Assembly (NCBI GenBank): GCA_021736255.1 | Contig: JAIPGG010000001.1 | Location: 11,506 to 75,505 of the forward strand | Length of the DNA stretch: 64,000 bases | Direction of reading: 5' to 3' | Source of the DNA: Spirochaetales bacterium | GTDB taxonomy: Bacteria; Spirochaetota; Spirochaetia; JAIPGG01 | Shown here: positions 1-64,000 of the stretch, piece by piece | Numbering within the stretch: position 1 is the first letter of the stretch | Layout: every line of letters starts with the position of its first letter | Program-made: the position numbers and the translations under genes | Notes under the pieces: generated by a model | Database searches by the model: none | The model's input: the letters and a program-made list of their open reading frames with translations, nothing else | What the model was told of the DNA's origin: nothing

Positions 1-806
1 ATGACGTAAGGCCGCTGCTTCCCCTGTTTTTTAACAACGGGCGATTCTATCTTCTCCTGCTCAATCTTCATGGATGCCGGCTTTACCATGCCACCCGGTA
101 CACTCTCCAAAAAATTCCGTATAAAGAGTTAGAGAGGACAATGGAAGAAGTATTAAAGTATGATGTCCCGGAAAAACAGATTCAGTTTCATACCCAAACC
201 GGAAATGCGGCAGGCCGCAGGGCAGCCGTGTACCATGGTCAGGGTGTGGGTACCGAGCAGTCGGACGAAAAAGAAAAGATGCTGCCTTATCTGGGGGCAG
301 TGGAAAACAGGGTTACAAAACTGATAAACAGCGATACTATTCCGCTTCTGCTTGCAGGAGACGAACATCTGGTAGGATATTACAGAAGAGTGAATAACTA
401 TCATAATCTTCCTGATCAGGCAATAAAAAAGAACAGTAAGGAGCAGGACCCTGAAGAGTTTCACAATGCAGCATGGGAATTGCTGAAAGACACCTTTGAA
501 AACTCGAGAGAAAATGTTTTGCAAAGATACAACGAATATGCCGGTACCGATTATGCTGCAGAAGGGCTTGAAACGATTCTTCCCGCCGCTTTTGAGGGAA
601 GAATTCATGAGCTCCTCGTGCCGAAGAAAAAGGAAAAAAACGGGAGTTCTAATCCTGAAAATTTCCGGTTGGATTTTTCCCGTTGGGACTCAGAGACGGA
701 TTTGCTCGAAGCCGCTGTAAAACAGACCCTGCTTAATAATGGTAAGGTTGTAAACCTTGATGAACCGGAACTTCCGGGGAAATCGGAAGCTGCGGCGATT
801 TTTTGA
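1..806 (+). CDS. 5'-partial hypothetical protein. The frame has no stop from nt 3 up to the listed ORF start at 141, so the gene very likely continues upstream of the window. Weak eRF1/Pelota-like (baeRF-type) resemblance.
   Basis: In-frame codons 3..140 contain no stop, and the ORF ends at 806. Motifs 'VYHGQGVG' (GGQ-like) and C-terminal 'GLETILPAAFEGRIHELLV' resemble the eRF1/Pelota domain-3 'vETLLvs' motif. This is weak motif-level evidence only. Confidence 0.3.
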   Translation, partial: DVRPLLPLFFNNGRFYLLLLNLHGCRLYHATRYTLQKIPYKELERTMEEVLKYDVPEKQIQFHTQTGNAAGRRAAVYHGQGVGTEQSDEKEKMLPYLGAVENRVTKLINSDTIPLLLAGDEHLVGYYRRVNNYHNLPDQAIKKNSKEQDPEEFHNAAWELLKDTFENSRENVLQRYNEYAGTDYAAEGLETILPAAFEGRIHELLVPKKKEKNGSSNPENFRLDFSRWDSETDLLEAAVKQTLLNNGKVVNLDEPELPGKSEAAAIF

Positions 807-853
807 TACTAAATTCAGTGCCGGAAGACGGCATGAAAAAGGGGACGCACAGT

Positions 854-1852
854 ATGGAGCCGAAAAAATATTTGGCGTATGTAATCGAGGAGAAAGACGG
901 GACCTATACCCGGGAATTACAAACCCGGGATATCGAGGAACTGCCGCCGGGCGAGCTTTTGGTGGAGGTGCATTATACCTCGGTGAATTATAAGGACGCC
1001 CTTTCCGCCACGGGCAACAAAGGAGTTACAAAGGAGTACCCCCACACACCAGGAATTGATGCAGCAGGGGTTGTAGTTTCTTCTGATTCCGAGGATTTCA
1101 ACGAAAACGACGAGGTAATCGTAACCAGTTACGATCTGGGCATGAACACAGCCGGCGGATTCGGGCAGTATATCAGAGTGCCCGCCGAGTGGGCTGTACG
1201 ACTGCCTGAAGGCCTTTCCCTCAAAGAGGCCATGGTTATTGGAACCGCCGGCCTGACCGCGGCGATTTCAGTTTTGCGCCTTTTTGAAAAGGTAACACCC
1301 GATCAAGGCCCTATCGGTGTTTCCGGGGCTACCGGAGGTGTCGGTTCAATGGCAATATCCATTCTTTCCCGCCTCGGCTACGAGGTATCAGCGATAACCG
1401 GCAAGGAAGAAGAGGAGGATTATCTCCGGCGGATAGGCGCCGACCGGATTGTAAACCGCCGGGAATTCTCGGAAAAAAGCAAACGGCCTTTACTCAAATC
1501 CGCTTTTGCCGGGACCATAGACACGGTGGGGGGACTGATTCTGGAAAACCTCATCAAATCGACAAAACCTCAGGGTATTGTTACCTGTTGCGGGAATGCT
1601 GCTTCGGCAGAATTAAACCTGACAGTCTACCCCTTCATCCTGCGGGGAGTGTCCCTTGCCGGGGTGGATTCTCAAAACTATCCAATAACTGAAAGAGATG
1701 CCCTCTGGAGGCAGCTCGCCGAACAGTGGAAACCCCTGCCTATGCTCGATGAGTATCGGGAGATCGGTTTTCATGAGCTCGACGAGGTGATTGATTCACT
1801 CCTTGCAGGCAGGGGAAAGGGCCGGACAGTCCTGGACCTGAGGCGGAAATAA
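854..1852 (+). CDS. YhdH/YhfP-family quinone oxidoreductase (MDR superfamily, acrylyl-CoA reductase AcuI-like)
   Basis: 349-aa ORF at 803..1852; the best start is the internal Met at 854 ('MEPKKYLAYVIEEKDG...'). It shows the typical MDR N-terminal GroES-like region and a C-terminal Rossmann region 'GVSGATGGVGSMAISIL'. The length and profile match the YhdH family. Confidence 0.7.
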   Translation: MEPKKYLAYVIEEKDGTYTRELQTRDIEELPPGELLVEVHYTSVNYKDALSATGNKGVTKEYPHTPGIDAAGVVVSSDSEDFNENDEVIVTSYDLGMNTAGGFGQYIRVPAEWAVRLPEGLSLKEAMVIGTAGLTAAISVLRLFEKVTPDQGPIGVSGATGGVGSMAISILSRLGYEVSAITGKEEEEDYLRRIGADRIVNRREFSEKSKRPLLKSAFAGTIDTVGGLILENLIKSTKPQGIVTCCGNAASAELNLTVYPFILRGVSLAGVDSQNYPITERDALWRQLAEQWKPLPMLDEYREIGFHELDEVIDSLLAGRGKGRTVLDLRRK

Positions 1853-1903
1853 CCGATCGCATCATATTGACAGAGCTTTTCCTCGAAATTAGGGTCTACA
1901 CTT

Positions 1904-3463
1904 ATGGAAAAACAAAGCATAAATAGCATCGAAGAGGATTTAGGAAAGCTGAAGAATGCGGTAGCCGGTTTCATAACCGACATAGCGCAAATCTCGGATG
2001 TCAATGACGCATTTGTCCAAGAAATTCTCGAGGCCTCAAAAAAGAACAGCATCTCCATCGAGGATGTCTTCGGTGAACTCAAGGAGGTAAAAGAGGGTTC
2101 TCAGGATATTTACAAACGGGTTGATGACTCGGGTCGAACCATCCATCAGAGTATGGGGGATATCAACCAATCGATTACATCGATGAGCGGTATTATCTCC
2201 TCCCTGTTCGAGAAATTCCATGAGTTGAAAAGTATTTTCAGCAAGGTCGAGGATGCAAGCAAGAATGTGATAGAGAGAATTGCCGAGGTGGAAGATGTTG
2301 CCGACCTGACTCACATGCTTGCCCTGAATGCTGCTATAGAGGCCGCCCGGGCAGGGGAGGAGGGAAAGGGATTTTCGGTAGTTGCCAAGGAGGTCCGTTC
2401 TCTTGCCGAACGGAGCAAGAAGATCTCCGGGGAGGCTGCTGATATTGTAACTACCCTGCGGGAGCACCTGAGGCAATCCGATACGTCACTTTCCGAATAT
2501 GAAAAGATACAGCGCAATGCCTCAGAAGCAGCTGCTTCTACGGAGAACAATCTCGAATCCACTACGCAGAGTATCGATACGGTACTGAATGAAGTAGACA
2601 GCATCAAAACAATAGTCGGCCATCAAACGGAGGAAATCGAATCGATGTTTTCCGAGATGGCCGGGGTTCGGGAAAATGTACTTTTCATGGAATCGAGTTC
2701 GAACAAGATCGTGAAGAACATGAAGCTGCAGCAGAACAAGGTGCAAAAGATCCAATCCAAAATTGAAGATAGGTTTGCAGCCCACGAAGGAACAAGAAAA
2801 GAACAAGCCTCCATTATTGTGGGTCATGACAGCGCCTATCCTCCCTGGGTTTACCTGGAAGACGGAGAGAGCAGGGGTGTCAGTATCGATGCGGTCAAGG
2901 ATATTGCAGGCAAGCTCTCGATAGACGCGGATTATTATCCCAACCAGTGGGCGAATGTGTATCCGGCGCTGTTGAACAAAAAGATCGATCTGGTAGTGAA
3001 CGTGGGCTGGCCGAACGATCAGATCGATACGCAGAAGGTTATCGCTACCTCGCCCTATGAACACTTTGAAACAACCCTTTTTATCAAACGGGAAGACTAC
3101 GAAAAACGAGAAGGCGGTATCAGAGTCCAAGAGCTCGAGGGAAAAAAGGTTACCGCCCAGAGCGGTTCCTACACGGACCAGGACCTCGCAGAAACCGGCT
3201 GCGAGATCGTGTATGTAGACAACGACATCCAGGCCTTCGTCAAGCTCATCTGGAACAAGGTCTATGCCGTTGCCACCGACCGCCGGGTGGGAGAGCATAT
3301 CTCCGAGGTTTTTTTCGAGAACGAGATCGTACCGGCCTCCGATCCCCTCGGCAAGACCGATGTGGTCATGATCTGCAGGCGAGAGGACCAGGAGCTCTAC
3401 CGGAAGATCGAGGACGCCTTGAGGTACAGGGAGCAGAGTATAAAGCCTGCAATGAAGAGGTAA
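1904..3463 (+). CDS. Soluble methyl-accepting chemotaxis protein: an N-terminal MCP signalling (MA) domain fused to a C-terminal periplasmic-binding-protein type 3 (SBP_bac_3/PBPb) domain, with no TM or HAMP segment.
   Basis: The MCP highly conserved domain is present ('[38 protein letters not shown]'). The C-terminal roughly 220 aa ('[34 protein letters not shown]...[11 protein letters not shown]...') is typical of amino-acid/solute-binding family 3. There are no hydrophobic segments. Confidence 0.7.
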
Positions 3464-3505
3464 ACGGCAAGCAGTCCCGAAAAAACAAACCGCACATATC
3501 TGAAT

Positions 3506-6436
3506 TTGCTCCTGGGCAGTCTTGCTAGTATGCTTAATGAAAAGGGAGTTACTATGTTTTTTATTCTAGGTGTTCTTTTCCTTCTGGCGGGAGCTATTCC
3601 GCTTATCCTTACATTAAAACGGCGCGATTCTTACTCGGAGGATCAATTCCGCCATAAACTGAAAAAGGCGGTGATCGTCCTCATTGTTGATATTGCGGCA
3701 TTGATCATCATAAACGTTTATTTTTTCTTTTTTACAGATTTTCTCTGGTTTAAATCACTCGGATACGAGAACCGTTTTCTGCTCGTATTGCAAACCCGGA
3801 TTGTTCTCTTTTTTATCGGTGCCGCCATTGCCTATGTGTTTTACTCCTCTCATGTTCGAGCATCCCGCCTGGTCGGAGGAGCGGATATTCCCACGGCTAC
3901 TGCATTGCCGGTAGTGATCGTGTTGACTGTTATCAGCGCCGTCTGGGCTTCAAACCTGTGGGACAGTTATCTGCTGTTTGCAAATCAGGCGGAGACCAGC
4001 CTCACAGATCCGATTTTTGGTCAGTCGATTTCGTTTTATCTGTTCTCCCTGTCGTTTCTTTCAAACGTAGTTGGCTGGTTTATCTTCCTTTTTGTTGTTT
4101 CGATTGCCGTTCTGGGATTTCTTGCCAACGGAATCAACAACAAACTGAACAGCCCGGCGGAAGAAGAAAACGCTATGCTGAACCAGCAGATGAATTTGAT
4201 CGTTCAGCGTTTGCTTCTTCTCGGGGGCTTCTTGTTTCTGCTGATAGCCTTTAACACCTATTTGGGTATTTTCCGGCTTCTGTATTCTCCCGAAGGAGTA
4301 GTTACCGGAGCAGGCTGGACGGATATTCATGTGCGTCTCCCAGCTCACTATGTCTCTGTTGTCGTCTTTGCTTTGCTCGGTGTTTTATTGATTATCGGGG
4401 GTTTCAAGCGTTCGTTTCTAGCGAAACTCTTTGCATTACGTACTGATTCAAACAATAAAATAAAAACCTCACGGGCCACCTGGATCTTCCCTGCCGGTGT
4501 TATAGCGGTGCTCGTACTTGCAAATGGGATAATCCCTGCTCTTGTTCAGAGCGTAATCGTCGAACCAAATGAATTAACAAAAGAGCAGCAATATATTCCG
4601 CATAATATAGATAATACCCGTAAGGCATATGGAATCGACGAAGAGCGGATTACCTCCCGGACGTACGAAGTCGGAACCGATGTTGACCGGACCATTACCG
4701 AACAGAATCAGAGCACTATAGATAATATCCGGTTGTGGGACTGGCGGGCCCTTCGAAGCAACCTGCAGCAGCAGCAGGAAATGCGGCTATACTACAATTT
4801 CCATGATGTGGATATAGACAGGTATAACTTCGGAGGTGATTATCGGCAGGTTATGCTCTCGGTGCGGGAAATGGAAAAAGCAGATTTGGCGCCGGAATCG
4901 CAAACCTGGATGAACCGTCACTTGAAATATACGCACGGTTACGGATTGGTCATGATTGATTCCCATGAATTCAAAACCCAGGGCGGTCCTCAACTGCTGG
5001 TAAAAGGTATACCCCCGGAGGAGACAGTCGAGGATTTCACTATAGAACGGCCTCAGATTTACTATGGGGAGCGAACGAATGACCATGTTTATGCAAACAC
5101 AACACAGCAGGAATTCGACTATCCCAGCGGGGACGAGAATAAATATACCGACTACACAGGAAAAGGCGGCGTAGTACTGGATTCTTTTTGGAAGCGGTTT
5201 GTCTATGCCTGGAAGTTCGACGGCTACAGACAGCTGTTTTCCGGTTATTTCACCCGGGAGAGCCGGGTTATGTATAACAGAAACATCCTCAGCAGGGTGA
5301 AGCGTCTGGCCCCTTTCCTGCGGTTGAGTTCCGACCCCTATGCGGTCGTTACCGACAAGGGAGAGATAAAATATATCGTCGATGCCTACACTGTCTCCCG
5401 TCACTATCCCTATTCCGAAGCCTACAGGGGGTCAATGCAGCAATATGCCGGGATCAACTACATTCGCAATTCAGTCAAGGTTGTTGTCGATGCCTACAAC
5501 GGAGAGACTACTTTTTATCTGATGGAACCGGATGATATAATTGCCACTACCTACGGAAACATGTTTCCCGAGCTTTTTCGCCCCTTCGAGAAGATGCCGG
5601 AATATCTCAAGAAGCATATACGGTATCCCGCGGAATACTTCACAATTCAGGCGGAAATGTACCGCACCTACCACATGACCGATGTCGGCGCCTTTTACCA
5701 GAGGGAGGATGTCTGGGAATTCGCTACCGAGAGGTACGGGGAGGGATTTCTCCCTGTTCAGCCCTACTATATCATGGTCCATTTTCCCGAAGAAGAACAA
5801 ATGGAATATGTTATCATGCTTCCCTTCACTCCAAAAAACAAAAACGTTATTAATGCCTGGCTTGCAGGCCGTTCCGACGTTCCGAACTACGGAAAGGTAA
5901 TGTCTTTTGCGTTTCCCAAAGGAGTGGAAGTGCTCGGACCGAGGCAAATCGAAGCAAGAATCGATCAGGATTCAGAGATGTCGAGGAATCTGAGTCTTTG
6001 GAGTCAGCAGGGCTCGGATGTAATACGCGGTAATCTCCTTGCCGTCCCTCTGTTCAAAGAAGAAACCATGTACATCATGTTTGCCGAATCGATTTTCATT
6101 CAGGCCGAAGGAGCCAAACTTCCCGAAATCAAGCGGGTTGCCCTGGCGGATCAGGAGCAGGTTGTGTGGGCTGAAACATTCGAGGCCAGCCTCCGAAAGC
6201 TTGCCGGCGTTGCAGCCCCTCCCTCTGAGCAGGCAGCCGGAGAAGCGGCACAGGCGGCTGCAGCCGCAGGAGGCGAGAAGCGGGTTGTCTTGCCGCAGGA
6301 TCTGCAGAATAAGATCGACGAAGCGGTAAGCACCTTCGAAGCCTATACCGACGCTGTTTCTCAGTCCAATTTCCAGGAGGCCGGAGAAAAACTCGACACC
6401 CTAAAAGGACTCATTCAGGAATTGAAGGACCGATAG
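3506..6436 (+). CDS. UPF0182 family integral membrane protein (COG1615-like): N-terminal multi-TM region plus a large extracytoplasmic domain.
   Basis: 976 aa, with about 7 predicted TM helices in the first roughly 330 aa and then a large soluble domain with an Ala/Gln-rich C-terminal tail. Size and architecture are characteristic of UPF0182. The start could be a downstream Met (3530 or 3554). Confidence 0.6.
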
Positions 6437-6512
6437 AGAAACCGGCTGTGCAAATTGCAATCCTCCCCCCACCCAGGTTAGACTGTTTGCAGTCGAAACC
6501 TGTGGGGCGGGA

Positions 6513-6791
6513 GTGCATATGACAGAAAAAGAACAATTCTCCTGCCGGGCCGGCTGCGGAGCCTGCTGCATCGCCCTGTCGATTTCCTCTCCGATTCCGG
6601 GTATGCCGGAGGGAAAGCCTGCCGGTGTGCGATGTGTGCAGCTCTCCGAGGACAACCGCTGCGCTCTTTTCGGGGAACCCGAAAGACCGGAGGTCTGTGT
6701 CAAGCTTGTACCCAGTCGCGAGATGTGCGGACACTCCCGGGAAGAGGCGATGGACAACCTTTCCGAGCTCGAAGAAGCCACACAGCCCTAG
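6513..6791 (+). CDS. YkgJ-family cysteine-cluster (CxxCxxCC) zinc/iron-chelating domain protein
   Basis: 'CRAGCGACC' CxxCxxCC motif plus downstream Cys residues in a 92-aa ORF. It is convergent with the amidohydrolase gene. Confidence 0.5.
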
Positions 6792-6799
6792 ACGGATCG

Positions 6800-8392
6800 T
6801 CAGATGCGGCTGTTCATAATGTAGAATGGGTCGTAATCGAGCTCATCCCATCCTTCGTACCACTGATAATAATAGGGCTTGATCTTCTGCAGGGCTTCTG
6901 CAAACCGGCGCTGTTCAGCACTGATCCCCCGTTCAGCCTGCCTGCGGACCTCTTCGTAAAGGGCCTGAACATCCACCGTCAAGATCCGGCGATCTTCCAT
7001 GACTACCTTGCCCCCGACGATCGCCGTGTTTACGTGCGAACCCTTTGCCCGGTGAATAAATACCTCCGCCATGTTCAGATCCGGCGCCATCCAGGGGTCG
7101 TTCATGATCTCCTCTAGATCGACCAGGATCATGTCGGCCTTCATTCCCGGCCGCAGAGCGCCGATCTCGCCGGCAAACCCGCAAACCCGGGCGCCGTTGA
7201 CCGTTCCCATCTGCAGCACATCGAAGGCGTCCAGAGCCGGGGTGTTTTGCAGGTCGAAGCCGCCCACCCGGTGGAGCCGGTGGATCAGCCGGAGCTCCAT
7301 GATCGCATCCTCATCGTCGTTGATTCCCTTGTCGTCAAGACCCAGGGCAACGTTTACCCCTGCTTCCTTTAAAAAGAGCACCGGCGAGATCCCGTTTCGC
7401 ACCGCCAGATTGCAGCTCGGGTGGTGGGTCGTCGATGCCCCGTGTTTCGCGAGCAGCTCGATGTCCGATTCGGTCAAGAAGACCGCGTGTCCGAGGACCA
7501 GATTCTTGTCTACCAGGCCAATATCATCCATGTGGGCCAGGAGAGACTTTCCATACATGCGAAGCCCGTAGGCCTTCTGAACCGGGGTCTGCAGAGTGTG
7601 CAGATGGATCGGGAGTCCCCCGAGTTCGTCCGCCCGGACCTTTACCCGCTGAAGAAATTTATCGGTGGCCCCCATGGCCCAGCTTGGTCCCAGGATGAGG
7701 CGGGTCTCTTCCCCGTTGTAGGATTTGTACAGGTTTTCGAAGAGGTCCATGTAAGCATCGGCAAAGGCCTCTTTATCGTAAAAGACCATCGACCGGGTAA
7801 ACTCCTGAAGCTCCGGCGGCAAAGTTTCGAAAAAACCCTCATCATCCAGGGCCAATCTATTCATGTCCCGTCCGCCCGGGGAATAAGCCAGCCGGATACC
7901 CGCTTCGAGCGATCCCTCGATTACCTTCTCTGCGTTCTCGAGGATATTCGGCTCCTCCCCCCAGTTGTTGTGATGCCGGGTCGTGCAGCCGTTTCTCAGA
8001 TGACGGACAGCGCTCATCATTGATGAGAGTGCCGGATCCAACCCCCGCATAAAGGCCCAATCGATCAGCCCGTTCTCGAGGAAATCCAGGGGAATTCCCT
8101 GCTGTGTCAGCGTGAGCCCCCAGCCGTGACTGTGACTGTCCACCAGCCCCGGCATCAAAAGCTGTTTTCCGTTTCCCTTGACTGCAGCCCCGGGATATTT
8201 CTCCTTCAGGTCCCGGTAGTCTCCGACCTCGCTCACCAACCCTTCTTTGCAGTACACCGCCGCATCGTTGAGAATCCCCGATTCCCCTGCCGCCGGGTCG
8301 CTGATGAGATATTTCCCTCGGATCAGTAGTTCCCTGTCCCGATTGTCGGGCTTCCTCGATTTTCGCTCGGTTTCCGATTTATGTTTTGCCAT
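6800..8392 (-). CDS. Amidohydrolase-family metal-dependent hydrolase (cytosine/guanine/chlorohydrolase-deaminase-like)
   Basis: 530 aa. It has the 'VDSHSHG' HxH metal-binding signature of amidohydrolase_1, further His/Asp ligands ('IHLHTLQT', 'HHPSCN', 'GLDDKG') and a TIM-barrel length. Confidence 0.75.
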   Translation of the reverse strand: MAKHKSETERKSRKPDNRDRELLIRGKYLISDPAAGESGILNDAAVYCKEGLVSEVGDYRDLKEKYPGAAVKGNGKQLLMPGLVDSHSHGWGLTLTQQGIPLDFLENGLIDWAFMRGLDPALSSMMSAVRHLRNGCTTRHHNNWGEEPNILENAEKVIEGSLEAGIRLAYSPGGRDMNRLALDDEGFFETLPPELQEFTRSMVFYDKEAFADAYMDLFENLYKSYNGEETRLILGPSWAMGATDKFLQRVKVRADELGGLPIHLHTLQTPVQKAYGLRMYGKSLLAHMDDIGLVDKNLVLGHAVFLTESDIELLAKHGASTTHHPSCNLAVRNGISPVLFLKEAGVNVALGLDDKGINDDEDAIMELRLIHRLHRVGGFDLQNTPALDAFDVLQMGTVNGARVCGFAGEIGALRPGMKADMILVDLEEIMNDPWMAPDLNMAEVFIHRAKGSHVNTAIVGGKVVMEDRRILTVDVQALYEEVRRQAERGISAEQRRFAEALQKIKPYYYQWYEGWDELDYDPFYIMNSRI

Positions 8393-8606
8393 CTTACGCC
8401 TCCTGATATCGATATTTCATGATAGACCATTCTCGCCGGAGCGCAAGACGCCAAAACTGAACTTTTCACAAATATGCAGGCAGACAAAAAGGCAATCGAC
8501 CGGCGGCCGGTAGTATTCCTCTTTCTCAGATACTGAATACATGCGAAACTCGATACTATAGTGCCTATGATGCTCACCATACGGGAGAGTATGCCGGGAG
8601 GAATGA

Positions 8607-9134
8607 ATGAAGATACACATTGTTTATTATTCCCACAGCGGGAACAATGAAGCACTTGCCGCGGAGCTGCAGCGTCGCCTCGGATGCGAAGTAACCCAGA
8701 TCATGGACGCAAAAAGGCGGACAGGTTTTTCTCTGTTCCTCGATTCCTTTTTCGATCGCAAGCTCCCTTTTCAGATTCGGGGGCCGCATCCTGATTTTAC
8801 CGGTCTTGTTATATTTGTCGGACCCGTTTGGAACTACCGCATCGGAGCTCCCCTGAAGAACTACATCCGTTCTATTAGCGGCGAGCTCGGCAAGTTCGCC
8901 TTTCTGACGATTTGCACCGGCAGGAAGAGGCAGCATCAAAAACTCAACCGGCAGCTCCTTGAATTAACCGGTCGTGAGCCGAGGGCTATAGCCGAGCTCT
9001 GTGTAAATGATCTTCTGCCGGAAAAGCATCGTGGAAAGATAAAGTATGCCGGCAGCTATCAAGTAGGCGAGGAGGCCCTTCGTTACTTTGATGCATCGCT
9101 GCGGGATTTTCTCAATCATCTAGCTGTAAATTAG
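8607..9134 (+). CDS. Flavodoxin-like fold protein
   Basis: 175 aa, with N-terminal 'MKIHIVYYSHSGNNEALA', typical of the flavodoxin/NAD(P)H-dependent FMN reductase family. A GGGAGG RBS lies upstream. Confidence 0.5.
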   Translation: MKIHIVYYSHSGNNEALAAELQRRLGCEVTQIMDAKRRTGFSLFLDSFFDRKLPFQIRGPHPDFTGLVIFVGPVWNYRIGAPLKNYIRSISGELGKFAFLTICTGRKRQHQKLNRQLLELTGREPRAIAELCVNDLLPEKHRGKIKYAGSYQVGEEALRYFDASLRDFLNHLAVN

Positions 9135-9274
9135 GCTGGTATATCGCGCCGGATCTATTCGGGGTCACGGCTGTGCCGGATCGTGGTGATAGTTCAAGCC
9201 ATTGTGTTCTATCTCCACGATCGGGGGCACTAACCCTCTGTTTCAGCCGGAATACTTTTGTTACAATTACCTCG

Positions 9275-10348
9275 ATGCATCTGACCGAGATTTCTTTGCC
9301 GGAACTCTATCATACATCGGGCAGCAGCAGCCTCTTCCAGAGTGCTTTCTGGGGAAAATTCAAATGGAATGTCGGCCATGAGGTTCGTTCCTTCCGGGTC
9401 GAGTTTCGCGGTGAATACCGGAATCTGATTGTCGTTTTCCGCTCGTTTACCGGAGAAAGCTGTTTCGGCTATGTACCCTATGGGCCGGACGTGGATTTGC
9501 CCGAGGATTCCCACGGATTCTTTCTCGAAGAGATTGCTGAAAATCTGCGACCGCAGATGCCGGCAGGCTGCGTTTTTCTTCGCTTTGATCTGCCCTGGCA
9601 GAGCCCCTATTACAATGTTTACCCGGCGAAAACTGGTGGTGATGATGAGGTTCCCGATTCCAGGTTGCGTGAGCTTCGAATGAACTTCGGCAGCGCCTAC
9701 CGGAATCTCCGCAAGGCGCCTACCGACATGCAGCCGGTGGACACGGTCCTTATCGATCTCAGCCTGCCGGAGGACAAGCTCTTCCGCCGGTTTAAGCAGA
9801 AAACCCGATACAATATCCGTCTTGCAGAAAGAAAGGGCCTGCGGGTCAACTCTGCGCCGGTCGATTCGCTCTCTAGATGGTACGATTTGTATCGACTGAC
9901 GACCGAACGCAAGGGAATCGTTACCGAGGATTACTCCTACTTCGAACGACTTATTACTACCTCCCGGCATTGGATGCCGGACATCCAGCTGCTTCAGGCA
10001 TTCCATGGCGATACGGTGGTTGCAGGCATCCTGGCCGCGTTTTTCAAAGACCGTGCCTATTATCTCTACGGCGCTTCGGATTATTCACAGCGCCATCTTA
10101 TGGCACCCCAGCTGCTTCAGTGGGAAGCGATTCGCATGGCCGCAAGGCGGGGCTGCCGCTGGTACGATCTCTTCGGGATCCCCCCAACAGGCGAGCGTCA
10201 CCATCCGATGCACGGCTTGTACCGTTTCAAGACCAGCTTCGGCGGCCGGATCTATCACTGGCGTGGCTGCTGGGATTATCCCCTGGAACCCGATCGGTAC
10301 GACGGTTCCGTACTGCCTGCCGCACTTTTGAACCAGTATCACCTCTGA
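9275..10348 (+). CDS. FemAB-family aminoacyltransferase (peptidoglycan bridge formation / GNAT-like) protein
   Basis: 'QSAFWGKFK' and the overall length/pattern match the FemAB/lipid II:glycine glycyltransferase family. The listed ORF starts at 9173, but I prefer the first ATG in a good context at 9275 ('MHLTEISLPELY'). Confidence 0.55.
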   Translation: MHLTEISLPELYHTSGSSSLFQSAFWGKFKWNVGHEVRSFRVEFRGEYRNLIVVFRSFTGESCFGYVPYGPDVDLPEDSHGFFLEEIAENLRPQMPAGCVFLRFDLPWQSPYYNVYPAKTGGDDEVPDSRLRELRMNFGSAYRNLRKAPTDMQPVDTVLIDLSLPEDKLFRRFKQKTRYNIRLAERKGLRVNSAPVDSLSRWYDLYRLTTERKGIVTEDYSYFERLITTSRHWMPDIQLLQAFHGDTVVAGILAAFFKDRAYYLYGASDYSQRHLMAPQLLQWEAIRMAARRGCRWYDLFGIPPTGERHHPMHGLYRFKTSFGGRIYHWRGCWDYPLEPDRYDGSVLPAALLNQYHL

Positions 10349-10434
10349 TTTTTCTCGTCTGACGGCAATATACGACGAAATTCCGATAGCTTGCTGAATC
10401 GATTTTCCACACTATAGAACTCCGAACAGGAGAG

Positions 10435-11544
10435 GTGGATATGAAAAGAAAAGCAAAGAAAGACAACAGAGGTTTTTGGGTAAAGGTTTCGGCGGCTGCA
10501 GTCCTTTCGGGGCTGCTGGGGTTTGCTGTCGTCGGTTGTGCCGGTACCGATCCGATCACGGATGAGAGGGGAAACCCGGTGGAGGGAAGTATTTCCTCCC
10601 TGGAGAAGGTAATGATCGGCGGTACGGAACAAAGCATTTTGATTCGCGGGCATGACCGGGAAGCACCGGTCCTTCTCTGGCTGGCCGGAGGACCGGGTGG
10701 ATCAGAGTTGGGCTGGACACGAAAGTATCTGAATGAGCTGGAGCGGGATGTCGTTTTTGTGAATTGGGAGCAGCCGGGGGCCGGCAAGTCCTTTTATGCC
10801 GCAGATTATTCAACAATCGAAATCCAGGACTATGTGGATGATTTGGTTGAATTATCCCTTTATCTGGCAAAGCAATTTGGAAAGGACCGAATTTTTCTTG
10901 CCGGACACTCTTGGGGATCCATTATCGGGCTGATGGCAGCTGAACAGCGTCCTGACCTTTTTCACGCTTATATTGCGGTAGCACAACACGTGAATGCAAT
11001 AGAAAACGATCGTATTGGATACCGGATGGTTCTCGAAGGAGCCCGTAAGCGTGGGCATCAAGCGGTGGTCGATCGGCTCAAAGAGTTCGGCCCTCCTCCT
11101 TACAAGAGGGAACATGGAGAACGGTACATCTATCTCTTTCAGAAACTACCGGCATATACTCCCGCTCCTGCGGGATTGAAGGAGCCTGCATTCAAGGAGA
11201 TGGCATTTCCCGAGGAATATTCATTGTTGGACAGCCTCTTGATGGTCCGTGGTCTGTTATTGGGAGTGAAGAATGTCTATCCCCAGTTGGCGGATCTGGA
11301 TTTCGAACGAAGCACCAAGGTTTTAAAATTGCCGGTCTTTTTTATGACAGGCCGTTACGATGAAACCTGTGATCAGGATATCGCCTATCGTTACTTCCAG
11401 GGGCTCGAAGCCCCGAAGAAGGAGTTTTTCTGGTTCGAAAAATCTGGGCACAATCTGTGCTATCAGGAAAATGATTACTTTATCAAGCTGATTCGGGAAG
11501 AGGTTCTTCCCGTAGCCCTTAATAGTAAAGGAGAATACAAATGA
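10435..11544 (+). CDS. Alpha/beta-hydrolase fold lipoprotein (proline iminopeptidase-like)
   Basis: Signal peptide with lipobox 'VVGCAG'; nucleophile elbow 'GHSWG'; 'LWLAGGPGGS' resembling the HGGPG oxyanion motif; 369 aa. Confidence 0.7.
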   Translation: MDMKRKAKKDNRGFWVKVSAAAVLSGLLGFAVVGCAGTDPITDERGNPVEGSISSLEKVMIGGTEQSILIRGHDREAPVLLWLAGGPGGSELGWTRKYLNELERDVVFVNWEQPGAGKSFYAADYSTIEIQDYVDDLVELSLYLAKQFGKDRIFLAGHSWGSIIGLMAAEQRPDLFHAYIAVAQHVNAIENDRIGYRMVLEGARKRGHQAVVDRLKEFGPPPYKREHGERYIYLFQKLPAYTPAPAGLKEPAFKEMAFPEEYSLLDSLLMVRGLLLGVKNVYPQLADLDFERSTKVLKLPVFFMTGRYDETCDQDIAYRYFQGLEAPKKEFFWFEKSGHNLCYQENDYFIKLIREEVLPVALNSKGEYK

Positions 11545-12149
11545 AGAATCGTGTAATGATCGTTGTGTGTTTGTTGTTTGCCCTTGTAGCCGGTTTGGCC
11601 GTTCTCGGTGCTGAAGAGGCAGCAGAACCAAAACAGAAGGGCCTGGAGGTTTCTTTGTCGGTCGGTGCCACCATGTTCGATGGAGAGGCGGCGGGAATGC
11701 TTGCGGCACGGCTTTCCTACGGGCTTTGGGATTGGATGGAGGTCGTCCTCGACGGTACTGCTCTTCACACTTTGGAACGGTCGTATCGTGATGAGGAGGG
11801 AAAGGCTTATCAGGCAGGAGTAGGCTGGGCCTCGCTGGGATTGCGCCCGCATATAAATTTGGGGGAGAGGATCGAGATCGGATTTCCCCTGACCTCAGGA
11901 AGCGGTATCGTTCAGTATCGATACGAATATGGCTACCGGGATGATTTGGTATGGACGGACGAGATCCTCGACCAGGTTACTGTCGGTGTTACCACTGTTG
12001 GGATGGACATCCTAGTGAATATCAACGGTAACTTTCTATTGTCGGTGGAAGCCGGCAGTCGGTTTTCCTCGCCGTTGGATTCTCCTCTGGCCCGGGACAA
12101 TGCTCTTACTTCCTGGTACACAGGTCTGCGCGCGGGTTTTGCGCTCTAG
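11541..12149 (+). CDS. Secreted hypothetical protein, possibly a small outer-membrane beta-barrel; translationally coupled (ATGA overlap) to the upstream hydrolase.
   Basis: Signal peptide 'MKNRVMIVVCLLFALVAGLAVLGA'; alternating hydrophobic/aromatic beta-strand pattern; C-terminal 'LRAGFAL' aromatic-x-hydrophobic end typical of OMPs. Confidence 0.4.
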   Translation: MKNRVMIVVCLLFALVAGLAVLGAEEAAEPKQKGLEVSLSVGATMFDGEAAGMLAARLSYGLWDWMEVVLDGTALHTLERSYRDEEGKAYQAGVGWASLGLRPHINLGERIEIGFPLTSGSGIVQYRYEYGYRDDLVWTDEILDQVTVGVTTVGMDILVNINGNFLLSVEAGSRFSSPLDSPLARDNALTSWYTGLRAGFAL

Positions 12150-12215
12150 CCTAACGTACCCGGAAATGCCCGGATTCTAGTTGACCTGCTTGTTCACCCG
12201 GCATACTATAGCCGG

Positions 12216-13121
12216 GTGAATCATTTTGTTCTCCTGCTCTATATTATCCTGGTCACATTAAGCGGCGGCGGGGTCCTGGCTCTTGCTCTTCTCAACCAGC
12301 GTCTGCAGCATCGGTTCACTTCGTTTCTACTTATAGTAAACACGGCACTTTTAGCTTCACTGTTGCTGAGGATTATCTCTTCTTTTATGTCGGCGGTATT
12401 GATCCAGAGCTTTCTCGATGGTATCGGCGGATATGTGATTGGTTTTTTCCTCGGAGTGTGTGTGTACGGGGGAACGACCCTTGCCCTGCTTACCCTTCCC
12501 AAGGTTCCGAGAAAAACGCTCCTTGGAGTCTTTGCTGCTGTGGTGCTCGTCATGGGAGGGCAGCTCTATCTCCTGCTGTCTGGACGAGTGGAAACGGCAT
12601 ATCACATGCGCATTCCTGAAATGATTGCTATTTCCGCATACCTGTTTTTTCTTGGCCGGCTTATGTATAAAAAGGCGGCCGGTGCCGGCCAGGAAACCCT
12701 GGTCTGGCTGATCAAAACCCTGGGCATTCTCACCTTTCTTTTTGCCCTTGTTTCGACAGGAATCTATCTGATCCTGTCTCTCGTACCCGGGTTTTCGGAC
12801 CTCGGGATCTCTCTGGATTATTTTTATTATTTCGGATGGAGCGCTGTGTCGGTTGCCGCTCTGATACGCTATCTGACCCGCCCGCATGCCCTGATTACAG
12901 GAGGCCAGGTGAGTGATGCCTTCTGCAGGGGCTTTGGCGTCACCGAAAGAGAGCGGGAGGTGATCGAACGAATAAGCCGCGGTATGACGAACCAGCAGAT
13001 TGCCGATGACATGTGTATTTCATTTACAACAGTCAGGACGCATGTATATAATATCTTCCGTAAATGCGAAGTAAAAACCCGGGTAGAACTTTTACAGGTG
13101 CTTTCAGGATACACCGAATAG
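12216..13121 (+). CDS. Membrane-anchored LuxR-family transcriptional regulator (about 6-7 TM helices plus a C-terminal LuxR/GerE HTH)
   Basis: C-terminal 'REREVIERISRGMTNQQIADDMCISFTTVRTHVYNIFRKCEVKTRVEL' is a classic LuxR-type HTH. The N-terminal 230 aa are strongly hydrophobic with multiple helices. Confidence 0.6.
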   Translation: MNHFVLLLYIILVTLSGGGVLALALLNQRLQHRFTSFLLIVNTALLASLLLRIISSFMSAVLIQSFLDGIGGYVIGFFLGVCVYGGTTLALLTLPKVPRKTLLGVFAAVVLVMGGQLYLLLSGRVETAYHMRIPEMIAISAYLFFLGRLMYKKAAGAGQETLVWLIKTLGILTFLFALVSTGIYLILSLVPGFSDLGISLDYFYYFGWSAVSVAALIRYLTRPHALITGGQVSDAFCRGFGVTEREREVIERISRGMTNQQIADDMCISFTTVRTHVYNIFRKCEVKTRVELLQVLSGYTE

Positions 13122-13131
13122 GATTCGAAAT

Positions 13132-14337
13132 ATGGACCAGCAAAACCGGACAAGCCCGAAAAACCAGCTCAGGATAGGTATGGTCGGATACGGGGGGATA
13201 GCCGGGGTACACCTGCTCGGCTACCGCGGGATTCCCCTCTATTATCCGGATGCCCTGCCGCCGATTTCCATGCAGGCGGTCTGTACCAGCCGGAAAGAGA
13301 CAGCCGCCGAGGCCGCCCGGCACGGCGGGTTTGCGGCTTTTTATACGGACCTCGAGCGGATGCTCGCAGAGCAGGAGTTGGACGTGGTGGATATTACCAG
13401 CCCCAACCATCTCCATTACCGGCAGGTCCTGCAGTGCCTCGAAGCGGGGGTGCCGGTCTACTGCGAGAAGCCTCTTGCATTAAACGGCCTTGAGGCCGAA
13501 GAGATCGCCCGGCGTTCTGAGGAGCTCGAAGTTCCGGTGGGAATGACCTTTCACTACCGGTTTGTTCCGGCCTTGATGGAGGCCGGTCGGATGGTGGAAT
13601 CCGGACTTCTTGGGCGGGTGTATCATTACCGGGCCCTCTATCTGCACTCCGGTTATCAGAGGCCGGAACGCCCATTCTCCTGGCGCACGGACCGCAGCCG
13701 TTCAGGGGGAGGTGCCGTGGTGGATCTCGGTGCCCATGTGATCGATCTTATTCGTTACCTGGTTGATGAGATAAGTCAGGTGCGGTCGGCTTTCGAGACC
13801 TTTGTTCCCCGGCGTCCGGATGCCTCGGGCCGGATGGTCGATGTCGAAGTAGACGATGCTGCTTGGGTGCAAACTCGGCTGGCCGGCGGCGGTTTCGGTA
13901 CCATCGAGGTCTCCCGTTTTGCTACCGGTACCCTGGATGACCTGATTATCGAGGTACATGGAGAGAAGGGTGCCTTTCGATTCAGCCTGATGCAGCCCCA
14001 CTGGCTCGAATGGTACGATGCACGGTCCCCGGTTGAGAGGGGTGACCATTCAAGAGAGGAAGACCGGCAGACCGGGAGAGCAGCAGAAACTCTCTCTTCC
14101 TACGGCGGTTGGACCCGAATTGATACCGTGCAGAAGTTCCCCGGGGCCGCAGTGCCTCCCGGTCGTGCCGTTATGGGCTGGGACCGGCTGCATGGCGAAA
14201 GCCAGTACCGGTTTCTCCGTTCTCTTACCGGTACAGATCCCTTCAAACCGGATGCACATGACGGTTTGAAGACCCAGCGGATTCTCGATGCCGTTATACA
14301 GTCGGCGGGCAGCGGCCGCTGGGAAGCGGTAGAATAG
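13132..14337 (+). CDS. Gfo/Idh/MocA-family NAD(P)-dependent oxidoreductase
   Basis: N-terminal Rossmann 'LRIGMVGYGGIAGVHLLG', 'DITSPNHLHYRQVLQCLEAGVPVYCEKP' (the family EKP motif), and a C-terminal alpha/beta domain. Confidence 0.75.
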   Translation: MDQQNRTSPKNQLRIGMVGYGGIAGVHLLGYRGIPLYYPDALPPISMQAVCTSRKETAAEAARHGGFAAFYTDLERMLAEQELDVVDITSPNHLHYRQVLQCLEAGVPVYCEKPLALNGLEAEEIARRSEELEVPVGMTFHYRFVPALMEAGRMVESGLLGRVYHYRALYLHSGYQRPERPFSWRTDRSRSGGGAVVDLGAHVIDLIRYLVDEISQVRSAFETFVPRRPDASGRMVDVEVDDAAWVQTRLAGGGFGTIEVSRFATGTLDDLIIEVHGEKGAFRFSLMQPHWLEWYDARSPVERGDHSREEDRQTGRAAETLSSYGGWTRIDTVQKFPGAAVPPGRAVMGWDRLHGESQYRFLRSLTGTDPFKPDAHDGLKTQRILDAVIQSAGSGRWEAVE

Positions 14338-14344
14338 CTGTCCC

Positions 14345-14385
14345 AAGCCGTCCGAATGGATGGGCGGCCTTTTAGCTGCAACAGC
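14345..14385 (+). terminator. Possible intrinsic terminator after the Gfo/Idh/MocA gene
   Basis: Imperfect hairpin 'GCCGTCC-gaatg-GGATGGGC' followed by 'GGCCTTTT'; a weak call. Confidence 0.25.
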
Positions 14386-14438
14386 CATGAAATCCCCGGC
14401 GTTGCGTATATTTGAGGGTGGTTTATACTTAGTATGTA

Positions 14439-16142
14439 ATGTTCTGGAATTCCCGAAGAACTATACGAGCAGTCATCCCGCCGCTTTTCATATTCATTTT
14501 ATTTGCCGGAGTTCTTTTTTTTATCATTATTCCGCAGTCACGGTCGCTCCTTTTTCATCAGATACAAAAGAACAGTGAGGACAATGTTGATCTTGTGCTC
14601 AGGTTGATCGAGTATCATCACAGCAGGGCAGAAGAGGGCGAAATTCCGGTAAGCACGGCAAAACAACGCGCCCTCGATCAGGTTCGGAATCTGCGCTATG
14701 GGCCACAGGAGCGGAACTATTTCTGGATCTGTGATTATCAGCCGATACTGCTCATGCACCCCTATCGAAGCGATTTAGAAGGAAAAAACGTCGGATCATA
14801 TACAGACCCTGAAGGAAACAAGGTCTTTCAGGAAATGGTTGAACTCGTTAAGAAAAGGGGAGAGGGGTATACAGACTACCAGTGGCAATTCCATGGTGAT
14901 CGGTCTCAGGTAGTTTCGAAACGGTCTTATGTCGAGGGTTTTGAACCCTGGCAATGGATCGTAGGGACCGGTATTTACCTCAGTCAAGCTGAAGCGCTCA
15001 TAGACCGGCTGATTCGTTCTTCTACACTAATTGCCCTCATAGCTCTGGCTGTTATCGGATTCGGGGCGTTCTTCCTGGCAAATCGCTCGATTCGCCTCTT
15101 GAGAATATTCGAAACGAGTCAGGCCAATCTTGAGCTCGCCAATCGACAGTATCGTGATCTCGTGGAAACGATGAATGACGGCTTGATTGTGCTCGACCGG
15201 CAGTGGAATATTCGGTACACGAATAAAGCATTTCAGAATATGTTGGATTATACCCAATCCGAATTGGCGGGAAAGCATCTCGACCAGATTGTGCCGGTTT
15301 CCGAGCGTACGATACTCGATGAACAGTTGGAGAAAAGAAAAAAAGGGGAAGATGAGCCCTACGAGATTACATTTAAAAGGAAAAATGGAAAGGTAATTGA
15401 GTGTGTATGCTCCCCGAAACCGATATTTACCCGTGAGGGACTCTTTCACGGGAGTTTCGCCGTGATAACGGATGTGAACACGTTGAAATCAGTGCAAAAA
15501 GATTTGGAAGCAGCTCTTGAAGAAAAGAACCTTCTGCTGCGCGAGGTCCATCATCGGGTAAAAAACAATCTCCAGATTATCTCGAGTATGCTCCACTTGC
15601 AGCAGGAGTCGGTAACGGACCAGAATGCCTGGGCTGCTTTGCGCGATTCCCAATATCGTATCGAAACCCTTGCTCTCGTACATTCGTTCTTATACAGCTC
15701 CGAACAATTCGGTACAATACCCTTGCCTGAATACATCAATGATTTAGTTGCCTCCTTGAGTTCTGCATACGATGTACATGGGAGGAACATTACCATTTCT
15801 GCCGATGTGGCGGATATCGAAATCGGTATCGATCAGACGAATCCCTTGGCGCTGATAATTACCGAGCTGGTTACGAACTGCTTGAAACACGCTTTCCCGG
15901 AGAGGGATACCGGGAGCATCGAAATCACCGTGGCTTACGAGAAGGAACAGGCGGCCGGCACGGTAACCGTGTCTGACAACGGAATCGGGATACAACAAAA
16001 CAGGCAGGACTCCGGTTCGATAGGCATGATGCTGGTCCATGCCATGGTCGATCAGCTGAACGGCAGTATCGAAGTCCATTCCAATGAAGGGACGGTGATA
16101 ACCATTACGGCACCTCTGAAAGTTAAAAATCAGAAGGGATGA
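14439..16142 (+). CDS. Membrane sensor histidine kinase: periplasmic Cache-like sensor domain, PAS domain, HisKA_2 (HWE/HisKA_2-type) dimerisation domain and HATPase
   Basis: Two TM segments flank a roughly 150-aa extracytoplasmic region. PAS region 'MNDGLIVLDRQWNIRYTNKAF'. HisKA_2 signature 'EVHHRVKNNLQIISSMLHLQ'. HATPase motifs 'ELVTNCLKHAF', 'VSDNGIGI', 'GSIGMMLV'. No response regulator is adjacent. Confidence 0.75.
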   Translation: MFWNSRRTIRAVIPPLFIFILFAGVLFFIIIPQSRSLLFHQIQKNSEDNVDLVLRLIEYHHSRAEEGEIPVSTAKQRALDQVRNLRYGPQERNYFWICDYQPILLMHPYRSDLEGKNVGSYTDPEGNKVFQEMVELVKKRGEGYTDYQWQFHGDRSQVVSKRSYVEGFEPWQWIVGTGIYLSQAEALIDRLIRSSTLIALIALAVIGFGAFFLANRSIRLLRIFETSQANLELANRQYRDLVETMNDGLIVLDRQWNIRYTNKAFQNMLDYTQSELAGKHLDQIVPVSERTILDEQLEKRKKGEDEPYEITFKRKNGKVIECVCSPKPIFTREGLFHGSFAVITDVNTLKSVQKDLEAALEEKNLLLREVHHRVKNNLQIISSMLHLQQESVTDQNAWAALRDSQYRIETLALVHSFLYSSEQFGTIPLPEYINDLVASLSSAYDVHGRNITISADVADIEIGIDQTNPLALIITELVTNCLKHAFPERDTGSIEITVAYEKEQAAGTVTVSDNGIGIQQNRQDSGSIGMMLVHAMVDQLNGSIEVHSNEGTVITITAPLKVKNQKG

Positions 16143-16148
16143 ACAAGA

Positions 16149-17780
16149 GTGGAGACCAATCATACGGAAAAGCCTCTGGCCATCCTGATCAATCCTCCGG
16201 TTTATGATGCTGCCCTGTACGATCTCTATCTACGCCCTTTCGGGCTCTTGAGGGTGGGTGCGTGGCTTCGCTCGGCCGGATGGAACACGGTCTATGTGGA
16301 TGCTCTTCGGATCGACGATCCGTCGTCTCTGAAGACTTTCGGTCGGCCGAGGCGGAAAGCGGACGGGACAGGGCATTTTTTCCGCCGGCCGCTGGAGTAC
16401 TCAGATCTTGCCGGGCTATTTTCTGAGCCCAAGGCACGGGAGATATTCTCTGTATACGGGGAGGCAGGGCGGCGGCTTTCTCGTTACGGTGTACTCGCCG
16501 AGTCCTTCAGGAGCATGCTGCAGGATGCGGCAGAAGATGGATCGGCTGCCGGCGGCAGAAAACCCGATCTCTGTCTGGTTCAGGGCGGAATGACCTACTG
16601 GTACCCGGGAGTGCTCGAGACGGTGCGTCTTTGCCGGGAACTGTGGCCGACCGTTCCGGTTGCCGGAGGCGGCGTGTATCCGACCCTTTTACCCGGCCAC
16701 GCAGCACAGATCTGCGGCCTGGATGCGGTCGTCTCGGGGAATGATTTTTCTTCCCTCATCGAGATGTTTAAACACCGGTCTCTGCCGCAGCCGGCGGAAG
16801 CAGCTCCCCCCGTCGTTTCATCGGTTTACACAGGCGGCGATTCGGCGGTGCTCCGGTTGAATATCGGCTGCCCCTACCGCTGCAGCTACTGTGCCTCCGG
16901 ATTGGTCTCCGGCGCTTTTTGTGCCGGCAGTGCCGTCCAGGCGGCGGAGGCTGTTTACGATCTGTGGGAACGGAGGGGAGTGCGGAACTTTGCTTTCTAC
17001 GATGATGCGCTTCTGGTGAAGAAAGAGGAGGTTCTGCTGCCCTTTCTCGAGGCTGTCTCCGAAATAGCAGGCAAGCCGATCGGCAGGCAAGGTGGAGGGC
17101 TTCCCGGATCTGTTGCAGGCGGCAGCCCCGGCGGCACCCCTATCGGCAGCCCCAACGGCAGCCCCAACGGCAACCCCAACGGCAACCCCAACGGCAACCC
17201 CAACGGCAGCCCCGGCGGCACCCCTAGCGGCACCCCCAACGGCACCCTCAGCGGCAGCCCCAACGGCAGCCCCAACACGGGGGGCGAAAGTCCCCCGTGC
17301 TTCTATCTTCCCAATGCCCTGCACGCGGAACTCCTCGATGAACGGACTGCCCGACTGTTAGGACAGGCGGGATTTCAGGAGATCCGTCTCGGGCTTGAAA
17401 GCGCTTCGGATGATTTTCACCGCCGGCAGGATTCCAAACTCGATGAACAGGTTTTCTCCGATGCTGTCCGGATGCTGTTCTCCGCAGGTTTTCACGGCGA
17501 TCGGATCAAGGCTTATGTGCTTGCCGGAATACCGGATCAGACGGCGGAAGAAGCGGAAGAAACGATACGTTTTGCTCTGCGGCTCGGGATTCGGCCGATG
17601 GTTGCTGAGTTTTCACCGGTGCCAGGGACCGAACTGTTCGAGTCGGCACGACGGCAAAGCAGTTTCGATCTTGAGGAACCACTGTTTCAAAATAATTCGG
17701 TTTTTCCCATGGCTTCCCGGTATTTTTCCCGGCCGGAACTGGAACGGCTCAAACGGCTCTCTCGGCAACCGAAAGCTTAA
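16149..17780 (+). CDS. B12-binding-domain radical SAM protein, with an internal low-complexity [S/T/N]-P-x-G tetrapeptide repeat insert
   Basis: N-terminal cobalamin-binding-like region. Radical SAM cluster motif 'CPYRCSYC' (CxxxCxxC). It lies 7 nt downstream of the histidine kinase stop, so co-transcription is likely. It contains a 52-aa G/P/N/S repeat tract. Confidence 0.7.
   Translation: METNHTEKPLAILINPPVYDAALYDLYLRPFGLLRVGAWLRSAGWNTVYVDALRIDDPSSLKTFGRPRRKADGTGHFFRRPLEYSDLAGLFSEPKAREIFSVYGEAGRRLSRYGVLAESFRSMLQDAAEDGSAAGGRKPDLCLVQGGMTYWYPGVLETVRLCRELWPTVPVAGGGVYPTLLPGHAAQICGLDAVVSGNDFSSLIEMFKHRSLPQPAEAAPPVVSSVYTGGDSAVLRLNIGCPYRCSYCASGLVSGAFCAGSAVQAAEAVYDLWERRGVRNFAFYDDALLVKKEEVLLPFLEAVSEIAGKPIGRQGGGLPGSVAGGSPGGTPIGSPNGSPNGNPNGNPNGNPNGSPGGTPSGTPNGTLSGSPNGSPNTGGESPPCFYLPNALHAELLDERTARLLGQAGFQEIRLGLESASDDFHRRQDSKLDEQVFSDAVRMLFSAGFHGDRIKAYVLAGIPDQTAEEAEETIRFALRLGIRPMVAEFSPVPGTELFESARRQSSFDLEEPLFQNNSVFPMASRYFSRPELERLKRLSRQPKA
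17121..17276 (+). repeat. In-frame 12-nt tandem repeat (about 13 units; core 'AGCCCCAACGGC'/'AACCCCAACGGC') encoding (S/N/T)-P-(N/G/S)-G tetrapeptides within the radical SAM gene
   Basis: Direct reading: '...agccccaacggcagccccaacggcaaccccaacggcaaccccaacggcaaccccaacggcagccccggcggc...'. It translates to 'GSPGGTPIGSPNGSPNGNPNGNPNGNPNGSPGGTPSGTPNGTLSGSPNGSPN'. Confidence 0.85.
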
Positions 17781-18898
17781 CGAGCACCGTTATCTTCCAG
17801 ATCCATGTCGGGAGCGTTCCCTACTATTCCTGCAATGATCTTGTTCAGTGCACTGAAAGGGCTCTGGTCCCCGTTGAGGATGGTATAAACCCCGCTGATT
17901 ATAGGCAGCTTGAGATTGTACTCCTCTGCAAGGTGCATGGCATGTTTTGCCGCTACGACTCCCTCCGGCAGATAACCGATCTCCTCGATACGCCGGATCA
18001 GGTCTTCGATGCCGTTGAACCTGCTCAGTTTCCGGTCCAGTATAATCTCCCGGCCGAATCTTCGGTTCCTCCCGTACTTGCTCCGGCAGGTAACATCCAG
18101 GTCGCCTACTCCGGCTATGGAGGTGAAGGTTTCCGGATAATTCGATCCGAGGGCCTTTCCCAGAAGCTGAATCTCGTTGAGTCCGGCAGCCAGAAGCAGC
18201 GATTCAGTGTTGTCGCCGAATCGGTTGGAAAGCTCTTTCAGAGCGTCCAGCATCCCAAAGGCCAGGGCGATTACGTTCTTCACGGCGGCGCTGGTTTGCA
18301 CCCCAACCACATCCAGAGAGGAAAAAACCATGAGGGTTGAAGAGCTCAGCAGCTCACGGAACCTGATTGATTCCTTGCCGTTACTCGAGGCGCTGATTAA
18401 ACCGGTTATCTTGCCCCTGGCCACCTCTTCGGCATGGCTGGGGCCGGAAAGATATACGAGTCTGTCCTGATAATGGTCCGGCAGCATCTCTTCTAAAGCA
18501 GTGACAATCAGTTTCGGCCGGCCGGCGCTTTCGAGAAAGCCTTTTGTCAGGATTCCTATACTCGTTGTTCCCGACAGGATGTTTGGTGCATCGATGATTT
18601 TCCGGAAGGTATCGAGGATGAAAAGAGAGGGAGCGGCCAGGATAAGAAAATCCTTATTTTCTACCGCTTCCGAAATATTGCAGGTCGCGCTGAGGGAGGG
18701 GGGCAGGTCCACTCCCAAAAGATAGCGGCTGTTTTCATGTTCACGGTTGATGTCTCGGGCTACGTCCTCTTCGTAGCTCCAGATTTCTACCGGATTACCG
18801 GCAAGAGCAATACTTCTGGCGATGGCCGTCCCCCAAGCCCCGGCGCCGATGACGCCCACCCGTTGAGGGGTTCCCGTATGTGTTCCGTTTTCTGCCAC
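17777..18898 (-). CDS. gpsA: NAD(P)H-dependent glycerol-3-phosphate dehydrogenase
   Basis: 'VGVIGAGAWGTAIA' NAD-binding motif, 'LSGPSHAEEVA' catalytic region, roughly 340-aa core. It is convergent with the radical SAM gene, with a 4-nt overlap. Confidence 0.85.
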   Translation of the reverse strand: MAENGTHTGTPQRVGVIGAGAWGTAIARSIALAGNPVEIWSYEEDVARDINREHENSRYLLGVDLPPSLSATCNISEAVENKDFLILAAPSLFILDTFRKIIDAPNILSGTTSIGILTKGFLESAGRPKLIVTALEEMLPDHYQDRLVYLSGPSHAEEVARGKITGLISASSNGKESIRFRELLSSSTLMVFSSLDVVGVQTSAAVKNVIALAFGMLDALKELSNRFGDNTESLLLAAGLNEIQLLGKALGSNYPETFTSIAGVGDLDVTCRSKYGRNRRFGREIILDRKLSRFNGIEDLIRRIEEIGYLPEGVVAAKHAMHLAEEYNLKLPIISGVYTILNGDQSPFSALNKIIAGIVGNAPDMDLEDNGAR

Positions 18899-18922
18899 GT
18901 GCCTTGCTCCTTAATGTGTTGA

Positions 18923-20704
18923 TTAACCTTTTTTACTCAAAGCCTCATAGCGGCGGACCGCATCTTCGATGGTTCCGATCCCCTGCATCCAGAAGTTCTG
19001 TTTTGTAATATCGAATCCGGCCGCCTCTGCAACAGCTTCGGCGGGCGCCCTGCCGGTCATAACCAGAAGTTGGTTGTAGGTCGAAAAAAAATTCTCAGGG
19101 GACTGCTGGTAGCGCTGAAAGAGTCCGAGTCCGAAAAGCAGGCCAAAGGCATAGGGGAAATTATAGAATCCCAGATCCTGATTGTAGTAGTGTCCCTTAA
19201 CTGCCCACATATAGGGATGGCGTTTTTCCCGGTCCAGGACCGGTCCGTATGCCTTGGACTGGGCATCGAGCATAAGCTCGTTCAACTCCTCGGGGCTGCA
19301 CTCGTGGTCCTTCCGGCGTTCGAACAATGCGGATTCGAAGAGATACCGTGAATAGATATCCACCACGACCTGTGTGGTATCCTGCAGAAAGCTCTCGAGG
19401 GCAGATAATTCATTTCCGGTTTCGGCCTGACTGCGGACAGATTGGAAAAATAGCTGCTCAGAAAAGATTGATGCGGTCTCGGCGAGGGTCATGGGGTAAG
19501 AACGCAGTGAAGCGGGCATATTTCGCAGAACATGGTGATGCCAGGCGTGTCCGAGTTCGTGTGCAAGTGTGCTTGCCGCTCCAAGGGTTCCGTCGAAGTT
19601 TGTCAGCACTCGGCTCACACCGGAACGGGGGAAGCTGATGCAGTATGCTCCGCCGACTTTTCCCTTGGACGGGTAAACATCTATCCATCTCTCGCGAAAG
19701 GCCCGTTCAGCGAAGTCAGCATACTCCGGAGAAAGGTGACGGTAGGCGGAGATTACCGCCTCTTTTGCCTCCTGGTAACCCCATTCCTGCGGTTTTCCCA
19801 CCGGTGCGAAGAGGTCGTAAAAAGCAAGCTTTTTTCCGAGACCGAGAAAGGAGGCTTTCGCGGCCAAATAGCGGCGAAACACCGGCAGTGAACTTTCGAT
19901 AGTCTTCATCAAGGCGTGAAAACTTTTTTCCGAAAGACGGGATTGGATGCGTGAACGCTCGAGGGTGTCGGAATACCCGCGGCGGCGATTCAAAATGACG
20001 CTGAAGCCCTTCACCCCATTGAGGGCATAGCTGAGGGGGAGCTCCGCCTGTTTCCAGAGGCCGAGTTCGGCCCGGTATGCCCGCTCTCTTACCGAACGGT
20101 CACAGTCATGCGCCAAGGCACGAAGCTCCGTTACCGTTTTTCTCCGGTTTCCGTCCCATTCCGTATCGAGGTTGGCGCTGATCGATTCCTGGAGCCTGCT
20201 CCACGCATCACCCCCGGGACGGGAAAGGTCTGCGGCAAGGTCTTCCATGTCCAAAGGCATTTGTCTTCTTCCGAGTTCCGCTGCTTCTCCGAGGACAAAG
20301 GCATAAGCTTCCGCCTGTTCGAGGCCGGGGAGTCTGACGGGTATGGTTTCCATAGAGGCCATTGCCCGCTGAAAACGAGTCCATACCTGCTTGAGCGGAA
20401 GGGCCTGTTCCTCGAGTTTCCCGAGCGCATTCAAGGCCTCCCGGTCGTTCGTATCGGAACTGAAACGGGTATAGGCATACGAATACAGTTCTTCGAACAG
20501 GTCCGAGGCCTCATCGAGTACTTCGATGACCGAGGCGGTCCAGCCTTCGGGATCCTTGCGGAGGGTCACTTGATCATCCAAAAGGAGCTTTGCTTTCTCT
20601 ACAGATGTGTGATAGTTCTCGAGTGCCTGCCGGTAAGGAGGCCTTGAAAAATCTTCAAAAATTGATCCGAGATCCCAGCTTGTGTCTCTATCGAAACTGC
20701 TCAT
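18923..20704 (-). CDS. pepF: M3-family oligoendopeptidase (PepF-like, M3B)
   Basis: 593 aa; zinc motif 'HELGHAWHH' (HExxH); length and C-terminal pattern typical of oligoendopeptidase F. Confidence 0.75.
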   Translation of the reverse strand: MSSFDRDTSWDLGSIFEDFSRPPYRQALENYHTSVEKAKLLLDDQVTLRKDPEGWTASVIEVLDEASDLFEELYSYAYTRFSSDTNDREALNALGKLEEQALPLKQVWTRFQRAMASMETIPVRLPGLEQAEAYAFVLGEAAELGRRQMPLDMEDLAADLSRPGGDAWSRLQESISANLDTEWDGNRRKTVTELRALAHDCDRSVRERAYRAELGLWKQAELPLSYALNGVKGFSVILNRRRGYSDTLERSRIQSRLSEKSFHALMKTIESSLPVFRRYLAAKASFLGLGKKLAFYDLFAPVGKPQEWGYQEAKEAVISAYRHLSPEYADFAERAFRERWIDVYPSKGKVGGAYCISFPRSGVSRVLTNFDGTLGAASTLAHELGHAWHHHVLRNMPASLRSYPMTLAETASIFSEQLFFQSVRSQAETGNELSALESFLQDTTQVVVDIYSRYLFESALFERRKDHECSPEELNELMLDAQSKAYGPVLDREKRHPYMWAVKGHYYNQDLGFYNFPYAFGLLFGLGLFQRYQQSPENFFSTYNQLLVMTGRAPAEAVAEAAGFDITKQNFWMQGIGTIEDAVRRYEALSKKG

Positions 20705-20736
20705 AGAAGATAGTATACTGTAAAACAGGAGGTTAT

Positions 20737-22266
20737 ATGAAGCGTGTTTCCGGTGCTGCAGCGCGTTTTTTTCTTATCCTCGTCCTGATTGCCGCCGCTT
20801 TTTCGCCGATTGTATCCGCACAAGATTCTTCCTATCCGCTCCTCGAGCCGGGAGGGGTCAGAAATTCGAGTGTAATACTCGGTGATTCCCGGCCTGCCTA
20901 TCAGACATTCCGTTTTGTGGTGCCGGATACGGCGGTGGGAATACGCGTCAGTCTTCAAGGATCCCGGGGCGATTTGGACCTCTTTGCCAAACACGGAGCG
21001 GAGATCACGTCCTATTCGGATGTGGACGCGGGCAGCGAAACAGATCTCTTTAATGAAGAACTGGTAATCATGGGTTTTGGGGATGGTACATTGAAAAGCG
21101 GTGGGTACTTTCTCGATGTTGCCTATCAACTCGAATCGCCTCCTGTGGAGGAGGGGACACAGCTCGGCCAGGTACCGTTCTCGATAAGGTATGAAGTTAT
21201 GGAACCCGCGGTTGAAGATCTCGGCGGCCGCATCAAAGAGGCTGAACCATCGGCAGGCGGGATTGTCGTTCCGGTAGAGGGAACCCTCGATCCGGAACAG
21301 GGAATGGCTGCCGTTTACCGTCTTTTTCTTCCTGCCGACGCAGAAGATCTCCGTATTGATCTGTACGATACCTACACGGATTGTGATCTTTTTCTCGGGT
21401 TCGAGGGGCCGGTATATCGGCACCTTACAGCCGACCTTCGTTCTGAGTCATTTGCCGCCACAGAATCATTACATGTCTCTCTGGTGCCGGGCAGAAAGAA
21501 GATGGCTTGGATCACTGTCACCGATCAGGTGAGCCGGGAGATTCCGCAGAGGTTTCAGCTCCTGCTCAGTTTTCGAAAGGACCCTCCGTCCAGGCTGCGC
21601 CAAAACACCCATTTCCCTGAAACGGATAATCCTCTCGAGCAGGCACTGCTTGCTACCGTAGAGCTGGTGGGAAACAACGGGACGGGGTCCGGCTGCATAA
21701 TCGGCAAAGAGGGCCTTATTCTCACCAACAGGCATGTGATCCTCTCGGGCGACGGAAGTATCCCGGAGCAGGTGATAGTAGGAGTTAATCTCGACAGGAG
21801 GAGACCGGCGGCCGAGCGATTTCTTGCCGAGGTACTCGAGTGTGATGAGGCCGCTGATCTGGCGCTTCTGAGGGTTGTCTCGGACCGCTATGGTTTCGCT
21901 CTTCCGGAAGGGCTGCGTTTTCCCGCCTTCGATTTCGGGAAACCGGAAGAGGTTGCTATTGGTGACAGACTGGTTGCCTTCGGTTATCCTGATATCGGAG
22001 GAAGCGGTTCACGGACCTCAATAACCTTTTCGCGGGGAGTTGTGAGCGGGTATGATCGTGTGGCGGCGGGAGTGATCTTGAAAACCGATGCGGAAATCAA
22101 CAGTGGAAGTTCAGGAGGAGCGGCTTGCACCGGGGATTTTAAACTCATCGGCCTTCCTACCTCTATCATCGGCCAGGATTCCGGGCAGATTGCCTATATT
22201 CATCCGGTCTCGTTGATACCCGAGGTGTGGCGGGAAAAATACAATCTGGGCCCCGATACCCGTTAA
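20737..22266 (+). CDS. Secreted trypsin-like (S1) serine protease with an N-terminal pre-peptidase/beta-rich domain
   Basis: Signal peptide; catalytic triad contexts 'LTNRHV' (His), 'ADLALLRV' (Asp) and 'NSGSSGGA' (Ser) in the C-terminal half. Confidence 0.65.
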   Translation: MKRVSGAAARFFLILVLIAAAFSPIVSAQDSSYPLLEPGGVRNSSVILGDSRPAYQTFRFVVPDTAVGIRVSLQGSRGDLDLFAKHGAEITSYSDVDAGSETDLFNEELVIMGFGDGTLKSGGYFLDVAYQLESPPVEEGTQLGQVPFSIRYEVMEPAVEDLGGRIKEAEPSAGGIVVPVEGTLDPEQGMAAVYRLFLPADAEDLRIDLYDTYTDCDLFLGFEGPVYRHLTADLRSESFAATESLHVSLVPGRKKMAWITVTDQVSREIPQRFQLLLSFRKDPPSRLRQNTHFPETDNPLEQALLATVELVGNNGTGSGCIIGKEGLILTNRHVILSGDGSIPEQVIVGVNLDRRRPAAERFLAEVLECDEAADLALLRVVSDRYGFALPEGLRFPAFDFGKPEEVAIGDRLVAFGYPDIGGSGSRTSITFSRGVVSGYDRVAAGVILKTDAEINSGSSGGAACTGDFKLIGLPTSIIGQDSGQIAYIHPVSLIPEVWREKYNLGPDTR

Positions 22267-22293
22267 TTCGGAACGTTGTGAAGAGGAGGAGAT

Positions 22294-23658
22294 GTGAACA
22301 GCCGTGTGGTACTAAATCAGCAGCTGCTGCCCCTTATACGGGAGATGATTCAAAACGCCTGCGTCAACGAGGGCTCCCCTGAATCCGGAAACGAGATACG
22401 ATCTGCCTCAACCCTCGAGCGATTCTTTTCTGCCTATGGGATCGAATGTGAAATACTCAGTCCGATTCCGAATCGGGCCAATCTCCTGGTTCGGATTCCT
22501 GGAAGAGATCCGATGGCACCTTCCCTGATGTTCATGGGGCACATGGATGTTGTGCCGGCTAATTCCGAACGGTGGTCGGTTGATCCCTTTGCTGCAGAGG
22601 TCCACGACGATTATCTTTACGGGCGAGGAACCCTGGACATGTTGAACATCACCGCTTCTGCAGCGGTCGGCCTGGCAGAGTATGTAAAGGAAAACGGACG
22701 GGGAGAGGGCGACCTTTTGTACCTAGCCCTTGCAGACGAAGAGGCGATGGGGAACTACGGCGCCCGCTGGCTTGTGGAGAATCACTGGTCCAAGGTTCAG
22801 ACGGATTATATGGTTACCGAGCTGGGAGGATTCTTCGTGGATACTGCAGCCGGTCCGGCCGCAACGGTTACCATCGGAGAAAAAGGGCTTGCCTGGACGC
22901 GAGTCAGTTTGAGCGGAACCGCTGGGCACGGGAGCCTTCCATACGGGACAAAAAATGCTGCCGAAGCGGTGTCCAGGGCACTTTTGTCGATCTACCGGAA
23001 AAAGAGTAAGCGGTATACCGGCTCTGAATATCTGCGTATGGCGGATTCCTTTGCCTCGAGTCCGTTCGAGCGTTTTCTCCTGCATCATCGAGCTACCCTG
23101 GACTGGGGAATCAAACGGGTGGCCCGTCGTGATATGGGTGCGGCCAGGTTTCTTCATGCCGCTTCACGAATGACCATGAGCGCGAATGTGGTACAGGCTG
23201 GGAACAAGGTCAATGTTATTGCGGACCAGGGGGAGTTTCAGGTCGATGTCCGGCTGCTGCCGGGACAGGGTGTGGAACAGGTTCAGAGAAACCTGTCGAA
23301 AGCAGTCGAGAAGGAAGACCCGGAAGCACAGATCGAATTTCTCGATTTCTTTCCAGCAAACCTGTCCGACCAGAACACGCCTTTGATGAAAGCGATTCGA
23401 AGCCTGACCCGGCAAGCCTTTGAAGGGTGTGAGCTGGTTCCCCTATACATCGGCGGGGTGACCGACGGCAGGTTCTGGCGACAGCGCGGTACGGTTGTCT
23501 ATGGGTTCACCCACTACGACAAGGAAATGTCTATGTCCGCCTATGCGGCCGGTTTGCACGGAGTGGATGAACGGGTCTCCCTCGGCAGCCTCGAGCATTC
23601 ACTGCGTTTTTTTTATCAGCTGCCGGAGGCTTTCTCTAAAGCGGTTGCCGGAAAATAG
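22294..23658 (+). CDS. M20/M25/M40-family metallopeptidase (ArgE/DapE/CPG2-like)
   Basis: 'FMGHMDVVPA' metal-binding motif, 'ADEEAMG' (the catalytic Glu-Glu equivalent) and a dimerisation-domain insertion; 454 aa. GTG start. Confidence 0.75.
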   Translation: MNSRVVLNQQLLPLIREMIQNACVNEGSPESGNEIRSASTLERFFSAYGIECEILSPIPNRANLLVRIPGRDPMAPSLMFMGHMDVVPANSERWSVDPFAAEVHDDYLYGRGTLDMLNITASAAVGLAEYVKENGRGEGDLLYLALADEEAMGNYGARWLVENHWSKVQTDYMVTELGGFFVDTAAGPAATVTIGEKGLAWTRVSLSGTAGHGSLPYGTKNAAEAVSRALLSIYRKKSKRYTGSEYLRMADSFASSPFERFLLHHRATLDWGIKRVARRDMGAARFLHAASRMTMSANVVQAGNKVNVIADQGEFQVDVRLLPGQGVEQVQRNLSKAVEKEDPEAQIEFLDFFPANLSDQNTPLMKAIRSLTRQAFEGCELVPLYIGGVTDGRFWRQRGTVVYGFTHYDKEMSMSAYAAGLHGVDERVSLGSLEHSLRFFYQLPEAFSKAVAGK

Positions 23659-23696
23659 GCCGTGACCTGAAAGAAGGCCGGCTGGTTTTTCAACCC

Positions 23697-24299
23697 TCAA
23701 CCGCCGTTGCCGTACATATTTTTCAGCTCGTCCTTGATCTGTTCTACCACCTGGTTGTATTGGCCCTCGAGCTGGGATTGGTGATGGTGCAGGGCCGAGG
23801 CGAATTCAGGATCCTGTTCCGGATCAAGTTTTATCTGACTCCCGGTCTGGCGGGCTATCTGCTCTTCCTTTTGTTTGAGCTTGCCCTGGTACTGTTGTGC
23901 CAGCTGCTGTTTGAGCTGCTCACGGTTTTGGAGGTACTGCTCGAAAAGCTGGCGAAGCTGGGGAAATATTTGTTTGATCGCCCCTTTGTTTGTAAAGAGG
24001 TAACTGAATCCTGTTTCCAGAGATCCCAGCCGTTCGAGCTGATCTTCGCTGGTAGGAAGTTGAAGATAGGTCATCAGAGTATCGAAAAAGGAATCCTTCA
24101 GCCAGGAAAGTTCTTTCCCTTTGTATTCCTTGAAGGTCTCTTTGATTTCTTTTTCCGATGTCTCCGTATCATTGATGAGCTTAGAAGCAATCTTTTTTCC
24201 TACCTGTTTTACTTCGTGAGCCCGGAGAGCTTCCGGATCACCATTGATTGACTCTGTTCGTTCCAGAGCAATCTCAAGAGCTGATTTGATGCGTCCCAT
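23697..24299 (-). CDS. Hypothetical coiled-coil, Gln-rich protein
   Basis: The listed ORF is 23697..24428. The best start is the Met at 24299..24297 ('MGRIKSALEIALE...'), which overlaps the upstream MTHFS stop in a TGATG arrangement. No recognisable family. Confidence 0.4.
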   Translation of the reverse strand: MGRIKSALEIALERTESINGDPEALRAHEVKQVGKKIASKLINDTETSEKEIKETFKEYKGKELSWLKDSFFDTLMTYLQLPTSEDQLERLGSLETGFSYLFTNKGAIKQIFPQLRQLFEQYLQNREQLKQQLAQQYQGKLKQKEEQIARQTGSQIKLDPEQDPEFASALHHHQSQLEGQYNQVVEQIKDELKNMYGNGG

Positions 24300-24961
24300 C
24301 AGTTTACTCCCTCTTTCTGTGATTTCGAATAATTTGCTGTTATCAATTCCGATTCGGTGCAGATATACTCTACCCGGTGGTCCCACGGCGTTGTAGGGAC
24401 CTGTTCGACCAGCAGCTCGCTTGGGCATACCCCTACAATCCGGGCATCCGCTTTTGCGAGGCGGGAAAGGTACCGGTCGTAATAACTCTTTCCCCGTCCC
24501 AACCTGCGGCCGCTGGAGTCGAATGCCAAACCGGGAACAAGAACCAGAAGTTTCCGGCTGTCCGTCCTCGGGTCGAAGCGGGGTGAGCCGGCCGGGGGTT
24601 CATACATTCCGTAGGGGTGCTGTTCGAACCCGTCCCGTCCCGATTCGATGAGGTGATACTCCATGTGCCCCTGCGGATGATCAGCTGTGCGAGGGTAGGC
24701 AACAGCCTTTCCTCTCTCTTCGAGACGGTTCAGCAAGGGGCGTAGGGAAATTTCATGTCCCATAGCAGAGTAGCCAAGAATCAATTCGGCTTCTTCGACG
24801 AGCCGGGAGCGGAAAAGATTTTGAGAAAGCTTCCGGCTTCTCTCGGCCAGCTCCTCCCCACTCATTGACTGAATCTTTTGCTGCATCTGCCGGCGGAGTT
24901 CTGCCTTCTGCCTGCACAGATTTTCGAGATCAGAGGTGCAGGGGTCCTGTTCAGGTATCAT
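24299..24961 (-). CDS. ygfA: 5-formyltetrahydrofolate cyclo-ligase (MTHFS)
   Basis: 'LVLVPGLAFDSSGRRLGRGKSYYDRYL' is the characteristic MTHFS C-terminal motif. The start is ambiguous: Met at 25051 or internal Mets down to 24961. Confidence 0.75.
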   Translation of the reverse strand: MIPEQDPCTSDLENLCRQKAELRRQMQQKIQSMSGEELAERSRKLSQNLFRSRLVEEAELILGYSAMGHEISLRPLLNRLEERGKAVAYPRTADHPQGHMEYHLIESGRDGFEQHPYGMYEPPAGSPRFDPRTDSRKLLVLVPGLAFDSSGRRLGRGKSYYDRYLSRLAKADARIVGVCPSELLVEQVPTTPWDHRVEYICTESELITANYSKSQKEGVN

Positions 24962-25322
24962 CAGGATCCTCCTGTCCGTGATCGATAGTGAAGGACCTGT
25001 CGGTATTCGACTGATCTTCATTCTGCTCGTCGGAATCCTGTCCCCGTTCAACGGAAAAGGGCATTTCCCGGCTTTCCTCGTTCTCCGGCTCGGAACTGCG
25101 TTCTTCGATCAGGGAAACAGTCTGAAAGGGAAGCATAACATGGTCCGCCCGTCCGAAGATTTTCCGGACATCGTCTTCCGAGGGATCAATAATGAGCCCC
25201 TGTCCCGTAGGCAGGACCAGATCCCGAATCGAAACGAAATAGGGATGGGTCAAATCCAGGCTGCGGGCCTTGAGGGTCATTTCTTTTTCTTTCCACGTGA
25301 AATGTACAACGTAAAGTGACAC
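24951..25322 (-). CDS. Small hypothetical protein with an acidic Asp/Glu-rich C-terminal tail
   Basis: 123-aa ORF upstream of, and slightly overlapping, the MTHFS gene; no recognisable motif. Support comes from coding potential only. Confidence 0.3.
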   Translation of the reverse strand: MSLYVVHFTWKEKEMTLKARSLDLTHPYFVSIRDLVLPTGQGLIIDPSEDDVRKIFGRADHVMLPFQTVSLIEERSSEPENEESREMPFSVERGQDSDEQNEDQSNTDRSFTIDHGQEDPDDT

Positions 25323-25426
25323 AATTCAGCCTACTCTCTTGAGGGGGCGCTCGTCAATGAGTATGATAGGCGCGAGTGATTCAACAGTGTAGTACAGACT
25401 GCGCTAAAACCGGAGAGGGGGAAGCT

Positions 25427-25993
25427 ATGTATAAAGGGGAACTCGATTTGAAACGCTGGGGTATGTGGGCCATATTCCTTTCGGTTGCCACAATGATTCT
25501 GGGACAGATAATTCTTTATTTCAGTGACTTCACCGGTTTTCAGGTACCTCTGATACTTGCTTATGGCTTTCTCCTAGTTGTGGTAGTTACGGTGGTAATT
25601 ACCATGATATGGCACTACAAGAACTGGTCAATACTCCCGGAAAATCTCAGGGCAACCACACCGGGGCGAGCCGTCGGTTTTTTGTTTATCCCCATCTTCA
25701 ACTTTTATTGGATTTTTGTTTCCTTTGTCGGTCTGTGGAAGGGCTTGAACCGGTATGCTCCTGATGTTGTAGGGCCGCGATGGGAACCACTGCCGCTGCT
25801 AGTACCGAAAGCAATGAACATACTTGCGCTGATCAGCTTGATTCTGCCGAAGGTGCCCATTCTGACTGCTGCTCTTCAGATGTTGACGGGCGTACTCGCC
25901 CTTTCCTATCTTTTGATCACGCACAACCGGATCAAACTCGTCTGGGTCTATTCGGTTCAGATACCACGGAAGACTGAAAGAGAGAGCGATTAA
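25427..25993 (+). CDS. Hypothetical integral membrane protein (4-5 TM helices)
   Basis: Strongly hydrophobic helices ('WGMWAIFLSVATMILGQIILYF', 'LILAYGFLLVVVVTVVITMIW', 'VGFLFIPIFNFYWIFVSFVGLW'). The listed ORF is from 25376; I prefer the start at the Met at 25427. Confidence 0.4.
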   Translation: MYKGELDLKRWGMWAIFLSVATMILGQIILYFSDFTGFQVPLILAYGFLLVVVVTVVITMIWHYKNWSILPENLRATTPGRAVGFLFIPIFNFYWIFVSFVGLWKGLNRYAPDVVGPRWEPLPLLVPKAMNILALISLILPKVPILTAALQMLTGVLALSYLLITHNRIKLVWVYSVQIPRKTERESD

Positions 25994-26814
25994 ACCCGTT
26001 GTAAAACGTAGGCCCGGTACTGCATCGAGCCGTCTGCAAAAGAGTTGTATCGGCGCGAATGCTGCACCCCTGCAAATTCCCGGGCCGAATTGCTCAAAAG
26101 GCCGGGAGTTTTGCTCGAAATGAGCCCGGCCCGCCGTTCGCTGTCCTGGTCCAGGGCGAGAACAACGTTCTGAGAGATGTCCTCTTCCCGAATAATCCGG
26201 AACCCGCTCTCTTCGAGCCGTTGATTGAGTGTGGGCAGTTCGTCCGGCTGCCGCATATCCGCAAATAAAAGATAGCCTCCCGGCTTGAGAACCCGGTGGA
26301 CTTCACGGAAGAACTGCAAACGATCCGAATAACAGCGGGAGGACTCGATGTTGATAACCCGCTCAAAACTCCCGTCCGGAAAGGGGAGTGATTCCGCTCG
26401 GCCGGTGGTGAAAGACAATCCCGGCACATTATGGTGAGTGTTGCAAAAGGCTATTACCCGTTTGGACACATCGAGTCCCACATAGGACTCAGGATGAAGA
26501 TAGCGGGCAAGATAGGAAGCACCGCCCCCCCGGCCGCAGCCGACCTCGAGGACATTCCGATCGGAGATACCCGCCTCTTCAATGCCGTGGCCGGCGGCGA
26601 CGTGGTGATAGAGCTGAATGCTGACACGGTTGGTCTCGTCCCGTTCATGCAGGGCCGGTTGGTTTTGGGTTCCGTCCAACGGCTGATAGCCGTAATTCAT
26701 GAAGGTAATCTCGACACCCTGATCCTTTTTGATCAGCAGGGAATGAAGAAACTGCCATAGCGGACGCCGAAGAAACGACGGTAATTCGCAATATCTGTAT
26801 ACAACGTTAAACAT
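25990..26814 (-). CDS. Class I SAM-dependent methyltransferase
   Basis: Motif I 'VLEVGCGRGGGASYLA', motif post-I 'YVGLDVS', motif II/III 'PDGSFERVIN...LKPGGYLLF'. Confidence 0.75.
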   Translation of the reverse strand: MFNVVYRYCELPSFLRRPLWQFLHSLLIKKDQGVEITFMNYGYQPLDGTQNQPALHERDETNRVSIQLYHHVAAGHGIEEAGISDRNVLEVGCGRGGGASYLARYLHPESYVGLDVSKRVIAFCNTHHNVPGLSFTTGRAESLPFPDGSFERVINIESSRCYSDRLQFFREVHRVLKPGGYLLFADMRQPDELPTLNQRLEESGFRIIREEDISQNVVLALDQDSERRAGLISSKTPGLLSNSAREFAGVQHSRRYNSFADGSMQYRAYVLQRV

Positions 26815-26889
26815 ACGATTATACTATAATCAAGAAAATGAGCAACTGCAAGTTCCGTTTGGAAGTGCCGAATCGGGAAAGGAGAAAAA

Positions 26890-28173
26890 ATGCGTTTTGA
26901 TATGATGCATCCGCGAGATCAGATTGTTTCCTTTATGAAAAGAATCTATGGATACGGAATGACCACTACATCCGGTGGAAACCTCTCTATTATGGATGAA
27001 AACGGGGACATTTGGATTACGCCGGGAAGTGTTGATAAGGGATCCCTCAGGCCGGATGATATCGTCCGAGTGACACCCGACGGAACGGTGCACGGCAGAC
27101 GTAAGCCTTCTTCGGAATTCCCTTTCCACCAGGCTATATACCGGGCCCGGCCGGATGTGCACGCTGTGGTCCATGGCCATCCTCCGGCTCTGGTCTCTTT
27201 CAGTATTGTCCGCCGGATACCTGATACCAGGATCCTCCCGAAATCCCGGCAGATTTGCGGAGAGGTCGGCTTTGCCCCCTATGCTGTTCCTGGAAGCGAG
27301 GAGCTTGGAAAAAATATTTCCGAAACCTTTGAAAAGGGACACGATACCGTGCTGTTGGAAAACCATGGAATAGCCTGCAGCGGCAAGACGCTTCACCAGG
27401 CTTTCCAACGTTTTGAAACCCTGGATTTCTGTGCCCGCCTGATCATCCAGTCCCGTCAACTAGGGAGTCCGCAGGTGCTTAGCCAAGAGCAGCTGAATTT
27501 TATCAAAGGAGACTCTCACCTGCTGCCGGAGATTGACATAGAAAAGCGTTCCGGGAGGGAGCTCGAACTGCGGAAAGAGCTGGTAAAATTCATCCATCGT
27601 GCTTACCAGCAGATGCTTATCACCAGTACGGAAGGGACCTTTTCCGCCAGGATTTCGGACGACGAATTTTTAATAACCCCCTATGGGCTCGACCGCTATG
27701 AACTCGATCCTTCGGATTTTGTACTGATCAGAAATCTGAAACGGGAAAGGGGGAAGGTACCGAGCAGGTCCGTTCTGCTTCATCAAGAGATCTACCGGAG
27801 GCAGCCGGAAATAAACGCCGTAGTCATTGCTCATCCTACAAATGTTATGGCCTTCGGGATTTCCGGTGTACACTTCGATACAAGGACGATTCCGGAGAGC
27901 TATCTCTTTCTGCGGGACATTCCCTCGGTCCCTTACGGTACCCAGTACAAGGAACGGGAATGGGTTGCCGGCAAGATATCCCCCGAATCCCCGTTAATGA
28001 TAATTGAAAACGATGCGCTTATTACCTCAGGAAAGAGTTTGCTGCAGGCCTTTGATCTATTAGAGGTGGCTGAATACTCGGCTAAGTCGGTGGTTTTTGC
28101 ACAGCATCTGGGAGAAGTAAAAAAAATAAGCGATGAACAGGCTCAGCAGCTTGAGGATGCGTTCTGGTCCTGA
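26890..28173 (+). CDS. Fused tandem class II aldolase/adducin-domain protein (two L-fuculose-1-P aldolase / L-ribulose-5-P 4-epimerase-like domains in one polypeptide)
   Basis: Domain 1 (aa about 1-205) has 'GGNLSIMDENGDIWITPGSVDKG' and the Zn ligands 'VVHGHPPA'. Domain 2 (aa about 215-427) repeats the pattern ('STEGTFSARISDDEFLITPYG...') but shows 'VVIAHPTNV', with a single His. Confidence 0.7.
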   Translation: MRFDMMHPRDQIVSFMKRIYGYGMTTTSGGNLSIMDENGDIWITPGSVDKGSLRPDDIVRVTPDGTVHGRRKPSSEFPFHQAIYRARPDVHAVVHGHPPALVSFSIVRRIPDTRILPKSRQICGEVGFAPYAVPGSEELGKNISETFEKGHDTVLLENHGIACSGKTLHQAFQRFETLDFCARLIIQSRQLGSPQVLSQEQLNFIKGDSHLLPEIDIEKRSGRELELRKELVKFIHRAYQQMLITSTEGTFSARISDDEFLITPYGLDRYELDPSDFVLIRNLKRERGKVPSRSVLLHQEIYRRQPEINAVVIAHPTNVMAFGISGVHFDTRTIPESYLFLRDIPSVPYGTQYKEREWVAGKISPESPLMIIENDALITSGKSLLQAFDLLEVAEYSAKSVVFAQHLGEVKKISDEQAQQLEDAFWS

Positions 28174-28184
28174 AGAAAAAAATA

Positions 28185-28272
28185 CGGAGAGAGGGGGATT
28201 CGAACCCCCGGTACCCCGGAGGGTACACCTGATTTCGAGTCAGGCACGTTCGACCAGCTCCGTCATCTCTCC
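28185..28272 (-). tRNA. tRNA-Ser (anticodon CGA), class II with a long variable arm
   Basis: Reverse complement: GGAGAGA-UG-ACGG...CGU-CCUGA-CUCGAAA-UCAGG-[17-nt variable arm GUACCCUCCGGGGUAC]-CGGGGG-UUCGAAU-CCCCC-UCUCUCC-G. Acceptor and T arms pair perfectly, and the anticodon loop is CU-CGA-AA. Confidence 0.8.
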
Positions 28273-28556
28273 GTTTCTTTCGGGCCAGTATACACAAAGG
28301 TGAGCGATCTTTCCAGAGGGAAGGAAGGAGTTTTTTATGAGCTATACCGATTCTTCGAAAGCAGTTTCAGGTGGAAAGGCCCTCGAGGGCATCCGCATCT
28401 TCGACCTTATATCTCAATGGTTGACGGGCTGGAGGTCCTGATGGACGTACTGGGAATGGACCGGGAAGAGGCGGAAAAAGCTGCCGACAGCATCGCCTAG
28501 GCAGAGGAGTTATTTGTCGATTAACGTTCCACGTTCGCGGAGGATTCCACAAAAAA

Positions 28557-30104
28557 TTACCGATCCCTGGTGTACTCCACGAGTTTTCGGGATTCACTCT
28601 TCAGGGCATTGTAGGTTGCCTCGTATTGCCGCACGAACTCCTGGTAGTAGGCCGTCTTATCCCTGTCGGGCTGGATCGTTTTATTGATGCGTACCATTGC
28701 TTCCGCCGCCTTGTAAAGATCCGGGTAAATTCCTGCCGCTACCGATGCGCATATGGCGCTCCCGAGAGAGACCGCTTGTTGTTCCTCGGGGATGGTAATG
28801 GGTTTTCCGGTTACATCGGCGTGTATTTTCATCCACAGATCGCTTTGTGTAGCTCCCCCGCAGGTAATAATCTCGTCGATATGAAAACCCTCGTCTTCCA
28901 TTCTCTTGAGAATCACATTGGTGCCGTAGACTACTCCCTCCATAATGGCGCGGAAGATATGAGCCGGACCGTGTTTTAAGGTGAGCCCGCGAATGACGCC
29001 ACGGCTGTTTGGATCGATCCAGGGTGTACGGTTTCCCTGCCAGTGCTCTAGGACCAGAAGCCCTTCTGAGCCGGGTGGAAGCTCTTCTGCCCGTTCGTTG
29101 AGGATAGTATAAACCGAAACATTCCGTTTCTCCGCCTCTTCCTTGATTTCGGAGGAGAGGAAGTTATGAACGAACCAGTTGATGATCGATCCGGTTGAGA
29201 TTTGTCCCGCTTCAACCACCTGTACTCCCGGTACGATCGCATCCGGAAAGCTCCCGAATATGCCTTGTGCATGGATCTCTTTGTCGGAAAGGCCTATGTG
29301 GAGCTGAGAAGATCCGGTAATTATGGCGAGCTTGCCCGGTTTGAGGGCGTTTACTCCGATCACTCCGATATAGGCGTCAGCTCCTCCTGCTGCTACAGGA
29401 ATGCCGGCCGGAAGCCCTGTTTTTTCGGCAGCTTCTTTCGTTACCCTGCCGGCTGTTTCGCTGAGCGGCAAAACCCGAGAGGGCAGTTTTTCGAAGACCT
29501 CTTCTATCCCTATTTTCTCGTACAGGTCCTTTGGAAAGCCTCCGGCAGAATTGTTGTAAAACCAGCGAACAGAGGTGGTGTTTATGTTGGCTGTTATCTC
29601 GCCGGTCAGGCGATAGGTGATCCAATCAGTGTGTTCAAATATTGTATGTGCTTTATTATATACCTCGGGTTCGTTTCGCTTAACCCAGAGGACCTTGCAG
29701 GGGAACCATTCAGGCGAGAGGTTGCCGTAACCGATATAGGCTAAAGCGGGACTGTCGACGGCAGCAATATCTTCGGCCTCTTTCGTGGCCCGTATGTCCA
29801 TCCACATTATAGCATCTCGAAGCGGTTTTCCCGCTTTGTCGAGCATGATTACCGTGCAGCTGGTGCCGTCCAATCCGATTCCCTCTATTTCGGAGGGGTC
29901 TATAAATGAACCGCTAATGGCATTGCGGATTGCTTCGATGAGAGATTTGTCCCATTCAGCAACCGATTGCTCGGCCCAACCGGGATTTCGATGGATATTT
30001 TTATTGGCTGAAGTAGCGAAATTCAGGCACCGACCGGTTTCATCATATATCCCTGCGCGGATGCTCTCGGTGCCTGCATCAATTCCAAGTACGTAACGCG
30101 ACAT
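28557..30104 (-). CDS. FGGY-family carbohydrate kinase (pentulose/ribulokinase-like)
   Basis: N-terminal 'YVLGIDAGTESIRAGIYDETG' actin-like ATPase phosphate-1 motif. 515 aa. The 'GGGATQSDLWMKIHADVTGKPI' C-terminal FGGY signature is present. Confidence 0.8.
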   Translation of the reverse strand: MSRYVLGIDAGTESIRAGIYDETGRCLNFATSANKNIHRNPGWAEQSVAEWDKSLIEAIRNAISGSFIDPSEIEGIGLDGTSCTVIMLDKAGKPLRDAIMWMDIRATKEAEDIAAVDSPALAYIGYGNLSPEWFPCKVLWVKRNEPEVYNKAHTIFEHTDWITYRLTGEITANINTTSVRWFYNNSAGGFPKDLYEKIGIEEVFEKLPSRVLPLSETAGRVTKEAAEKTGLPAGIPVAAGGADAYIGVIGVNALKPGKLAIITGSSQLHIGLSDKEIHAQGIFGSFPDAIVPGVQVVEAGQISTGSIINWFVHNFLSSEIKEEAEKRNVSVYTILNERAEELPPGSEGLLVLEHWQGNRTPWIDPNSRGVIRGLTLKHGPAHIFRAIMEGVVYGTNVILKRMEDEGFHIDEIITCGGATQSDLWMKIHADVTGKPITIPEEQQAVSLGSAICASVAAGIYPDLYKAAEAMVRINKTIQPDRDKTAYYQEFVRQYEATYNALKSESRKLVEYTRDR

Positions 30105-30333
30105 GACTTCCTCCTCTTGTTTGTATTTGCTTTATGGTTTTTCATGCCTTTGTCTATTTCCTTTCGACTGTCATGTCGAATAAGTATAACACGGCTTTTT
30201 TGTTCAGGCTAATAAGTTTGAGGAGCCTTGGGGAACATTGGGGGCAGTCCGGAGTTGAGCTGGTGCAGGAGGTATTACCTTGACGGCTGCACAAGGGGGT
30301 TCTATAAAAAGAAGCAGGGGTGAAGGAGCAATT

Positions 30334-31956
30334 ATGGAAGCGTTTTTCGGGGTTGATATCGGGACTTACAGTTCAAAGGGAGTACTCGTAGACAGAGCAG
30401 GCACCATACAGGCTGAGTGCAGGCGGAGTCACGGACTCTCGGTGCCCAGGGCCGGATGGGCAGAACACGATGCAGATTCACTGTGGTGGGCTGATTTTTG
30501 TTCTCTTACAATCGAACTTTCACAGAAAGCCGACAGTCTTGGGTTGCAGCCTGCCGGGATCGGAATCAGTGCCATCGCTCCATGTGTCCTGCCGGTTGAC
30601 GAGCAAGGAAGGCCTCTGCGCCGGGGAATTCTCTACGGTATCGATACCCGGGCTTCTGAACAGATCAAGGCCATGGAAGCGGAACTCGGCAGTGAGCAGA
30701 TACGGAGGATCGCCGGATCCGGATTGGATTCTCAGTCTGCCGGTCCGAAGATACGCTGGGTCCGGGAGAACGAACCGGAGATCGCAGCGCAAACCAGGTA
30801 CTGGCTGACGTCGACAAGCTATCTCGTCTACCGGCTGACTGGACGGGCGGTGATCGACCGGTACACCGCTTCCTTTTTTCGGCCGCTTTACAATCTCGCG
30901 AAGGGCCGGTGGAGCGTCGAGGCGGCCGCATCCGTATGTCCGGTAGAACAGCTTCCCGAGCTCACGTGGACGACCGAGACCGCAGGAACCATCGGGCGGG
31001 AAGCCTCAAAAGCCTGTGGTTTGCCGGAGGGCCTGCCCGTTATCGCCGGTACGGCGGATGCGGCCGCAGAAGCAGTGAGTGCCGGGGTGCTCGAGCCGGG
31101 AGATTCGATGATCATGTTCGGATCGAGCCTGTTTATAATAACCTTGCACGATACACTGCAGCGTTCGAGTATTTTCTGGCCTGCGGTTTCTCTGTTTCCC
31201 GGAACCTGGGCTCTTACCGGGGGGATGGCCACCAGTGGTGCGGTAACTCAATGGATGAAAGACAACATCTTTGCGGGTATCGGCGGCTTCGATTCTGAAG
31301 CAGAGGCCGGAGCAGAACCCCGTTTTTCAGAACTGACGCGAAAGGCAGGAGAGGTACCTCCGGGAGCCGAGGGGCTGCTTATGCTTCCGTATATGAGCGG
31401 CGAACGGACTCCTGTTGATGATCCTCTGGCCCGGGGCGTATTGGCCGGTCTCAGTTTGCGGCACGGGCAGGCGCATCTATACCGGGCTGCGCTCGAGGCC
31501 GTGGGGTACGGCATACGCCACAACCTGGAAGAAATGGCCGGAGAGAGACGAATGGCCGGAGAGAAACTGAAGAAAAAAAACAACGGCGCTGAAGAAACTG
31601 CCGGCAGCCTGCAGAAAGCTGATCCTGGGGATGCCGGCGCCCTGGCGGTGGTCGGCGGAGGGGCGAAGAGCCCTGTCTGGATGCAGCTGGTAGCCGACAT
31701 TACCGGGAGAAGCCTTTCGGTGTTCCAAAGCGGCGGTGCCGCCTATGGCGACGCCATCCTGGCTGCCTACGGAACCGGGGTGTTTCCGAGTAGAAAGGCC
31801 GCGGCAGACTGGAAGCCCTCCCGGCATGGCTACCACCCGAATCCGGAGAATCGAAATCTGTATGACCGGTACTACCGCCGGTATCGAGAACTGTACGGGG
31901 CAACCGCCTCAATTGTTCATGAACTGGCCGGCGAGACGGAGACCCCTAAAGAATAA
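30334..31956 (+). CDS. FGGY-family carbohydrate kinase (xylulokinase-like) with a Lys-rich internal insertion
   Basis: 'FFGVDIGTYSSKGVLVD' phosphate-1 motif, and 'VVGGGAKSPVWMQLVADITGRSL' FGGY C-terminal signature. The listed ORF starts at 30280; I prefer the Met at 30334. Insert 'RRMAGEKLKKKNNGAEETAGSLQKADPGDA'. Confidence 0.75.
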   Translation: MEAFFGVDIGTYSSKGVLVDRAGTIQAECRRSHGLSVPRAGWAEHDADSLWWADFCSLTIELSQKADSLGLQPAGIGISAIAPCVLPVDEQGRPLRRGILYGIDTRASEQIKAMEAELGSEQIRRIAGSGLDSQSAGPKIRWVRENEPEIAAQTRYWLTSTSYLVYRLTGRAVIDRYTASFFRPLYNLAKGRWSVEAAASVCPVEQLPELTWTTETAGTIGREASKACGLPEGLPVIAGTADAAAEAVSAGVLEPGDSMIMFGSSLFIITLHDTLQRSSIFWPAVSLFPGTWALTGGMATSGAVTQWMKDNIFAGIGGFDSEAEAGAEPRFSELTRKAGEVPPGAEGLLMLPYMSGERTPVDDPLARGVLAGLSLRHGQAHLYRAALEAVGYGIRHNLEEMAGERRMAGEKLKKKNNGAEETAGSLQKADPGDAGALAVVGGGAKSPVWMQLVADITGRSLSVFQSGGAAYGDAILAAYGTGVFPSRKAAADWKPSRHGYHPNPENRNLYDRYYRRYRELYGATASIVHELAGETETPKE

Positions 31957-32002
31957 GGCGAGTAATGGAAAATGAACCGGAGAAAATGAAAGGAGAACAC
32001 TG

Positions 32003-33094
32003 ATGATTGATTCAATAGATCCGAGGTGGACAGATCTTGCAGATATTCTTGTAGAGTATTCTACCGGAGTAAAGGAAGGAGATTCTGTGCTGATACTCAT
32101 GCGGGAACTGCACACCTACCATCTTGCACGGGCGGTTGCTGGCGCTGCAGCGGTAAAAGGGGCCAGAGCTCAGGTGCTGTTTACTTCGGCAGAGCTCGAA
32201 GGGGACCTCATGCGGTTCGGTACCATGGAGATGATACACCGGGGCTCCGGAGCGGCTGAGGCGGCTATGAAGTGGGCAGATGTCTGTGTCGACCTTAGAG
32301 GTGCACACAATCTTGCTGCGTATTCCGGCATTTCACCCGAGCGGATGACCGGGCACCGGAAGGCGGAGGGCCGGCTCTCCGCCCTGCGAACTTCAACGAC
32401 TCGCTGGGTGATTGTCCGGGTTCCCTCTCCTGAGTTTGCCCAGCAGGCCGGGAAGTCTTTTGATGCGGTGATGGGGGAGTTTTTTACATCTGTTCTTCTG
32501 GATTGGGAATACGAATCGGAGAAATATCATCAATTGGCAAAGGTTCTGGAGGGGGCAAAGGAAATACGAATTGAAACACCCGACACGAAGCTTGTTATGT
32601 CTACCGAAGGCAGAACCTACCTCGTTGAAGACGGACACATTAATATGCCCGGTGGAGAGGTGATGTCCTCGCCGGTAGAGGATAGTGTAAATGGAATCAT
32701 TGCCTTCGAAGAGCCGGCGGTCTATTGGGGAGAACTGGTATATGGGTTGAAACTCGAATTCCGGAATGGACGGGTTGTTGATTTCGAAGCCCGGACGAAT
32801 CAGGATCTCATGTACAGACTTCTTGATATGGATGAGGGAGCCCGTGGAGTCGGCGAATTTGCCTTTGGCGTGAATCGGCGGATAACCGGTTTTGCGAAAG
32901 ATATTCTTCTGGATGAGAAGATATTCGGAACGGTACACATAGCTCTCGGAAGATCATACGCCGAATGCGGGGGAAAGAACCAATCCGCTCTACACTGGGA
33001 TATTATTAAAGACATTCGCCGAGGCGGGAAGGTGCTTGTCGACGGAATTGTGGTGCTTGAAGACGGACGCTATCCAGCGCTTGATTTGGCATGA
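32003..33094 (+). CDS. M29-family aminopeptidase (AmpS/aminopeptidase T-like)
   Basis: 363 aa. The C-terminal 'FGTVHIALGRSY...GGKNQSALHWDII' resembles the M29 thermophilic metalloprotease metal-binding region. Moderate confidence from pattern only. Confidence 0.5.
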   Translation: MIDSIDPRWTDLADILVEYSTGVKEGDSVLILMRELHTYHLARAVAGAAAVKGARAQVLFTSAELEGDLMRFGTMEMIHRGSGAAEAAMKWADVCVDLRGAHNLAAYSGISPERMTGHRKAEGRLSALRTSTTRWVIVRVPSPEFAQQAGKSFDAVMGEFFTSVLLDWEYESEKYHQLAKVLEGAKEIRIETPDTKLVMSTEGRTYLVEDGHINMPGGEVMSSPVEDSVNGIIAFEEPAVYWGELVYGLKLEFRNGRVVDFEARTNQDLMYRLLDMDEGARGVGEFAFGVNRRITGFAKDILLDEKIFGTVHIALGRSYAECGGKNQSALHWDIIKDIRRGGKVLVDGIVVLEDGRYPALDLA

Positions 33095-33235
33095 GCGGGA
33101 TGCATGCATGATTCCGGCGGAAAACAAGTAGTGTATAGTAACCCTGCAGGCAAGCATTTTGCCTCGTATTACGCAGTCAACCCGATGGCATTTTTCTCCC
33201 GCCGGTGATCGGAGTATGAAGCCGGTATCCGAAGC

Positions 33236-34045
33236 TTATGTTCTGATTTGATTTACCTTATCCATGAGTTTCTTTACTCGCGCAACCTCCACCTGGTTCC
33301 AGGTAACCCCGTCCTTTTTTAGACTGGTTCCTACAACAGCCCCGTCGGCTGCCGAAAGGAGGTCGTCGGCGGTCTCTACCTTTAACCCCGTGTTGATAAA
33401 TACCGGTATGGATACCCCCCGCTTCACCTCTTCGACGTTCTTGCCGGTAGGCGCTTGACCGGTTAACGGACCGGATACCAGAATGGCATCTGCAAGAGAA
33501 GAAAATTCGACGCTCTTCGCAATTATATCGAGAGGTCTGTTGTCGAGTCTGGATGCGAATTCGGCAAAGATGTTGAAAAAGACCGCAACATGATCCGCAT
33601 TGATCTGTTTTCGATAGCGATACACTTCCCCGACCTGTGTATTCCAGAAACCCATGTCTGAAATGTAGGCCCCGCTTACGATTTCCCGAATGAATTGAGC
33701 TCCGGTCGCTTTTGCCAGCGCCAGTGCCGCTTTTGCATCCCAGAGTACATCTACTCCATACGGAACGGTAATCTGATCCCGGACGGCATTGATCGCCCCG
33801 CTCATTGCTGCAACCGCCATGAAATCGGCATTGAATGTATACGGCCTGTCGTTTTCGTTGCAGAACATTACCGCATCGATTCCGCCCTCCTGTAATGCGA
33901 GAAGATCCTCACGGATTATTCGATAGATGTCCTCGAGGGTTTGCTTTGATTCATCGTATAAAGGTGTCCCCGGCAAAGGGGGAAAGTGAACCATTCCAAT
34001 AATGATTTTGCTCTTTTTACCGAAAATTTTCGTCAAATCGATCAT
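33236..34045 (-). CDS. BtpA/SgcQ-family TIM-barrel protein
   Basis: N-terminal 'KIIIGMVHFPPLPGTPLY' matches the BtpA family signature (IGMVHL-PLPGSP-Y); 269 aa. Confidence 0.75.
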   Translation of the reverse strand: MIDLTKIFGKKSKIIIGMVHFPPLPGTPLYDESKQTLEDIYRIIREDLLALQEGGIDAVMFCNENDRPYTFNADFMAVAAMSGAINAVRDQITVPYGVDVLWDAKAALALAKATGAQFIREIVSGAYISDMGFWNTQVGEVYRYRKQINADHVAVFFNIFAEFASRLDNRPLDIIAKSVEFSSLADAILVSGPLTGQAPTGKNVEEVKRGVSIPVFINTGLKVETADDLLSAADGAVVGTSLKKDGVTWNQVEVARVKKLMDKVNQIRT

Positions 34046-34094
34046 AATTTGCTCCTTTTACCCGGTAATTGCGGGATATCTTAATCATTGTACC

Positions 34095-34170
34095 ACAAAT
34101 ATGCGCAAGTCAAGCATGAAATGTGCAAAATCTGAACACTTTTTGCTGTACTTGTGCGCAAGTCCGTGCT
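34095..34170. promoter_or_regulatory. Divergent promoter/operator region between btpA/sgcQ and the DeoR regulator, with a 10-bp direct repeat TGCGCAAGTC present twice
   Basis: 'tgcgcaagtc' at 34101..34110 and 34154..34163, plus a related 'tgtgcaaaat' at 34121; AT-rich context. Candidate DeoR operators. Confidence 0.3.
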
Positions 34171-34182
34171 AAGATTTTATTC

Positions 34183-34998
34183 ATGAGCGATCCGAATCCA
34201 CAGGCCCAGGGAGCTACGGCCTTTATCCGCAACCGGGACAGGCTGGACCAGATCTACCGGGTAGTACGGGAAGAGGGGAATGCCTCGGTCAGCTTTCTGG
34301 CGCACCACTGCAAGGTCTCGGAATCCACCATCCGAAGAGACATAAACAATATGCTGGCAATGGATTCATACCCCAATCTCGAACGGGTTCACGGGGGAGT
34401 AGTAATATCTCGCCGGGAGGAGGATGCCTCCCTTATGTTCGATCTCAAATTCGACCTTGCCCGGCCGGAGAAAGAAGCAATTGCTGCGGAGGTGGTTCTC
34501 AAGCTCCATGACGGAGAAAGCATTGCCCTCGATACCGGCACTACGTGTCTGCTGATTGCTCGAAGGCTCGAACAGCTTTCCGGGCTGAAGGTTATCGCCA
34601 CCGATGTAAAGGTTGCAGAGCAGCTCGGTCAGTTTCCCGACATAGAGACGGTTGTTGCCGGCGGATTGATACGTCCGGCATATTTCGGCGTCGGCGGAGC
34701 CGCCAGCATCGAGTTCCTCGATCAGTTTCGGGTCGATACGGCGATTATCGCTGCGGATTCGGTGGACCCTGAAGATGGAATCACCAACCGCTCGCTCTTC
34801 GAGGTCGGAGTCAAACGCAAACTCATGGAAATTGCCAGGCGCGTCATATTAGTAGCTGATTCTTCAAAAATCGGTAAACGTTCGCTCTATCGGGTTTCAG
34901 ACTTTCATGGCATCGAACGTCTTATCACCGACCGCGGCCTTTCTGATGAATATGTAGTCGCATTTCGTGAACGAGGATTACAGGTCGATCTCGTCTGA
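34183..34998 (+). CDS. DeoR/GlpR-family transcriptional repressor (HTH plus sugar-phosphate-binding DeoR C-terminal domain)
   Basis: The N-terminal HTH region 'HHCKVSESTIRRDIN' and a C-terminal DeoR-type sensor domain ('IALDTGTTCLLIARRL', 'AIIAADSVDPEDGITN') are present. I prefer the start at Met 34183 ('MSDPNPQ') over the listed 34123. Confidence 0.75.
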   Translation: MSDPNPQAQGATAFIRNRDRLDQIYRVVREEGNASVSFLAHHCKVSESTIRRDINNMLAMDSYPNLERVHGGVVISRREEDASLMFDLKFDLARPEKEAIAAEVVLKLHDGESIALDTGTTCLLIARRLEQLSGLKVIATDVKVAEQLGQFPDIETVVAGGLIRPAYFGVGGAASIEFLDQFRVDTAIIAADSVDPEDGITNRSLFEVGVKRKLMEIARRVILVADSSKIGKRSLYRVSDFHGIERLITDRGLSDEYVVAFRERGLQVDLV

Positions 34999-35164
34999 GT
35001 TGTGTTGACACGGGATGCGGCCAGGATTGAATACAAAGGGTTTTTGTTATAAACGGTCCGGACCGGAATCGGAGATCCTTTCAAATGATTAGGTGATCCG
35101 TTTTTCAGCTCGGCCCGAAAACCCCGACACGTTGTGTCGGTGAAACTGCACAAGATGGAGGTGC

Positions 35165-36220
35165 ATGATGAAAAAAGGACTACTAATTCTTTTCATGGTG
35201 CTTGCTGTATCCGCTTTGGTGTTTGCGGGCGGACAACAGGAAGGAGAAAAAGCCGCCGAAGAATCAGGCGAAGAACAATTCGAGATCGCCATGGTTGTAA
35301 AGCTGGAAGGAGTTGCCTGGTTCGACAACATGAGGCTCGGCATACAGGATTTCAACAGTGATTTCGATGATGTAAATGCCTATCAGATCGGCGCGGATAC
35401 GGCGGACCCTGCTGCTCAGGTGGCTTTGGTAGAGGACCTGATCGCGAAGGGTGTTGATGCTATACTGGTTGTTCCGAATGATCCGGAATCACTTGTACCG
35501 GCGTTCAAAAAAGCGAACAATGCAGGAATTCTCACGTTTACTCATGAAGCTTCCGTACAGCGGCAGGTCAGCTATGATGTCGAGGCTTTCGACAACACTG
35601 CATACGGCCGCCACATGATGGATGTTATGGCTGATTGGATGGATGAAGAAGGGGTATGGCAGCCCTTTGTCGGGCACTTGACTTCGACGACCCACAATGA
35701 ATGGGTTGATGGAGAAATTGCTCAGGCACAGGAAAAGTATCCCAATCTAAAACAGGCAACCAACCGGATCGAAGAGAAGGAAAACCAGCAGATCGCTTAT
35801 GAAAAGGCTCTCGAACTTCTCAAGACCTATCCTGATATAGAAGCAATGATGGGAAGTGCAATGAGCACCGTACCCGGCGTTGCACAGGCGATCGAGGAAA
35901 AGGGGCGGATCGGTAAAGTTGCTGCGTTCGGTACGTGTCTGCCATCGGTAGCAGGCGATTATCTGGAAAGCGGAGCGGCAAAGTCGATTCACTTCTGGGT
36001 ACCGGCAGACGCCGGCTATGTCACTGCTCATGCGGCATATCTCTCCCTCAAGGGTGAAGAAATCAAGGAAGGCATGGATCTCGGAAAACCCGGTTATGAA
36101 AGCATCACCATACAGAAGAACGACTCCGGAGTACCTGTTATTTATGGACAGGCCTGGGTAGACGTTAATAAAGACAACCTCGATGAATGGAAAGATGCCG
36201 ACGGCAATTACAAGCTCTAA
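35165..36220 (+). CDS. Sugar ABC transporter periplasmic substrate-binding lipoprotein (PBP1 family; ribose/AI-2 LsrB-like)
   Basis: Signal peptide plus a 'GGQQEGEKAAEE' linker; 'IAMVVKLEGVAWFDNMRLG', 'KGVDAILVVPND' typical of periplasmic binding protein type 1. Confidence 0.75.
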   Translation: MMKKGLLILFMVLAVSALVFAGGQQEGEKAAEESGEEQFEIAMVVKLEGVAWFDNMRLGIQDFNSDFDDVNAYQIGADTADPAAQVALVEDLIAKGVDAILVVPNDPESLVPAFKKANNAGILTFTHEASVQRQVSYDVEAFDNTAYGRHMMDVMADWMDEEGVWQPFVGHLTSTTHNEWVDGEIAQAQEKYPNLKQATNRIEEKENQQIAYEKALELLKTYPDIEAMMGSAMSTVPGVAQAIEEKGRIGKVAAFGTCLPSVAGDYLESGAAKSIHFWVPADAGYVTAHAAYLSLKGEEIKEGMDLGKPGYESITIQKNDSGVPVIYGQAWVDVNKDNLDEWKDADGNYKL

Positions 36221-36240
36221 ACCAATACCGGCATATTTAC

Positions 36241-36276
36241 GGCAGTCTCGTCATAACGGCGGGGCTGCCTTTCTTG
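36241..36276 (+). promoter_or_regulatory. Intercistronic stem-loop between the SBP and ATPase genes (possible partial terminator/attenuator)
   Basis: 'GGCAG-tctcgtcataacggcgggg-CTGCC' followed by 'TTTCTT'. This is the common arrangement in ABC operons, giving SBP over-expression. Confidence 0.2.
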
Positions 36277-36295
36277 TCCGGGGAGAAGGGAAATT

Positions 36296-37813
36296 ATGAG
36301 TGAAGCCATATTAGATGTGCGTAATATCACAAAAACCTTCGCCGGGGTAACGGCCCTTAAAAATGTGGATCTAAAGATTGATGTCGGAGCAATTCATTGT
36401 CTCGTGGGAGAGAACGGTTCCGGAAAGTCCACCCTTATTAAGATTATTGGTGGAGTTCTTCAACCGGATTCAGGTTCGGTCACTATTAACGGGGTTGCAT
36501 ATGATAGTCAAAACCTCCGTGCAATCGAGGCTATTCGGGGCGGTATACAGATCATCTATCAGGATCTTGCCCTTTTTCCGAACTTATCGGTGGTGGAAAA
36601 TATCTCGATGAACCAGATGGTCGAGGCCAACGATAAATTGATCAAGTGGAAAGAGGCTTATGAGATCGCTGGACAAGCTCTGAGTCGAATTGAAGAAGAG
36701 ATCGATCTGAACGAGAAGGTCGAAAATCTTTCGATGGCTAAACAGCAGATTGTAGCGATAACCCGTGCTCTTACACAGAATGCACGGCTCGTGATTATGG
36801 ACGAGCCCACTTCTGCAATTACGCGGGAGGATGTAGACCATCTGTTTCGGGTAATACTTCGATTGAAGAAAATGGGCATTGCTACACTCTTTGTCAGCCA
36901 TAAGTTGAGCGAGGTGTTCGAGATTGCGGAAGAGGTTACCGTTATTCGGGACGGAAATAAAGTAGGGGATTATCCAGCTGGAGAATTGGACAACGACAAA
37001 CTTACCAATCTCATGACCGGTCGTATGATCGAATACAAGCCTTACTTCTATCAGGATACGGAACCGGAAAAGCCGAATCTCCTCGAGGTACGTAACCTGC
37101 AAAAGAGTGGTCAGTATGAAAAAATTTCCTTTACCCTGCGCAGAGGAGAGATACTGGGGATCACGGGCTTGATTGGCTCGGGGCGGACTGAAACGGCACT
37201 CTCCCTTTTCGGGATAAACCCTCCCGATGAAGGGGAAATTATAATCGACGGGAAACCGGTTGTAATTCATTCAACACATGATGCGATCCGCCACGGAATC
37301 GGCTATCTTCCGGAAGACCGGCTGAATCAAGGGCTTTTTCAGGAGCATCCGATCACCGACAACATAGTTGTTACGGTGCTGAAGAGGCTTTTGGACAAGA
37401 GGGGACTCATAAACTCTGAGAAACGGAAAACTGAAGGGAACCGTTGGATCAAAGAGCTCAGCATCAAAACCCCTTCCGGGGAGAATCCTGCCAACAGTCT
37501 TTCCGGGGGGAATCAACAACGTGTAGTATTGGCAAAATGGCTCGCCACGAACCCGAAAATATTCATTCTCGACGGACCGACAATAGGAATCGACATCGGA
37601 TCGAAGAGTACAATTCACGATATAATCCGTCGGCTTGCCGGAGAAGGGATGGGAATCATTATGATATCGGATGAGATCCAGGAGGTGCTTCAGAACTGCA
37701 ACCGGGTTCTGGTCATGTACAAAGGAAGACTCGTTCGAGAGATTCCCAATGCCGCCGAAGCGGATGAAGATGACGTGTTTGCAGCTGTCAGCGGAACCAG
37801 CGGGGGTGTGTGA
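36296..37813 (+). CDS. Sugar ABC transporter ATP-binding protein with two fused ABC domains (RbsA/MglA/LsrA-like)
   Basis: Walker A 'GENGSGKST' and a second 'GLIGSGRTE'; ABC signatures 'LSMAKQQIV' and 'LSGGNQQRV'; Walker B 'LVIMDEPT'/'IFILDGPT'. Confidence 0.85.
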   Translation: MSEAILDVRNITKTFAGVTALKNVDLKIDVGAIHCLVGENGSGKSTLIKIIGGVLQPDSGSVTINGVAYDSQNLRAIEAIRGGIQIIYQDLALFPNLSVVENISMNQMVEANDKLIKWKEAYEIAGQALSRIEEEIDLNEKVENLSMAKQQIVAITRALTQNARLVIMDEPTSAITREDVDHLFRVILRLKKMGIATLFVSHKLSEVFEIAEEVTVIRDGNKVGDYPAGELDNDKLTNLMTGRMIEYKPYFYQDTEPEKPNLLEVRNLQKSGQYEKISFTLRRGEILGITGLIGSGRTETALSLFGINPPDEGEIIIDGKPVVIHSTHDAIRHGIGYLPEDRLNQGLFQEHPITDNIVVTVLKRLLDKRGLINSEKRKTEGNRWIKELSIKTPSGENPANSLSGGNQQRVVLAKWLATNPKIFILDGPTIGIDIGSKSTIHDIIRRLAGEGMGIIMISDEIQEVLQNCNRVLVMYKGRLVREIPNAAEADEDDVFAAVSGTSGGV

Positions 37814-38826
37814 TTATGCTGAAAAACCTTTTCAAATCAACCGAGTCCTATCTGCTGATCGTTCTTTTGGCCTTTATTGTAGTGGTCGGTTTTATAAACC
37901 CGAAATTCTTCACCATAGAGAACCTGTTTGACCTGCTCAGAAGCAGTTCAGGTATGGCAATACTGGCGATGGGGTTCTTTATCGTTCTTTTGTCCGGCGG
38001 GATCGATGTTTCGTTTACCGCCATTGCTATTAGCGCTCAGTACATTGCCGTGAATTCTCTCATCGCATCGGGGGTGGACAACCTGGCGGTTGCTTTTCTC
38101 ATTGCCGTGGGTGTGGGGATTGCCGCAGGTGCAATCAATGCTGTGTTTATCGGCCTGTTCAACGTGCCCACCCTTATCACCACGCTGGGAACAATGAGCC
38201 TGTTTCATGGAGCGCTCTTGGAGTTCATGGGAACGAAAGCGGTAAACACCGGCGGGCTTCCGGAATGTTTTAAGACCTTCGGGCATTTCGACATTCTGAA
38301 TCTTACCCGGGCTGACGGTACTGAATACGGGCTCTCTGTTTTCTTCCTCATACTCGTAATCGTTGTGGTGGTTACCTGGTTCATTCTCAAATATACGCAA
38401 ATCGGCCGCGGTGTATATGCAATCGGAGGTAACAAGGAAGCAGCAAAACGGGCCGGCTTCAATATTCCCAAGATCCAGTTCTTCATATACATGTATGTTG
38501 GTTTACTGGCCGGCATTATGGGAATTATGCATGTTTCTCTGATTCGCTACAGCAATCCCAATTATATTGTGGGTAGTGAACTCGGGGTAATTGCAGCGGT
38601 TGTAATCGGGGGAACGCGAATTACCGGCGGCCGCGGGACTATTCTCGGCACCCTGGTGGGAGTAGGACTCATTGTGGTTCTCGAAAAAAACCTGGTGCTC
38701 ATCGGATTATCCTCGTACTGGCATCAGTTTTTTATCGGGCTGATTATCATCATCGGTGTCAGTATAACGTATCTGCAAAACAAGATTCGCAGTAAAAAGA
38801 ACTTGATCTTTGTTCGGGATACCTGA
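37810..38826 (+). CDS. Sugar ABC transporter permease (RbsC/LsrC-like)
   Basis: 338-aa polytopic membrane protein. It has a 4-nt overlap with the ATPase gene and the typical branched-chain/ribose permease pattern. Confidence 0.8.
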   Translation: MIMLKNLFKSTESYLLIVLLAFIVVVGFINPKFFTIENLFDLLRSSSGMAILAMGFFIVLLSGGIDVSFTAIAISAQYIAVNSLIASGVDNLAVAFLIAVGVGIAAGAINAVFIGLFNVPTLITTLGTMSLFHGALLEFMGTKAVNTGGLPECFKTFGHFDILNLTRADGTEYGLSVFFLILVIVVVVTWFILKYTQIGRGVYAIGGNKEAAKRAGFNIPKIQFFIYMYVGLLAGIMGIMHVSLIRYSNPNYIVGSELGVIAAVVIGGTRITGGRGTILGTLVGVGLIVVLEKNLVLIGLSSYWHQFFIGLIIIIGVSITYLQNKIRSKKNLIFVRDT

Positions 38827-38854
38827 TCATGAATGTAGGAACGGGAGTTAGCGT

Positions 38855-39886
38855 ATGAAGCTTACAATCAAGAATATGCAGAACTTTGTCCTGTTTGTTA
38901 TCCTCTTAGCTGTGGTTGCCGTTATTTCGATTTCCCTGCCGGATAAGTTCTTGACTGCAATCAATTTTCAATCCATGACCAGCCAATTTCCCGAATTCGG
39001 TTTGATGGCCCTTGCTATGATGATGGCAATGATAACCGGCGGTATCGATCTCTCGGTGGTTTCCGTCGCAAACCTATCGGGAGTAATGGCCGCTCTGGTG
39101 TTGACCTCTCAGTTAGGCGCAGACGGCGGAATTTCCGCTACTATGTTGATTGTTTTGGCGATTATTGTAGCACTTGTTACCTCGGTTGTGGCAGGAGCGA
39201 TTAATGGATTAATTATTACATTAGCCGGAGTGCCGGCTATCTTGGCAACCTTAGGAACTCAGGGTCTCTTTTTGGGCATAGCAATCGTAATCACCGAAGG
39301 GCACAGCATCAGCGGTTTCCCACCGGAGTATCTCTTTGTCGGAATGGGGCAAATATTGGGATTGCCTATGCCGTTGGTCATCTTTTTGATCACGATAGCG
39401 TTGCTGCTGGTAATTATGAAGAAAACCCGTCAGGGGTTTAATATGTACGTGGTAGGCGCTAATCCTATTGTTTCACGGTTTTCGGGAGTGAACAATACGA
39501 GAGCCCTGATTCAGACATACATGTTGACCGGTCTTATGGCGGGTATTGCCTCGATAATCATAATCTCCAGGGTTAATTCTATGCGTCCCGGCTACGGTTC
39601 CGCCTATCTGCTGCAGGCAGTTTTGGTAACCGTTATGGGGGGCACCGATCCCCGGGGCGGATTTGGTAATGTTTTCGGTGTGGTTATGGCGGTTGTAATC
39701 CTGCAGGTTATTCAAAGTGGATTGAATATTATGTCGTTCAGTCCATTTTTCAAAAACTTTACCTGGGGCTTTATGCTGCTGCTGATTATGGTAATAAACT
39801 TCTATTTGAATAGATATCAGCAAGGAAGGCGAATAGCAGAAACAAAGAAGCGGGTAGCGGCGGAAGCGTCTGGCAATTCACCCTAA
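38855..39886 (+). CDS. Sugar ABC transporter permease (second subunit, LsrD-like)
   Basis: 343-aa polytopic membrane protein, paralogous to the preceding permease. Confidence 0.8.
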   Translation: MKLTIKNMQNFVLFVILLAVVAVISISLPDKFLTAINFQSMTSQFPEFGLMALAMMMAMITGGIDLSVVSVANLSGVMAALVLTSQLGADGGISATMLIVLAIIVALVTSVVAGAINGLIITLAGVPAILATLGTQGLFLGIAIVITEGHSISGFPPEYLFVGMGQILGLPMPLVIFLITIALLLVIMKKTRQGFNMYVVGANPIVSRFSGVNNTRALIQTYMLTGLMAGIASIIIISRVNSMRPGYGSAYLLQAVLVTVMGGTDPRGGFGNVFGVVMAVVILQVIQSGLNIMSFSPFFKNFTWGFMLLLIMVINFYLNRYQQGRRIAETKKRVAAEASGNSP

Positions 39887-39974
39887 AGGAAAGCTAGAGT
39901 AAGGCGGCGCTGAGTCTGTCTCATGTATCGCAGGACCGGAAAGAAGGCGGGCTGGTATATTTCAAAGCTTAACA

Positions 39975-40040
39975 GACAGCAGCCCGCACAAATTGTACTG
40001 TCCTGACAAATTGTGCCGCTCAAATAGACAGTGCCGCCAA
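39975..40040. promoter_or_regulatory. Candidate operator upstream of the E1-alpha gene: interleaved direct repeats (C/G)ACAAATTGT(A/G)C x2 and GACAG(C/T)(A/G)(G/C)C(C/G)GC x2
   Basis: 'cacaaattgtac' at 39988..39999 and 'gacaaattgtgc' at 40005..40016; 'gacagcagcccgc' at 39975 and 'gacagtgccgcc' at 40027. Confidence 0.25.
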
Positions 40041-40100
40041 TACCGATAGAATAGGAAGGAGAAAACGAGCACAAAGATTTATCAACGGGGAGAAGTGGAT

Positions 40101-41102
40101 ATGGGAAAGAATGATATTGACTCGCGAACCAAGCGTTCCTTGCTGAGGACGATGGTTCGAATACGGGAGTTTGAAGACAGCGTCGGAGAAATGCACCTCC
40201 GCGGTTTAACGGCGGGGTCAATGCTTCACTTGTCGGTAGGAGAAGAAGCGATTGCAGCCGGAATCGGTTTGGCAATGCAGGAAGGTGATGTTTTTACGAC
40301 TCATCATAGAGGGCACGGGATTTTCATCGCGAGAGGCGGTGAAATGAACAGGATGATGGCCGAAATTTTCGGAAAATCAGATGGATATTGCCGCGGGAAA
40401 GGCGGTTCGATGCACATTGCAGATGTTCATTACGGGCATTTGGGGGCAAACGCTATAGTAGGTGGAAATATTGCCATAGCGATGGGTGGCGGTTTTACTC
40501 AGAACTATCGGAAAACCTCCAATGTAAGCGTCGCCTTTTTCGGCGACGGTGCCTTGAATCAAGGTGTCCTGTACGAATCGATGAACATGGCTGCTCTCTG
40601 GGATTTGCCGGTGATGTTCGCTGTTGTTAACAATCAGTACGGGATGGGAACCCGAATCGACAGAGCCTCCGCCAGTCAGGAATTCGTCAAGCGCGGTGAG
40701 AGCTTTGGGCTGCGCTCCTTGCAGGTGGACGGAATGGATGTGGAAGCGGTCTATCAGGGGGCGAATCGGCTTTTTGAACACAGCAGGTCCGGAAAAGGGC
40801 CGACGTTTTTTATATGTGATGCATACAGGTTTTACGGTCATGGACGAAAAGATCCTAGCCCCTATCGGGAAAAGAACGAAGAGAAAAAATGGTGGGACCG
40901 CGATCCGATTCCCGCCTATAAAGATACATTGATCTCAGCTGATCTGATTTCAGATGCTGATTATCAGGAAGATCTTGATGCTGCCAAAGCCGAGGTTGCT
41001 GATGCTGTTGAGTTTGCCAAGAATTCGCAGGTGCCGGAGGAAAACGACTTGTACACCTATGTCTATGTTGATCCGATTGATGCTTCCGGGACTATCGGCT
41101 GA
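40101..41102 (+). CDS. TPP-dependent 2-oxoacid/acetoin dehydrogenase E1 component, alpha subunit
   Basis: TPP-binding 'FFGDGALNQGVLYESMNMAALWDLPVMFAVVNNQYG' (GDG...N motif). A GGAG RBS precedes the ATG at 40101; the listed ORF begins at GTG 40095. Confidence 0.8.
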   Translation: MGKNDIDSRTKRSLLRTMVRIREFEDSVGEMHLRGLTAGSMLHLSVGEEAIAAGIGLAMQEGDVFTTHHRGHGIFIARGGEMNRMMAEIFGKSDGYCRGKGGSMHIADVHYGHLGANAIVGGNIAIAMGGGFTQNYRKTSNVSVAFFGDGALNQGVLYESMNMAALWDLPVMFAVVNNQYGMGTRIDRASASQEFVKRGESFGLRSLQVDGMDVEAVYQGANRLFEHSRSGKGPTFFICDAYRFYGHGRKDPSPYREKNEEKKWWDRDPIPAYKDTLISADLISDADYQEDLDAAKAEVADAVEFAKNSQVPEENDLYTYVYVDPIDASGTIG

Positions 41103-41122
41103 AGCGGGGAAGGAGAGCGCAT

Positions 41123-42097
41123 ATGAGTGTCATGATGTATCGAGAGGCTTTACGCCTTGCTTTATATGAAGAGATGAAGCGGGATGACCGTGTGTTTCTG
41201 GCCGGAGAGGATGTTGGGTCATATGGTGGGGCTTATGCCGTTTCCCGCGGATTGATCCAGGAATTCGGGTCTGAACGGCTAGTGGGTACACCTATCAGTG
41301 AGGCTGCAATAATTGGAATGGGCATCGGAGCGGCAATGACCGGTTTAAGACCTGTCGTTGAACTGATGTATATCGATTTCGTCGGACTTGCAATGGATCA
41401 AATTGCCAATCAGGCGGCGAAATTCCGGTATATGAGCGGCGGTCAACTCAAGATCCCCATGGTTATGCGGATGCAGGGCGGGACCGGACGATCTGCCGGC
41501 GCACAACACTCACAGAGCCTCGAGGCATGGCTGGTTCATATCCCCGGGCTCAGGGTGGTAATGCCCGCTTCCGCCCGGGATGCCCGGGGGCTGCTCAAAA
41601 CGGCAATTCGCAGCGATGACCCGGTGGTTTTTATCGAGCACAAGGGCCTGTATGCCAAAAAAGAAGAGGTTCCCGAAGAGGAAGAGCTCGTGCCATTCGG
41701 AAAGGCCCGAATAGCCCGTTCGGGTTCGGATGTAACCCTCATCACCTATTCACGAATGGTGTATACTGCTCTTGAAGCGGCCGAAGAGGCGTCTGCGGGG
41801 GGAATCGACGTAGAGGTGATTGATCTCAGAACGCTCAACCCCCTCGATTATCATACGATCGAGAAATCGGTTCGAAAAACCGGGACGGTTGTTGTAGCAT
41901 ATGAGGCACATCGAAACGTCGGGATGGGAAGCGAAATCAGCGCCCGTATCGGGGAAGAACTCATGGATGTTTTGAAGCATCCGGTTGTTCGCATCGGTGG
42001 CAAGGATGTACCGATACCCGCTACGGTTCTCGAGAAGTATTCGATTCCCCAGAAGCAAGACCTTCTCGAAGGGATTGAACAGGCCGCAGGTCGTTAA
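41123..42097 (+). CDS. TPP-dependent dehydrogenase E1 component, beta subunit (transketolase-like pyrimidine-binding and C-terminal domains)
   Basis: 324 aa; 'EAAIIGMGIGAAMTGLRPVVELMYIDF' is the typical E1-beta. Confidence 0.8.
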   Translation: MSVMMYREALRLALYEEMKRDDRVFLAGEDVGSYGGAYAVSRGLIQEFGSERLVGTPISEAAIIGMGIGAAMTGLRPVVELMYIDFVGLAMDQIANQAAKFRYMSGGQLKIPMVMRMQGGTGRSAGAQHSQSLEAWLVHIPGLRVVMPASARDARGLLKTAIRSDDPVVFIEHKGLYAKKEEVPEEEELVPFGKARIARSGSDVTLITYSRMVYTALEAAEEASAGGIDVEVIDLRTLNPLDYHTIEKSVRKTGTVVVAYEAHRNVGMGSEISARIGEELMDVLKHPVVRIGGKDVPIPATVLEKYSIPQKQDLLEGIEQAAGR

Positions 42098-42141
42098 TCT
42101 CTGAAGCCGGGAAACCGGTACATGAAGAAAGGAGCTAGTGT

Positions 42142-42393
42142 ATGACGTATGAGGTAAAGATGCCCCAGTTAACAGAAACAATGGAGGCCGGTACAATCAT
42201 CGAGTGGAAGAAGGCCACTGGCGAGTACGTAGAAAAAGGGGAAAAACTTGTCGAGGTTGAAACAGACAAGATGACGTTTGAAGTCGAGGCATTGGACAGC
42301 GGATATCTCTGTGAGATATTCCATGAAGGAGATTCCGAGGTCCCTGTAGGAGAGTTGATCGCTAAACTCGCTGATTCGATGGACGAATGTTGA
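42142..42393 (+). CDS. Stand-alone biotinyl/lipoyl-domain protein (lipoyl carrier; the E2 catalytic domain is absent)
   Basis: 83 aa; 'VEVETDKMTFEVEA' carries the lipoyl-lysine in the ETDK(A/M) context, flanked by the hammerhead 'GTIIEWKK...GDSEVPVGELIA'. Confidence 0.7.
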   Translation: MTYEVKMPQLTETMEAGTIIEWKKATGEYVEKGEKLVEVETDKMTFEVEALDSGYLCEIFHEGDSEVPVGELIAKLADSMDEC

Positions 42394-42396
42394 ACG

Positions 42397-43041
42397 TTAT
42401 TTGTCCACAGCCTCGTTCTCTGAAGGAGGCTGTGGGGGAGTTATGGTGCGGCGTGAACGGGCGTAGGAAAGATCTTCCGTTTCCATCCCCCTTTTTTCCA
42501 GTTCATCGAGTATCAGCTCTGCCGTCCAGGAGGAGGCAAGACCGACTACGGAGGTGCAGCCGTCTGTATGAGCGCCTGCTTCTTCAAATGCCCGGCGTTC
42601 ATCGGTGTTCCAGATATCAAAACTCCGCCCGTAGAGCCGGCGGTGAATTTTGCCACAGAGGAGAGAACCGTATTTTTTCTGAAACCGTTCAGCCAACTGT
42701 TCGGCCATACGAAAAGATGCGTATTTCTCGTTTCGGTCTCCATCGAATCTCTCGCGGCTTCTACCGAAGAGGGTGCTCATGACCATTACACCCCCCGAGT
42801 AGCCGCCGCACGGGCCGAGTGTAGTCAGGCCTCCGCCGGTTGCGAGGCCGCTGCCGGCTTTGAATACATCGTCGTTTCGAATGTTTAGGGTATCCTGGAC
42901 AGCGGCGATGGTGCTTTGGGAACAGCCGCGGTAATCCCGTTCATAGGCGAATCCCAGGTCGTAGGCTTTTTGAATAAGTTCTTCCCTGTTTGCGATTGAC
43001 TGCATACCAAGGATTGTAATCCTGCGCAAGCTCCCAGTCAA
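42397..43041 (-). CDS. C_GCAxxG_C_C-family putative redox-active protein
   Basis: 'DYRGCSQSTIAAV' (CAQS-like) and 'TLGPCGGYSGGVMVMSTLFG' match the two conserved Cys segments of the family. The start may be the internal Met at 43005. Confidence 0.5.
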   Translation of the reverse strand: MTGSLRRITILGMQSIANREELIQKAYDLGFAYERDYRGCSQSTIAAVQDTLNIRNDDVFKAGSGLATGGGLTTLGPCGGYSGGVMVMSTLFGRSRERFDGDRNEKYASFRMAEQLAERFQKKYGSLLCGKIHRRLYGRSFDIWNTDERRAFEEAGAHTDGCTSVVGLASSWTAELILDELEKRGMETEDLSYARSRRTITPPQPPSENEAVDK

Positions 43042-43094
43042 TTGACGAAGGAATTTGGCCGGGAGAACGGAAACGATAGATTAATACAAAGGAG

Positions 43095-44111
43095 ATGGCC
43101 ATGAAGAAGTTTTTGAACAAACCGGAAAACTTTGTCGATGAGTTTCTCGAAGGAATTCTCATAGCTCATCCGGACAAGCTCGAGCATGTACAGGATGATT
43201 TGAGATGCATCGTTACGAAGAACAAGCAGCCCGGAAGAGTAGCTATTGCTACAGGAGGCGGCTCGGGACATCTGCCGCTGTTTCTCGGATATGTTGGAGA
43301 CGGGGTGATCGACGGATGCTCGGTAGGAGGAGTTTTTCAATCGCCGAGTGCGGAACAGATGTACAACGTGACCAAGCACATCGACAACGGCGCTGGAGTG
43401 CTGTATCTGTACGGTAATTACGGCGGAGACATTATGAATTTCGACATGGCCGCGGAAATGGCGGACATGGATGATATTCGGGTGGAGTCCTTTATTGCCG
43501 CCGACGATGTAGCTTCAGCCCCGAAGGGTGAAGAAGGAAAACGGCGGGGTGTTGCAGGTATCTTTTTTCTCTACAAGGTGGCTGGAGCGAAGGCGGACAA
43601 GAAGGCGAGCCTGGACGAAGTAAAAGCGGTAGTTGAAAAGGCTGCCTCCGGTACCCGCACGATGGGAGTGGCATTGACTCCCTGTATTGTTCCTGAAGTG
43701 GGAAAACCTTCCTTTCAACTCGGCGAAAACGAGATGGAGATCGGAATGGGCATTCATGGTGAACCCGGAATTCGCCGGGGAGAGATTCGCCCGGCAGATG
43801 AAGTAGTTGATGAGATGATGGAGGCAATTGTCGCCGATCTACCTTACAAGTCCGGTGACGAGGTGTCGGTATTGATCAACGGCCTGGGTGCAACACCGAA
43901 AGAAGAACTGTATTTGGTAAACAGGCGGGTTGCTCAATTTCTGAAAGAAAAAGAAATGACGGTCTATCGGACATTTGTGGACGAGTTCGCCGCCTCGCTG
44001 GAGATGGCCGGGTTCTCAATATCACTGATGAAGATGGACGGGGAGCTCAAAGAACTGATTGACGCTCCTGCAAATACGCCCTTCTATGCTCAGCATTCGT
44101 GCAATAACTGA
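43095..44111 (+). CDS. dhaK: Dihydroxyacetone kinase subunit DhaK (Dak1 domain)
   Basis: 'VAIATGGGSGHLPLFLGYVG' (GGGSGHEP-like substrate-binding loop), about 335 aa, 'GMGIHGEPG'. Confidence 0.8.
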   Translation: MAMKKFLNKPENFVDEFLEGILIAHPDKLEHVQDDLRCIVTKNKQPGRVAIATGGGSGHLPLFLGYVGDGVIDGCSVGGVFQSPSAEQMYNVTKHIDNGAGVLYLYGNYGGDIMNFDMAAEMADMDDIRVESFIAADDVASAPKGEEGKRRGVAGIFFLYKVAGAKADKKASLDEVKAVVEKAASGTRTMGVALTPCIVPEVGKPSFQLGENEMEIGMGIHGEPGIRRGEIRPADEVVDEMMEAIVADLPYKSGDEVSVLINGLGATPKEELYLVNRRVAQFLKEKEMTVYRTFVDEFAASLEMAGFSISLMKMDGELKELIDAPANTPFYAQHSCNN

Positions 44112-44127
44112 ACCGAACTGGAGGTGA

Positions 44128-44754
44128 ATGTATATGGACAGTGGACGAGCACAGAAGATCATTGAACGTATACGGCAAATCATGGCGGAACAAAAAGACT
44201 ATCTAATAGAGATAGACGGCCGAATGGGTGACGGCGATCTCGGCCTAACAATGGAAAAGGCCTTTACCGCTGCAGCGGACGAAATAAAAGACAAAGACAT
44301 TGAGGATGCCGGGAAACTGTTTATGAAAGCAGGAATGGTAATGGCCAAGGCTGCACCATCGACGATGGGAACCCTTGTGGCAACCGGCTTCATGCGCGGC
44401 GGAAAGGGGATGAGTGGAGAAACCGAAGCAGGAGAGCTCTCTACATTTTTTACATCATTTGTTGAGGGGCTGATGGAACGGGGAAAATCGAAACCCGGAG
44501 AAAAGACGATCATCGATGCTCTTCATCCTGCAGCACAAGCACTTGAAAAGGCTGCTGGTGAGGGAATAGGAGCTGTAGAAGCTTTGGAAGCTGCACTGTC
44601 GGCAGGCCGGAAAGGTTTGGAAGCAACGAAAGATATGGTAGCCCAGCATGGCCGAGTTGCCTATTATCAGGATCAGTCAAAAGGAATGGAAGATCCGGGG
44701 GCGACCGCCGGAGTGTTTATCCTCCGCGGCTTCCTCGATGTTTTCAAGGAGTAG
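44128..44754 (+). CDS. dhaL: Dihydroxyacetone kinase subunit DhaL (Dak2 ADP-binding domain)
   Basis: 'IDGRMGDGDLGLTM' Dak2 nucleotide-binding motif; 208 aa, all-helical. Confidence 0.75.
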   Translation: MYMDSGRAQKIIERIRQIMAEQKDYLIEIDGRMGDGDLGLTMEKAFTAAADEIKDKDIEDAGKLFMKAGMVMAKAAPSTMGTLVATGFMRGGKGMSGETEAGELSTFFTSFVEGLMERGKSKPGEKTIIDALHPAAQALEKAAGEGIGAVEALEAALSAGRKGLEATKDMVAQHGRVAYYQDQSKGMEDPGATAGVFILRGFLDVFKE

Positions 44755-44844
44755 AGGCCGTATGCAGATTATTTTAATCTGAATCAAACAAGCAATTGTG
44801 CCTGAAATTGCAGGGACAAAAAGGCCGGAGTAGACAAGGAGGCG

Positions 44845-45930
44845 ATGATGAGGTACCGCAAGCTTGGTAACAGTGGGCTAATCGTGAGTGCTTTTGCTCT
44901 CGGAACTATGCAGTTCGGAGAGAAAATGAATATGGGAGCACTCGGACAAAAAGAGACGAATAACATGGTATCAGCTGCAATCGACAGGGGAATCAACTTT
45001 ATCGATACGGCTGATGTCTACAGTCTCGGTGAGAGCGAAACACTTTTAGGGAATGCTCTCAAGGGAAAAAGGGAGGATATTGTACTTGCCTCCAAGGTTC
45101 GCCTTCCGATGAGCGACAATTTTAATCGGAGCGGCGCTACTCGCGTGAACATCATGCGGGGAATCGAAAGCAGCCTGAAACGTCTGCAAACTGACTACCT
45201 GGATCTGTATCAGCTGCATGGCTGGGACAGCAATACACCTTTGGAGGAAACCCTGCGGACTCTCGATGACCTTGTCCGCCAGGGTAAGGTCCGATATGTC
45301 GGCCTGAGCAACTATACCTCATGGCAGGCGGCTACTGCCATCGGTTTGCAAAAACAAGAAAATCTCGAGCGGTTTGTAACTGCACAGCTTCATTACAGCC
45401 TGGTCGATCGGGGTATAGAGCACGAGTGGCAGAGTTTTGCTGAATATTCAGGCCTGGGCATTCTGGTGTGGAGCCCGTTAGCCGGTGGATTTTTGTCCGG
45501 AAAGTACGACCGCGGCAATCCGCCTCCGGAGGGAACTCGTTTTCGCGAGGCCGGACAGTTTGTTCCATTTGACCGGGAACGGGGATTCAAGGTGGTGGAT
45601 GTTCTCAAGGAGGTTGCCTCGAAATACGGGGTGAGTCCTGCTCGCGTGGCTTTGAAATGGACTATGATTCAGCCGGGGATAAGCAGTGTGATCGTTGCGG
45701 CCAGGAAGCTCGAACATCTGGATGACAATATAGCGGCCCTCGATCTGGAGCTGGAGGAAAAAGACATAGCGAAGATAGATAAGGTTTCTCATCCGGGATT
45801 TCCCTACCCGAAGTGGATGGTGCTGCAGCTCGATGTTGCAGAAGATCCCAGACCGAAAATTCTCTATCCGGAAAGGTATGAATCCGGAGGAATGTGGAAT
45901 GATTTACGGGGAACCCAGTGGGAAGGATGA
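44845..45930 (+). CDS. Aldo/keto reductase family oxidoreductase
   Basis: 'YRKLGNSGLIVSAFALGTMQFG', 'INFIDTADVYS', 'VRYVGLSNYTSWQ' typical AKR motifs. Confidence 0.8.
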   Translation: MMRYRKLGNSGLIVSAFALGTMQFGEKMNMGALGQKETNNMVSAAIDRGINFIDTADVYSLGESETLLGNALKGKREDIVLASKVRLPMSDNFNRSGATRVNIMRGIESSLKRLQTDYLDLYQLHGWDSNTPLEETLRTLDDLVRQGKVRYVGLSNYTSWQAATAIGLQKQENLERFVTAQLHYSLVDRGIEHEWQSFAEYSGLGILVWSPLAGGFLSGKYDRGNPPPEGTRFREAGQFVPFDRERGFKVVDVLKEVASKYGVSPARVALKWTMIQPGISSVIVAARKLEHLDDNIAALDLELEEKDIAKIDKVSHPGFPYPKWMVLQLDVAEDPRPKILYPERYESGGMWNDLRGTQWEG

Positions 45931-45994
45931 TTCAGCTGCCTTTTCGGTACATTTTTCAATTACAACTTCTATAGAACAATAGGAATATCTACCC

Positions 45995-46030
45995 CAAAAA
46001 AAGGCCGCTCAGATTGAGCGTCCTTTTTGT
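45995..46030. terminator. Bidirectional rho-independent terminator between the convergent AKR and opuAC genes
   Basis: 'AAAAAAAGGCCGCTCA-gat-TGAGCGTCCTTTTTG': a GC-rich stem flanked by an A-tract upstream and a T-tract downstream. Confidence 0.6.
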
Positions 46031-46065
46031 TTCAAGAACTGTTCAGATTACTTCTGAAGCTGTCC

Positions 46066-46959
46066 TTACGGAAGCCAGTCTTCTACAACACTCTGGTTGT
46101 CATTGACCCACTTCTCTGCATTTTCATAGGGATCTGCGCCTTCTTCTTCATTCATGACCATGAGTTCACCGATTTCAGCATCGGTCATCTCGAAGTTGTC
46201 CAGAATGGCATAGGCTTCGGGCATATCCTCTTTCAGGCCCTGACGGACGATGGTCTTAATGACTTCAGCTTCGCCGAAGTACTTTACCCGGTCTCCGCCG
46301 CCTTCGAGGTATTTCAGATCCCAGCGACCGAACATCCAGTGAGGACTCCATCCGGGGACGGCGATCCACTCTTCGTTCTTGATAGCGGTTCCGAGAGCCG
46401 CGGTCATGGCGGCACTGCTTGAAGCCTTCAGCTCGATAGTGCCTTCCCAGCCCTTGTCTGCAATCAGGTCTTCTGTCTGCTGCATAACGCCGGCGCCTGC
46501 ATCGATACCAACAATCTCGTTGTCGAACTTGTCGGCATATTTTGCAAGATCATCAAGGGTTTCAGCTTCTACATAGGTAGGTACGACGATACCGCTCTTG
46601 GTTCCTTCGTACCAGGGGCCGAGATCTACAATGTCGCCCTTGTTCTTGGCAAAGTAGTCCTTATGGAGAGTAGGCAGCCAGGCTGCGAGGGTTACTTCCG
46701 AATCACCGGTGGCAAGGGCCTGCCAGATAGGTCCAATATCGACCATCTTGACGCTGGCGTTATAACCCTGCTGGTCGAGGACGTAATCCATCAGATGAGT
46801 AGCAGCTTCGCTGGCGGACCAGCCTGATACTGCGAGCAGTTCGATGTTTCCTTTCTCTTCAGCCTGTGCTGCTCCTTCCTGCTGTCCCTCTGCGAAGACC
46901 ATGCCGCTTGTTGCGACGAGCATTACAATAATCAATACACTAAGTAGTTTACGATTCAC
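46066..46959 (-). CDS. opuAC: Glycine betaine ABC transporter substrate-binding lipoprotein
   Basis: Signal peptide plus 'EGQQEGAAQAEE' linker; the OpuAC/ProX fold pattern ('GWSASEAATHLM', 'WLPTLH'). Confidence 0.75.
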   Translation of the reverse strand: MNRKLLSVLIIVMLVATSGMVFAEGQQEGAAQAEEKGNIELLAVSGWSASEAATHLMDYVLDQQGYNASVKMVDIGPIWQALATGDSEVTLAAWLPTLHKDYFAKNKGDIVDLGPWYEGTKSGIVVPTYVEAETLDDLAKYADKFDNEIVGIDAGAGVMQQTEDLIADKGWEGTIELKASSSAAMTAALGTAIKNEEWIAVPGWSPHWMFGRWDLKYLEGGGDRVKYFGEAEVIKTIVRQGLKEDMPEAYAILDNFEMTDAEIGELMVMNEEEGADPYENAEKWVNDNQSVVEDWLP

Positions 46960-47026
46960 GTTTACCTCCTTGCATGAATCACTTGTCTATAATTAACGGG
47001 ATGAATCACCCCGCTATCTCCATTAT

Positions 47027-47932
47027 TTATTCAGTTTCTGCCGGGCTTTTTCGTCTTCTCCCGGCTACGTTCTGCGTAATTCGGTCAAGAAGCATTGCGA
47101 CTATTACAACGCCGAGTCCGGCCTCGAAGGCCTCTCCCGGTCTGAAGCGCGTCAATGCCGCCAGCACCTTTCCACCAAGTCCGCCTGCTCCGATCATTGC
47201 TGCAATAACGACCATGGAGAGGGCCAGCATGATGGTCTGGTTGATTCCCGCCATAATGGTGGGTTTGGCCAGAGGAAGCTGCACCTTCAAAAGTTTCTGT
47301 GCAGGGGTTGTTCCAAAGGATTCGGATGCCTCGATCAGTTCCTTGTCGATCTGCCGGATGCCGAGGTTGGTTAACCGGATAGCCGGCGGTACGGCGAAGA
47401 TCATGGTTGCAAAGGCTGCAGCTACTGTTCCCAGACCGAAGAACGGGATCATCGGTATAAGATAAACAAACGGAGGCATCGTCTGCATAAAGTCGAGTAT
47501 CGGTGTGATCACCTTATTGACTCGATCGTCCAATGCCGCCCAGATGCCGAGGGGAATGCCGACAATCAGCGCAAGAATGGTGGAAAGCAGGACCAGTACG
47601 ATTGTGTATATCGTAGCGTCCCACAGCTGCAGGTTCCAGGTGACCAAAAGCCCGATCAGGGCAAATATTCCCAGATTCCTGCCGATGAACTTCCATACAA
47701 CAAAGGTTATCACGGCGATTACAACAAGCGTGGGTACCGCTATGATCCCCTCTCCGAGTCCTTCTACACCGGTTTCGATAAAATTGGAAGCTATTTTGGT
47801 TACACCTGCAAGAGCTTCCGTCAGGAAATCGAGTATAGCGAGGGTAATCTTGTCCAACGGGAATTTGGGTAGTTCGAAATTGAATATATTACTCATCATA
47901 CATTTGTTCTCCCTGTTCTGCGAGGGCGGCAA
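47027..47932 (-). CDS. opuAB: Glycine betaine/proline ABC transporter permease
   Basis: Polytopic membrane protein with the ABC permease EAA-like region; the OpuAB/ProW pattern. Confidence 0.8.
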   Translation of the reverse strand: MPPSQNRENKCMMSNIFNFELPKFPLDKITLAILDFLTEALAGVTKIASNFIETGVEGLGEGIIAVPTLVVIAVITFVVWKFIGRNLGIFALIGLLVTWNLQLWDATIYTIVLVLLSTILALIVGIPLGIWAALDDRVNKVITPILDFMQTMPPFVYLIPMIPFFGLGTVAAAFATMIFAVPPAIRLTNLGIRQIDKELIEASESFGTTPAQKLLKVQLPLAKPTIMAGINQTIMLALSMVVIAAMIGAGGLGGKVLAALTRFRPGEAFEAGLGVVIVAMLLDRITQNVAGRRRKSPAETE

Positions 47933-49097
47933 GAACCGAACCGCGGTATATTACCCCTTTGAGGTTGCGTTTCTCGTCGACCACAGCTATCGGGTCCCGG
48001 CTGTCTGCAACCATGGGGAATATCTGCTTCAGCGGCTCATCCGGGGGTACCGTCGGAACCTCTTGTGTGCAGATATGATCAATCCACGCATCTTCATTTT
48101 TAACGCCCTGGACTGCTGCTTCGGCGGAGAGGTATCCAACGAGTTCCCGGTTCTGCTTGACGACCATGACACCTGCCAGCCCGAACTCCTTAATGACATG
48201 AAGCGCCGTTCGCGGGCCGTCTTTGAGGGTTACCACATGCTGGTGTTTGAGCATAACGTCTTCAGCCGAAAGAACCTTGGTGATATCCACGTTTTCAACG
48301 AACTTTTCAACGTAGCGGGTTGCCGGGTCGGTAAGAATTTCATCCGGTGTTCCGATCTGTACGACCTTGCCGTCTTTCATCAGGACGATTCGATCACCCA
48401 TCTTGAGTGCTTCGTCGAGGTCGTGCGTGATAAAAACAATGGTCTTTTGAACCTGGCTCTCCAGTTTTAAGAGCTCATCCTGCATATCGCTTCGAATCAG
48501 GGGGTCGAGTGCACTAAAAGCCTCGTCCATCAGCAGGATGGCGGGATCGACCGTCAAGGCTCGGGCCAGTCCTACTCGCTGCTTCATTCCTCCGCTGAGT
48601 TTTTCCGGCAGATAATCTCCCCAACCACCGAGACCCACGAGTTCGAGCGATTCCTGGGCCTTATTTCGCCGTGTTTCCTCGTCGACTTCCTGGATCTCCA
48701 GGCCGAACTCAACGTTTTCGAGTACGGTTCGATGAGGAAAAAGGGCAAAACTCTGAAACACCATTCCGAATTGTTTCCGGCGGAACATGCGAAGCTCATC
48801 ATCGTCAAGAGTGGTTACATCCGTTCCGTCTACAATAACTGTGCCGTAGGTGGGTTCGATCAAGCGGTTCAGCATCCGGATGAGTGTCGATTTTCCACTT
48901 CCGGACAAACCCATGACTACGAGGGTTTCGCCCTCGTACACATTAAACGAGGTATCCTGAACTCCAACGGCCTGTCCCGTTTTGTTGAGGATTTCCTCCT
49001 TCGATACACCCTGTGACAGAAGTTTTTTCGCTTGTGCCGGGTGTTTTCCGAAAATTTTATACAGATCCTTGATCTGTATCATTACCTTCTTGTCCAT
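47889..49097 (-). CDS. opuAA: Glycine betaine/proline ABC transporter ATP-binding protein with tandem C-terminal CBS domains
   Basis: Walker A 'GLSGSGKST', signature 'LSGGMKQRV', Walker B 'ILLMDEAFS', and a C-terminal CBS pair. Confidence 0.85.
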   Translation of the reverse strand: MDKKVMIQIKDLYKIFGKHPAQAKKLLSQGVSKEEILNKTGQAVGVQDTSFNVYEGETLVVMGLSGSGKSTLIRMLNRLIEPTYGTVIVDGTDVTTLDDDELRMFRRKQFGMVFQSFALFPHRTVLENVEFGLEIQEVDEETRRNKAQESLELVGLGGWGDYLPEKLSGGMKQRVGLARALTVDPAILLMDEAFSALDPLIRSDMQDELLKLESQVQKTIVFITHDLDEALKMGDRIVLMKDGKVVQIGTPDEILTDPATRYVEKFVENVDITKVLSAEDVMLKHQHVVTLKDGPRTALHVIKEFGLAGVMVVKQNRELVGYLSAEAAVQGVKNEDAWIDHICTQEVPTVPPDEPLKQIFPMVADSRDPIAVVDEKRNLKGVIYRGSVLAALAEQGEQMYDE

Positions 49098-49363
49098 TTG
49101 TGTTCCTGCAGATAAAATTGTTTGTTAATCAATAGATGTTTTTAACATGTTTCCAAATATAGGTAGCATGCTAAACAATTTAAATTGTGAATATTGCTGC
49201 ACAAGCGCAGCAAATCCTTGCAAAATCATTACTTAAAGAATAATACAGAGATTACATGAAAAAGTCAAGAAGGCATGATGAAAAAATGATTAGTAAACAA
49301 AATATTTGTGCACGACGGGAAAACGCTTGTGCACAACGGGTTTTTTCTGTATATTATACTTCC

Positions 49364-49861
49364 ATGGAACAGAGTCTAATAAACCAACAAGTCATCGTTG
49401 CCCTTCGCCAGATTACCAGAGCGATAGATCTTCATTCGAAACAGCTTCAGAAGGAATACGGACTTACTGTTCCTCAGTTGATTTCTCTCAAGCGTATTCA
49501 GACTGAAGAACCGATTTCAGTAGGGCGGTTGGCAGGACAGATCAGTTTGAGTCATGCTACCGTTACGCGGATACTCGATCGCCTCGAATTGAAGGGGCTT
49601 GTAGAACGCTGCCGGGACACGATCGACAAAAGAAAGATTTCCGTACGGGTTACCGATGCCGGAAAAGAGCTCCTGGATCAGAACCCGACCCTCATGCAGG
49701 AGGTGTTTCTGCGCCGTTTTTCAAACCTAGAAGACTGGGAAAAAACGCTCATCCTCTCCTCCATTCAGCGCCTCGCCTCCATGATGGATGTCGAGGACAA
49801 TGATACCCACCCGATTCTCTCGACGGAACCGCTTCACGAACAAAGGCACGACGGGAAATAG
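49364..49861 (+). CDS. MarR-family transcriptional regulator, divergent from opuA
   Basis: Winged-helix region 'LTVPQLISLKRIQTEEPISVGRLAGQISLSHATVTRILDRLELKGLVER'. I prefer the Met at 49364 over the listed 49256. Confidence 0.65.
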   Translation: MEQSLINQQVIVALRQITRAIDLHSKQLQKEYGLTVPQLISLKRIQTEEPISVGRLAGQISLSHATVTRILDRLELKGLVERCRDTIDKRKISVRVTDAGKELLDQNPTLMQEVFLRRFSNLEDWEKTLILSSIQRLASMMDVEDNDTHPILSTEPLHEQRHDGK

Positions 49862-49940
49862 AGCCGTGTAAGCTGATCCCTCGTTGTTTTCGTTTCCAGT
49901 TGTTCGGCAGGCGGAAGTGCAGGAAAAAAGGAAAAAGGTT

Positions 49941-50014
49941 TGGAGAATACCGGATTCGAACCGGTGACCTGTTGATTGCGAACCAACCGCTCTAGCCGAC
50001 TGAGCTAATTCCCC
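49941..50014 (-). tRNA. tRNA-Ala (anticodon CGC)
   Basis: Reverse complement: GGGGAAU-UA-GCUC-AGUCGGCUA-GAGC-G-GUUGG-UUCGCAA-UCAAC-AGGUC-ACCGG-UUCGAAU-CCGGU-AUUCUCC-A. The G3:U70 Ala identity pair and U33 are present. CCA is not encoded. Confidence 0.8.
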
Positions 50015-50195
50015 ATGGCGGAGGAACCGTTCGAGGTTCCACTGCTCCGGCAGTATATCCAAATCAGAGAAAAAACGCAACGCCGCTGCACCTTGCCGAA
50101 AGCCTGTCCCGGCCGATAACTAGGGATGGACACATTGTTGCAGGCTGTTCAATAATGAAAGATCTGTAAAGGTTCCGCACAGATGGTGATAGATC

Positions 50196-51572
50196 ATGAA
50201 AAAACCGAACTTTCAGGATATGCACAAGGTTGTTGCCATCGGGCTTCCTCTGATGGCCGGCCTTTTCGCTGAATATTTGATGTATCTTGCTGATTCCTCG
50301 ATGGTCGGGCGGTTAGGAACCGAGTATCTGGCGGCAATCGCAGTAGGCGGATTGGTTGCCGAGATACTGTGGAACTTTTGCTGGACCATCAGTCCCGGTA
50401 CTCAGAGTATTGCAGCCCGCCGGTATGGACGGGTGCAGGCTGCTAAGCTCAATTCCCCGGAATACAAAAGAGCGGTAAAAAATACCGCTCAGGTAATGGA
50501 TCATGCACTTATTTTTTCATTTATTACCGGCATTGCATCGTTTTTGCTTGCCTCCTTTTCCCGGTCATTTCTGCAGCTGGTTATTGATGACCCGGAAATC
50601 GTTACCATCGCAGTACAGTATATCGACATTATCAAGTGGTCAATGCTGCCGGTGGCGGTGTATTTCGGGATATATGGATTTCTTTCCGGCTTGAATATTA
50701 TCAAACCGGTTATGTATTCGACCATCGGGACGAATGTTCTCAATTTTTTCCTTGATTATGTTCTGATTTTCGGGAAATTCGGGTTTCCGGCTATGGGGAT
50801 TGAAGGGGCTGCTTTAGGAACGGCTATTGCCCAGACCGGAGGACTCATATACACCCTCATTGTTCTTTTGAGCCACCCCCATTTGAAGGAGTATACCCTA
50901 TTCCGCTTCCGAAAAATCCGGCCGGCTACTATTCGGGATGTGGCGCTCTATTCCCTTCCCATTGCTTTCCAGCACAGCACCAATCAGGTTCTCTTGCTCG
51001 TTTTTGAAGGGCTCATTAACCGGTACGGAGCAGCGTATCTTGCGGTTGTTCATATCCTTTTTCTTATGGCCTGGTCCGGTAAGTCGGTGATCGGGGGTAT
51101 AGCCCAGGGGGCTTCGATCCTGGTCGGAAATGCGCTCGGCCGGGGAGAACGGGAAACGGCGGTGCGTTACGTGTGGGCCTCGGTATGGTTTGCCGCACTT
51201 ATCGCTTCGGCGATTGCAGCCGTTTTCTTGTTCATGCCGGAGATGGTCGTCCGATTGTTCAACAGCGATGCACAAACACTGCGTGTGGGTAGTGTTGCGC
51301 TTCGGATGATGATCCCCTTCTTTTTTGTTCTCTTTATGGCCTTTACCTTCGAGGTAGTCTTTTCCCATAACGGACTAGGGAGGTTTGTATTTCTCTCCGA
51401 TGCATTGAGCAGTCTGTTATTTCTTCTGGGGTATGCGGCCTTGATGGTATTCGTCTTCGATGCAGGCGGATGGGCGGTACTTGTTGGCTTCGGACTGTAT
51501 CTTGCAGGTCACGCTCTGGTAATGACGCTTGGTTACCGTTCGGGGAAGTGGCTGGAAATGCATGTGGAGTAA
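50196..51572 (+). CDS. MATE-family multidrug/sodium efflux transporter
   Basis: 458 aa, 12 predicted TM helices, N-terminal 'AIGLPLMAGLFAEYLMYLADSSMVGRLG', typical of MatE. Confidence 0.8.
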   Translation: MKKPNFQDMHKVVAIGLPLMAGLFAEYLMYLADSSMVGRLGTEYLAAIAVGGLVAEILWNFCWTISPGTQSIAARRYGRVQAAKLNSPEYKRAVKNTAQVMDHALIFSFITGIASFLLASFSRSFLQLVIDDPEIVTIAVQYIDIIKWSMLPVAVYFGIYGFLSGLNIIKPVMYSTIGTNVLNFFLDYVLIFGKFGFPAMGIEGAALGTAIAQTGGLIYTLIVLLSHPHLKEYTLFRFRKIRPATIRDVALYSLPIAFQHSTNQVLLLVFEGLINRYGAAYLAVVHILFLMAWSGKSVIGGIAQGASILVGNALGRGERETAVRYVWASVWFAALIASAIAAVFLFMPEMVVRLFNSDAQTLRVGSVALRMMIPFFFVLFMAFTFEVVFSHNGLGRFVFLSDALSSLLFLLGYAALMVFVFDAGGWAVLVGFGLYLAGHALVMTLGYRSGKWLEMHVE

Positions 51573-51596
51573 CGATAAAAGACGAAGGAGGAAAAG

Positions 51597-52670
51597 ATGA
51601 ATGCCGGAGCGAATTTCCTGCAGCGCCTTCTCGGGCGTCTTTCGAAGCGGAATGCAATCAAGGAATTGCGCAACAGGATTGCAGAAAAAGGGATCGAGAG
51701 CATCGATCATGAATACGTTGGAGAACTGGAATCGCGATACGGCGTTTCCTTCGATCGCGATCTTTCCGAAGAAAGGAAAGCCGTGTATAGAGATTTTCTC
51801 GATGCGTGCCTGACCGACAAATGGCTCGACAACAATGAAATCAGCGAGCTCCGCAGGCTGCGGGATCTCCTCGGGCTGACTGATCGGCAGGAACGGGAAG
51901 TGCGGGAAGCGGCAGTTACAGAGGTCTATCGGGAAACATTGAAAGAGGCGTTGGCCGATAATGAGATCAACGAAGATGAACGCCGCACCCTGCAGCTCAT
52001 GCAGGAGAACCTGGCCATTTCCGAAGAACAGGCTGCGCGTATTTACCGGCAAACGGCTACCGAGCGTCTGCAGTCTATTCTCGACAAGGCGATCTCCGAC
52101 AAAGAGCTTTCCCCGGAAGAAGACAAAGAGATGGAGCAGGTGGCACGGAATCTCGGGATAACCCTTTCCTTGTCCGACAAGACGAAAGCTGCACTCGAGC
52201 GCTACCGTCTGTACTGGCAGATCAAAAACGGCGAGCTTCCCGAGCCGGCGGTGACTTTGAATCTGTCCAAAGGGGAACACTGTCATTTCTTTGCCAATAT
52301 CAACTGGTACGAACTCCAACAGGTGACTCGGCGGACTCGCTCGGGCGGGCCGACATTTCGGCTAAAGTTGATGAAGGGAATCTATTGGCGGATGGAGAAT
52401 CTAGGGCTTCGGCGGCTCAGTGAAGATGAAATGACCCTCGTCGACAGCGGTACGGTTTATCTAACCAACACGCGTCTCTTGTTTCTTGGTTCACGGAAAA
52501 ACAGTATGATCCGGTTGAATAGCATTTTGGATTACGAGGTCTATTCGAATGGGGTTCAGCTGCAAAATAGTTCAGGAGCAAGCCCGTTTTTAGAGTTCTC
52601 GAAGAACGTGGATCTTTTTGCCCTGATTCTTGCCCGTCTGCTCCGACAGAGAAGCTATTCCAAACAATAA
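51597..52670 (+). CDS. Hypothetical protein with N-terminal TerB-like helical repeats and a C-terminal bacterial PH (bPH/GRAM-like) domain
   Basis: Repeated 'ISELRRLRDLLGLTDRQ...'/'DERRTLQLMQENLAISEEQ...'/'EEDKEMEQVARNLGITLS...' helical units. The C-terminus 'MTLVDSGTVYLTNTRLLFLG' resembles the bPH beta-strand pattern. Weak evidence. Confidence 0.3.
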   Translation: MNAGANFLQRLLGRLSKRNAIKELRNRIAEKGIESIDHEYVGELESRYGVSFDRDLSEERKAVYRDFLDACLTDKWLDNNEISELRRLRDLLGLTDRQEREVREAAVTEVYRETLKEALADNEINEDERRTLQLMQENLAISEEQAARIYRQTATERLQSILDKAISDKELSPEEDKEMEQVARNLGITLSLSDKTKAALERYRLYWQIKNGELPEPAVTLNLSKGEHCHFFANINWYELQQVTRRTRSGGPTFRLKLMKGIYWRMENLGLRRLSEDEMTLVDSGTVYLTNTRLLFLGSRKNSMIRLNSILDYEVYSNGVQLQNSSGASPFLEFSKNVDLFALILARLLRQRSYSKQ

Positions 52671-52701
52671 TCATTCGCGATTACAGCCTTTTCTTATTAT
52701 A

Positions 52702-54678
52702 ATGAAAACTATGGAAAATGTTTTTTCAGGAAATTCCGGGGAGGGGTGTTTTGATTATCAGCAAGCCGCAGAGGACCTGAGGGCCGAAAGCGGTGCAAAA
52801 TATGTAGTCTTCAACGAGCTCATCAGGGGCGAAAAGCTTCTTGAAACAAGGGCAATAGCAGGGGGAAGTGAACAGATTCGCAAGGCCGCCGGTTTCCTCG
52901 GGCTCGATCTTGTCGGTTCGAAATGGGAACCGGATGAACTCGTAGAGCGAGTGATCAATATGCCCAGCCTGAGTTATCTCGGAACACTTCCCGATGTAAG
53001 TATGAACCAAATTCCCGCGCCGCTGGGCCTCGCTGTGTCCCGGATGTTCGGGGTTGATGCTGTCTATGGAATGGGGCTTCAAACCGGAGGGGAAAAACTC
53101 GGGTTCTTCCTTTTTTTTCTTAAGAAGGGAGAGGAGCTCAGGAATGCTTCGCAGCTCGACCGGATCATCCGGTATATCGGCATAGCCCTCAAGGCCGTAC
53201 GGGAGAGGAACGCCCTGCCGGCGGGGGATGTGCTCGGTGACATCCGGGTGGAATCAGAGCGGGAGGAAATCGAGGAAGCTCTGGTTCCTGAAATCCTCTA
53301 CCAACTCGATGACCAATCGCGCGTTGTTTTTCTCAGCCGCGCCATAACCCGGTATGGATATCAGCCGGAAGAACTGATCGGCCGGAGTGTGTTTGAAATC
53401 ATTCATCCCGAGGACCGGGAACGAGCCCAGTGGCGGATAAACGAGCGGCGCACAGGGGAAAGACGTACCTTTCAGTTCGAACTCCGCCTGCTTCCAAAGG
53501 ACCGGGAGCCAATACGCTTTTCAGTTTACGGGTATCAGCTGGAAATCGATCCGGTAATTGTTATCGATGCCAGGGGCTTATACCGGGAAGATGAGGCCGG
53601 AAAGAAAACCTTTCAGGGAACGGTGGGGGTGGCTCGTGATATGACCCAGGTTCGGGCCCTCGAAAAGCAGCTTTCGGAGCAGAAAATCATCTCCGACACC
53701 ATAGCAGAGGCTATTCAGGAGGCAATATGGGTTGAGGAATCCGGTCCCAAGCGAATTCTGTATGTTAATAAGGCCTTCGAGAATATGTTCGGGAACTCTG
53801 AAGCCTGGCTCTCGGTCGTCCACCCGGAAGACCGGGAAAAGATGAGAAAGCGAAGCGAAGACCCTGCTTCCACAGAGGAGTTTCGGGAATACCGCATTCT
53901 CTCCGGTGATAGCGTGCGGTGGATCAGGTCCATTCTCTTTCCTGTTCGGGTTGATGCGGAGGGGACCCCCAACCGCTTCGTAGGGCTTGCTGAGGACATC
54001 ACCTCCCTCAAGGAGAGAGAAAATGAACTAAAGCAGTCCCTGGAAGTGAAGACTCTGCTGATGCGGGAGATTTATCACCGGGTAAAAAACAACCTGATGA
54101 TTATCGACAGCATCATTTCGCTCGAATTGGCTGATATGCCCGACAAAGATATGTCCGCGCGCAGCGTCCTTCAGAGCGTTCAGTCGCGGATCGCCACCAT
54201 GGGGATCATACACCAGATGCTGTTTCGCGATTCGGGGCACAGTGATGCGCGGCAGGGAGAGCTGGATATACGGGAGTATCTTGACTATTTGCTCGATTAT
54301 CTGCTGAGAAGCTTGACCGAGGACCCGGGAAGGATTCGAGTCCATTCTCAGGTCGATACGATAATGCTTGATTCTGATCAGGCGGTGCCTCTTGGGTTGA
54401 TTGTAACGGAACTGATAATAAACGCGCTGAAGTATGGTTTTCCAGAAGGACGCTCCGGGCGGCTCGAACTCCACTTTCAGGAAATCGGTGAGGAGTATCA
54501 TCTCATCGTATGGAACGATGGTCCTCAGTATGGAAAAACCGGTACGAATCAGAACGGGGTGCACTTGGGTTTTCAACTCATCGAGACCCTCACCGAGCAG
54601 CTGGACGGCAGATGCATCTTTCCCGAAGAGGGCGGGGATGCCCGGTTTGAGATAGTAATTCCTCGGCGTTCGGATTAG
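52702..54678 (+). CDS. Cytoplasmic sensor histidine kinase: GAF-like domain, two PAS domains, HisKA_2 and HATPase (HWE/HisKA_2 class)
   Basis: HisKA_2 box 'EIYHRVKNNLMIIDSIISLE'; HATPase 'ELIINALKYGFPEG', 'VWNDGPQY'; PAS regions 'SRAITRYGYQPEELIGRSVFEIIHPEDRE' and 'KAFENMFGNSEAWLSVVHPEDRE'. The listed ORF starts at 52630; I prefer Met 52702 because it avoids an overlap with the upstream gene. Confidence 0.7.
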   Translation: MKTMENVFSGNSGEGCFDYQQAAEDLRAESGAKYVVFNELIRGEKLLETRAIAGGSEQIRKAAGFLGLDLVGSKWEPDELVERVINMPSLSYLGTLPDVSMNQIPAPLGLAVSRMFGVDAVYGMGLQTGGEKLGFFLFFLKKGEELRNASQLDRIIRYIGIALKAVRERNALPAGDVLGDIRVESEREEIEEALVPEILYQLDDQSRVVFLSRAITRYGYQPEELIGRSVFEIIHPEDRERAQWRINERRTGERRTFQFELRLLPKDREPIRFSVYGYQLEIDPVIVIDARGLYREDEAGKKTFQGTVGVARDMTQVRALEKQLSEQKIISDTIAEAIQEAIWVEESGPKRILYVNKAFENMFGNSEAWLSVVHPEDREKMRKRSEDPASTEEFREYRILSGDSVRWIRSILFPVRVDAEGTPNRFVGLAEDITSLKERENELKQSLEVKTLLMREIYHRVKNNLMIIDSIISLELADMPDKDMSARSVLQSVQSRIATMGIIHQMLFRDSGHSDARQGELDIREYLDYLLDYLLRSLTEDPGRIRVHSQVDTIMLDSDQAVPLGLIVTELIINALKYGFPEGRSGRLELHFQEIGEEYHLIVWNDGPQYGKTGTNQNGVHLGFQLIETLTEQLDGRCIFPEEGGDARFEIVIPRRSD

Positions 54679-54728
54679 CGGCGTCTTTTGTTTGATTTCC
54701 CTGCTTTCATGGGCTAAGCTGTATCTAT

Positions 54729-56900
54729 GTGATGGAAAAAAGGATCGAACAGATGGATCAGAACAAGCAAGAGGTTATTCAGCTTCCTCGCGGAGGCTAT
54801 TTGGCTCATACTCCGATAGGACCGATACAGTTCGGTTCCCCGCCGGAAACAATAAAAGATACCATGGGTACTGAGCACGGCGTTCCTCAGTATTTTGTTC
54901 TTCCGAAAAAGTTTTTCAACTGGATCAAGGGAATAAGCGTGGCCGAGGTCGAATTCCCGTTATACTACAATTTCTTTTTAAAAAAACGGAAGACTACCAT
55001 TATCTGTACCCCGGAACAGCATAAGCGGTTTATGGCGGCATTGCAGCAGGCGGTATTCGGTCCGGAAGATCTCGATCTCTTGCAGAACTACAGCTCGGAA
55101 CTCGATCCGGAGGATCTGCCTCCTATCAAGGCGGAGCTCGATTTTTTTCGTCACGGACTGCAGCTCGATGACCTGGTTGAATTCCGGTTTTTCGAAAATG
55201 ATCAGGTACTCATTGAAGATCTGAAAATCGAGCTCGAGGAAGACAAAGAGTTTCTCCTGAGCCGCCGGGGGGAGGAACTTGCCAGGGTGCCGGCTATGAT
55301 CGAGTACCACCCTACCTATGATATCGGACGCCGTTTGCCGGAACCCTACAAACCGCCTTTGTTCGGCGTAACCTGTCTGGGGCCGAGCCATGGTTTTGAT
55401 CCAACCGAAAACACTTCGGGATTTATTCTGTGGATGAACCGTCGGGGAATCATGATCGACCCACCCGTCAATACGACTGAGTGGCTGGTGGCATCGAATG
55501 TCAATCCGAAACTCATCGACAGTATTATTCTTACCCACTGTCATGCCGATCACGATGCCGGCACCTTTCAAAAGATACTCGAAGAGAGCAAGGTCGATGT
55601 CTACACGGTTCCGACTGTCATGAACAGTTTCCTCCGGAAATACAGCGCCCTTACCGGGGTTTCGCGGGAATATCTGCAGCAGCTCTTTGAATACCGGCCG
55701 GTCAGTATCGATCAACCGGCCTTTATAAACGGGGGGAAATTCACCTTTCATTTCTCTCTCCATTCGATACCCACGATCGGATTTCAGCTCGAACACGAAG
55801 GTGCATCTTTTGTCTATTCTTCGGACCACAACAATGACCCGGAGATTCACAAAAAACTCTATGACGAGGGGTTGATCTCTCAAAAACGCTACGAAGAGCT
55901 CCTCAATTTTCCATGGTATGCCGACCTGATCTATCACGAAGCCGGTATTCCCCCTCTTCATACCCCGGTAACCGTCCTCAACTCACTTCCAACAAAGATC
56001 AGGAAGAAAATAATCACCTACCATATTGCCAAAAAGGATTTTCCTAAACGCACACCGCTGCGCCTTGCCCAGTTCGGTATCGAACACACTGTTACCATGC
56101 CCGTTAAACCGCCGGACCATGAAGGTGCGTATCATATACTCGGCTTGCTCGACCATCTCGATATCTTCGAAGATATTCCCGTCCGAAAAGCCCGCGAGTT
56201 CGTCAGCATCGTAAAGGAAGAGTCGTTTCGAAAAGGATCAAGGATCATCGAAAAGGGTACGGTGGGAGACAAATTCTACATAATCAAATCCGGCAATGTA
56301 GCGGTTCTGGGAAAGGACCTCGAGCACAGAAAGATTTACGGAGCCTATGATTATTTTGGAGAGGTCGCTCTGTTGACCAGTGCTCCCCGGACTGCAGATG
56401 TGGTTGCCGAAACGGATGTTTCTCTCTACACCATTGAAAAGGAGAAATTTCTTCATTTTATCCGGAATACCGATCTCGATCACACGCTGCGCAGGCTCAC
56501 CCAGATACGGGACAGCGAAACCTGGAACATACTCTCGACCAGTCCGATTTTACGAATTTTGACGAGTACACAGAAGACTCTGCTCGAGTCGATGCTCCAC
56601 AAGCGGACAATAGACAAGCCGGGTACTCTTGTCGAAGAGGGAGCGCAGTACCGGCAGATCTATATTATCAGGGACGGCTCGGTTGAAGTCAGGGATGGTG
56701 GAGAAAAGGTAACCACGCTCGGACGGGGAGATTTTATCGGTGCAATGGGGAAAATCCACCGGAATGAACCTGCCTCGGTTAGCTTTCAGAACACAACCCC
56801 CCTGAAGGTGTATATTATGAAGAAGGAAGATGTCATTGCCTTTCTCAAAAAGAACCCGGGCCTGATTATGAAGCTGGACTATGATTATCCGGGGGCATGA
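54729..56900 (+). CDS. Three-part protein: N-terminal domain of unknown function, metallo-beta-lactamase-fold hydrolase domain, and two C-terminal cyclic-nucleotide-binding (cNMP/CAP-type) domains
   Basis: MBL signature 'IILTHCHADHDAG' (HxHxDH). cNMP-binding cores 'YFGEVALLTSAPRTADVVA' and 'GDFIGAMGKIH...' follow glycine-rich beta-roll segments ('IIEKGTVGDKFYIIKSGNV', 'LVEEGAQYRQIYIIRDGSV'). Confidence 0.7.
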   Translation: MMEKRIEQMDQNKQEVIQLPRGGYLAHTPIGPIQFGSPPETIKDTMGTEHGVPQYFVLPKKFFNWIKGISVAEVEFPLYYNFFLKKRKTTIICTPEQHKRFMAALQQAVFGPEDLDLLQNYSSELDPEDLPPIKAELDFFRHGLQLDDLVEFRFFENDQVLIEDLKIELEEDKEFLLSRRGEELARVPAMIEYHPTYDIGRRLPEPYKPPLFGVTCLGPSHGFDPTENTSGFILWMNRRGIMIDPPVNTTEWLVASNVNPKLIDSIILTHCHADHDAGTFQKILEESKVDVYTVPTVMNSFLRKYSALTGVSREYLQQLFEYRPVSIDQPAFINGGKFTFHFSLHSIPTIGFQLEHEGASFVYSSDHNNDPEIHKKLYDEGLISQKRYEELLNFPWYADLIYHEAGIPPLHTPVTVLNSLPTKIRKKIITYHIAKKDFPKRTPLRLAQFGIEHTVTMPVKPPDHEGAYHILGLLDHLDIFEDIPVRKAREFVSIVKEESFRKGSRIIEKGTVGDKFYIIKSGNVAVLGKDLEHRKIYGAYDYFGEVALLTSAPRTADVVAETDVSLYTIEKEKFLHFIRNTDLDHTLRRLTQIRDSETWNILSTSPILRILTSTQKTLLESMLHKRTIDKPGTLVEEGAQYRQIYIIRDGSVEVRDGGEKVTTLGRGDFIGAMGKIHRNEPASVSFQNTTPLKVYIMKKEDVIAFLKKNPGLIMKLDYDYPGA

Positions 56901-56912
56901 GTCTTTACAAAA

Positions 56913-57866
56913 TCAATCGTCGTCCCGGCGGGTGTCGAATACGGCCCAGAGAGGGCGGTGATCGCTTACGGCAAGGCTCGCTTTTCGATCATCATTGTCG
57001 TATTCGATTTCGTCGAAGAAGTAGACCCCCCAGCGGCCGGTGAATTCAGCGTTCCCGGTGTGCTCGGGGGAAAACCGGATATTGTCGTAGAGGCGGTCTC
57101 TGATACTGGTAGGAAGGATCGGGTTTACCGGATCGGTGATACGGTCCAGGCCGGTAAAGGCCTCGTCATCCGGAGGCAGGTTGAAGTCCCCGGCAAGCAA
57201 GAGGTCCTTTTCTCCCTCGAGCTCTACCAGCATCCCCTTATAGAGTAAATCCAGGAGCCTTACTTCCCCGCGCCGCTGACGGATGGAATCTCCGTAGATA
57301 ATGTGGATCGTCATCACGAAAAAATCGAAGTTTCCTGCCCGAAACCCGGCCACGTAAGGCTCGCGGATAAAGTAATCCTTCTCGTCTGAAATCATGTAGG
57401 TTTTTCTGAACAGCTCGATTCTGTCATCTCGATAGAGAAAGGCGTACCGCTCGGTGATCCCCCGGCCAACCGGTGGAGACACAATATATTCATACCCAAG
57501 ATCATAATCCCTTTTGAGCATGGCAACCGTACGCTTTAGAATCTGTTCGTCTCGAACTTCTTGAAGGGCAATCAGATCGAAATGTTTCAGTATATCGCAA
57601 ATTGCCGAGAGCTCATGCTCGTTTCTCGATCCGTCGGAGAAGATTCGAATATTAAAGGTGGCTATGGATATCTCGTGATCTACTGTGACGGGCAGTTCCC
57701 GAGACTGAGCGCCGATATTCGGGGGAACAGCGGCAAAAAGAATAGAGAGAACTATCGGAAATATGATCCGGACAAGACCGGATGGGTTATTTTTTCCCTG
57801 TCTCAAAGAGTTTCTCGAGTATCTGAGTGTAGTCTTGCTTTGTGTAAACGGGTATGTTGTTTTCAT
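56913..57866 (-). CDS. Secreted endonuclease/exonuclease/phosphatase (EEP) family protein
   Basis: Signal-anchor 'LVRIIFPIVLSILFAAVPPNIGAQS'. EEP motifs 'IATFNIRIF', 'DLIALQEV', 'LLAGDFN', 'SDHRPLWAVF'. The start is uncertain: the listed 57926 and the Met at 57866 both overlap the upstream ADH 3' end. Confidence 0.65.
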   Translation of the reverse strand: MKTTYPFTQSKTTLRYSRNSLRQGKNNPSGLVRIIFPIVLSILFAAVPPNIGAQSRELPVTVDHEISIATFNIRIFSDGSRNEHELSAICDILKHFDLIALQEVRDEQILKRTVAMLKRDYDLGYEYIVSPPVGRGITERYAFLYRDDRIELFRKTYMISDEKDYFIREPYVAGFRAGNFDFFVMTIHIIYGDSIRQRRGEVRLLDLLYKGMLVELEGEKDLLLAGDFNLPPDDEAFTGLDRITDPVNPILPTSIRDRLYDNIRFSPEHTGNAEFTGRWGVYFFDEIEYDNDDRKASLAVSDHRPLWAVFDTRRDDD

Positions 57867-59046
57867 TCGATCCGTTCGATGCAGCACGTTCTGCGATGAG
57901 GGGGATGTCTTCCGGTGGAACGGCAAAACTCGAAAAATCCGGCAGACCGACTTCTGCGGACAACCAGCGAACGCGATTTATGGCGGAAAGAGCACTGTTT
58001 TTGGGTTCCTCCGATTCATCTGTGCTCATAGCAGCGGATAAGGCTGCATAGCGGTCTGCTATCGATAGATCAGCCGATTCTCCCCTGGCAAGATTGAACT
58101 CCATGACCTCCGGAAGGCAGACGGAGTTTGCCGCGCCGTGGGGTATATCGTACAAGCCGCCGAGGGCCTCGGCTATGCAATGAACAGCTCCAACATCCGC
58201 ATGGCTGAAGGCAAGCCCTGCCAGTAGACTGCCGCTCATAACGGCGGATCTGGCTCGGCTGTCTTTTCCGTCTTTTACAGCTGTGGGAAGCCGGCGGCTT
58301 AAGAGTCCGGCTGCATGAAGTGCGCAGGCATCCGAAATGGGTTCGGATGCCTGTGAGGTATAGGCTTCGATTGCGTGGGTAAGGGCATCCATGCCTGTTG
58401 CGGCGGTGAGTGCCGGCGGAAGGGTGTGGGTGAGCTGTGGATCGATGATCGCCAGGGCCGGAGCGATGGCCGGGGTTTTTATCGTAAATTTTGTGTTACG
58501 GGTTGTGTCGGTAATAACTGAGCTGAAGGTTACTTCGCTTCCTGTTCCTGCGGTTGTGGGTACGGCAATCAAGGGGGGTATAATCGAAGCTGATTTGTTC
58601 TCACGTGCTTTCGAAAGCAGAGAATCGACTTGATCCCTGTCTTGAAATAGCGCAGGTTCTCCGCCCAATCCCGCTGTGAGTACTGCTGCTTTCGCAGCGT
58701 CAATAGCGCTTCCTCCTCCAACGGCTACGACCATACCAGCTTGGAAGTCATGAAACAAAGCCGCTATAGCCATGACCTCACTGTCCTTCGGGTTTGCCGT
58801 TACCTTGGAATAGATTTCAATTCCGTACCCGGCTGTTTCAAGCATATCAACAATTGCAGAGAACCATAGCTGTTTTTCGATTCCATTGTCCGTTACCACG
58901 AGTATTCTGCAGGCGGAGTTATTGGAGGAAGGAAGGGCCTCCTTGAGTTTTTCCGGGAGAAGATTGACGGCTCCTTCACCGAATTCAATTTTTGTAGGAA
59001 GAAGAAAAGAAAATGAGGTTGTTTTAAACATATACATTATTGATAT
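57787..59046 (-). CDS. Iron-containing (group III) alcohol dehydrogenase
   Basis: 'VAVGGGSAIDAAKA' NAD-binding GGGS motif, and 'GMDALTHAIEAYTS' and 'HCIAEALGGLYDIPHGAANS' metal-binding His motifs. The listed ORF is from 59313, but I prefer the Met at 59046 ('MYMFKTTSF'). Confidence 0.8.
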   Translation of the reverse strand: MSIMYMFKTTSFSFLLPTKIEFGEGAVNLLPEKLKEALPSSNNSACRILVVTDNGIEKQLWFSAIVDMLETAGYGIEIYSKVTANPKDSEVMAIAALFHDFQAGMVVAVGGGSAIDAAKAAVLTAGLGGEPALFQDRDQVDSLLSKARENKSASIIPPLIAVPTTAGTGSEVTFSSVITDTTRNTKFTIKTPAIAPALAIIDPQLTHTLPPALTAATGMDALTHAIEAYTSQASEPISDACALHAAGLLSRRLPTAVKDGKDSRARSAVMSGSLLAGLAFSHADVGAVHCIAEALGGLYDIPHGAANSVCLPEVMEFNLARGESADLSIADRYAALSAAMSTDESEEPKNSALSAINRVRWLSAEVGLPDFSSFAVPPEDIPLIAERAASNGSNENNIPVYTKQDYTQILEKLFETGKK

Positions 59047-59173
59047 TCTTTCTTCCGGAAATTTGCAAATTCGCTCGTGATTATTTGCACTATCTTTTCG
59101 GAAATACCTGCGGTTCCTCTTTTTTCGACACGAAAATGACGATATTCTATATAGTATCCGAAGGAGGAAACTG

Positions 59174-59965
59174 ATGAACCTACGTCCATTTCGAGATATA
59201 AGGGTGGGGATACGGCCGCCGAAACGTGTATGGATTCTCCTGTCTGTTGCCGCTTTCCTGTTTTTTTTCACATTGCTTCCTTTGAGTTCGACCTCGATCC
59301 GGTCGATCACCACTGTGGAGTCGGAACTTTATTCTTTTGATGACCACACCTGGGACATAGAAGAGGTCGGTATATTCAGTGTTACAGAACAGTTGAGTAT
59401 AGTCGGGAAGGTGCAGTGGTACCAAGAAACCTGGAAACAGGGGGTCAAAGGGATGGCAGGCGTCGTGTTTCCGGTTATCCCCTCCTCATACATGGAAACA
59501 TCCTATGGGCTTGCTTTTGAGGATACTGGTGATATTGTTCATCACGCCCTAGCTGATTTTTACTATGAACATCCGGCTTTTCTGGGGCTGCTCAGTGTCC
59601 GCGCCCAATTTTCCGATAACGGTCAAGTCTATATGCCTTCGGTCGGCATTAAGTGGTATACCACCGACCGCCTTTCTTTGTGGGGAAAATATACAACATC
59701 CATCGACACAGTTATTGGCTTCGACCACTCCTTCTGGGGGGAAGCGGAATATAAAATTCTGGACCCTCTTCTTCTAAAGGCAGGAGGAACAATCGGTTCA
59801 TATCATGCGGATGAATCGAGTCCTCAGGAACTGGAATATTCCTTTCTCGGCGGACTGGGATTTCTCCCAATGGAAATGATCAAATTGTCCTACCAGTTTG
59901 AATATACAATCCGGCAGCAGTATGGAATAATCAGTAATGCTCTTATTCTTGATGCGAGGTTGTAA
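59174..59965 (+). CDS. Hypothetical secreted/outer-membrane protein
   Basis: N-terminal hydrophobic segment 'VWILLSVAAFLFFFTLLPLSS', then alternating aromatic/hydrophobic beta-like strands. No family recognised. Confidence 0.35.
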   Translation: MNLRPFRDIRVGIRPPKRVWILLSVAAFLFFFTLLPLSSTSIRSITTVESELYSFDDHTWDIEEVGIFSVTEQLSIVGKVQWYQETWKQGVKGMAGVVFPVIPSSYMETSYGLAFEDTGDIVHHALADFYYEHPAFLGLLSVRAQFSDNGQVYMPSVGIKWYTTDRLSLWGKYTTSIDTVIGFDHSFWGEAEYKILDPLLLKAGGTIGSYHADESSPQELEYSFLGGLGFLPMEMIKLSYQFEYTIRQQYGIISNALILDARL

Positions 59966-60004
59966 TCTCCGAAGATTCAAATCAGAAGGACCGGGAGGCA
60001 TTGA

Positions 60005-62083
60005 GTGAATACCGCTGAAGCGGTTGAACTTTCGGAGGGAATATTTTGGGTAGGTCAGGATCAGGACCTGAACGGGCTCCATTGCAACGCCTATCTTTTA
60101 ACCGAAGGCGAGCAGGGAGTGTTGATCGATCCGGGCTCGAACCTCGACTATAAGGAAGTTCACCGCAAGACTACCGGGATTCTCCCGATCGAAAAGCTGG
60201 AATACATTATACTCCTCCACCAGGATCCGGATGTTGCATCGAGTGTCCCGCGGTTTCAGGAGGCCGGCTTTACCGGGCAGATCGCAACCCACTGGCGGAC
60301 TTCGCTCATAGCAGCGTATTATGGAATTAATCCTCCCTGGTATCTGGTAAACAAAAAAGGATATAAAATAGTATTCGGCGGCAGGGAGGAACTCGACCGC
60401 GGCGCAAACAACACCTATGGGGAAGGAGAATTGTCCGCAGGCCGCGAACTCGAAGTCATTCCCGCCCCTTACCTGCATTTTCCCGGCGCTGTCATGATTT
60501 ACGATTCCCGTTCGAGAATTCTTTTTTCCGGGGATGTTTTCGGTGCAATTTCAAAAGACTGGTCGCTTTTTGCCGATTCGAATTACACCGAAGGTATGCT
60601 CCGCTTCCACCGGGAATATGTGCCTTCGAACGATATAATAAGACCGGTGATGGAGAACTTGCTCGAGAGAAAGATCGATATGATCTGCCCTCAGCATGGA
60701 TCAATCATTTCAGATAATATTCCTGAATATATTCGTGCGCTCAGAGATCTTGAATGCGGAATATATTTGGAACCTGTAAGAAAAGCTCTTTTGGAGGATG
60801 TCGGATATACCCATCTGGTAAATAAGGTTCTCGGCGCTCTCGTCGAAAGCTATGGAGTCGCTTCTGTTCTCGAAACCTTTGCAGATACAGATGTCATGTT
60901 GGATCAGGCGACAGGTATGCTGCAGGATTATGCAGGAGATCTGGAAAATCTCTGGAATGAACTCTTTGAACAGATATACATCTTTCGAGGTATTGACTGG
61001 ATAATGCTGCTCGAGCCGTTGGTTCGTAAAATTGAACACAACTACGGCATACATAAACCTGTTATTTACCAGAATGAACTGTTTCGAACACAACAGCAGA
61101 TGAATGTTTTGCTGAAAGAAAAGCAGCGGCTCGAGGCGATCAATCAAAGCCTGAGGAACAACCTCAATTTTACCCAGGAGGCCATGACCAAGGATTCGGT
61201 CACCGGTCTGTTCAATGAGGATTTTTGTGTCCGCTTTCTGCTGAATATTTTCAATCAAGAACAATGGGATGACTTCTCGGTTCTTTTTTTCCTCATCGAT
61301 GATATGAAACAGATTAACTCTACCTATGGTGAACGCGCCGGCAATGATATCCTGGAAAGTACTGGAGCAGTTTTATTTTACCAGAAGCATGACGATGATA
61401 CCTTGTTTAGGATAAGCGGCCCCGCTTTTGCCCTGGTGACAAGTGTCCGGGATCAGGAAGATCTCCTCGGCTATGCGGAAAAATTCAGGGTAAGTATAGA
61501 GAATGACAGAGGGTTCCTCACAAAGGTTACCGTTTCGGTGGGCATTGTCCGGGTGCAGAATAGTAAATTAGCTGAACAGTCCGCTCCTGAAAGCATGGAG
61601 CAGATTTTTTCCCGGGGGAGGATGTCTCTTCGAAGCGTCCAGCGGGAAGGCGGTAACCGTGTGCTTTTCGATTCCGATATACAGGGCAGGGACGAAGACA
61701 ATGGGCGGGCAGTCATTCTGGAATTCGATCAGTTCCATGCCAGACTGATTCGTGAATCACTCGAAGCACTGTCCATCGAAACTCGAGTGTGCATGAATGG
61801 GCCGGAAGCTGTACAAACAGCACTTGAATTTCATCCGGATGTTATCGTTTCAGAACTTTTTCTATTGGAAAATGATGCCTTTAGTGTTCGTGAAGATCTT
61901 ATGGAATATACGAAGACGAAGGACATCCCCTTTATACTCATTTCTCATCAGAAAAACGAAGCCATGGTTATCCGAGCCCAGAGTCTGGGTATACTTCATT
62001 ATATAAAAAAGCCCTATATGCTCCCCGAACTCTTGGGTTTGATTACCAGTTATGTCCAGCAGGCGTTTCGGCATGAGCCTTGA
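60005..62083 (+). CDS. Multidomain signalling protein: N-terminal flavodiiron/ODP-like MBL-fold diiron domain, degenerate GGDEF domain and degenerate receiver (REC-like) domain
   Basis: GTG start with a GGGAGG RBS. N-terminal '[33 protein letters not shown]', '[13 protein letters not shown]', '[11 protein letters not shown]...[10 protein letters not shown]', 'ICPQHGSII' align with the flavodiiron-protein diiron site (HxExDH / H / D / H), with E->D and the fourth ligand H->V. The middle section is GGDEF-like with 'RISGPAF' in place of 'R-GG(D/E)EF'. The C-terminal REC-like fold has '[11 protein letters not shown]', i.e. Glu at the phospho-acceptor position. Confidence 0.65.
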
Positions 62084-64000
62084 TATCTCCTTTATTACTA
62101 ATCTATTGATTGTTTTGCTCGCGATTACGGGGGCAATGATTGGACTTCTCTTCTTTAGCAAGCATCAGTATCGCAGGCGTAACAGGAAGAAAACCAGAAT
62201 GTCCAAACTCATCATAGATGGGGTTCTCAAAGGCGGGGGAGAGACGGGTCTTTTGGACCAGCTCAAGAGAGACCGGAAACTCATGTTCAAACTGCTGAAG
62301 GAAATCGGTGATTCTGTAGAGCTTCCTGCATCGGTCAAAGCAAAGTTGGTAGAGGGACTCAGGGAGCGGAAACTTGAAAAAAGCATGATCGGTCAGCTCG
62401 ATGCAATGATGCCCTTAAAGAGGATACGGGCAGCTATGGGGCTCGGCGTTATCGGAGGAACTGCAGCTGAGGAAGCTATGTACAATCGTTTGACGAAAGA
62501 ACCGAAATGGTTTATTCGGTTGGCGCTGGTGCATTCTTTGGTCAGGCTCGAGTATACACCGGTTATTCCCGTTATCTTTTCTTTTCTTCCGGAAGCCCCT
62601 CACTGGTTCCGGGAGAAAGTCATAGCGGTACTGCCGGTTTTTGGCGAAGAGCTGGAACGTCACCTCAAGTTTATGATCGAGACCGGAGAGGGAAAAAACC
62701 GGGGCTTGCTTTTCGAACTTGCCGATCGATTTCCCTCTGCCGTTTTAAATCAATATCTTCAGGATTCGCTGAACAGTAAATATCCTGTGTTACGCCGACG
62801 TGCTGCGGCAGTTCTCGAAAAAAGTGATCCCAGTGTAATGTACGGTTCCGGATATCTGCACGACAAGGACCTGTTTGTTCGGGTGCATGCGGTAAGAAGC
62901 CTGGCTTCAAAACCCGGCGAAGCCGAGATCGATTTTCTCCTAGGAATCCTGGATTCGGATCAGGCGGAAGAGCGCCGGGCCGCACGGTATTCGCTGGGCT
63001 CGATAATTACCGCCGAGCCGAAGCATCTGGAAAAACTACTCGACAGATTTATGGATACAGGCAAAAGGCTTCTTAAGCAGGAACTTGCCCGGGTATTGGA
63101 AAGCAGGCTGGAATACATCCTCTACCGAGTCAAGACGGACCGTTACTGGACGGTCGTCGAAGTGATAAAGGTGTTGATTCAAATGCGCCGTGTGGCTGTT
63201 TTGTTCGGATTTTTTGAACGGAACCAGGATCTGAGTATAGAAAAGGAATTGATAGAGATAATTCAAGGACTGCTCGAAAAAGACCACCAAGCACAGGAAA
63301 TGTTTTCTCGATACATGCCGGAACACAACTTGAAGCAGCTCGGTCTCGAAAGAAGTCTTCCTGAAAACACTCGCGAAAAGGCTCCGATGAAAAAGCAGAA
63401 CAGGCGACTGCTCGTAGGACTGTTCGTTTTGATCCTCATATCCATGCCCCTCATCTACTTCCTGTCGATGGCTGCTGGTGGAGGTTTGTGGGATTCTTTG
63501 TTTTCCGGAAAAGAGGGAACATTTTCCCTGCTTAAGGACCTTATTCTCGGCTTCCGGGTAGAAGGATTTGTTTCCGGATTCAACTATATCTTTGCTTATT
63601 ATTCTATAGCTTTGAATTCAATCTATTTTCTTCTTTTACTGCTCGCCCTAATTCACCTTTTCAAACAGTTTCGGTACTGGGAAATAAGCAGTCTGAGGTT
63701 CTTGTTTTCCGAAGAATTATTGCCGTCGATCTCTATTCTCGCTCCTGCTTATAACGAAGAACTGAATGTTGTAGATAATGTAAAGTCTCTGCTGAACCTT
63801 CATTACCCGGATGTGGAGGTCATTGTTATCAACGATGGATCCGGAGACGGAACTCTGTCTTCTCTGATCGAAACCTTTGAGCTGGAACGGGTAGACATAG
63901 AACGTCGAAATAGTATTCCAACGGAACCGGTTCGAGGGATTTATCGGAGCAGGTCTTATTCCAATCTTACTGTTATTGACAAAGCCAACGGCGGCAAAGC
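62072..64000 (+). CDS. 3'-partial membrane glycosyltransferase: N-terminal TM anchor, HEAT/PBS-lyase-like repeat region, TM segments and a family-2 glycosyltransferase domain (PgaC/IcaA/HmsR-like processive synthase)
   Basis: An open frame from the ATG at 62072 (overlapping the upstream stop by 12 nt) runs to the window end with no stop; alternative start ATG 62198 with a GGAAG RBS. HEAT-like '[13 protein letters not shown]', '[12 protein letters not shown]'. GT2 start '[41 protein letters not shown]'. Confidence 0.65.

Follow-up and report, generated by a model that had tools for sequence, protein, structure and literature searches.

PhyK and LovK are kinases of the HWE/HisKA_2 type (HPK11), of which PhyK is a soluble cytoplasmic protein whose orphan status has been reported (PMC12354254). 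A further point of comparison is MctS, an sCache_2 sensor of carboxylates, and on the enzyme side the nearest described proteins are AprD4 (PDB 6fd2), a radical SAM 1,2-diol dehydratase, and the class B methylases (TsrM, TokK, MgmA, PhpK and BchE/HpnJ-type enzymes). We compared with these systems two adjacent genes of a Spirochaetales bacterium, located in a 64-kb stretch of DNA that was analysed as a whole (the window): a membrane sensor histidine kinase (14439-16142, + strand, ATG start, 567 aa) and a radical SAM protein whose N-terminal domain is of the Rossmann, B12-binding-like type (16149-17780, + strand, GTG start, 543 aa). The first-pass annotation had taken the pair for a two-gene unit and had suggested a signal-regulated modification enzyme, or a kinase whose output is the enzyme itself. 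In our reading they are probably two unrelated genes packed together by chance; that an orphan kinase stands next to a housekeeping-type radical SAM enzyme, the two genes possibly being co-transcribed, is most likely incidental.

The Pfam matches agree with the Cache-PAS-HisKA_2 architecture initially proposed for the kinase, whose full order is TM, sCache_2, TM, PAS, HisKA_2 and HATPase_c. The extracytoplasmic sCache_2 sensor domain (aa 44-186, 14568-14996, + strand; PF17200, E = 2.2e-37) has hydrophobic segments on either side, the TM segments being read off the translation, and is followed by a cytoplasmic PAS domain (aa 237-346, 15147-15476, + strand; PF00989, E = 3.4e-15; TIGR00229, E = 9.6e-23). 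The HisKA_2 dimerisation/phospho-acceptor domain and the HATPase_c catalytic domain together cover aa 369-561 (15543-16121, + strand), with Pfam matches at aa 369-444 (PF07568, E = 2.5e-25) and aa 468-561 (PF02518, E = 5.8e-15). The phospho-acceptor H371/H372 and the residues N480, D513/G515/G517 and G529 of the N, G1 and G2 boxes are invariant in 15 kinase orthologues. Judged by its sequence, which has the expected features in both the phospho-acceptor and the catalytic domain, the protein is a sensor histidine kinase of the HisKA_2/HWE class. It is 100% identical to NCBI MCF7927467.1, a 'cache domain-containing protein' from a Spirochaetales MAG.

With PhyK and LovK the kinase shares the HisKA_2 motif E-V-H-H-R-V-K-N-N-L-Q and the HATPase_c core, and like PhyK it lacks an adjacent response regulator; PhyK is also its best partial match in NCBIfam (aa 352-552), at a score of 164, far under the cut-off of 750. 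It differs from PhyK, however, in receiving its input through a periplasmic sCache_2 domain framed by two TM segments, and from both kinases in its host, a spirochaete and not an alphaproteobacterium, and we saw no PhyR, NepR or EcfG genes. The likeness to MctS lies in the single extracytoplasmic Cache_2 domain (aa 44-186), where the NCBIfam model of this monocarboxylate sensor gives a partial match (aa 72-186) with a score of 99.9, far under the cut-off of 700, whereas the transmitter of the window kinase is of the HisKA_2 type and neither an MctR-type regulator nor a transporter is encoded next to it. The periplasmic domain would bind a small ligand, probably a carboxylate, the signal would cross the membrane and then reach the PAS domain, and the kinase would autophosphorylate at His371/372 and pass the phosphate to a response regulator presumably encoded outside this window, elsewhere in the genome.

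The absence of a response regulator nearby, claimed in the first-pass annotation, held up: none was found within 44 kb of the kinase, and the sole receiver domain in the window belongs to an ODP-GGDEF-REC protein at 60005-62083. Seven of eight kinase-orthologue loci among the matches listed likewise have no response regulator gene in the stretch examined; the eighth, L167, carries a REC-GerE gene two genes upstream of the kinase. The window kinase is therefore an orphan, lacking the adjacent cognate regulator of a classical paired system. A second HisKA_2 kinase (52630-54678) also has no regulator beside it.

The two-gene layout itself is real. The TGA stop of the kinase (16140-16142) and the GTG at 16149 are separated by a 6-nt spacer (16143-16148), and a Shine-Dalgarno-like AGAAGGGA for the radical SAM gene (16132-16139, + strand), read directly from the sequence, sits within the final kinase codons and ends 9 nt upstream of the GTG; no terminator-like site was found between the two genes. 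On the other side gpsA, coding for an NAD(P)H-dependent glycerol-3-phosphate dehydrogenase (17777-18898, - strand), is convergent with the radical SAM gene and shares a 4-nt overlap with its stop. Upstream of the kinase lie, as first described, a Gfo/Idh/MocA gene (13132-14337) and before it the gene of a multi-TM LuxR/GerE protein (12216-13121). Directly 3' of the Gfo/Idh/MocA gene we found a terminator-like hairpin (14347-14368, + strand; 8-bp stem with 6 G-C pairs and a weak T tail). As a likely upstream limit of the kinase transcription unit this hairpin is only suggestive, because the fold of 14335-14445 is no more stable than its shuffles (z = -0.71). Given the spacer, the Shine-Dalgarno-like site in the 3' end of the kinase gene, the hairpin after the upstream gene and the convergent gpsA, a two-gene transcription unit is plausible. 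An Rfam scan of the 64-kb window returned two tRNAs only and no riboswitch.

Such a layout could mean that, in a spirochaete subclade, the amount of the radical SAM enzyme is set by the kinase in response to an extracytoplasmic signal, through co-transcription or through autoregulation by the regulator of the kinase. The close spacing, the position of the Shine-Dalgarno-like site and the missing terminator speak for this, as do two further juxtapositions in other genomes, but we consider it unlikely on comparative grounds. An unbiased sample of 160 radical SAM loci (1.40 Mb) was searched by tblastn with the Cache, PAS and kinase parts, the collection scans each covering the best 80 of about 600 matches. 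Among the matches listed, a related kinase occurs in one of the 160 loci (L023), where it lacks a PAS domain and lies 24 nt downstream of the radical SAM gene on the same strand; a locus syntenic to it, L028, has no kinase. Conversely, one of eight kinase-orthologue loci among the matches listed (L081) has a radical SAM gene nearby, downstream of the kinase and with an opposite-strand gene in between, which breaks any operon, and the loci of the closest kinase homologues by BLASTP/tblastn (L166, L082 and L084, among the matches listed) have no radical SAM gene nearby. Counting the window, sCache_2/HisKA_2 kinases and the radical SAM family are thus juxtaposed three times in three different arrangements; a trypsin-like gene is common to the window and L081. 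Naively, three juxtapositions exceed the expectation for one specific kinase architecture. The functional module envisaged in the first-pass annotation did not emerge from these counts: with the order reversed in L023 and the pair interrupted in L081, the arrangement of the window recurs in none of the loci compared, and the pair appears essentially unconserved in these genomes, an outcome that the annotation itself had named as counting against its proposal. HisKA_2 kinases are also dense here (two in 64 kb), which makes chance adjacency plausible.

The neighbourhood of the radical SAM gene in its relatives points the same way. Among the matches listed, the convergent gpsA is kept 3' of the gene in 12 spirochaete loci and an M3 peptidase gene is kept near it in nine, while of 146 loci 73 have a divergent gene upstream and 43 a tightly spaced one on the same strand. 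Ten of these tight upstream neighbours were scanned and represent ten different families (a Na/H exchanger, a sigma-54 activator, MnmE, a GlpD-like protein, M32, M48, Memo and a HEAT-repeat protein among them); NUDIX and SpoU genes occupy the position as well. Tight coupling to unrelated genes is hence typical of the radical SAM gene and uninformative, and its upstream side is, as far as the compared loci tell, a synteny breakpoint at which the gene varies freely while the gpsA side is kept.

The description of the enzyme as a B12-type radical SAM protein was right at the level of domains. Radical_SAM (PF04055) scores 42.6 bits against a cut-off of 29.5, and the motif CPYRCSYC (aa 241-248, 16869-16892, + strand), the site of the radical SAM [4Fe-4S] cluster, is of the CX3CX2C form expected for class B and holds the only three cysteines invariant across the family. 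By analogy with the superfamily, reductive cleavage of SAM at this cluster would yield a 5'-deoxyadenosyl radical. B12-binding (PF02310) stays below its cut-off in the window protein (26.2 bits, cut-off 32.1), precomputed PF02310 matches are present in most homologues, and in Foldseek the fold of the N-domain is similar to those of AprD4, TsrM, MgmA, TokK and OxsB. This Rossmann N-domain may or may not hold cobalamin. We know of no diagnostic sequence motif for base-off/His-off cobalamin binding, and to our knowledge AprD4, which has a B12-like domain, is reported as not binding cobalamin, so that such a domain alone is no proof of cobalamin use. The N-domain also has a conserved insertion specific to the family (R69, GTG 73-75 and RYG 112-114). 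A second insertion of about 70 residues, rich in G/S/P/N (aa 311-379), has its core encoded by an in-frame 12-nt tandem repeat (CGGCAGCCCCAA x 13; 17120-17276, + strand; TRF); it sits in a loop whose length varies across the family, is missing from most homologues and has an AF2 pLDDT below 50 throughout.

AprD4 is the best match of the protein both by sequence profile (E = 1e-9) and by fold (Foldseek E = 1.2e-14, TM 0.55/0.64), and both proteins combine an N-terminal Rossmann domain with a radical SAM barrel. However, their identity is 13%, the NCBIfam score is 24.5 against a cut-off of 500, there is no aminoglycoside cluster at this locus, and the N-domain insertion is the family's own. The class B methylases have the same domain order (TM 0.48-0.54), with weak local NCBIfam matches to PhpK, BchE, HpnJ and the ladderane-lipid radical SAM enzyme, whereas the scores are 10- to 30-fold under the family cut-offs and the family stands alone and not in biosynthetic clusters. 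All NCBIfam matches are far under their cut-offs, the best being TIGR04479 (37 bits, cut-off 600) and the others reaching at most 31 bits against cut-offs of 251-775; membership of HpnJ, BchE, PhpK, AprD4, the ladderane-lipid radical SAM enzyme, slr0320 and ApyD was rejected on these scores. The HMM classification that had been proposed for the enzyme therefore leads to no well-characterised family, and the nearest solved structures, AprD4, MgmA and TsrM, reach a TM of about 0.5-0.64 only. MiaB, RimO and MtaB resemble the protein in fold only (TM 0.40-0.45), and assignment to these methylthiotransferases was rejected since there is no UPF0004 or TRAM Pfam match and no further invariant Cys. 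A literature search turned up no work on the family. Grouped at 50% identity it amounts to 876 clusters, from Spirochaetota, Desulfobacterota, Omnitrophota and many other anaerobic phyla; its members are single-domain proteins, mostly of 430-500 aa, and the best 150 show neither an extra matched domain nor a long extension. From these data it looks like a stand-alone enzyme.

Two bolder readings of the pair can be judged from these features. If the enzyme were the direct output of the kinase, its flavodoxin-like N-domain would be phosphorylated in the manner of a receiver, for which one could cite the Rossmann/flavodoxin-like fold, a few receiver domains among the weak Foldseek matches (ranks 41-44) and the missing response regulator nearby. 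We hold this to be extremely improbable: there is no Response_reg Pfam match, B12-binding domains and AprD4, TsrM and MgmA match far better, about 160 family loci among the matches listed are without any kinase, and in the model the place of the phospho-acceptor Asp, at the C-terminal end of the third core strand (E141-146), is taken by an invariant G-M-T-Y-W-Y. Lacking the receiver aspartate, the N-domain does not bear out the earlier idea that the kinase acts on the enzyme itself. The other reading is a cryptic RiPP or natural-product cassette, in which the enzyme would modify a precursor peptide encoded nearby and the kinase would regulate production. B12-type radical SAM enzymes are often found in RiPP pathways and peptidase genes recur near the family (M3, trypsin-like and M20, with M16 pairs in Syntrophales-type loci), but the search for a precursor ORF that the first-pass annotation had called for gave none that fits the only gaps, of 101 nt and 6 nt; SPASM/twitch and RRE domains are absent, the invariant Cys number three only, and across 160 radical SAM loci among the matches listed we found neither a small gene nor a transporter nor any other biosynthetic partner that is conserved. 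The family is moreover single-copy-like and phylum-spanning with housekeeping neighbours (Dtd, gpsA, MnmE and SpoU). A RiPP-maturing class was accordingly rejected, and the cassette has hardly any likelihood left.

The scattered, housekeeping nature of the family neighbourhoods suggests that the substrate is a ubiquitous cellular molecule. One tentative possibility, confined to the role of the enzyme, is that the target of its modification is RNA of the translation machinery or else a glycerolipid. Among the matches listed, Dtd lies upstream in divergent orientation in 26 loci, a SpoU-type 2'-O-methyltransferase gene lies directly upstream in 5-6, and MnmE (three loci), the CCA-adding enzyme (three) and PhoH (eight) also occur; with the fold resemblance to MiaB, RimO and MtaB this would favour RNA, while the convergent gpsA of the spirochaetes and a GlpD-like gene directly upstream in L041 would favour a lipid. 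Yet no neighbour is kept across phyla among the matches listed, convergent or divergent genes do not share a transcript with the radical SAM gene, the family has neither the N-terminal three-Cys cluster nor the TRAM domain of methylthiotransferases, and its pI of 5.5 to 9.2 is not uniformly basic.

The two genes were probably brought together by a rearrangement in this lineage, which moved the kinase, along with the Gfo/Idh/MocA and LuxR genes, to a place immediately before the radical SAM-gpsA block; judging from the spacer and the missing terminator, transcription from the promoter of the kinase probably continues into the radical SAM gene. We see no sign of the kinase controlling the enzyme or acting on it; at most a weak link between them, functional or regulatory, might exist within a subclade of spirochaetes. 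That sCache_2-HisKA_2 kinases are functionally tied to the radical SAM family in a free-living spirochaete subclade, with an extracellular signal tuning RNA or lipid modification, seems quite improbable to us. If it were true, radical SAM modification of a core molecule would be a new kind of two-component output, and the kinase link would offer a handle on the function of the 876-cluster family; a functional coupling would tie environmental sensing directly to a radical SAM modification enzyme, which would be unusual. The main value of the locus is negative: because the radical SAM gene packs tightly against many unrelated neighbours elsewhere, a 6-nt spacing is no evidence of a module for this gene. 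As a by-product, the comparison defines more clearly a B12-domain radical SAM family that has yet to be named; this family makes a reasonable, if not exceptional, target for enzymology.

Both open reading frames lie where the first-pass annotation had placed them, as an ORF check showed: the kinase gene at 14439-16142 (plus strand, ATG start, 567 aa) and the radical SAM gene at 16149-17780 (plus strand, GTG start, 543 aa). The description of near-contiguous genes followed by a convergent gpsA was also borne out, with a spacer of 6 nt between the kinase TGA (16140-16142) and the GTG at 16149, and gpsA (17777-18898, minus strand) overlapping the radical SAM stop by 4 nt (17777-17780). The Shine-Dalgarno-like sequence AGAAGGGA (16132-16139) is contained within the final kinase codons. 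A terminator-like hairpin (14347-14368) was located 3' of the upstream Gfo/Idh/MocA gene and the terminator scan revealed no such site at the kinase/radical SAM junction, which makes one two-gene transcription unit, as proposed earlier, plausible; the juxtaposed genes are probably co-transcribed. A candidate internal promoter was placed at 15691-15718. An RNA element governing the pair was rejected, because Rfam at the gathering threshold recovered only two tRNAs and no riboswitch or other RNA element in the whole window, and the predicted fold of the leader (14335-14445) is not unusual. The suggested search for small ORFs encoding precursor peptides gave nothing credible in the two intergenic gaps around these genes, and a hidden precursor peptide was rejected because the ORFs found were merely frame-overlapping or ran into the kinase start. 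Composition (kinase: GC 0.475, GC3 0.539; radical SAM gene: GC 0.600, GC3 0.638) was not diagnostic of a horizontal acquisition of the kinase, since both genes fall inside the spread of the window (mean GC 0.514, sd 0.034; Gfo/Idh/MocA gene, 0.600).

The kinase contains four Pfam domains: sCache_2 (44-186), PAS (237-346), HisKA_2 (369-444) and HATPase_c (468-561), and hydrophobic segments flank the Cache domain on both sides. A Spirochaetales MAG protein, NCBI MCF7927467.1, matches it with 100% identity. When 14 homologues were aligned with it, no variation was seen at the HisKA_2 HH (371/372), at N480 of the N box or at the G-box residues D513, G515, G517 and G529, and by its sequence the kinase looks active. 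No response regulator is encoded nearby, in agreement with the earlier reading: within the 64-kb window, a receiver domain was found in one protein only, of 692 aa (60005-62083), with the arrangement ODP (metallo-beta-lactamase-like), GGDEF and receiver. The LuxR-type protein two genes upstream of the kinase (12216-13121), correctly recognized as a membrane protein, is multi-TM, carries its GerE HTH at the C-terminus and lacks a receiver; the N-terminal region of about 240 aa matches no Pfam domain and contains several hydrophobic segments, which makes the protein a membrane-anchored one-component regulator. A second HisKA_2 kinase (52630-54678, 682 aa; PAS-PAS-HisKA_2-HATPase_c), flanked by a TerB-like gene and a metallo-beta-lactamase/cNMP-binding protein, has no adjoining regulator either, so that the orphan state appears normal for HisKA_2 kinases in this genome. 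PhyK, a kinase of the HWE family, has been described as an orphan (PMC12354254).

The first-pass annotation had also considered that the radical SAM enzyme itself might be the output of the kinase. This found no support: the N-domain of the enzyme has no Response_reg match in Pfam, and at the place of the receiver's phospho-acceptor Asp the family carries an invariant G-M-T-Y-W-Y, for which reasons a receiver-like N-domain was rejected. As to the assignment as a B12-radical SAM enzyme, the Radical_SAM match (CPYRCSYC motif at aa 241-248) was above the Pfam cut-off, whereas B12-binding scored 26.2 bits against a cut-off of 32.1 and all NCBIfam families stayed far below theirs (best, the PhpK family with 37 bits against 600; BchE, HpnJ, AprD4, the ladderane-lipid radical SAM family and ApyD, each ≤31 bits). 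A word-indexed search returned 1381 homologues, the best with 48-51% identity and most of about 440-480 aa, named merely 'radical SAM protein' or 'B12-binding domain-containing radical SAM protein'. A full HMM search gave 876 clusters (50% identity) at E ≤ 1e-30, mostly of 430-500 aa, and the best 150 of these showed no extra matched domain and no long extension. Genome matches came from MAGs of Spirochaetota, Desulfobacterota, Omnitrophota, Calditrichia, Lentisphaeria, Planctomycetia, Bacteroidia and Anaerolineae. Across the family, 76 alignment columns are invariant; the only cysteines among them are the three cluster cysteines, and a family-specific N-domain element (R69, G73-T74-G75, R112-Y113-G114 and M148-T-Y-W-Y152) belongs to them as well. 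The AlphaFold model (pLDDT 81, pTM 0.82) most resembles AprD4, MgmA, TsrM, TokK and OxsB, followed by MiaB, RimO and MtaB, with TM scores of only 0.4-0.64; the PDB profile search concurs (AprD4, E = 1e-9). The literature search found no paper on this family, those retrieved concerning other B12-radical SAM proteins. The protein represents a distinct, uncharacterised family with a predicted class-B-like architecture.

The window's member is distinguished by an insertion of ~70 residues (aa 311-379), (G/S/P/N)-rich and predicted disordered in the AlphaFold model, whose core is a 12-nt in-frame tandem repeat, CGGCAGCCCCAA x 13 (17120-17276). The insertion occupies a length-variable loop between conserved segments of the radical SAM core; in a few other family members (P0017, P0059 and P0079) this site carries insertions of unrelated sequence. 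A degenerating enzyme was rejected, because all 76 invariant residues are kept and the protein departs at 10 of 125 highly conserved columns, inside the range of other members (0-13), which suggests that it is probably functional despite the repeat. The exact 543-aa sequence is absent from the protein collection, in which the homology search gave nothing above 51% identity; the kinase and gpsA (MCF7927469.1) of the same MAG are both present. The deposited annotation might begin the radical SAM gene elsewhere; alternatively, its repeat region may differ or have been flagged.

We compared the surroundings of both genes at other loci (L-numbers). On the radical SAM side, the best 80 genome loci (out of ~600 or more) and the best 80 metagenome loci, 1.40 Mb in total, were queried with the Cache, PAS and kinase segments of the kinase and with the kinase of L023. 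A related kinase occurs only in L023 among these 160 loci; it lacks the PAS domain (sCache_2-HisKA_2-HATPase_c), and its gene follows the co-directional radical SAM gene after 24 nt. The same flanking genes occur in L028, with a sigma-54 activator on the upstream side and YgjP-like and FGGY genes on the downstream side, yet the kinase is missing there; the L023 kinase is therefore an indel. On the kinase side, we inspected the contigs that encode eight full-length orthologues of 31-50% identity and found a radical SAM gene near one of them: in L081 it follows 1.4 kb downstream of the kinase, after a 355-aa gene on the opposite strand. Because a trypsin-like gene is common to L081 and the window, this juxtaposition may be residual synteny. 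The other seven orthologues have no radical SAM gene nearby and are accompanied by a sulfatase and two Gfo genes (L082), a cupin and a V-ATPase (L083), an ABC transporter (L084), a sugar-binding protein (L085), an Hpt protein (L166), a divergent REC-HisKA_3/REC-GerE pair (L167) and a Wadjet system (L168). A conserved kinase-Gfo pair was rejected, since the Gfo proteins of L082 and L085 share no more than 22-26% identity with that of the window and are not orthologues. In L166, a convergent gene for a stand-alone Hpt protein (1524-1883, 119 aa) follows the closest kinase homologue (P0123, 50% identity), which could hint at a phosphorelay for this kinase group. The Wadjet defence system (JetA-JetB-JetC-JetD; L168, 9827-16242) is situated directly downstream of the kinase orthologue.

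These distributions speak against the signal-coupled kinase-enzyme module that had been proposed. HisKA_2 kinases number one in the 1.40 Mb around the 160 radical SAM genes (best 80 per collection) and two in the 64-kb window, densities compatible with occasional chance adjacency, and gene order and spacing vary among the three juxtapositions known (window, L081 and L023); we therefore treat these as sporadic. A real link between kinase and radical SAM gene within a subclade seems improbable to us. We consider it likely that the window holds an incidental, probably co-transcribed juxtaposition of an orphan kinase and a stand-alone B12-domain radical SAM family member; the sCache_2-PAS-HisKA_2 kinase would act with a cognate regulator encoded elsewhere, and the radical SAM gene belongs to a large unnamed family of stand-alone B12-domain enzymes.

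The gene neighbourhood of the family was surveyed in the same best 80 genome and best 80 metagenome loci. Of 146 loci, 73 have a divergent upstream gene and 43 a same-strand upstream gene that overlaps or lies ≤40 nt away. Ten such tight neighbours scanned belonged to ten families (HEAT-repeat, Na/H exchanger-EIIA, NUDIX, sigma-54 activator, Memo, GlpD-like, MnmE, M32, M48 and CitMHS), with NUDIX and SpoU genes recurring at this position. The radical SAM gene is habitually packed tight against any upstream gene, so the 6-nt spacer of the window carries little weight. In two Thermodesulfobacteriota loci (L033, 4778-5974; L040, 1063-2259), a Memo-like gene and the start of the radical SAM gene share 4 nt. 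As in the window, the downstream side holds an M3 oligoendopeptidase in nine loci and a convergent gpsA in 12, the latter mostly identified as spirochaete MAGs and several with overlap or near-zero spacing (e.g., L004, L025, L038).

Recurrent neighbours are housekeeping genes: a divergent upstream D-Tyr-tRNA deacylase (Dtd; 26 loci), a convergent LarB-like AIRC protein (16), a downstream M16 peptidase pair (13), upstream NUDIX (9), downstream PhoH (8), a SpoU-type RNA 2'-O-methyltransferase (6; in five of them co-directional and immediately upstream), upstream MnmE (3) and a downstream CCA-adding enzyme (3). The Dtd loci are of Desulfobacterota type (L039, L054-L072, L101-L165); SpoU occurs in six others (L069, L077, L098, L106, L108 and L116). 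Dtd and SpoU give a faint hint of an RNA-related role. The isoelectric points of the family (5.5-9.2) were uninformative as a sign of RNA binding. No neighbour conserved across phyla stands behind either substrate guess in the 160 loci (best 80 per collection). Our leading guess, based on a mild excess of RNA- and translation-related neighbours and the fold resemblance to MiaB and RimO, is that the substrate is an RNA or a protein belonging to the translation apparatus; a glycerolipid, suggested by the gpsA and GlpD-like neighbours, ranks second. The residual lead is the radical SAM family itself.

Follow-up and report, generated by a model that had tools for sequence, protein, structure and literature searches.

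A conserved Spirochaetales locus with a BtpA/SgcQ, M29-like and FGGY kinase core and a likely role in the catabolism of a ribulose-like ketose

Described systems related to the locus

The closest described system is the cryptic sgcXBCQAER operon of Escherichia coli. It encodes SgcQ, the DeoR-type regulator SgcR, a dinuclear-metal aminopeptidase-like protein (SgcX, an M42 peptidase) and SgcE, a homolog of ribulose-phosphate 3-epimerase (RPE), and a galactitol-type PTS serves for import and phosphorylation. The substrate of sgc is still unknown as of 2026. Since sgc deletion mutants of E. coli grew normally on 190 carbon sources, the comparison with this operon does not yield a substrate. The locus described here lies in a stretch of 64,000 nucleotides (the window), and its BtpA protein is 43% identical to SgcQ over the full length. 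Instead of the PTS, the window harbors an ABC importer and two FGGY kinases, and the place of the M42 peptidase is taken by an M29-like protein that is not homologous to it. The window has no RPE homolog, whereas RPE homologs matching SgcE are present in the L108-type and L104 relatives. E1alpha/beta-lipoyl, DhaK/DhaL, an aldo-keto reductase (AKR) and a C_GCAxxG protein are additional to the sgc gene set. The triad of BtpA/SgcQ, the M29-like protein and the second kinase (FGGY2) is the ABC-plus-kinase counterpart of sgc.

The AauA and Rbl systems of EHEC and Citrobacter rodentium are ABC importers for the uptake of D-ribulose, and the Rbl transporter has an FGGY D-ribulokinase as its partner (PMC12307932). 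Their binding proteins are of the same ABC-importer type as that of the window, where FGGY1 is likewise paired with the transporter. The Kd of AauA from EHEC for alpha-D-ribulose is 2 µM (PMC12307932). Beyond the transporter, those loci encode at most one kinase and an isomerase (PMC12307932), while eight more enzyme genes are conserved alongside the transporter of the window.

The Lsr system (LsrACDB, LsrK, LsrF, LsrG, LsrR) shares the transporter class and the kinase superfamily with the window, but the LsrB signature, LsrF, LsrG and LsrR are missing from the latter. A first-pass annotation had noted a resemblance to Lsr and pentose modules but an exact match to neither, pointing to the lack of LsrF and LsrG and to a regulator of the DeoR rather than the SorC type. 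The Pfam domain content, the NCBIfam models and the LsrB signature agreed that the locus is neither Lsr nor AraBAD. Acetoin and pyruvate dehydrogenases resemble the window in their TPP-dependent E1, a heterodimer of E1alpha and E1beta, and in a lipoyl domain that carries the lipoyl-lysine motif. In the window, however, the lipoyl domain is a free protein of 83 aa, the module lies inside a sugar cluster, and the block contains no E2 catalytic domain or E3; a full E2 is present in the distant variant L104. In Thermotogae, Thermoanaerobacter, Thermus, Rhizobium and Chloroflexi, uncharacterized DeoR-BtpA-FGGY-SDR modules also place BtpA beside an FGGY kinase under the control of DeoR, together with a sugar ABC transporter and an oxidoreductase. 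They differ by an SBP_bac_1-type binding protein, BPD_transp_1 permeases, the SDR, a kinase with only about 30% identity to FGGY2 and the absence of M29 and M42 proteins.

Gene content and recurrence of the cluster

The conserved unit spans 17 kb (28557-45930) from FGGY1 through the AKR and comprises two FGGY kinases, the M29-like protein, BtpA/SgcQ, DeoR, the ABC importer, E1alpha/E1beta, the free lipoyl protein, DhaK/DhaL and the AKR. Every gene listed in the first-pass annotation was recovered at its coordinates and on its strand by the ORF calls, the tRNA call and Pfam. The view that the genes from FGGY1 to the Dha genes form one functional unit was upheld, as the same set recurs elsewhere, but the borders had to be redrawn: the AKR, which had not been listed, belongs to the cluster, and the fused aldolase and the tRNA-Ser do not.

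The same set of 15 genes was present in three further assemblies (L088/L089, L094 and L093) with shuffled order and different regulators, and a part of it was found on a fourth contig (L002). The set is conserved as a unit. Identities between the window proteins and their counterparts in related clusters were 43-81%, with 51-67% for the ABC ATPase and permeases. FGGY1 was 62-74% identical in L088, L094 and the L108-type loci. The AKR (74-81% identity in L002, L088, L093 and L094) was inside the cluster every time, and E1alpha/E1beta/lipoyl were kept within the cluster in L088, L093 and L094. Every full-length related cluster, whichever of the two types it belongs to, has DhaK/DhaL. The L108-type relatives lack E1 and the AKR, and we concluded that these are accessory and not part of the core. 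Another accessory member, which extends the first gene list, is a putative redox-active C_GCAxxG_C_C protein (42397-43041, minus strand; Pfam 3e-20). Its homologs (47-50% identity) adjoin DeoR-BtpA in L106, L107, L108, L110, L114 and L117, and the gene is absent from L088 and L094.

The core of the cluster is the triad of BtpA/SgcQ (33236-34045, minus strand), the M29-like protein (32003-33094, plus strand) and FGGY2. Among the 19 metagenomic M29-like loci with enough flank, BtpA was located directly 5' of the M29-like gene on the same strand in 15, and this arrangement was seen in all 14 loci with an M29-like protein of at least 40% identity. Where FGGY2-type kinases (at least 38% identity) stood beside BtpA, an M42 peptidase accompanied them in four of five genome loci. 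Over 63 genome loci, BtpA was adjoined by an FGGY kinase in 33 and by DeoR in 23.

The M29-like protein (363 aa) matched Peptidase_M29 (Pfam, E 1.6e-55) and kept the E, E, H and HxD motifs. It matched AmpT in the C-terminal half only (5e-12), and its orthologs also match the NicX family. Judged by these comparisons, it is divergent from characterized aminopeptidases. BtpA (269 aa; Pfam BtpA 1.9e-70; TIGR00259 score 243, cut-off 153) belongs to a family that remains uncharacterized, as had been noted before. Its AF2 model (pLDDT 93.8) is a (beta/alpha)8 barrel, for which Foldseek retrieved only remote phosphate-binding barrels (ThiE, GGGPS, RPE, HisF and HPS; TM 0.54-0.63). About 50 positions are invariant and for the most part polar. 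The confident model, the phosphate-barrel folds, the invariant polar residues and the FGGY neighbors suggest that BtpA is an enzyme acting on a phosphorylated ligand. The DeoR regulator (271 aa, 34183-34998, plus strand, alternative start 34123; Pfam HTH_DeoR and DeoRC) is divergent from BtpA and 35% identical to SgcR.

E1alpha (40095-41102; Pfam E1_dh), E1beta (41123-42097; Transket_pyr/Transketolase_C) and the lipoyl protein (42142-42393; Biotin_lipoyl) are all on the plus strand. The TPP motif GDG...NN of E1alpha and the lipoyl-lysine motif TDKM are present. The best PDB match of E1alpha was a mitochondrial-type PDH E1alpha (6e-56), so pyruvate or some other 2-oxoacid may simply be its substrate. 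DhaK (43095-44111, plus strand; Dak1) and DhaL (44128-44754, plus strand; Dak2), with the motifs GIHGEPG and DGDxG, form a two-subunit dihydroxyacetone-type kinase; DhaM was not found in the block. With their catalytic or cofactor motifs present, E1alpha, the lipoyl protein, DhaK, DhaL and the M29-like protein look functional. Among the catabolic enzymes only DhaL passed an NCBIfam equivalog cut-off, and this barely (TIGR02365, 138.8 vs. 138.3). FGGY1, FGGY2, E1alpha and DhaK (TIGR02363, 384.8 vs. 406) missed theirs, and BtpA and E1beta passed subfamily-level models only. The AKR (361 aa, 44845-45930, plus strand; Aldo_ket_red 3.9e-78) closes the block.

Substrate and proposed pathway

The importer consists of a periplasmic sugar-binding protein (35165-36220; Peripla_BP_4), an ATPase with two ATP-binding domains (36296-37813) and two BPD_transp_2 permeases (37810-38826 and 38855-39886), all on the plus strand (ATPase and permeases by Pfam and NCBIfam). 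The binding protein shares 42% identity with 5BRA and 36% with AauA (9I1M). Five of the six D-ribulose contacts of AauA are kept (K37, W43, E118, H167 and E196); the sixth, S223, is Met, as it is in 5BRA, and the predicted ligand match should be read with this exchange in mind. With a pocket so similar to that of AauA, the substrate is less open than the first-pass annotation had supposed.

FGGY1 (515 aa, 28557-30104, minus strand; FGGY_N and FGGY_C) scored highest with ribulokinase and pentulose-kinase models (NF003154, 373.9 vs. cut-off 428; TIGR01315, 320.9 vs. 408.7), and its best PDB match was AraB (3QDK, 8e-78). In L094 it shares an operon with the ABC genes, and in the L108-type loci with an RPE homolog. 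We describe it as ribulokinase-like or pentulose-kinase-like. FGGY2 (540 aa, 30334-31956, plus strand; Pfam) is XylB-like (NCBIfam XylB, 274 vs. cut-off 380), and the specificity of its best PDB match, 3IFR, is not known. The FGGY2 ORF opens at TTG 30280, and in an identical Logan contig the gene was called from ATG 30334. With this start the divergent spacer between the kinases measures 229 bp (30105-30333), in line with the approximately 230 bp given before. It had been proposed as a shared control region. The divergent arrangement is indeed retained in L088, but our operator search gave no convincing shared operator through which DeoR would be linked to the transcription units.

We consider it likely that 28557-45930 serves a Spirochaetales bacterium in the catabolism of a small ketose and that this conserved locus was inherited vertically. 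The ketose is most likely a ketopentofuranose similar to D-ribulose, or else one of its substituted or deoxy relatives. The locus probably imports and degrades a ribulose-like five-carbon sugar, with the help of three enzyme types of unknown function. For plain D-ribulose a single kinase would be enough, and the gene content thus points to a more complex situation than the comparison of pockets suggests. The ABC transporter with its AauA-like binding protein would take up the sugar, and FGGY1 would convert it to a pentulose phosphate able to enter the pentose-phosphate pathway, while FGGY2 would phosphorylate this sugar at a different position, or else a related form of it. For three enzymes we infer candidate reactions: BtpA, as a phosphate-binding barrel, may isomerize, epimerize or cleave the FGGY2-derived sugar phosphate; the M29-like dinuclear metalloenzyme may remove a substituent from it or carry out a metal-dependent step; and E1alpha/beta may pass a two-carbon acyl unit to the free lipoyl protein in an acetoin-type or 2-oxoacid-type TPP reaction. 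DhaK/DhaL would phosphorylate a released free triose or short ketose, the AKR would reduce an aldehyde by-product, and the SgcR-like DeoR protein would control the locus. The gene set may in this way specify the complete uptake-to-triose pathway that had been suggested initially.

Alternative explanations and the borders of the locus

The locus might also be made up of three unrelated units that stand side by side and share no pathway: ribulose-type ABC uptake and its kinase, an E1 of the PDH or acetoin type together with the lipoyl protein, and a dihydroxyacetone kinase with a reductase. The promoter and terminator scan stayed at chance level, an operator common to the units was not found, E1alpha/beta and lipoyl also occur in another cluster with glycyl-radical enzymes (L092), and the absence of E1 and the AKR from the L108-type relatives is compatible with such independence. 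The joint presence of all three in L088, L093 and L094 despite rearrangement and different regulators, DhaK/DhaL in both cluster types and the constant position of the AKR inside the cluster make this unlikely. The least probable explanation in our view is uptake and processing of AI-2, with E1/lipoyl and DhaKL in place of LsrF and LsrG. Points in its favor are the relationships of the binding protein to LsrB (E 4e-24) and of FGGY1 to LsrK (5YA0, 3e-50); moreover, the hydrophobic Met at the position of AauA S223 and LsrB A222 would suit a methyl over a hydroxymethyl group, and a 1-deoxy acyloin could be cleaved by an acetoin-type E1. However, the six LsrB signature residues are not retained except for K35, the LsrK and LsrB models scored 237 and 98.6 against cut-offs of 528 and 384, Pfam detected no LsrF, LsrG or SorC-type LsrR, and AauA and 5BRA are much closer to the binding protein.

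A further reading, in line with the framing of the first-pass annotation, is a classical pentose module of a ribulokinase and an AraD-like epimerase or aldolase, in which the fused aldolase is a pathway enzyme, on an island acquired at the tRNA-Ser. We regard this as very unlikely, although FGGY1 is ribulokinase-like, the N-terminal half of the aldolase keeps its catalytic residues, and in L104 a single-domain class II aldolase and an RPE adjoin E1 and BtpA-M29-FGGY2. The AraD and AraB models scored far below their cut-offs, and L088, L093, L094 and the L108-type loci contain no aldolase. Orthologs of the fused aldolase (55-65% identity) stand in unrelated contexts, next to UvrA-like, pseudouridine synthase, PFK/FBA or HAD/PPDK genes, a finding that by the first-pass annotation's own account speaks against a block, here for this gene. 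The tRNA-Ser(CGA) (28184-28273, minus strand; ARAGORN) is likewise absent from the related clusters. GC, GC3 and codon usage showed no step at 26.8 or 46 kb, neither an integrase nor a transposase was found in the flanks, and no att-like repeat copy of the tRNA-Ser end was detected. Islands integrate at the 3' end of tRNA genes. The cluster lies on the 5' side of the tRNA-Ser, so the orientation is wrong for an integration site. The locus is not an acquired island.

The neighboring fused aldolase (26890-28173, plus strand) has two Aldolase_II domains (Pfam). Residue mapping against FucA suggests that its N-terminal half may be active; the C-terminal half is degenerate, with three of four catalytic residues lost. 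At the other end of the cluster, a terminator-like bidirectional hairpin is located at 46006-46020.

Gene Content and Borders of the Cluster

Every gene listed in the first-pass annotation was recovered with the same coordinates and strand by the ORF list, ARAGORN, and Pfam. The window stems from a Spirochaetales metagenome-assembled genome, and its aldolase, BtpA, and E1alpha proteins are 100% identical to NCBI proteins of these names. A C_GCAxxG_C_C gene (42397-43041, minus strand), an aldo-keto reductase gene (AKR, 44845-45930), and a bidirectional terminator-like hairpin (46006-46020) were added to the list; the terminator scan, like the promoter scan, gave results at the level of chance. 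The plus-strand FGGY kinase FGGY2 (30334-31956) most likely starts at the ATG at 30334, which leaves a spacer of 229 bp to the divergent minus-strand kinase FGGY1 (28557-30104). According to the profile scores, DhaL was the only protein to pass at equivalog level, and barely so (TIGR02365, 138.8 versus 138.3), and BtpA and E1beta passed subfamily models. The kinases, the aldolase, E1alpha, and DhaK (just under, 384.8 versus 406) all stayed below their equivalog cut-offs, and names such as ribulokinase are therefore not transferable.

The borders were tested by looking up the genomic locations of relatives of three anchor proteins. Relatives of BtpA and E1alpha led to three further assemblies with the same 15 genes (L088/L089, L094, and L093, the last with frameshifts), and a fourth assembly, L002, holds part of this set on a short contig. 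The set includes the genes for AKR, the binding protein, the ATPase, two permeases, BtpA, the M29-like protein, FGGY2, FGGY1, E1alpha, E1beta, the lipoyl protein, DhaK, and DhaL. The proteins of these related loci are 43-81% identical to those of the window; gene order and orientation vary, and the regulator is of the LacI type or absent. The fused aldolase gene (26890-28173, plus strand) and the tRNA gene are absent from all of them, and the C_GCAxxG gene is absent from L088 and L094. That the set survives rearrangement is the main argument for regarding 28557-45930 as a single functional unit and 26890-28273 as lying outside of it. The block is a conserved, vertically inherited catabolic cluster of the type of the cryptic sgcXBCQAER operon of E. 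coli.

In L093 (ENA ERZ25039513), the genes for BtpA, AKR, a permease, and FGGY1 are split, and the gene call joins E1beta to the lipoyl domain. These splits and the fusion are probably assembly frameshift errors rather than true pseudogenes or a true fusion.

Stand-alone genes orthologous to the fused aldolase (about 428 aa, 54-65% identity) are widespread in Spirochaetota, KSB1, and Caldicoprobacter. They adjoin genes for a UvrA-like protein and a pseudouridine synthase, for PFK and FBA (as in Caldicoprobacter), or for a HAD phosphatase and PPDK, and none of the orthologue loci looked up was part of a sugar-uptake cluster. With orthologues in such unrelated contexts and both genes lacking from the related clusters, the aldolase and the tRNA-Ser gene (28184-28273, minus strand) had to be removed from the island in which the first-pass annotation had placed them. 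By residue mapping, the N-terminal half of the fused aldolase keeps the FucA catalytic set (equivalents of E73, H92, H94, and H155). In the C-terminal half, three of these four residues are gone (S, I, H, D), and this half was therefore regarded as a degenerate pseudo-domain.

The proposal that tRNA-Ser marks an acquisition site, with a shift in GC content or codon usage at 26.8 and 46 kb, was not supported either. The GC content in 2-kb windows ranged from 0.46 to 0.58 over the entire window without a step at these positions, and per-gene GC, GC3, and codon distance of the block were within the spread of the flanks. We found no integrase or transposase gene in the flanks, and no repeat of the tRNA end or long flanking repeats. 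The tRNA-Ser gene points with its 3' end towards the aldolase, and since the cluster is on its 5' side, it is wrongly placed for tRNA-targeted integration. A tRNA-linked genomic island was rejected: there is neither an integrase nor an att repeat of the tRNA 3' end, the composition does not shift, and the cluster is not on the 3' side.

Genes for peptidases, a methyltransferase, a folate enzyme, and a betaine ABC transporter flank the block. Upstream, 18923-23658 harbors three peptidase genes (M3, trypsin-like, M20) unrelated to the cluster. Equally unrelated is the OpuA-type glycine-betaine ABC transporter downstream (46066-49097, minus strand), which consists of binding protein, permease, and an ATPase with CBS domains and is followed by MarR and tRNA-Ala. 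The 283-bp gap from tRNA-Ser to the FGGY1 stop codon (28274-28556) contains two short ORF fragments, 'MSYTDSSKAVSGGKALEGIRIFDLISQWLTGWRS*' and '...MVDGLEVLMDVLGMDREEAEKAADSIA*', which look like the head and tail of one decayed gene.

Relation to the sgc Operon and the BtpA-M29-FGGY2 Triad

The interpretation in the first-pass annotation stood insofar as the locus is a real, conserved uptake-and-catabolism block; its borders are different, an acquired island is rejected, and the sgc operon is a closer relative than the systems considered there. The RefSeq annotation of MG1655 comprises sgcX (M42), sgcB, sgcC, sgcQ, sgcA, sgcE (RPE-like), and sgcR (DeoR). BtpA of the window is 43% identical to SgcQ over the full length (E = 4e-67; TIGR00259, 243 versus a cut-off of 153), and the DeoR regulator is 35% identical to SgcR (E = 4e-52). 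Because of these identities, we regard the window cluster as an ABC-plus-kinase variant of the sgc type, a kind of system already known but uncharacterised. Uptake occurs by PTS IIA/IIB/IIC in sgc, whereas the window has an ABC importer and FGGY kinases. SgcX is an M42 protein, while the M29-like protein of the window has no similarity to SgcX and is a functional analogue at best. SgcE is an RPE homologue, and none is encoded anywhere in the window; an RPE homologue is present in five of the related loci (L104, L106, L108, L110, and L117).

According to papers from 2017 and July 2026, the substrate and biochemistry of sgc are unknown, and in the 2026 paper sgc deletion mutants showed no defect on 190 carbon sources. 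Our literature search found no function for BtpA/SgcQ, which together with these statements bears out the earlier remark that the family is of unknown function, and it found no report of a combination of E1, Dha kinase, and FGGY. BtpA/SgcQ proteins number in the thousands and occur in many phyla, including rhizobial megaplasmids and E. coli; homologues are present in 189 plasmid records, mainly rhizobial.

For a survey of the triad (BtpA, M29-like protein, and FGGY2), metagenome contigs were scanned with the M29-like protein and all window proteins were then mapped onto the matches. Of the 19 loci with at least 600 bp of upstream sequence, 15 had BtpA immediately upstream of the M29-like protein and on its strand, among them all 14 in which the M29-like protein was at least 40% identical. 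An FGGY2-type kinase followed downstream in 17 of the 23 loci with at least 800 bp of downstream sequence. Of the 63 genomic BtpA loci, 33 had a neighbouring FGGY kinase gene and 23 a neighbouring DeoR regulator gene. When the adjacent kinase was of the FGGY2 type (at least 38% identity), an M42 peptidase was present in 4 of 5 loci. The comparison with SgcX showed M29 and M42 to be unrelated families, and the fact that two non-homologous proteins fill the same genomic role suggests that an aminopeptidase-like activity is required and not incidental.

A second cluster type, named after L108, was found in L106, L108, L110, L112, and L117. It comprises an RPE-FGGY1-HIBADH operon, a C_GCAxxG gene, DeoR-BtpA-M29-FGGY2, and a convergent operon with the binding protein, ABC genes, DhaK, DhaL, and a Ureidogly_lyase-like cupin; E1 and AKR are absent from these five loci. 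Both cluster types share an AauA-like ABC importer, FGGY1, the triad, and DhaKL, and E1/lipoyl and AKR are confined to the spirochaete type. A cupin of the same kind follows DhaL in L088.

In the distant locus L104 (3398-12575), E1alpha-E1beta, a complete E2 (lipoyl, E3-binding, and catalytic domains), a SorC regulator, RPE, and a single-domain class II aldolase form a group divergent from BtpA-M29-FGGY2. This is the only one of the related loci with a full E2, and the only one with a class II aldolase-family gene joined to the triad. A widespread DeoR-BtpA-FGGY-SDR module was observed in L090, L091, L095 (Rhizobium leguminosarum pRlvE), and L096 (a Thermus thermophilus plasmid). Its sugar ABC transporter belongs to another class (SBP_bac_1-type binding protein, BPD_transp_1 permeases), and the module is often located near inositol-monophosphatase-family or glycerol-phosphate genes.

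Substrate Pocket, Kinases, and Comparison with Lsr and AraBAD

The binding protein of the window shares 42% identity with 5BRA and 36% with 9I1M. The latter is the D-ribulose binding protein AauA of EHEC, which was crystallised with alpha-D-ribulose (Kd 2 uM) and contacts the sugar by K37, W43, E118, H167, E196, and S223 (PMC12307932). In the alignment, the first five contacts are kept in the window protein as K46, W52, E128, H177, and E206, and S223 is replaced by Met; 5BRA also has Met at this position. The window transporter has a putative D-ribulose-type pocket, and D-ribulose-like sugars are its predicted ligands.

FGGY1 gave top scores with ribulokinase and pentulose-kinase models and with AraB (3QDK). 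It is predicted to form an operon with the transporter genes in L094 and with the RPE homologue in L108-type loci. Based on these scores and operon partners, FGGY1 was read as the kinase for the imported pentulose. At the substrate positions of AraB, which we take to be A96, K208, D274, and E329, FGGY1 has S, R, D, and E, which would fit a ketopentose kinase and are not diagnostic. Plain D-ribulose would need one kinase, yet the extra enzymes are conserved; therefore, the substrate may be more unusual than the pocket comparison alone suggests.

A collection of independent neighbouring operons is contradicted by the conservation of the set through rearrangement. An Lsr-like AI-2 system fails as well. 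The LsrB ligand signature is reported (Pereira et al. 2009) to consist of K35, D116, D166, Q167, P220, and A222. After alignment to 5GTA and 1TJY, the corresponding residues of the window protein are K46, E128, T176, H177, S231, and M233, so that K35 alone of these six presumed signature residues is kept. The model scores were also far too low, with 98.6 versus 384 for the binding protein (LsrB, NF011937) and with 237 for FGGY1 and 111 for FGGY2 versus a cut-off of 528 (LsrK, NF008187), and Lsr membership was rejected on scores and signature. As the first-pass annotation had pointed out, LsrF and LsrG are lacking and the regulator is DeoR and not SorC: we detected no LsrF, LsrG, or SorC-type LsrR domains among the block genes. 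With Met at the S223 position, the substrate may still be a deoxy sugar.

An AraB/AraD module on a tRNA island would join the aldolase and a kinase in one pathway. This also fails, since aldolase synteny, model scores, and island marks were all negative. The scores reached 309.5 versus 583 for AraB (TIGR01234) and 68.8 versus 389 for AraD (TIGR00760), on which AraBAD membership was rejected, and the locus contains no isomerase gene. A conserved aldolase-kinase linkage was not found, as the aldolase occurs elsewhere without this link and is absent from L088, L093, and L094. The earlier view that the locus matches neither Lsr nor AraBAD exactly was confirmed by the failure of both the signature residues and the LsrK/LsrB and AraB/AraD model scores.

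Accessory Enzymes and a Possible Pathway

The predicted structure of BtpA is confident (pLDDT 93.8) and shows a (beta/alpha)8 barrel, with the phosphate-binding folds of ThiE, GGGPS, RPE, HisF/HisA, TrpC/TrpF, and HPS as nearest solved structures. The Foldseek matches were remote barrels (TM 0.5-0.63, 13-16% identity), so no specific reaction is transferable, and a sequence comparison of BtpA to the PDB gave no match. About 50 positions are invariant, most of them polar; together with the constant kinase or PTS partner, this is most simply explained by an enzyme acting on a phosphorylated sugar. The M29-like protein (363 aa) is distantly related to AmpT, AmpS, and PepS and keeps E, E, H, and HxD motifs aligned with their metal ligands.

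DhaK, DhaL, E1alpha, and the lipoyl protein have retained catalytic or cofactor motifs. E1alpha is closest to the mitochondrial-type PDH E1alpha; the substrate of the window protein may be either a 2-oxoacid or an acyloin. With a TPP motif in E1alpha/E1beta and the lipoyl-lysine in the lipoyl domain, the module resembles 2-oxoacid/acetoin dehydrogenases, but the locus encodes no E2 acyltransferase domain or E3 and only an 83-aa lipoyl protein. Similarly, the Dak1 and Dak2 domains with GIHGEPG and DGDxG motifs in DhaK/DhaL resemble DhaKLM, but DhaM or a PTS domain is absent from the block and the related clusters. We considered that E1 cleavage yields glyceraldehyde for DhaKL; this idea lost weight with the finding of DhaKL but no E1 in the L108-type clusters. 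Another anaerobic sugar cluster, L092 (GCA_963991725.1, 1-19000), contains an E1alpha/E1beta/free-lipoyl module with 65-68% identity to that of the window. Its regulator is SorC and its importer an ABC system of the window's type; its further enzymes are a PfkB kinase, two glycyl-radical enzymes with activases, an SDR, an aldehyde:ferredoxin oxidoreductase, and a GFO/IDH/MocA dehydrogenase. L092 is a separate, uncharacterised pathway.

In the pathway we consider most likely, the transporter would import a ketopentose similar to ribulose, or one of its substituted or deoxy relatives, which FGGY1 would phosphorylate. The triad may constitute a second phosphorylation and conversion branch, DhaKL may phosphorylate a released triose or short ketose, E1/lipoyl would remove a two-carbon acyl unit, and AKR would reduce an aldehyde by-product. 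A bolder reading, which we hold to be rather improbable, is that BtpA/SgcQ, an M29/M42-type metalloenzyme, and FGGY2 or a PTS form a widespread undescribed route for a modified ketopentose. Candidate substrates would be a 1-deoxy-pentulose, a sugar derived from AI-2, or ribulose with an N- or O-substituent, for instance an Amadori-type ribulosamine conjugate. The peptidase-like enzyme would strip the substituent, and BtpA would represent a novel type of barrel enzyme that converts sugar phosphates. The spirochaete variant would use an acetoin-type E1 and its free lipoyl carrier to cleave a sugar acyloin oxidatively, a mode of sugar splitting that would be new to description. If this route is real, the E. 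coli sgc operon would also gain its first substrate.

The window locus is a good lead for enzyme discovery, with no surprise in kind. It is a more tractable version of the sgc-type system and offers a way into the question of BtpA/SgcQ and sgc: soluble kinases replace the PTS, and the soluble binding protein, whose pocket points to a D-ribulose-like furanose as judged from its residues, lends itself to a direct ligand screen. The range of possible products is narrowed by the additional conserved enzymes DhaKL, E1/lipoyl, and AKR. Solving the locus would assign functions to BtpA/SgcQ, to short M29-like proteins, and to the E1 proteins that are paired with a free lipoyl carrier in anaerobic sugar clusters.

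As to regulation, the best 12-mer across seven intergenic regions, AATACAAAGGAG, occurred in four of the seven versus at most three in shuffles. It was discounted as a DeoR operator because it overlaps ribosome-binding sites. A strong hairpin with a 12-bp stem (36241-36269) lies between the end of the binding-protein gene and the ATPase gene; a hairpin directly behind the binding-protein gene is the usual layout for a surplus of binding-protein transcript. In L094, a gene for a dCache-type methyl-accepting chemotaxis protein (18772-20949) adjoins the binding-protein gene in divergent orientation, which hints at chemotaxis towards the cluster's own sugar.

Follow-up and report, generated by a model that had tools for sequence, protein, structure and literature searches.

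The E1-alpha/E1-beta pair and the free lipoyl carrier encoded in the window, by which we mean the whole 64-kb stretch of DNA analysed, would in our best reading catalyze the lipoyl-dependent cleavage of a 1-deoxy-2-ketose or its phosphate in a pathway for an imported sugar, rather than act on acetoin or pyruvate; we assign this reading a probability of about 0.5. The predicted products are acetyl-lipoyl and an aldose phosphate. The substrate class, the products, the shuttling of the carrier and the roles of DhaKL and the aldo/keto reductase (AKR) are inferred from what was observed in gene content, domain architecture, E1 clade, neighbourhood, the forms of E2 and, at L001, a linkage to a YbiW-type glycyl-radical isomerase (GRE).

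The E1 pair and its free lipoyl carrier

E1-alpha, the TPP-binding subunit (40095-41102, NCBI start 40101, plus strand; PF00676, 250.6 bits), carries the TPP motif 'FFGDGALNQG...VVNNQYG' (GDG...NN), and its gene ends 20 nt before that of E1-beta (41123-42097, plus strand), which comprises the transketolase-like pyrimidine-binding and C-terminal domains (PF02779, 156 bits; PF02780, 131 bits). Both subunits are of full length in all orthologous loci. Since E1-alpha scores 352.9 bits against TIGR03182, below the cut-off of 393.85 for the PDH E1-alpha equivalog, and since in Alphaproteobacteria the gene for an AcoC-type E2 comes directly after the orthologous E1 genes, the enzyme is, judged from its sequence, acetoin-dehydrogenase-like rather than a PDH, as the preliminary description of the region had held.

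The following gene encodes a free-standing lipoyl carrier of 83 aa (42142-42393, plus strand; PF00364, 71.8 bits), with the predicted lipoyl-lysine within 'VETDKM'. Its top NCBIfam matches are lipoyl domains of E2 proteins (E = 6e-21; biotin carriers reach about 1e-4), and the domain search detected no linker, E3-binding or catalytic domain. It had been considered that the ORF might be a mis-terminated E2; a genuine stop codon terminates it, however, and the following 645 nt belong to a convergent gene. When the window was searched by tblastn with two full E2s, E. coli AceF and Lpd, two AcoC-type E2s, a catalytic-only E2, CMD, LplA and DhaM, the sole match was the lipoyl domain, so that neither an E2 catalytic domain, an AcoC-type hydrolase nor Lpd was found in the 64 kb; similarly, none of the Spirochaetota loci has an acyltransferase or Lpd gene within 10 kb of the cluster. 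Orthologous carriers of 83-85 aa are present at L001, L003, L008, L009, L010, L013, L061, L091, L092 and L100. All 14 intact orthologues retain the entire domain and the lipoyl-lysine, along with two invariant cysteines, one in 'GYLCEI' and one in the C-terminal 'DEC'.

Conservation of the cluster and variation of the third gene

Neighbour-joining placed the window E1-alpha in a clade of E1 proteins from sugar loci (200/200 bootstrap replicates), separate from the E1 of the E. gilvus aco operon, which is sigma-54-regulated, and from that of A. baumannii (42-45% identity). The clade is distributed over Spirochaetota, Deinococcota, Alphaproteobacteria and one Chthoniobacterales MAG, and its loci are always of a carbohydrate type, with an ABC importer, an FGGY kinase, a SorC, LacI or DeoR regulator and an SDR or AKR, in some cases also RbsD/FucU. 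Conservation as a unit, on which the earlier reading had been made to depend, was found in Spirochaetota, where the cluster recurs in at least 13 loci; the recurrence of the gene set in other contigs of the phylum shows that the arrangement is not due to chance.

The third gene differs between lineages. In Meiothermus it encodes a full E2 and in Alphaproteobacteria, where the genes reside in tightly packed sugar operons, an AcoC-type protein with lipoyl and alpha/beta-hydrolase domains, which PGAP names acetoin dehydrogenase acetyltransferase. In Trueperaceae the E2 is split into separate lipoyl and catalytic proteins; at L011 the ORF after the lipoyl one encodes a catalytic-only E2 of 229 aa that has the DHR motif. 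In Spirochaetota the third gene encodes the lipoyl domain only, with no catalytic partner within 10 kb. Comparable split arrangements exist in Actinomycetota at L085 and at L076, where a lipoyl ORF of 80 aa is accompanied by a catalytic-only E2, an E3 and an LplA-like ligase. That lipoyl domains can be relocated is illustrated by the alphaproteobacterial PDH E1-beta with its fused lipoyl domain (PRK11892). The absence of an E2 from the cluster, as first described, thus holds for the window and for the surveyed surroundings in Spirochaetota, but is a lineage-specific trait.

Neighbouring genes

The gene layout around the triad is as initially described and was recovered from ORFs and domain matches. 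Upstream on the plus strand lies a four-gene CUT2 sugar ABC importer (35165-39886; PF13407 and ABC matches), consisting of the SBP (35165-36220), the ATPase (36296-37813) and two permeases (37810-38826 and 38855-39886). It is preceded by a DeoR-family regulator (34123-34998, plus strand; PF00455, PF08220) and a BtpA/SgcQ-family TIM-barrel protein (33236-34045, minus strand; PF03437, 237.7 bits), the latter specific to the cluster as it occurs in Spirochaetota and also encoded at L003, L004, L008, L010, L092 and L100. Further upstream, a Peptidase_M29-like gene (32003-33094, plus strand; PF02073, 189 bits) adjoins, as it always does (L002, L003, L009, L092, L100), a xylulokinase-like FGGY kinase, here kinase B (30280-31956, plus strand; TIGR01312, 274 bits, below cut-off). 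FGGY kinase A (28557-30104, minus strand) is ribulokinase- or pentulose-kinase-like (NF003154, 373.9 bits; TIGR01315, 320.9 bits; both below cut-off) and is the most consistent neighbour of the E1 clade in every phylum, adjoining the E1 and E2/lipoyl genes in 52 of the 58 AcoC-type loci and also standing beside the DhaK-type Spirochaetota clusters where the contig permits, L001 excepted.

Downstream, and convergent with the lipoyl gene, lies a gene for a putative redox-active C_GCAxxG_C_C cysteine protein (42397-43041, minus strand; PF09719, 72.9 bits), whose homologue at L002 is on the same strand and overlaps the E1-alpha start; as only these two of the 14 Spirochaetota-type clusters examined possess it, the protein is accessory. 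It is followed on the plus strand by DhaK, the substrate-binding subunit of a dihydroxyacetone-kinase-type kinase (43095-44111; PF02733, 407 bits; 38% identical to E. coli DhaK; 384.8 bits against TIGR02363, below its cut-off of 406.25), and DhaL, the nucleotide-binding subunit (44128-44754; PF02734, 141.5 bits; TIGR02365, 138.8 bits against a cut-off of 138.3); tblastn revealed no DhaM in the window. The AKR (44845-45930, plus strand; PF00248, 262.9 bits; top PDB match 4xk2, 260 bits) is the sole dehydrogenase or reductase detected in the cluster, SDR seeds finding no match in the window, and the terminator scan placed a bidirectional terminator-like hairpin 3' of it (46006-46020). The adjacent triose kinase had been taken to indicate a C3 product; this argument is weak, because the constant partners are the FGGY pentulose-type kinase and the ABC importer, while DhaK occurs within 10 kb in only four of the 58 AcoC-type loci.

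Proposed pathway and comparison with known systems

According to the proposed pathway, the ABC system would take up a pentose- or hexose-like compound, which would become a methyl-ketone acyloin through the action of the FGGY kinase together with the AKR, whose part SDRs would play in other lineages; this acyloin, a 1-deoxy-2-ketose, would probably bear a phosphate at the far end. Alternatively, the FGGY kinase could act on a product and not on the substrate. The TPP of E1 would then be added to the keto carbon and the C2-C3 bond cleaved to release an aldose phosphate, glyceraldehyde-3-P from 1-deoxypentulose-5-P or erythrose-4-P from 1-deoxyfructose-6-P, and the two-carbon unit would be moved reductively from E1 to the lipoyl-lysine, yielding acetyl-dihydrolipoyl protein. 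The carrier may diffuse to an acyltransferase, giving acetyl-CoA or acetyl phosphate, and would also visit a dihydrolipoyl-oxidizing partner, both presumably encoded outside the window. In this it would resemble the glycine cleavage H protein, a small free lipoyl protein that likewise shuttles between separate enzymes; however, the two share no family-level homology, the window carrier matching only the E2-type PF00364, and the cargo of the H protein is an aminomethyl group rather than an acyl unit loaded by E1. DhaKL and the AKR may have an accessory role in the salvage of unphosphorylated triose or tetrulose by-products.

Independent support for a 1-deoxy-ketose, already suggested in the preliminary description, comes from one close relative, L001, where the order is SorC, PfkB kinase, YbiW-type GRE, activase, SDR, E1-alpha (68% identical to that of the window), E1-beta and lipoyl-only carrier. 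The GRE scores 795 bits to 8ID7 as opposed to 634 to glycerol dehydratase. As summarized in PMC13450708 and PMC12441222, the 'radical-mediated glycolysis' of 1,5-anhydroglucitol and 1,5-anhydromannitol by YbiW/PflD (Ma et al. 2024) proceeds from 1,5-anhydroglucitol-6-P to 1-deoxyfructose-6-P, again a 1-deoxy-2-ketose phosphate in need of cleavage, which in E. coli is split by the FSA aldolase to GAP and hydroxyacetone. The TPP/lipoyl system would instead yield an acetyl thioester and erythrose-4-P. With the GRE upstream and no FSA aldolase within 10 kb, the triad at L001 appears to take the place of the C-C-cleaving enzyme. This linkage is a single locus, two scans of the collection having found no second one, and in the window itself neither a GRE or an SDR nor any other evident origin for a 1-deoxy-ketose is encoded.

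Among the alternatives, E1 might act as an oxidative 'transketolase' that splits xylulose-5-P, ribulose-5-P or fructose-6-P into a glycolyl-carrier and GAP or E4P, in keeping with the ribulokinase- and xylulokinase-like kinases of the window and the linkage to pentulose-type kinases across the whole clade. A PDH-type E1 acting on ketose phosphates reportedly has a precedent in QncN/QncL of quinocarcin biosynthesis, which form a glycolyl thioester. QncN/QncL and NapB/NapD perform ketose-to-glycolyl-lipoyl transfer in the biosynthesis of tetrahydroisoquinoline antibiotics, where a PDH-like E1 similarly loads a C2 unit from a sugar phosphate onto lipoyl, but this route is biosynthetic and ends on an ACP with a glycolyl instead of an acetyl group, whereas NRPS, PKS and ACP genes are absent near the cluster. 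In addition, organisms with a pentose-phosphate pathway would gain little, glycolyl-CoA is uncommon as a catabolite, net oxidation would be awkward in fermentative Spirochaetota, and the AcoC-type E2 and the YbiW linkage suggest methyl ketones; we regard this alternative as unlikely.

Somewhat less probable still is an ordinary acetoin/2,3-butanediol dehydrogenase E1 (AcoAB) with E2 and E3 elsewhere and the sugar genes as unrelated neighbours. Many homologues bear the JGI name 'acetoin:DCPIP oxidoreductase subunit alpha', and the resemblance to AcoA/AcoB/AcoC/AcoL extends to a heterodimeric TPP E1 that shares the PDH_E1_alph_y type with AcoA, a lipoyl acceptor gene directly after E1-beta, the AcoC-type E2 of the alphaproteobacterial orthologues and the predicted chemistry, from a methyl-ketone acyloin to acetyl-lipoyl and an aldehyde. 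Against it stand the separation from the sigma-54-regulated aco operon, the absence of AcoR, the packed alphaproteobacterial sugar operons and a linkage to FGGY, ABC and sugar-regulator genes that is kept in four phyla and more than 70 loci. The Spirochaetota form also differs from the acetoin system in that its E2 consists of a lipoyl domain alone, with two additional conserved cysteines, and that no E3 is nearby.

Catabolism of AI-2 (DPD), in which imported AI-2 would be phosphorylated by an LsrK-like FGGY kinase and, after reduction by the AKR or directly, cleaved by E1 to acetyl and a C3 acid or triose, is very unlikely. DPD, a 1-deoxy-2,3-diulose, belongs to the right chemical class, and the SBP and FGGY kinase A are distantly related to LsrB and LsrK, but a separate Lsr-type system is already present in S. 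meliloti. Kinase A scores 374 bits against the ribulokinase model and 237 against LsrK, the nearest solved relative of the SBP is 5BRA (250 bits; LsrB 88 bits), and a cluster of this size (about 17 genes, three of which encode kinases) seems large for a micromolar signal. Of the six residues that we take to be the AI-2 contacts of LsrB listed by Pereira et al. 2009, only K35 is identical and one is changed conservatively (D116E). Finally, that the Spirochaetota lost the catalytic part of E2 and retain non-functional E1 and lipoyl genes, to which an in-frame TAG in the L002 lipoyl gene might point, is hardly credible given full-length E1 subunits everywhere and intact carriers at 14 loci, whose lipoyl-lysine and cysteines are kept although the E1 proteins are only 62-69% identical, a pattern indicative of purifying selection.

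The initial interpretation is thus supported in part: the Aco-like E1 and the free carrier stand and the 1-deoxy-ketose has gained support, while the generality of the missing E2, the argument for a C3 product and AI-2 lack support or call for revision. No description of the system was found in the literature searched, and the function of the clade looks undescribed. As orthologous clusters encode a full, AcoC-type or split E2, the pathway as a whole is an E1/E2 system, and L011 and L076 indicate that a free-standing lipoyl carrier can cooperate with a catalytic domain on another protein.

Gene content and conservation of the cluster

Judged from its sequence and gene context, the cluster, which lies in a Spirochaetales MAG, encodes an E1 of the acetoin-dehydrogenase type that works with a free lipoyl carrier in sugar catabolism, and it belongs to a clade which is widespread and seemingly uncharacterised. 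A search of the literature on combinations of E1, lipoyl carrier, FGGY kinase, DhaK and acetoin dehydrogenase found no description of this cluster. All seven genes named in the preliminary description were found at their positions, and their arrangement is real and beyond chance. On the forward strand, E1-alpha (40095/40101-41102; PF00676, 250.6 bits; thiamine-diphosphate motif GDGALNQG...NN) is followed by E1-beta (41123-42097; PF02779 and PF02780) and an 83-aa lipoyl carrier (42142-42393; PF00364, 71.8 bits; lysine in 'ETDKM'); these three are here called the triad. A C_GCAxxG_C_C gene (42397-43041; PF09719) lies on the reverse strand, and DhaK (43095-44111; PF02733), DhaL (44128-44754; PF02734) and an aldo/keto reductase (AKR; 44845-45930; PF00248) are located on the forward strand. 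The E1 genes are preceded by a DeoR regulator gene and the four genes of a CUT2 ABC importer. Farther 5' are a BtpA/SgcQ-family gene (33236-34045), a Peptidase_M29-like gene (32003-33094) which in every case adjoins the xylulokinase-like FGGY kinase (30280-31956), a ribulokinase-like FGGY kinase (28557-30104) and, next to the latter, a gene whose 427-aa product has a pair of class II aldolase/adducin domains (FucA/AraD/MtnB-like; 26890-28173) and which is not kept in related loci. Directly 3' of the cluster, on the reverse strand, is a choline/glycine-betaine-type ABC transporter (SBP, permease and ATPase with CBS domains; 46066-49097), separated from the AKR gene by a plausible bidirectional hairpin (46006-46020), the only signal above chance in a promoter and terminator scan of the window. 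About 20 kb from the cluster, a GFO/IDH/MocA oxidoreductase (13132-14337) has levoglucosan dehydrogenase as its top NCBIfam model, at 212.8 bits and far below the cut-off.

A set consisting of both FGGY kinases, the M29-like and BtpA genes, the ABC importer, the triad, DhaK, DhaL and the AKR recurs in further Spirochaetota contigs (L002, L003, L004, L007-L010, L013, L061, L092 and L100), with E1-alpha proteins 62-69% identical to that of the window. Thus, the cluster is conserved as a unit, a point on which the preliminary description had made its interpretation depend. The M29-like and BtpA/SgcQ genes are confined to the Spirochaetota version; as a pair they resemble SgcX/SgcQ of the E. coli sgc operon, which is not known to have been characterised. 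DhaK is present in 11 of 14 Spirochaetota-type clusters (missing in L001, L003 and L091). Among these clusters the C_GCAxxG gene occurs only in the window and in L002, where it overlaps the E1-alpha start, and it is therefore regarded as accessory.

Type and placement of the E1 pair

Like the acetoin dehydrogenase system (AcoABCL), the window has a heterodimeric TPP-dependent E1 alpha/beta (PF00676, PF02779, PF02780, GDG...NN). E1-alpha stays below the NCBIfam equivalog cut-off for the pyruvate dehydrogenase E1 (TIGR03182, 352.9 against 393.85 bits) and below that of TIGR03181 (212 against 411), while for E1-beta only a 'subfamily' model passed. Homologues were collected from about 170 loci by scans of species-representative genomes and metagenomes and from annotated plasmid and chromosome records. 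In a neighbour-joining tree of concatenated E1-alpha and E1-beta (644 columns), the window falls into a clade with 200/200 bootstrap support together with Spirochaetota, Trueperaceae, Meiothermus, a second Deinococcota-like locus, many Alphaproteobacteria and one Chthoniobacterales MAG. Outside are the E1 of the sigma-54-regulated aco operon of Enterococcus gilvus, to which the window E1 is 42.5% identical, an A. baumannii E1 whose genomic context was not verified, a PTS-linked Brevibacillus E1E2E3 set and an actinobacterial group. The earlier label 'acetoin-dehydrogenase-type' holds in so far as the pyruvate dehydrogenase cut-off is missed, but the clade is separate (200/200) from the E1 of acetoin dehydrogenase systems regulated by the sigma-54 activator AcoR. 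The Brevibacillus laterosporus locus (L094) is another sugar-linked Aco-like complex, in which E1a-E1b-E2-LpdA lie directly 3' of PTS IIA/IIB/IIC and a PRD-type regulator and are followed downstream by a SorC regulator.

Of all neighbours, the ribulokinase-like FGGY kinase, an ABC importer for sugars and a regulator of sugar type are kept most constantly throughout the clade. SDRs are frequent, but DhaKL is not: it also occurs in Meiothermus and a few Alphaproteobacteria and is missing from most operons. The alphaproteobacterial operon is stereotyped (SorC, SBP, ATPase, permease, E1a, E1b, AcoC-type E2, AhpD-like CMD protein, FGGY kinase and one or two SDRs) and was seen in S. meliloti, Rhizobium hidalgonense, Tritonibacter mobilis and Nitratireductor. 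The small AhpD-like (CMD family) protein is encoded 3' of the AcoC-type E2 in 21 of 58 alphaproteobacterial-type loci (for example L087 15282-15617 and L088 15545-15880; also L089 and L090). AhpD is reduced by dihydrolipoyl groups, and the gene suggests a parallel to the C_GCAxxG_C_C gene of the window. A large share of the alphaproteobacterial members stems from lichen-associated Acetobacteraceae and Lichenihabitans MAGs (L014, L018, L029-L039, L042, L046-L060), which might point to a substrate that comes from lichens, a sugar or a polyol.

The free lipoyl carrier and the forms of E2

The carrier is truly lipoyl-only, as had been proposed. Its reading frame ends at a genuine stop, followed by the 645 nt of the convergent C_GCAxxG gene, and tblastn across the whole 64 kb with two complete E2s, E. 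coli AceF and Lpd, two AcoC-type E2s and a catalytic-only E2, and further with an AhpD-like protein, LplA and DhaM, returned the lipoyl domain as the sole match, with no E2, AcoC or Lpd signal. Domain scan and tblastn found no 2-oxoacid_dh or AcoC hydrolase domain within the 64 kb. On these grounds, the possibility that the lipoyl gene is a mis-read, wrongly terminated E2 is ruled out. In the acetoin dehydrogenase system, in contrast, the E2 (AcoC) combines the lipoyl domain with an acyltransferase or alpha/beta-hydrolase domain. The carrier has the E2-type Biotin_lipoyl fold with the predicted lipoylation site, the lysine of the D-K motif, at the hairpin, and NCBIfam favoured E2 lipoyl-domain models (E 6e-21) over biotin carriers (about 1e-4). 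Unlike the H protein of glycine cleavage it is devoid of a GcvH signature, Pfam and NCBIfam giving E2-type lipoyl and biotin-carrier models only.

Two cysteines are invariant in 14 of 14 intact free carriers of the Spirochaetota/Trueperaceae sub-clade (the window, L001, L003, L008-L011, L013, L061, L091, L092 and L100). The first is part of 'G[YFVW]LC', about 14 residues past the lipoyl-lysine, and the second of a C-terminal '[EGA]C'; neither occurs in other free carriers or in the lipoyl domains of E2s of the full or AcoC type. With the 83-aa carrier as query, a word-index homologue search gave no match but the carrier itself, and an exhaustive HMMER search was dominated by multi-lipoyl E2s and thus uninformative on free carriers. 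The orthologous lipoyl gene of L002 has an in-frame TAG (12066) at a position normally occupied by E, R or K, which may reflect a pseudogene, a sequencing error or read-through. In L004, a single 410-aa reading frame (11010-12242) covers both E1-beta and the lipoyl domain, a fusion which may be an assembly artefact, as the contig has many split genes. L091 carries two E1a-E1b-lipoyl-only triads on one contig (10001-12237 and 19655-20999). One has an AP_endonuc_2 TIM-barrel gene and an ABC importer as neighbours; the second, whose carrier is without the two cysteines, adjoins an SDR and a TAL/FSA-family gene that is divergent.

The gene that follows E1-beta differs between lineages. Meiothermus, L093 and L116 have a full E2 with lipoyl, E3-binding and 2-oxoacid_dh domains. 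The alphaproteobacterial protein (58 loci), named acetoin-dehydrogenase acetyltransferase by PGAP, joins an alpha/beta-hydrolase domain to an E3-binding segment and either one or two lipoyl domains. In Trueperaceae (L011) a free lipoyl ORF precedes an E2 encoded on its own, which is 229 aa long, catalytic-only and carries the DHR motif, and the more distant Actinomycetota (L076/L085) have an 80-aa lipoyl ORF, a class II aldolase, a catalytic-only E2, E3 and an LplA-like ligase. This actinobacterial version (L076 1716-17280, L085) comprises GlpX, an Fe-ADH, FGGY, HAD, E1ab and the lipoyl ORF, the aldolase being FBP-type, and also a glycerol-3-P-dehydrogenase-like flavoenzyme. In the Spirochaetota this place is taken by an 83-85-aa lipoyl protein alone, and the surrounding 10 kb hold neither a catalytic domain nor a hydrolase or Lpd. 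Spirochaetota and Trueperaceae form a 200/200 sub-clade, indicating that the free carrier is older than the loss of the adjacent catalytic gene. The E2 component can thus be viewed as an evolutionary series from full to split to carrier only, which bears on the dismantling of lipoyl-dependent complexes into freely diffusing parts in anaerobes. The one context examined for a stand-alone catalytic E2 of Spirochaetota (L097) turned out to be a fragmented ordinary E2.

Proposed substrate and mechanism

AI-2, one of the substrates suggested in the preliminary description, is not favoured: the nearest solved relative of the window binding protein is 5BRA (250 bits), LsrB reaching 88 bits, and of the six residues by which LsrB contacts AI-2, only K35 is kept, together with a D116E change (the others being D166T, Q167H, P220S and A222M). 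The LsrK model scored 237 bits against the ribulokinase-like kinase of the window (cut-off 528). The window has neither an LsrB-type receptor with the six contacts nor an LsrK equivalog. Since binding proteins differ between lineages, being 5BRA-like in the window and RbsB-like in S. meliloti, no ligand can be inferred from them.

The earlier interpretation as a cleavage route for an imported keto-sugar is partly right. The guess of a 1-deoxy-ketose agrees with a YbiW-type glycyl radical enzyme (GRE) beside the triad of L001, a locus whose E1-alpha is 68% identical to that of the window, but this linkage is limited to that single locus. There, the triad ends a tightly packed one-strand gene row of SorC, ribokinase-like PfkB kinase, GRE, activase, SDR, E1a, E1b and lipoyl-only carrier. 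The GRE matches E. coli YbiW (8ID7/8YJN) over its full length with 795 bits, against 634 bits for glycerol dehydratase; a second GRE of L001 is neither YbiW- nor PflD-like. According to two articles that cite Ma et al. 2024 (PMC13450708 section 5.7; PMC12441222 section 5.1), the isomerases YbiW and PflD convert 1,5-anhydroglucitol-6-P and 1,5-anhydromannitol-6-P to 1-deoxyfructose-6-phosphate, and in E. coli an aldolase splits this product into GAP and hydroxyacetone. In L001, the surrounding 10 kb gave no FSA-type aldolase, and the triad is placed where the C-C-cleaving step is needed. A metagenome scan yielded no further GRE-linked triads and returned mostly alphaproteobacterial operons. Whereas the anhydro-alditol pathway has a GRE and activase in its locus, the window is without GRE, activase or FSA/TAL. 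As tblastn over the 64 kb gave neither GRE nor SDR, a deoxy-ketose would here have to come from import or from the AKR.

Chemically, a 1-deoxy-2-ketose belongs to the methyl-ketone acyloins, on which E1 enzymes of the acetoin-dehydrogenase type act. To judge from gene content, E1ab probably cleaves such a compound; 1-deoxyfructose-6-phosphate would give acetyl-dihydrolipoyl and erythrose-4-P. A 1-deoxypentulose-5-P such as DXP would instead give GAP, chemically a reversal of DXP synthase followed by oxidation. Cleavage of a 1-deoxy-2-ketose is consistent both with the AcoC-type E2 and with the pentulose-type FGGY kinase, which is universal. DhaKL and the AKR would probably be accessory, salvaging unphosphorylated triose or tetrulose products. 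Compared with the PTS-dependent DhaKLM system, DhaK falls just short of its cut-off (384.8 against 406.25) while DhaL is at the threshold (138.8 against 138.3), and tblastn found no DhaM in the 64-kb window; DhaM may be encoded elsewhere, or the kinase may use ATP.

Because relatives have a split E2, the economical reading is an H-protein-like acetyl-lipoyl shuttle to partners encoded elsewhere. We consider it rather unlikely, at roughly one chance in five, that the Spirochaetota system is independent of E2 and E3, E1 loading the two-cysteine carrier with the acetyl group of a 1-deoxy-keto sugar and non-canonical partners unloading and reoxidising it. Candidates for these latter steps would be the M29-like, BtpA-like and C_GCAxxG_C_C proteins and the carrier's own cysteine pair.

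Implications

If E2/E3-independent operation held true, it would represent a new lipoyl-carrier route by which deoxy or anhydro sugars yield an acetyl thioester and a sugar phosphate, with the widespread uncharacterised alphaproteobacterial SorC-ABC-E1ab-AcoC-CMD-FGGY-SDR operon, present in S. meliloti, as its aerobic counterpart. As the operon occurs in cultured Rhizobiaceae and Rhodobacterales, S. meliloti or Tritonibacter could serve to test the question. If cleavage of a 1-deoxy-ketose by the E1 pair is right, a function would be assigned to a conserved operon of more than 70 loci, including those cultured groups, and bacteria would have, besides aldolases and transketolase/phosphoketolase, a third way to break sugar carbon chains, in which the C2 piece is captured directly as an energy-rich acetyl thioester.
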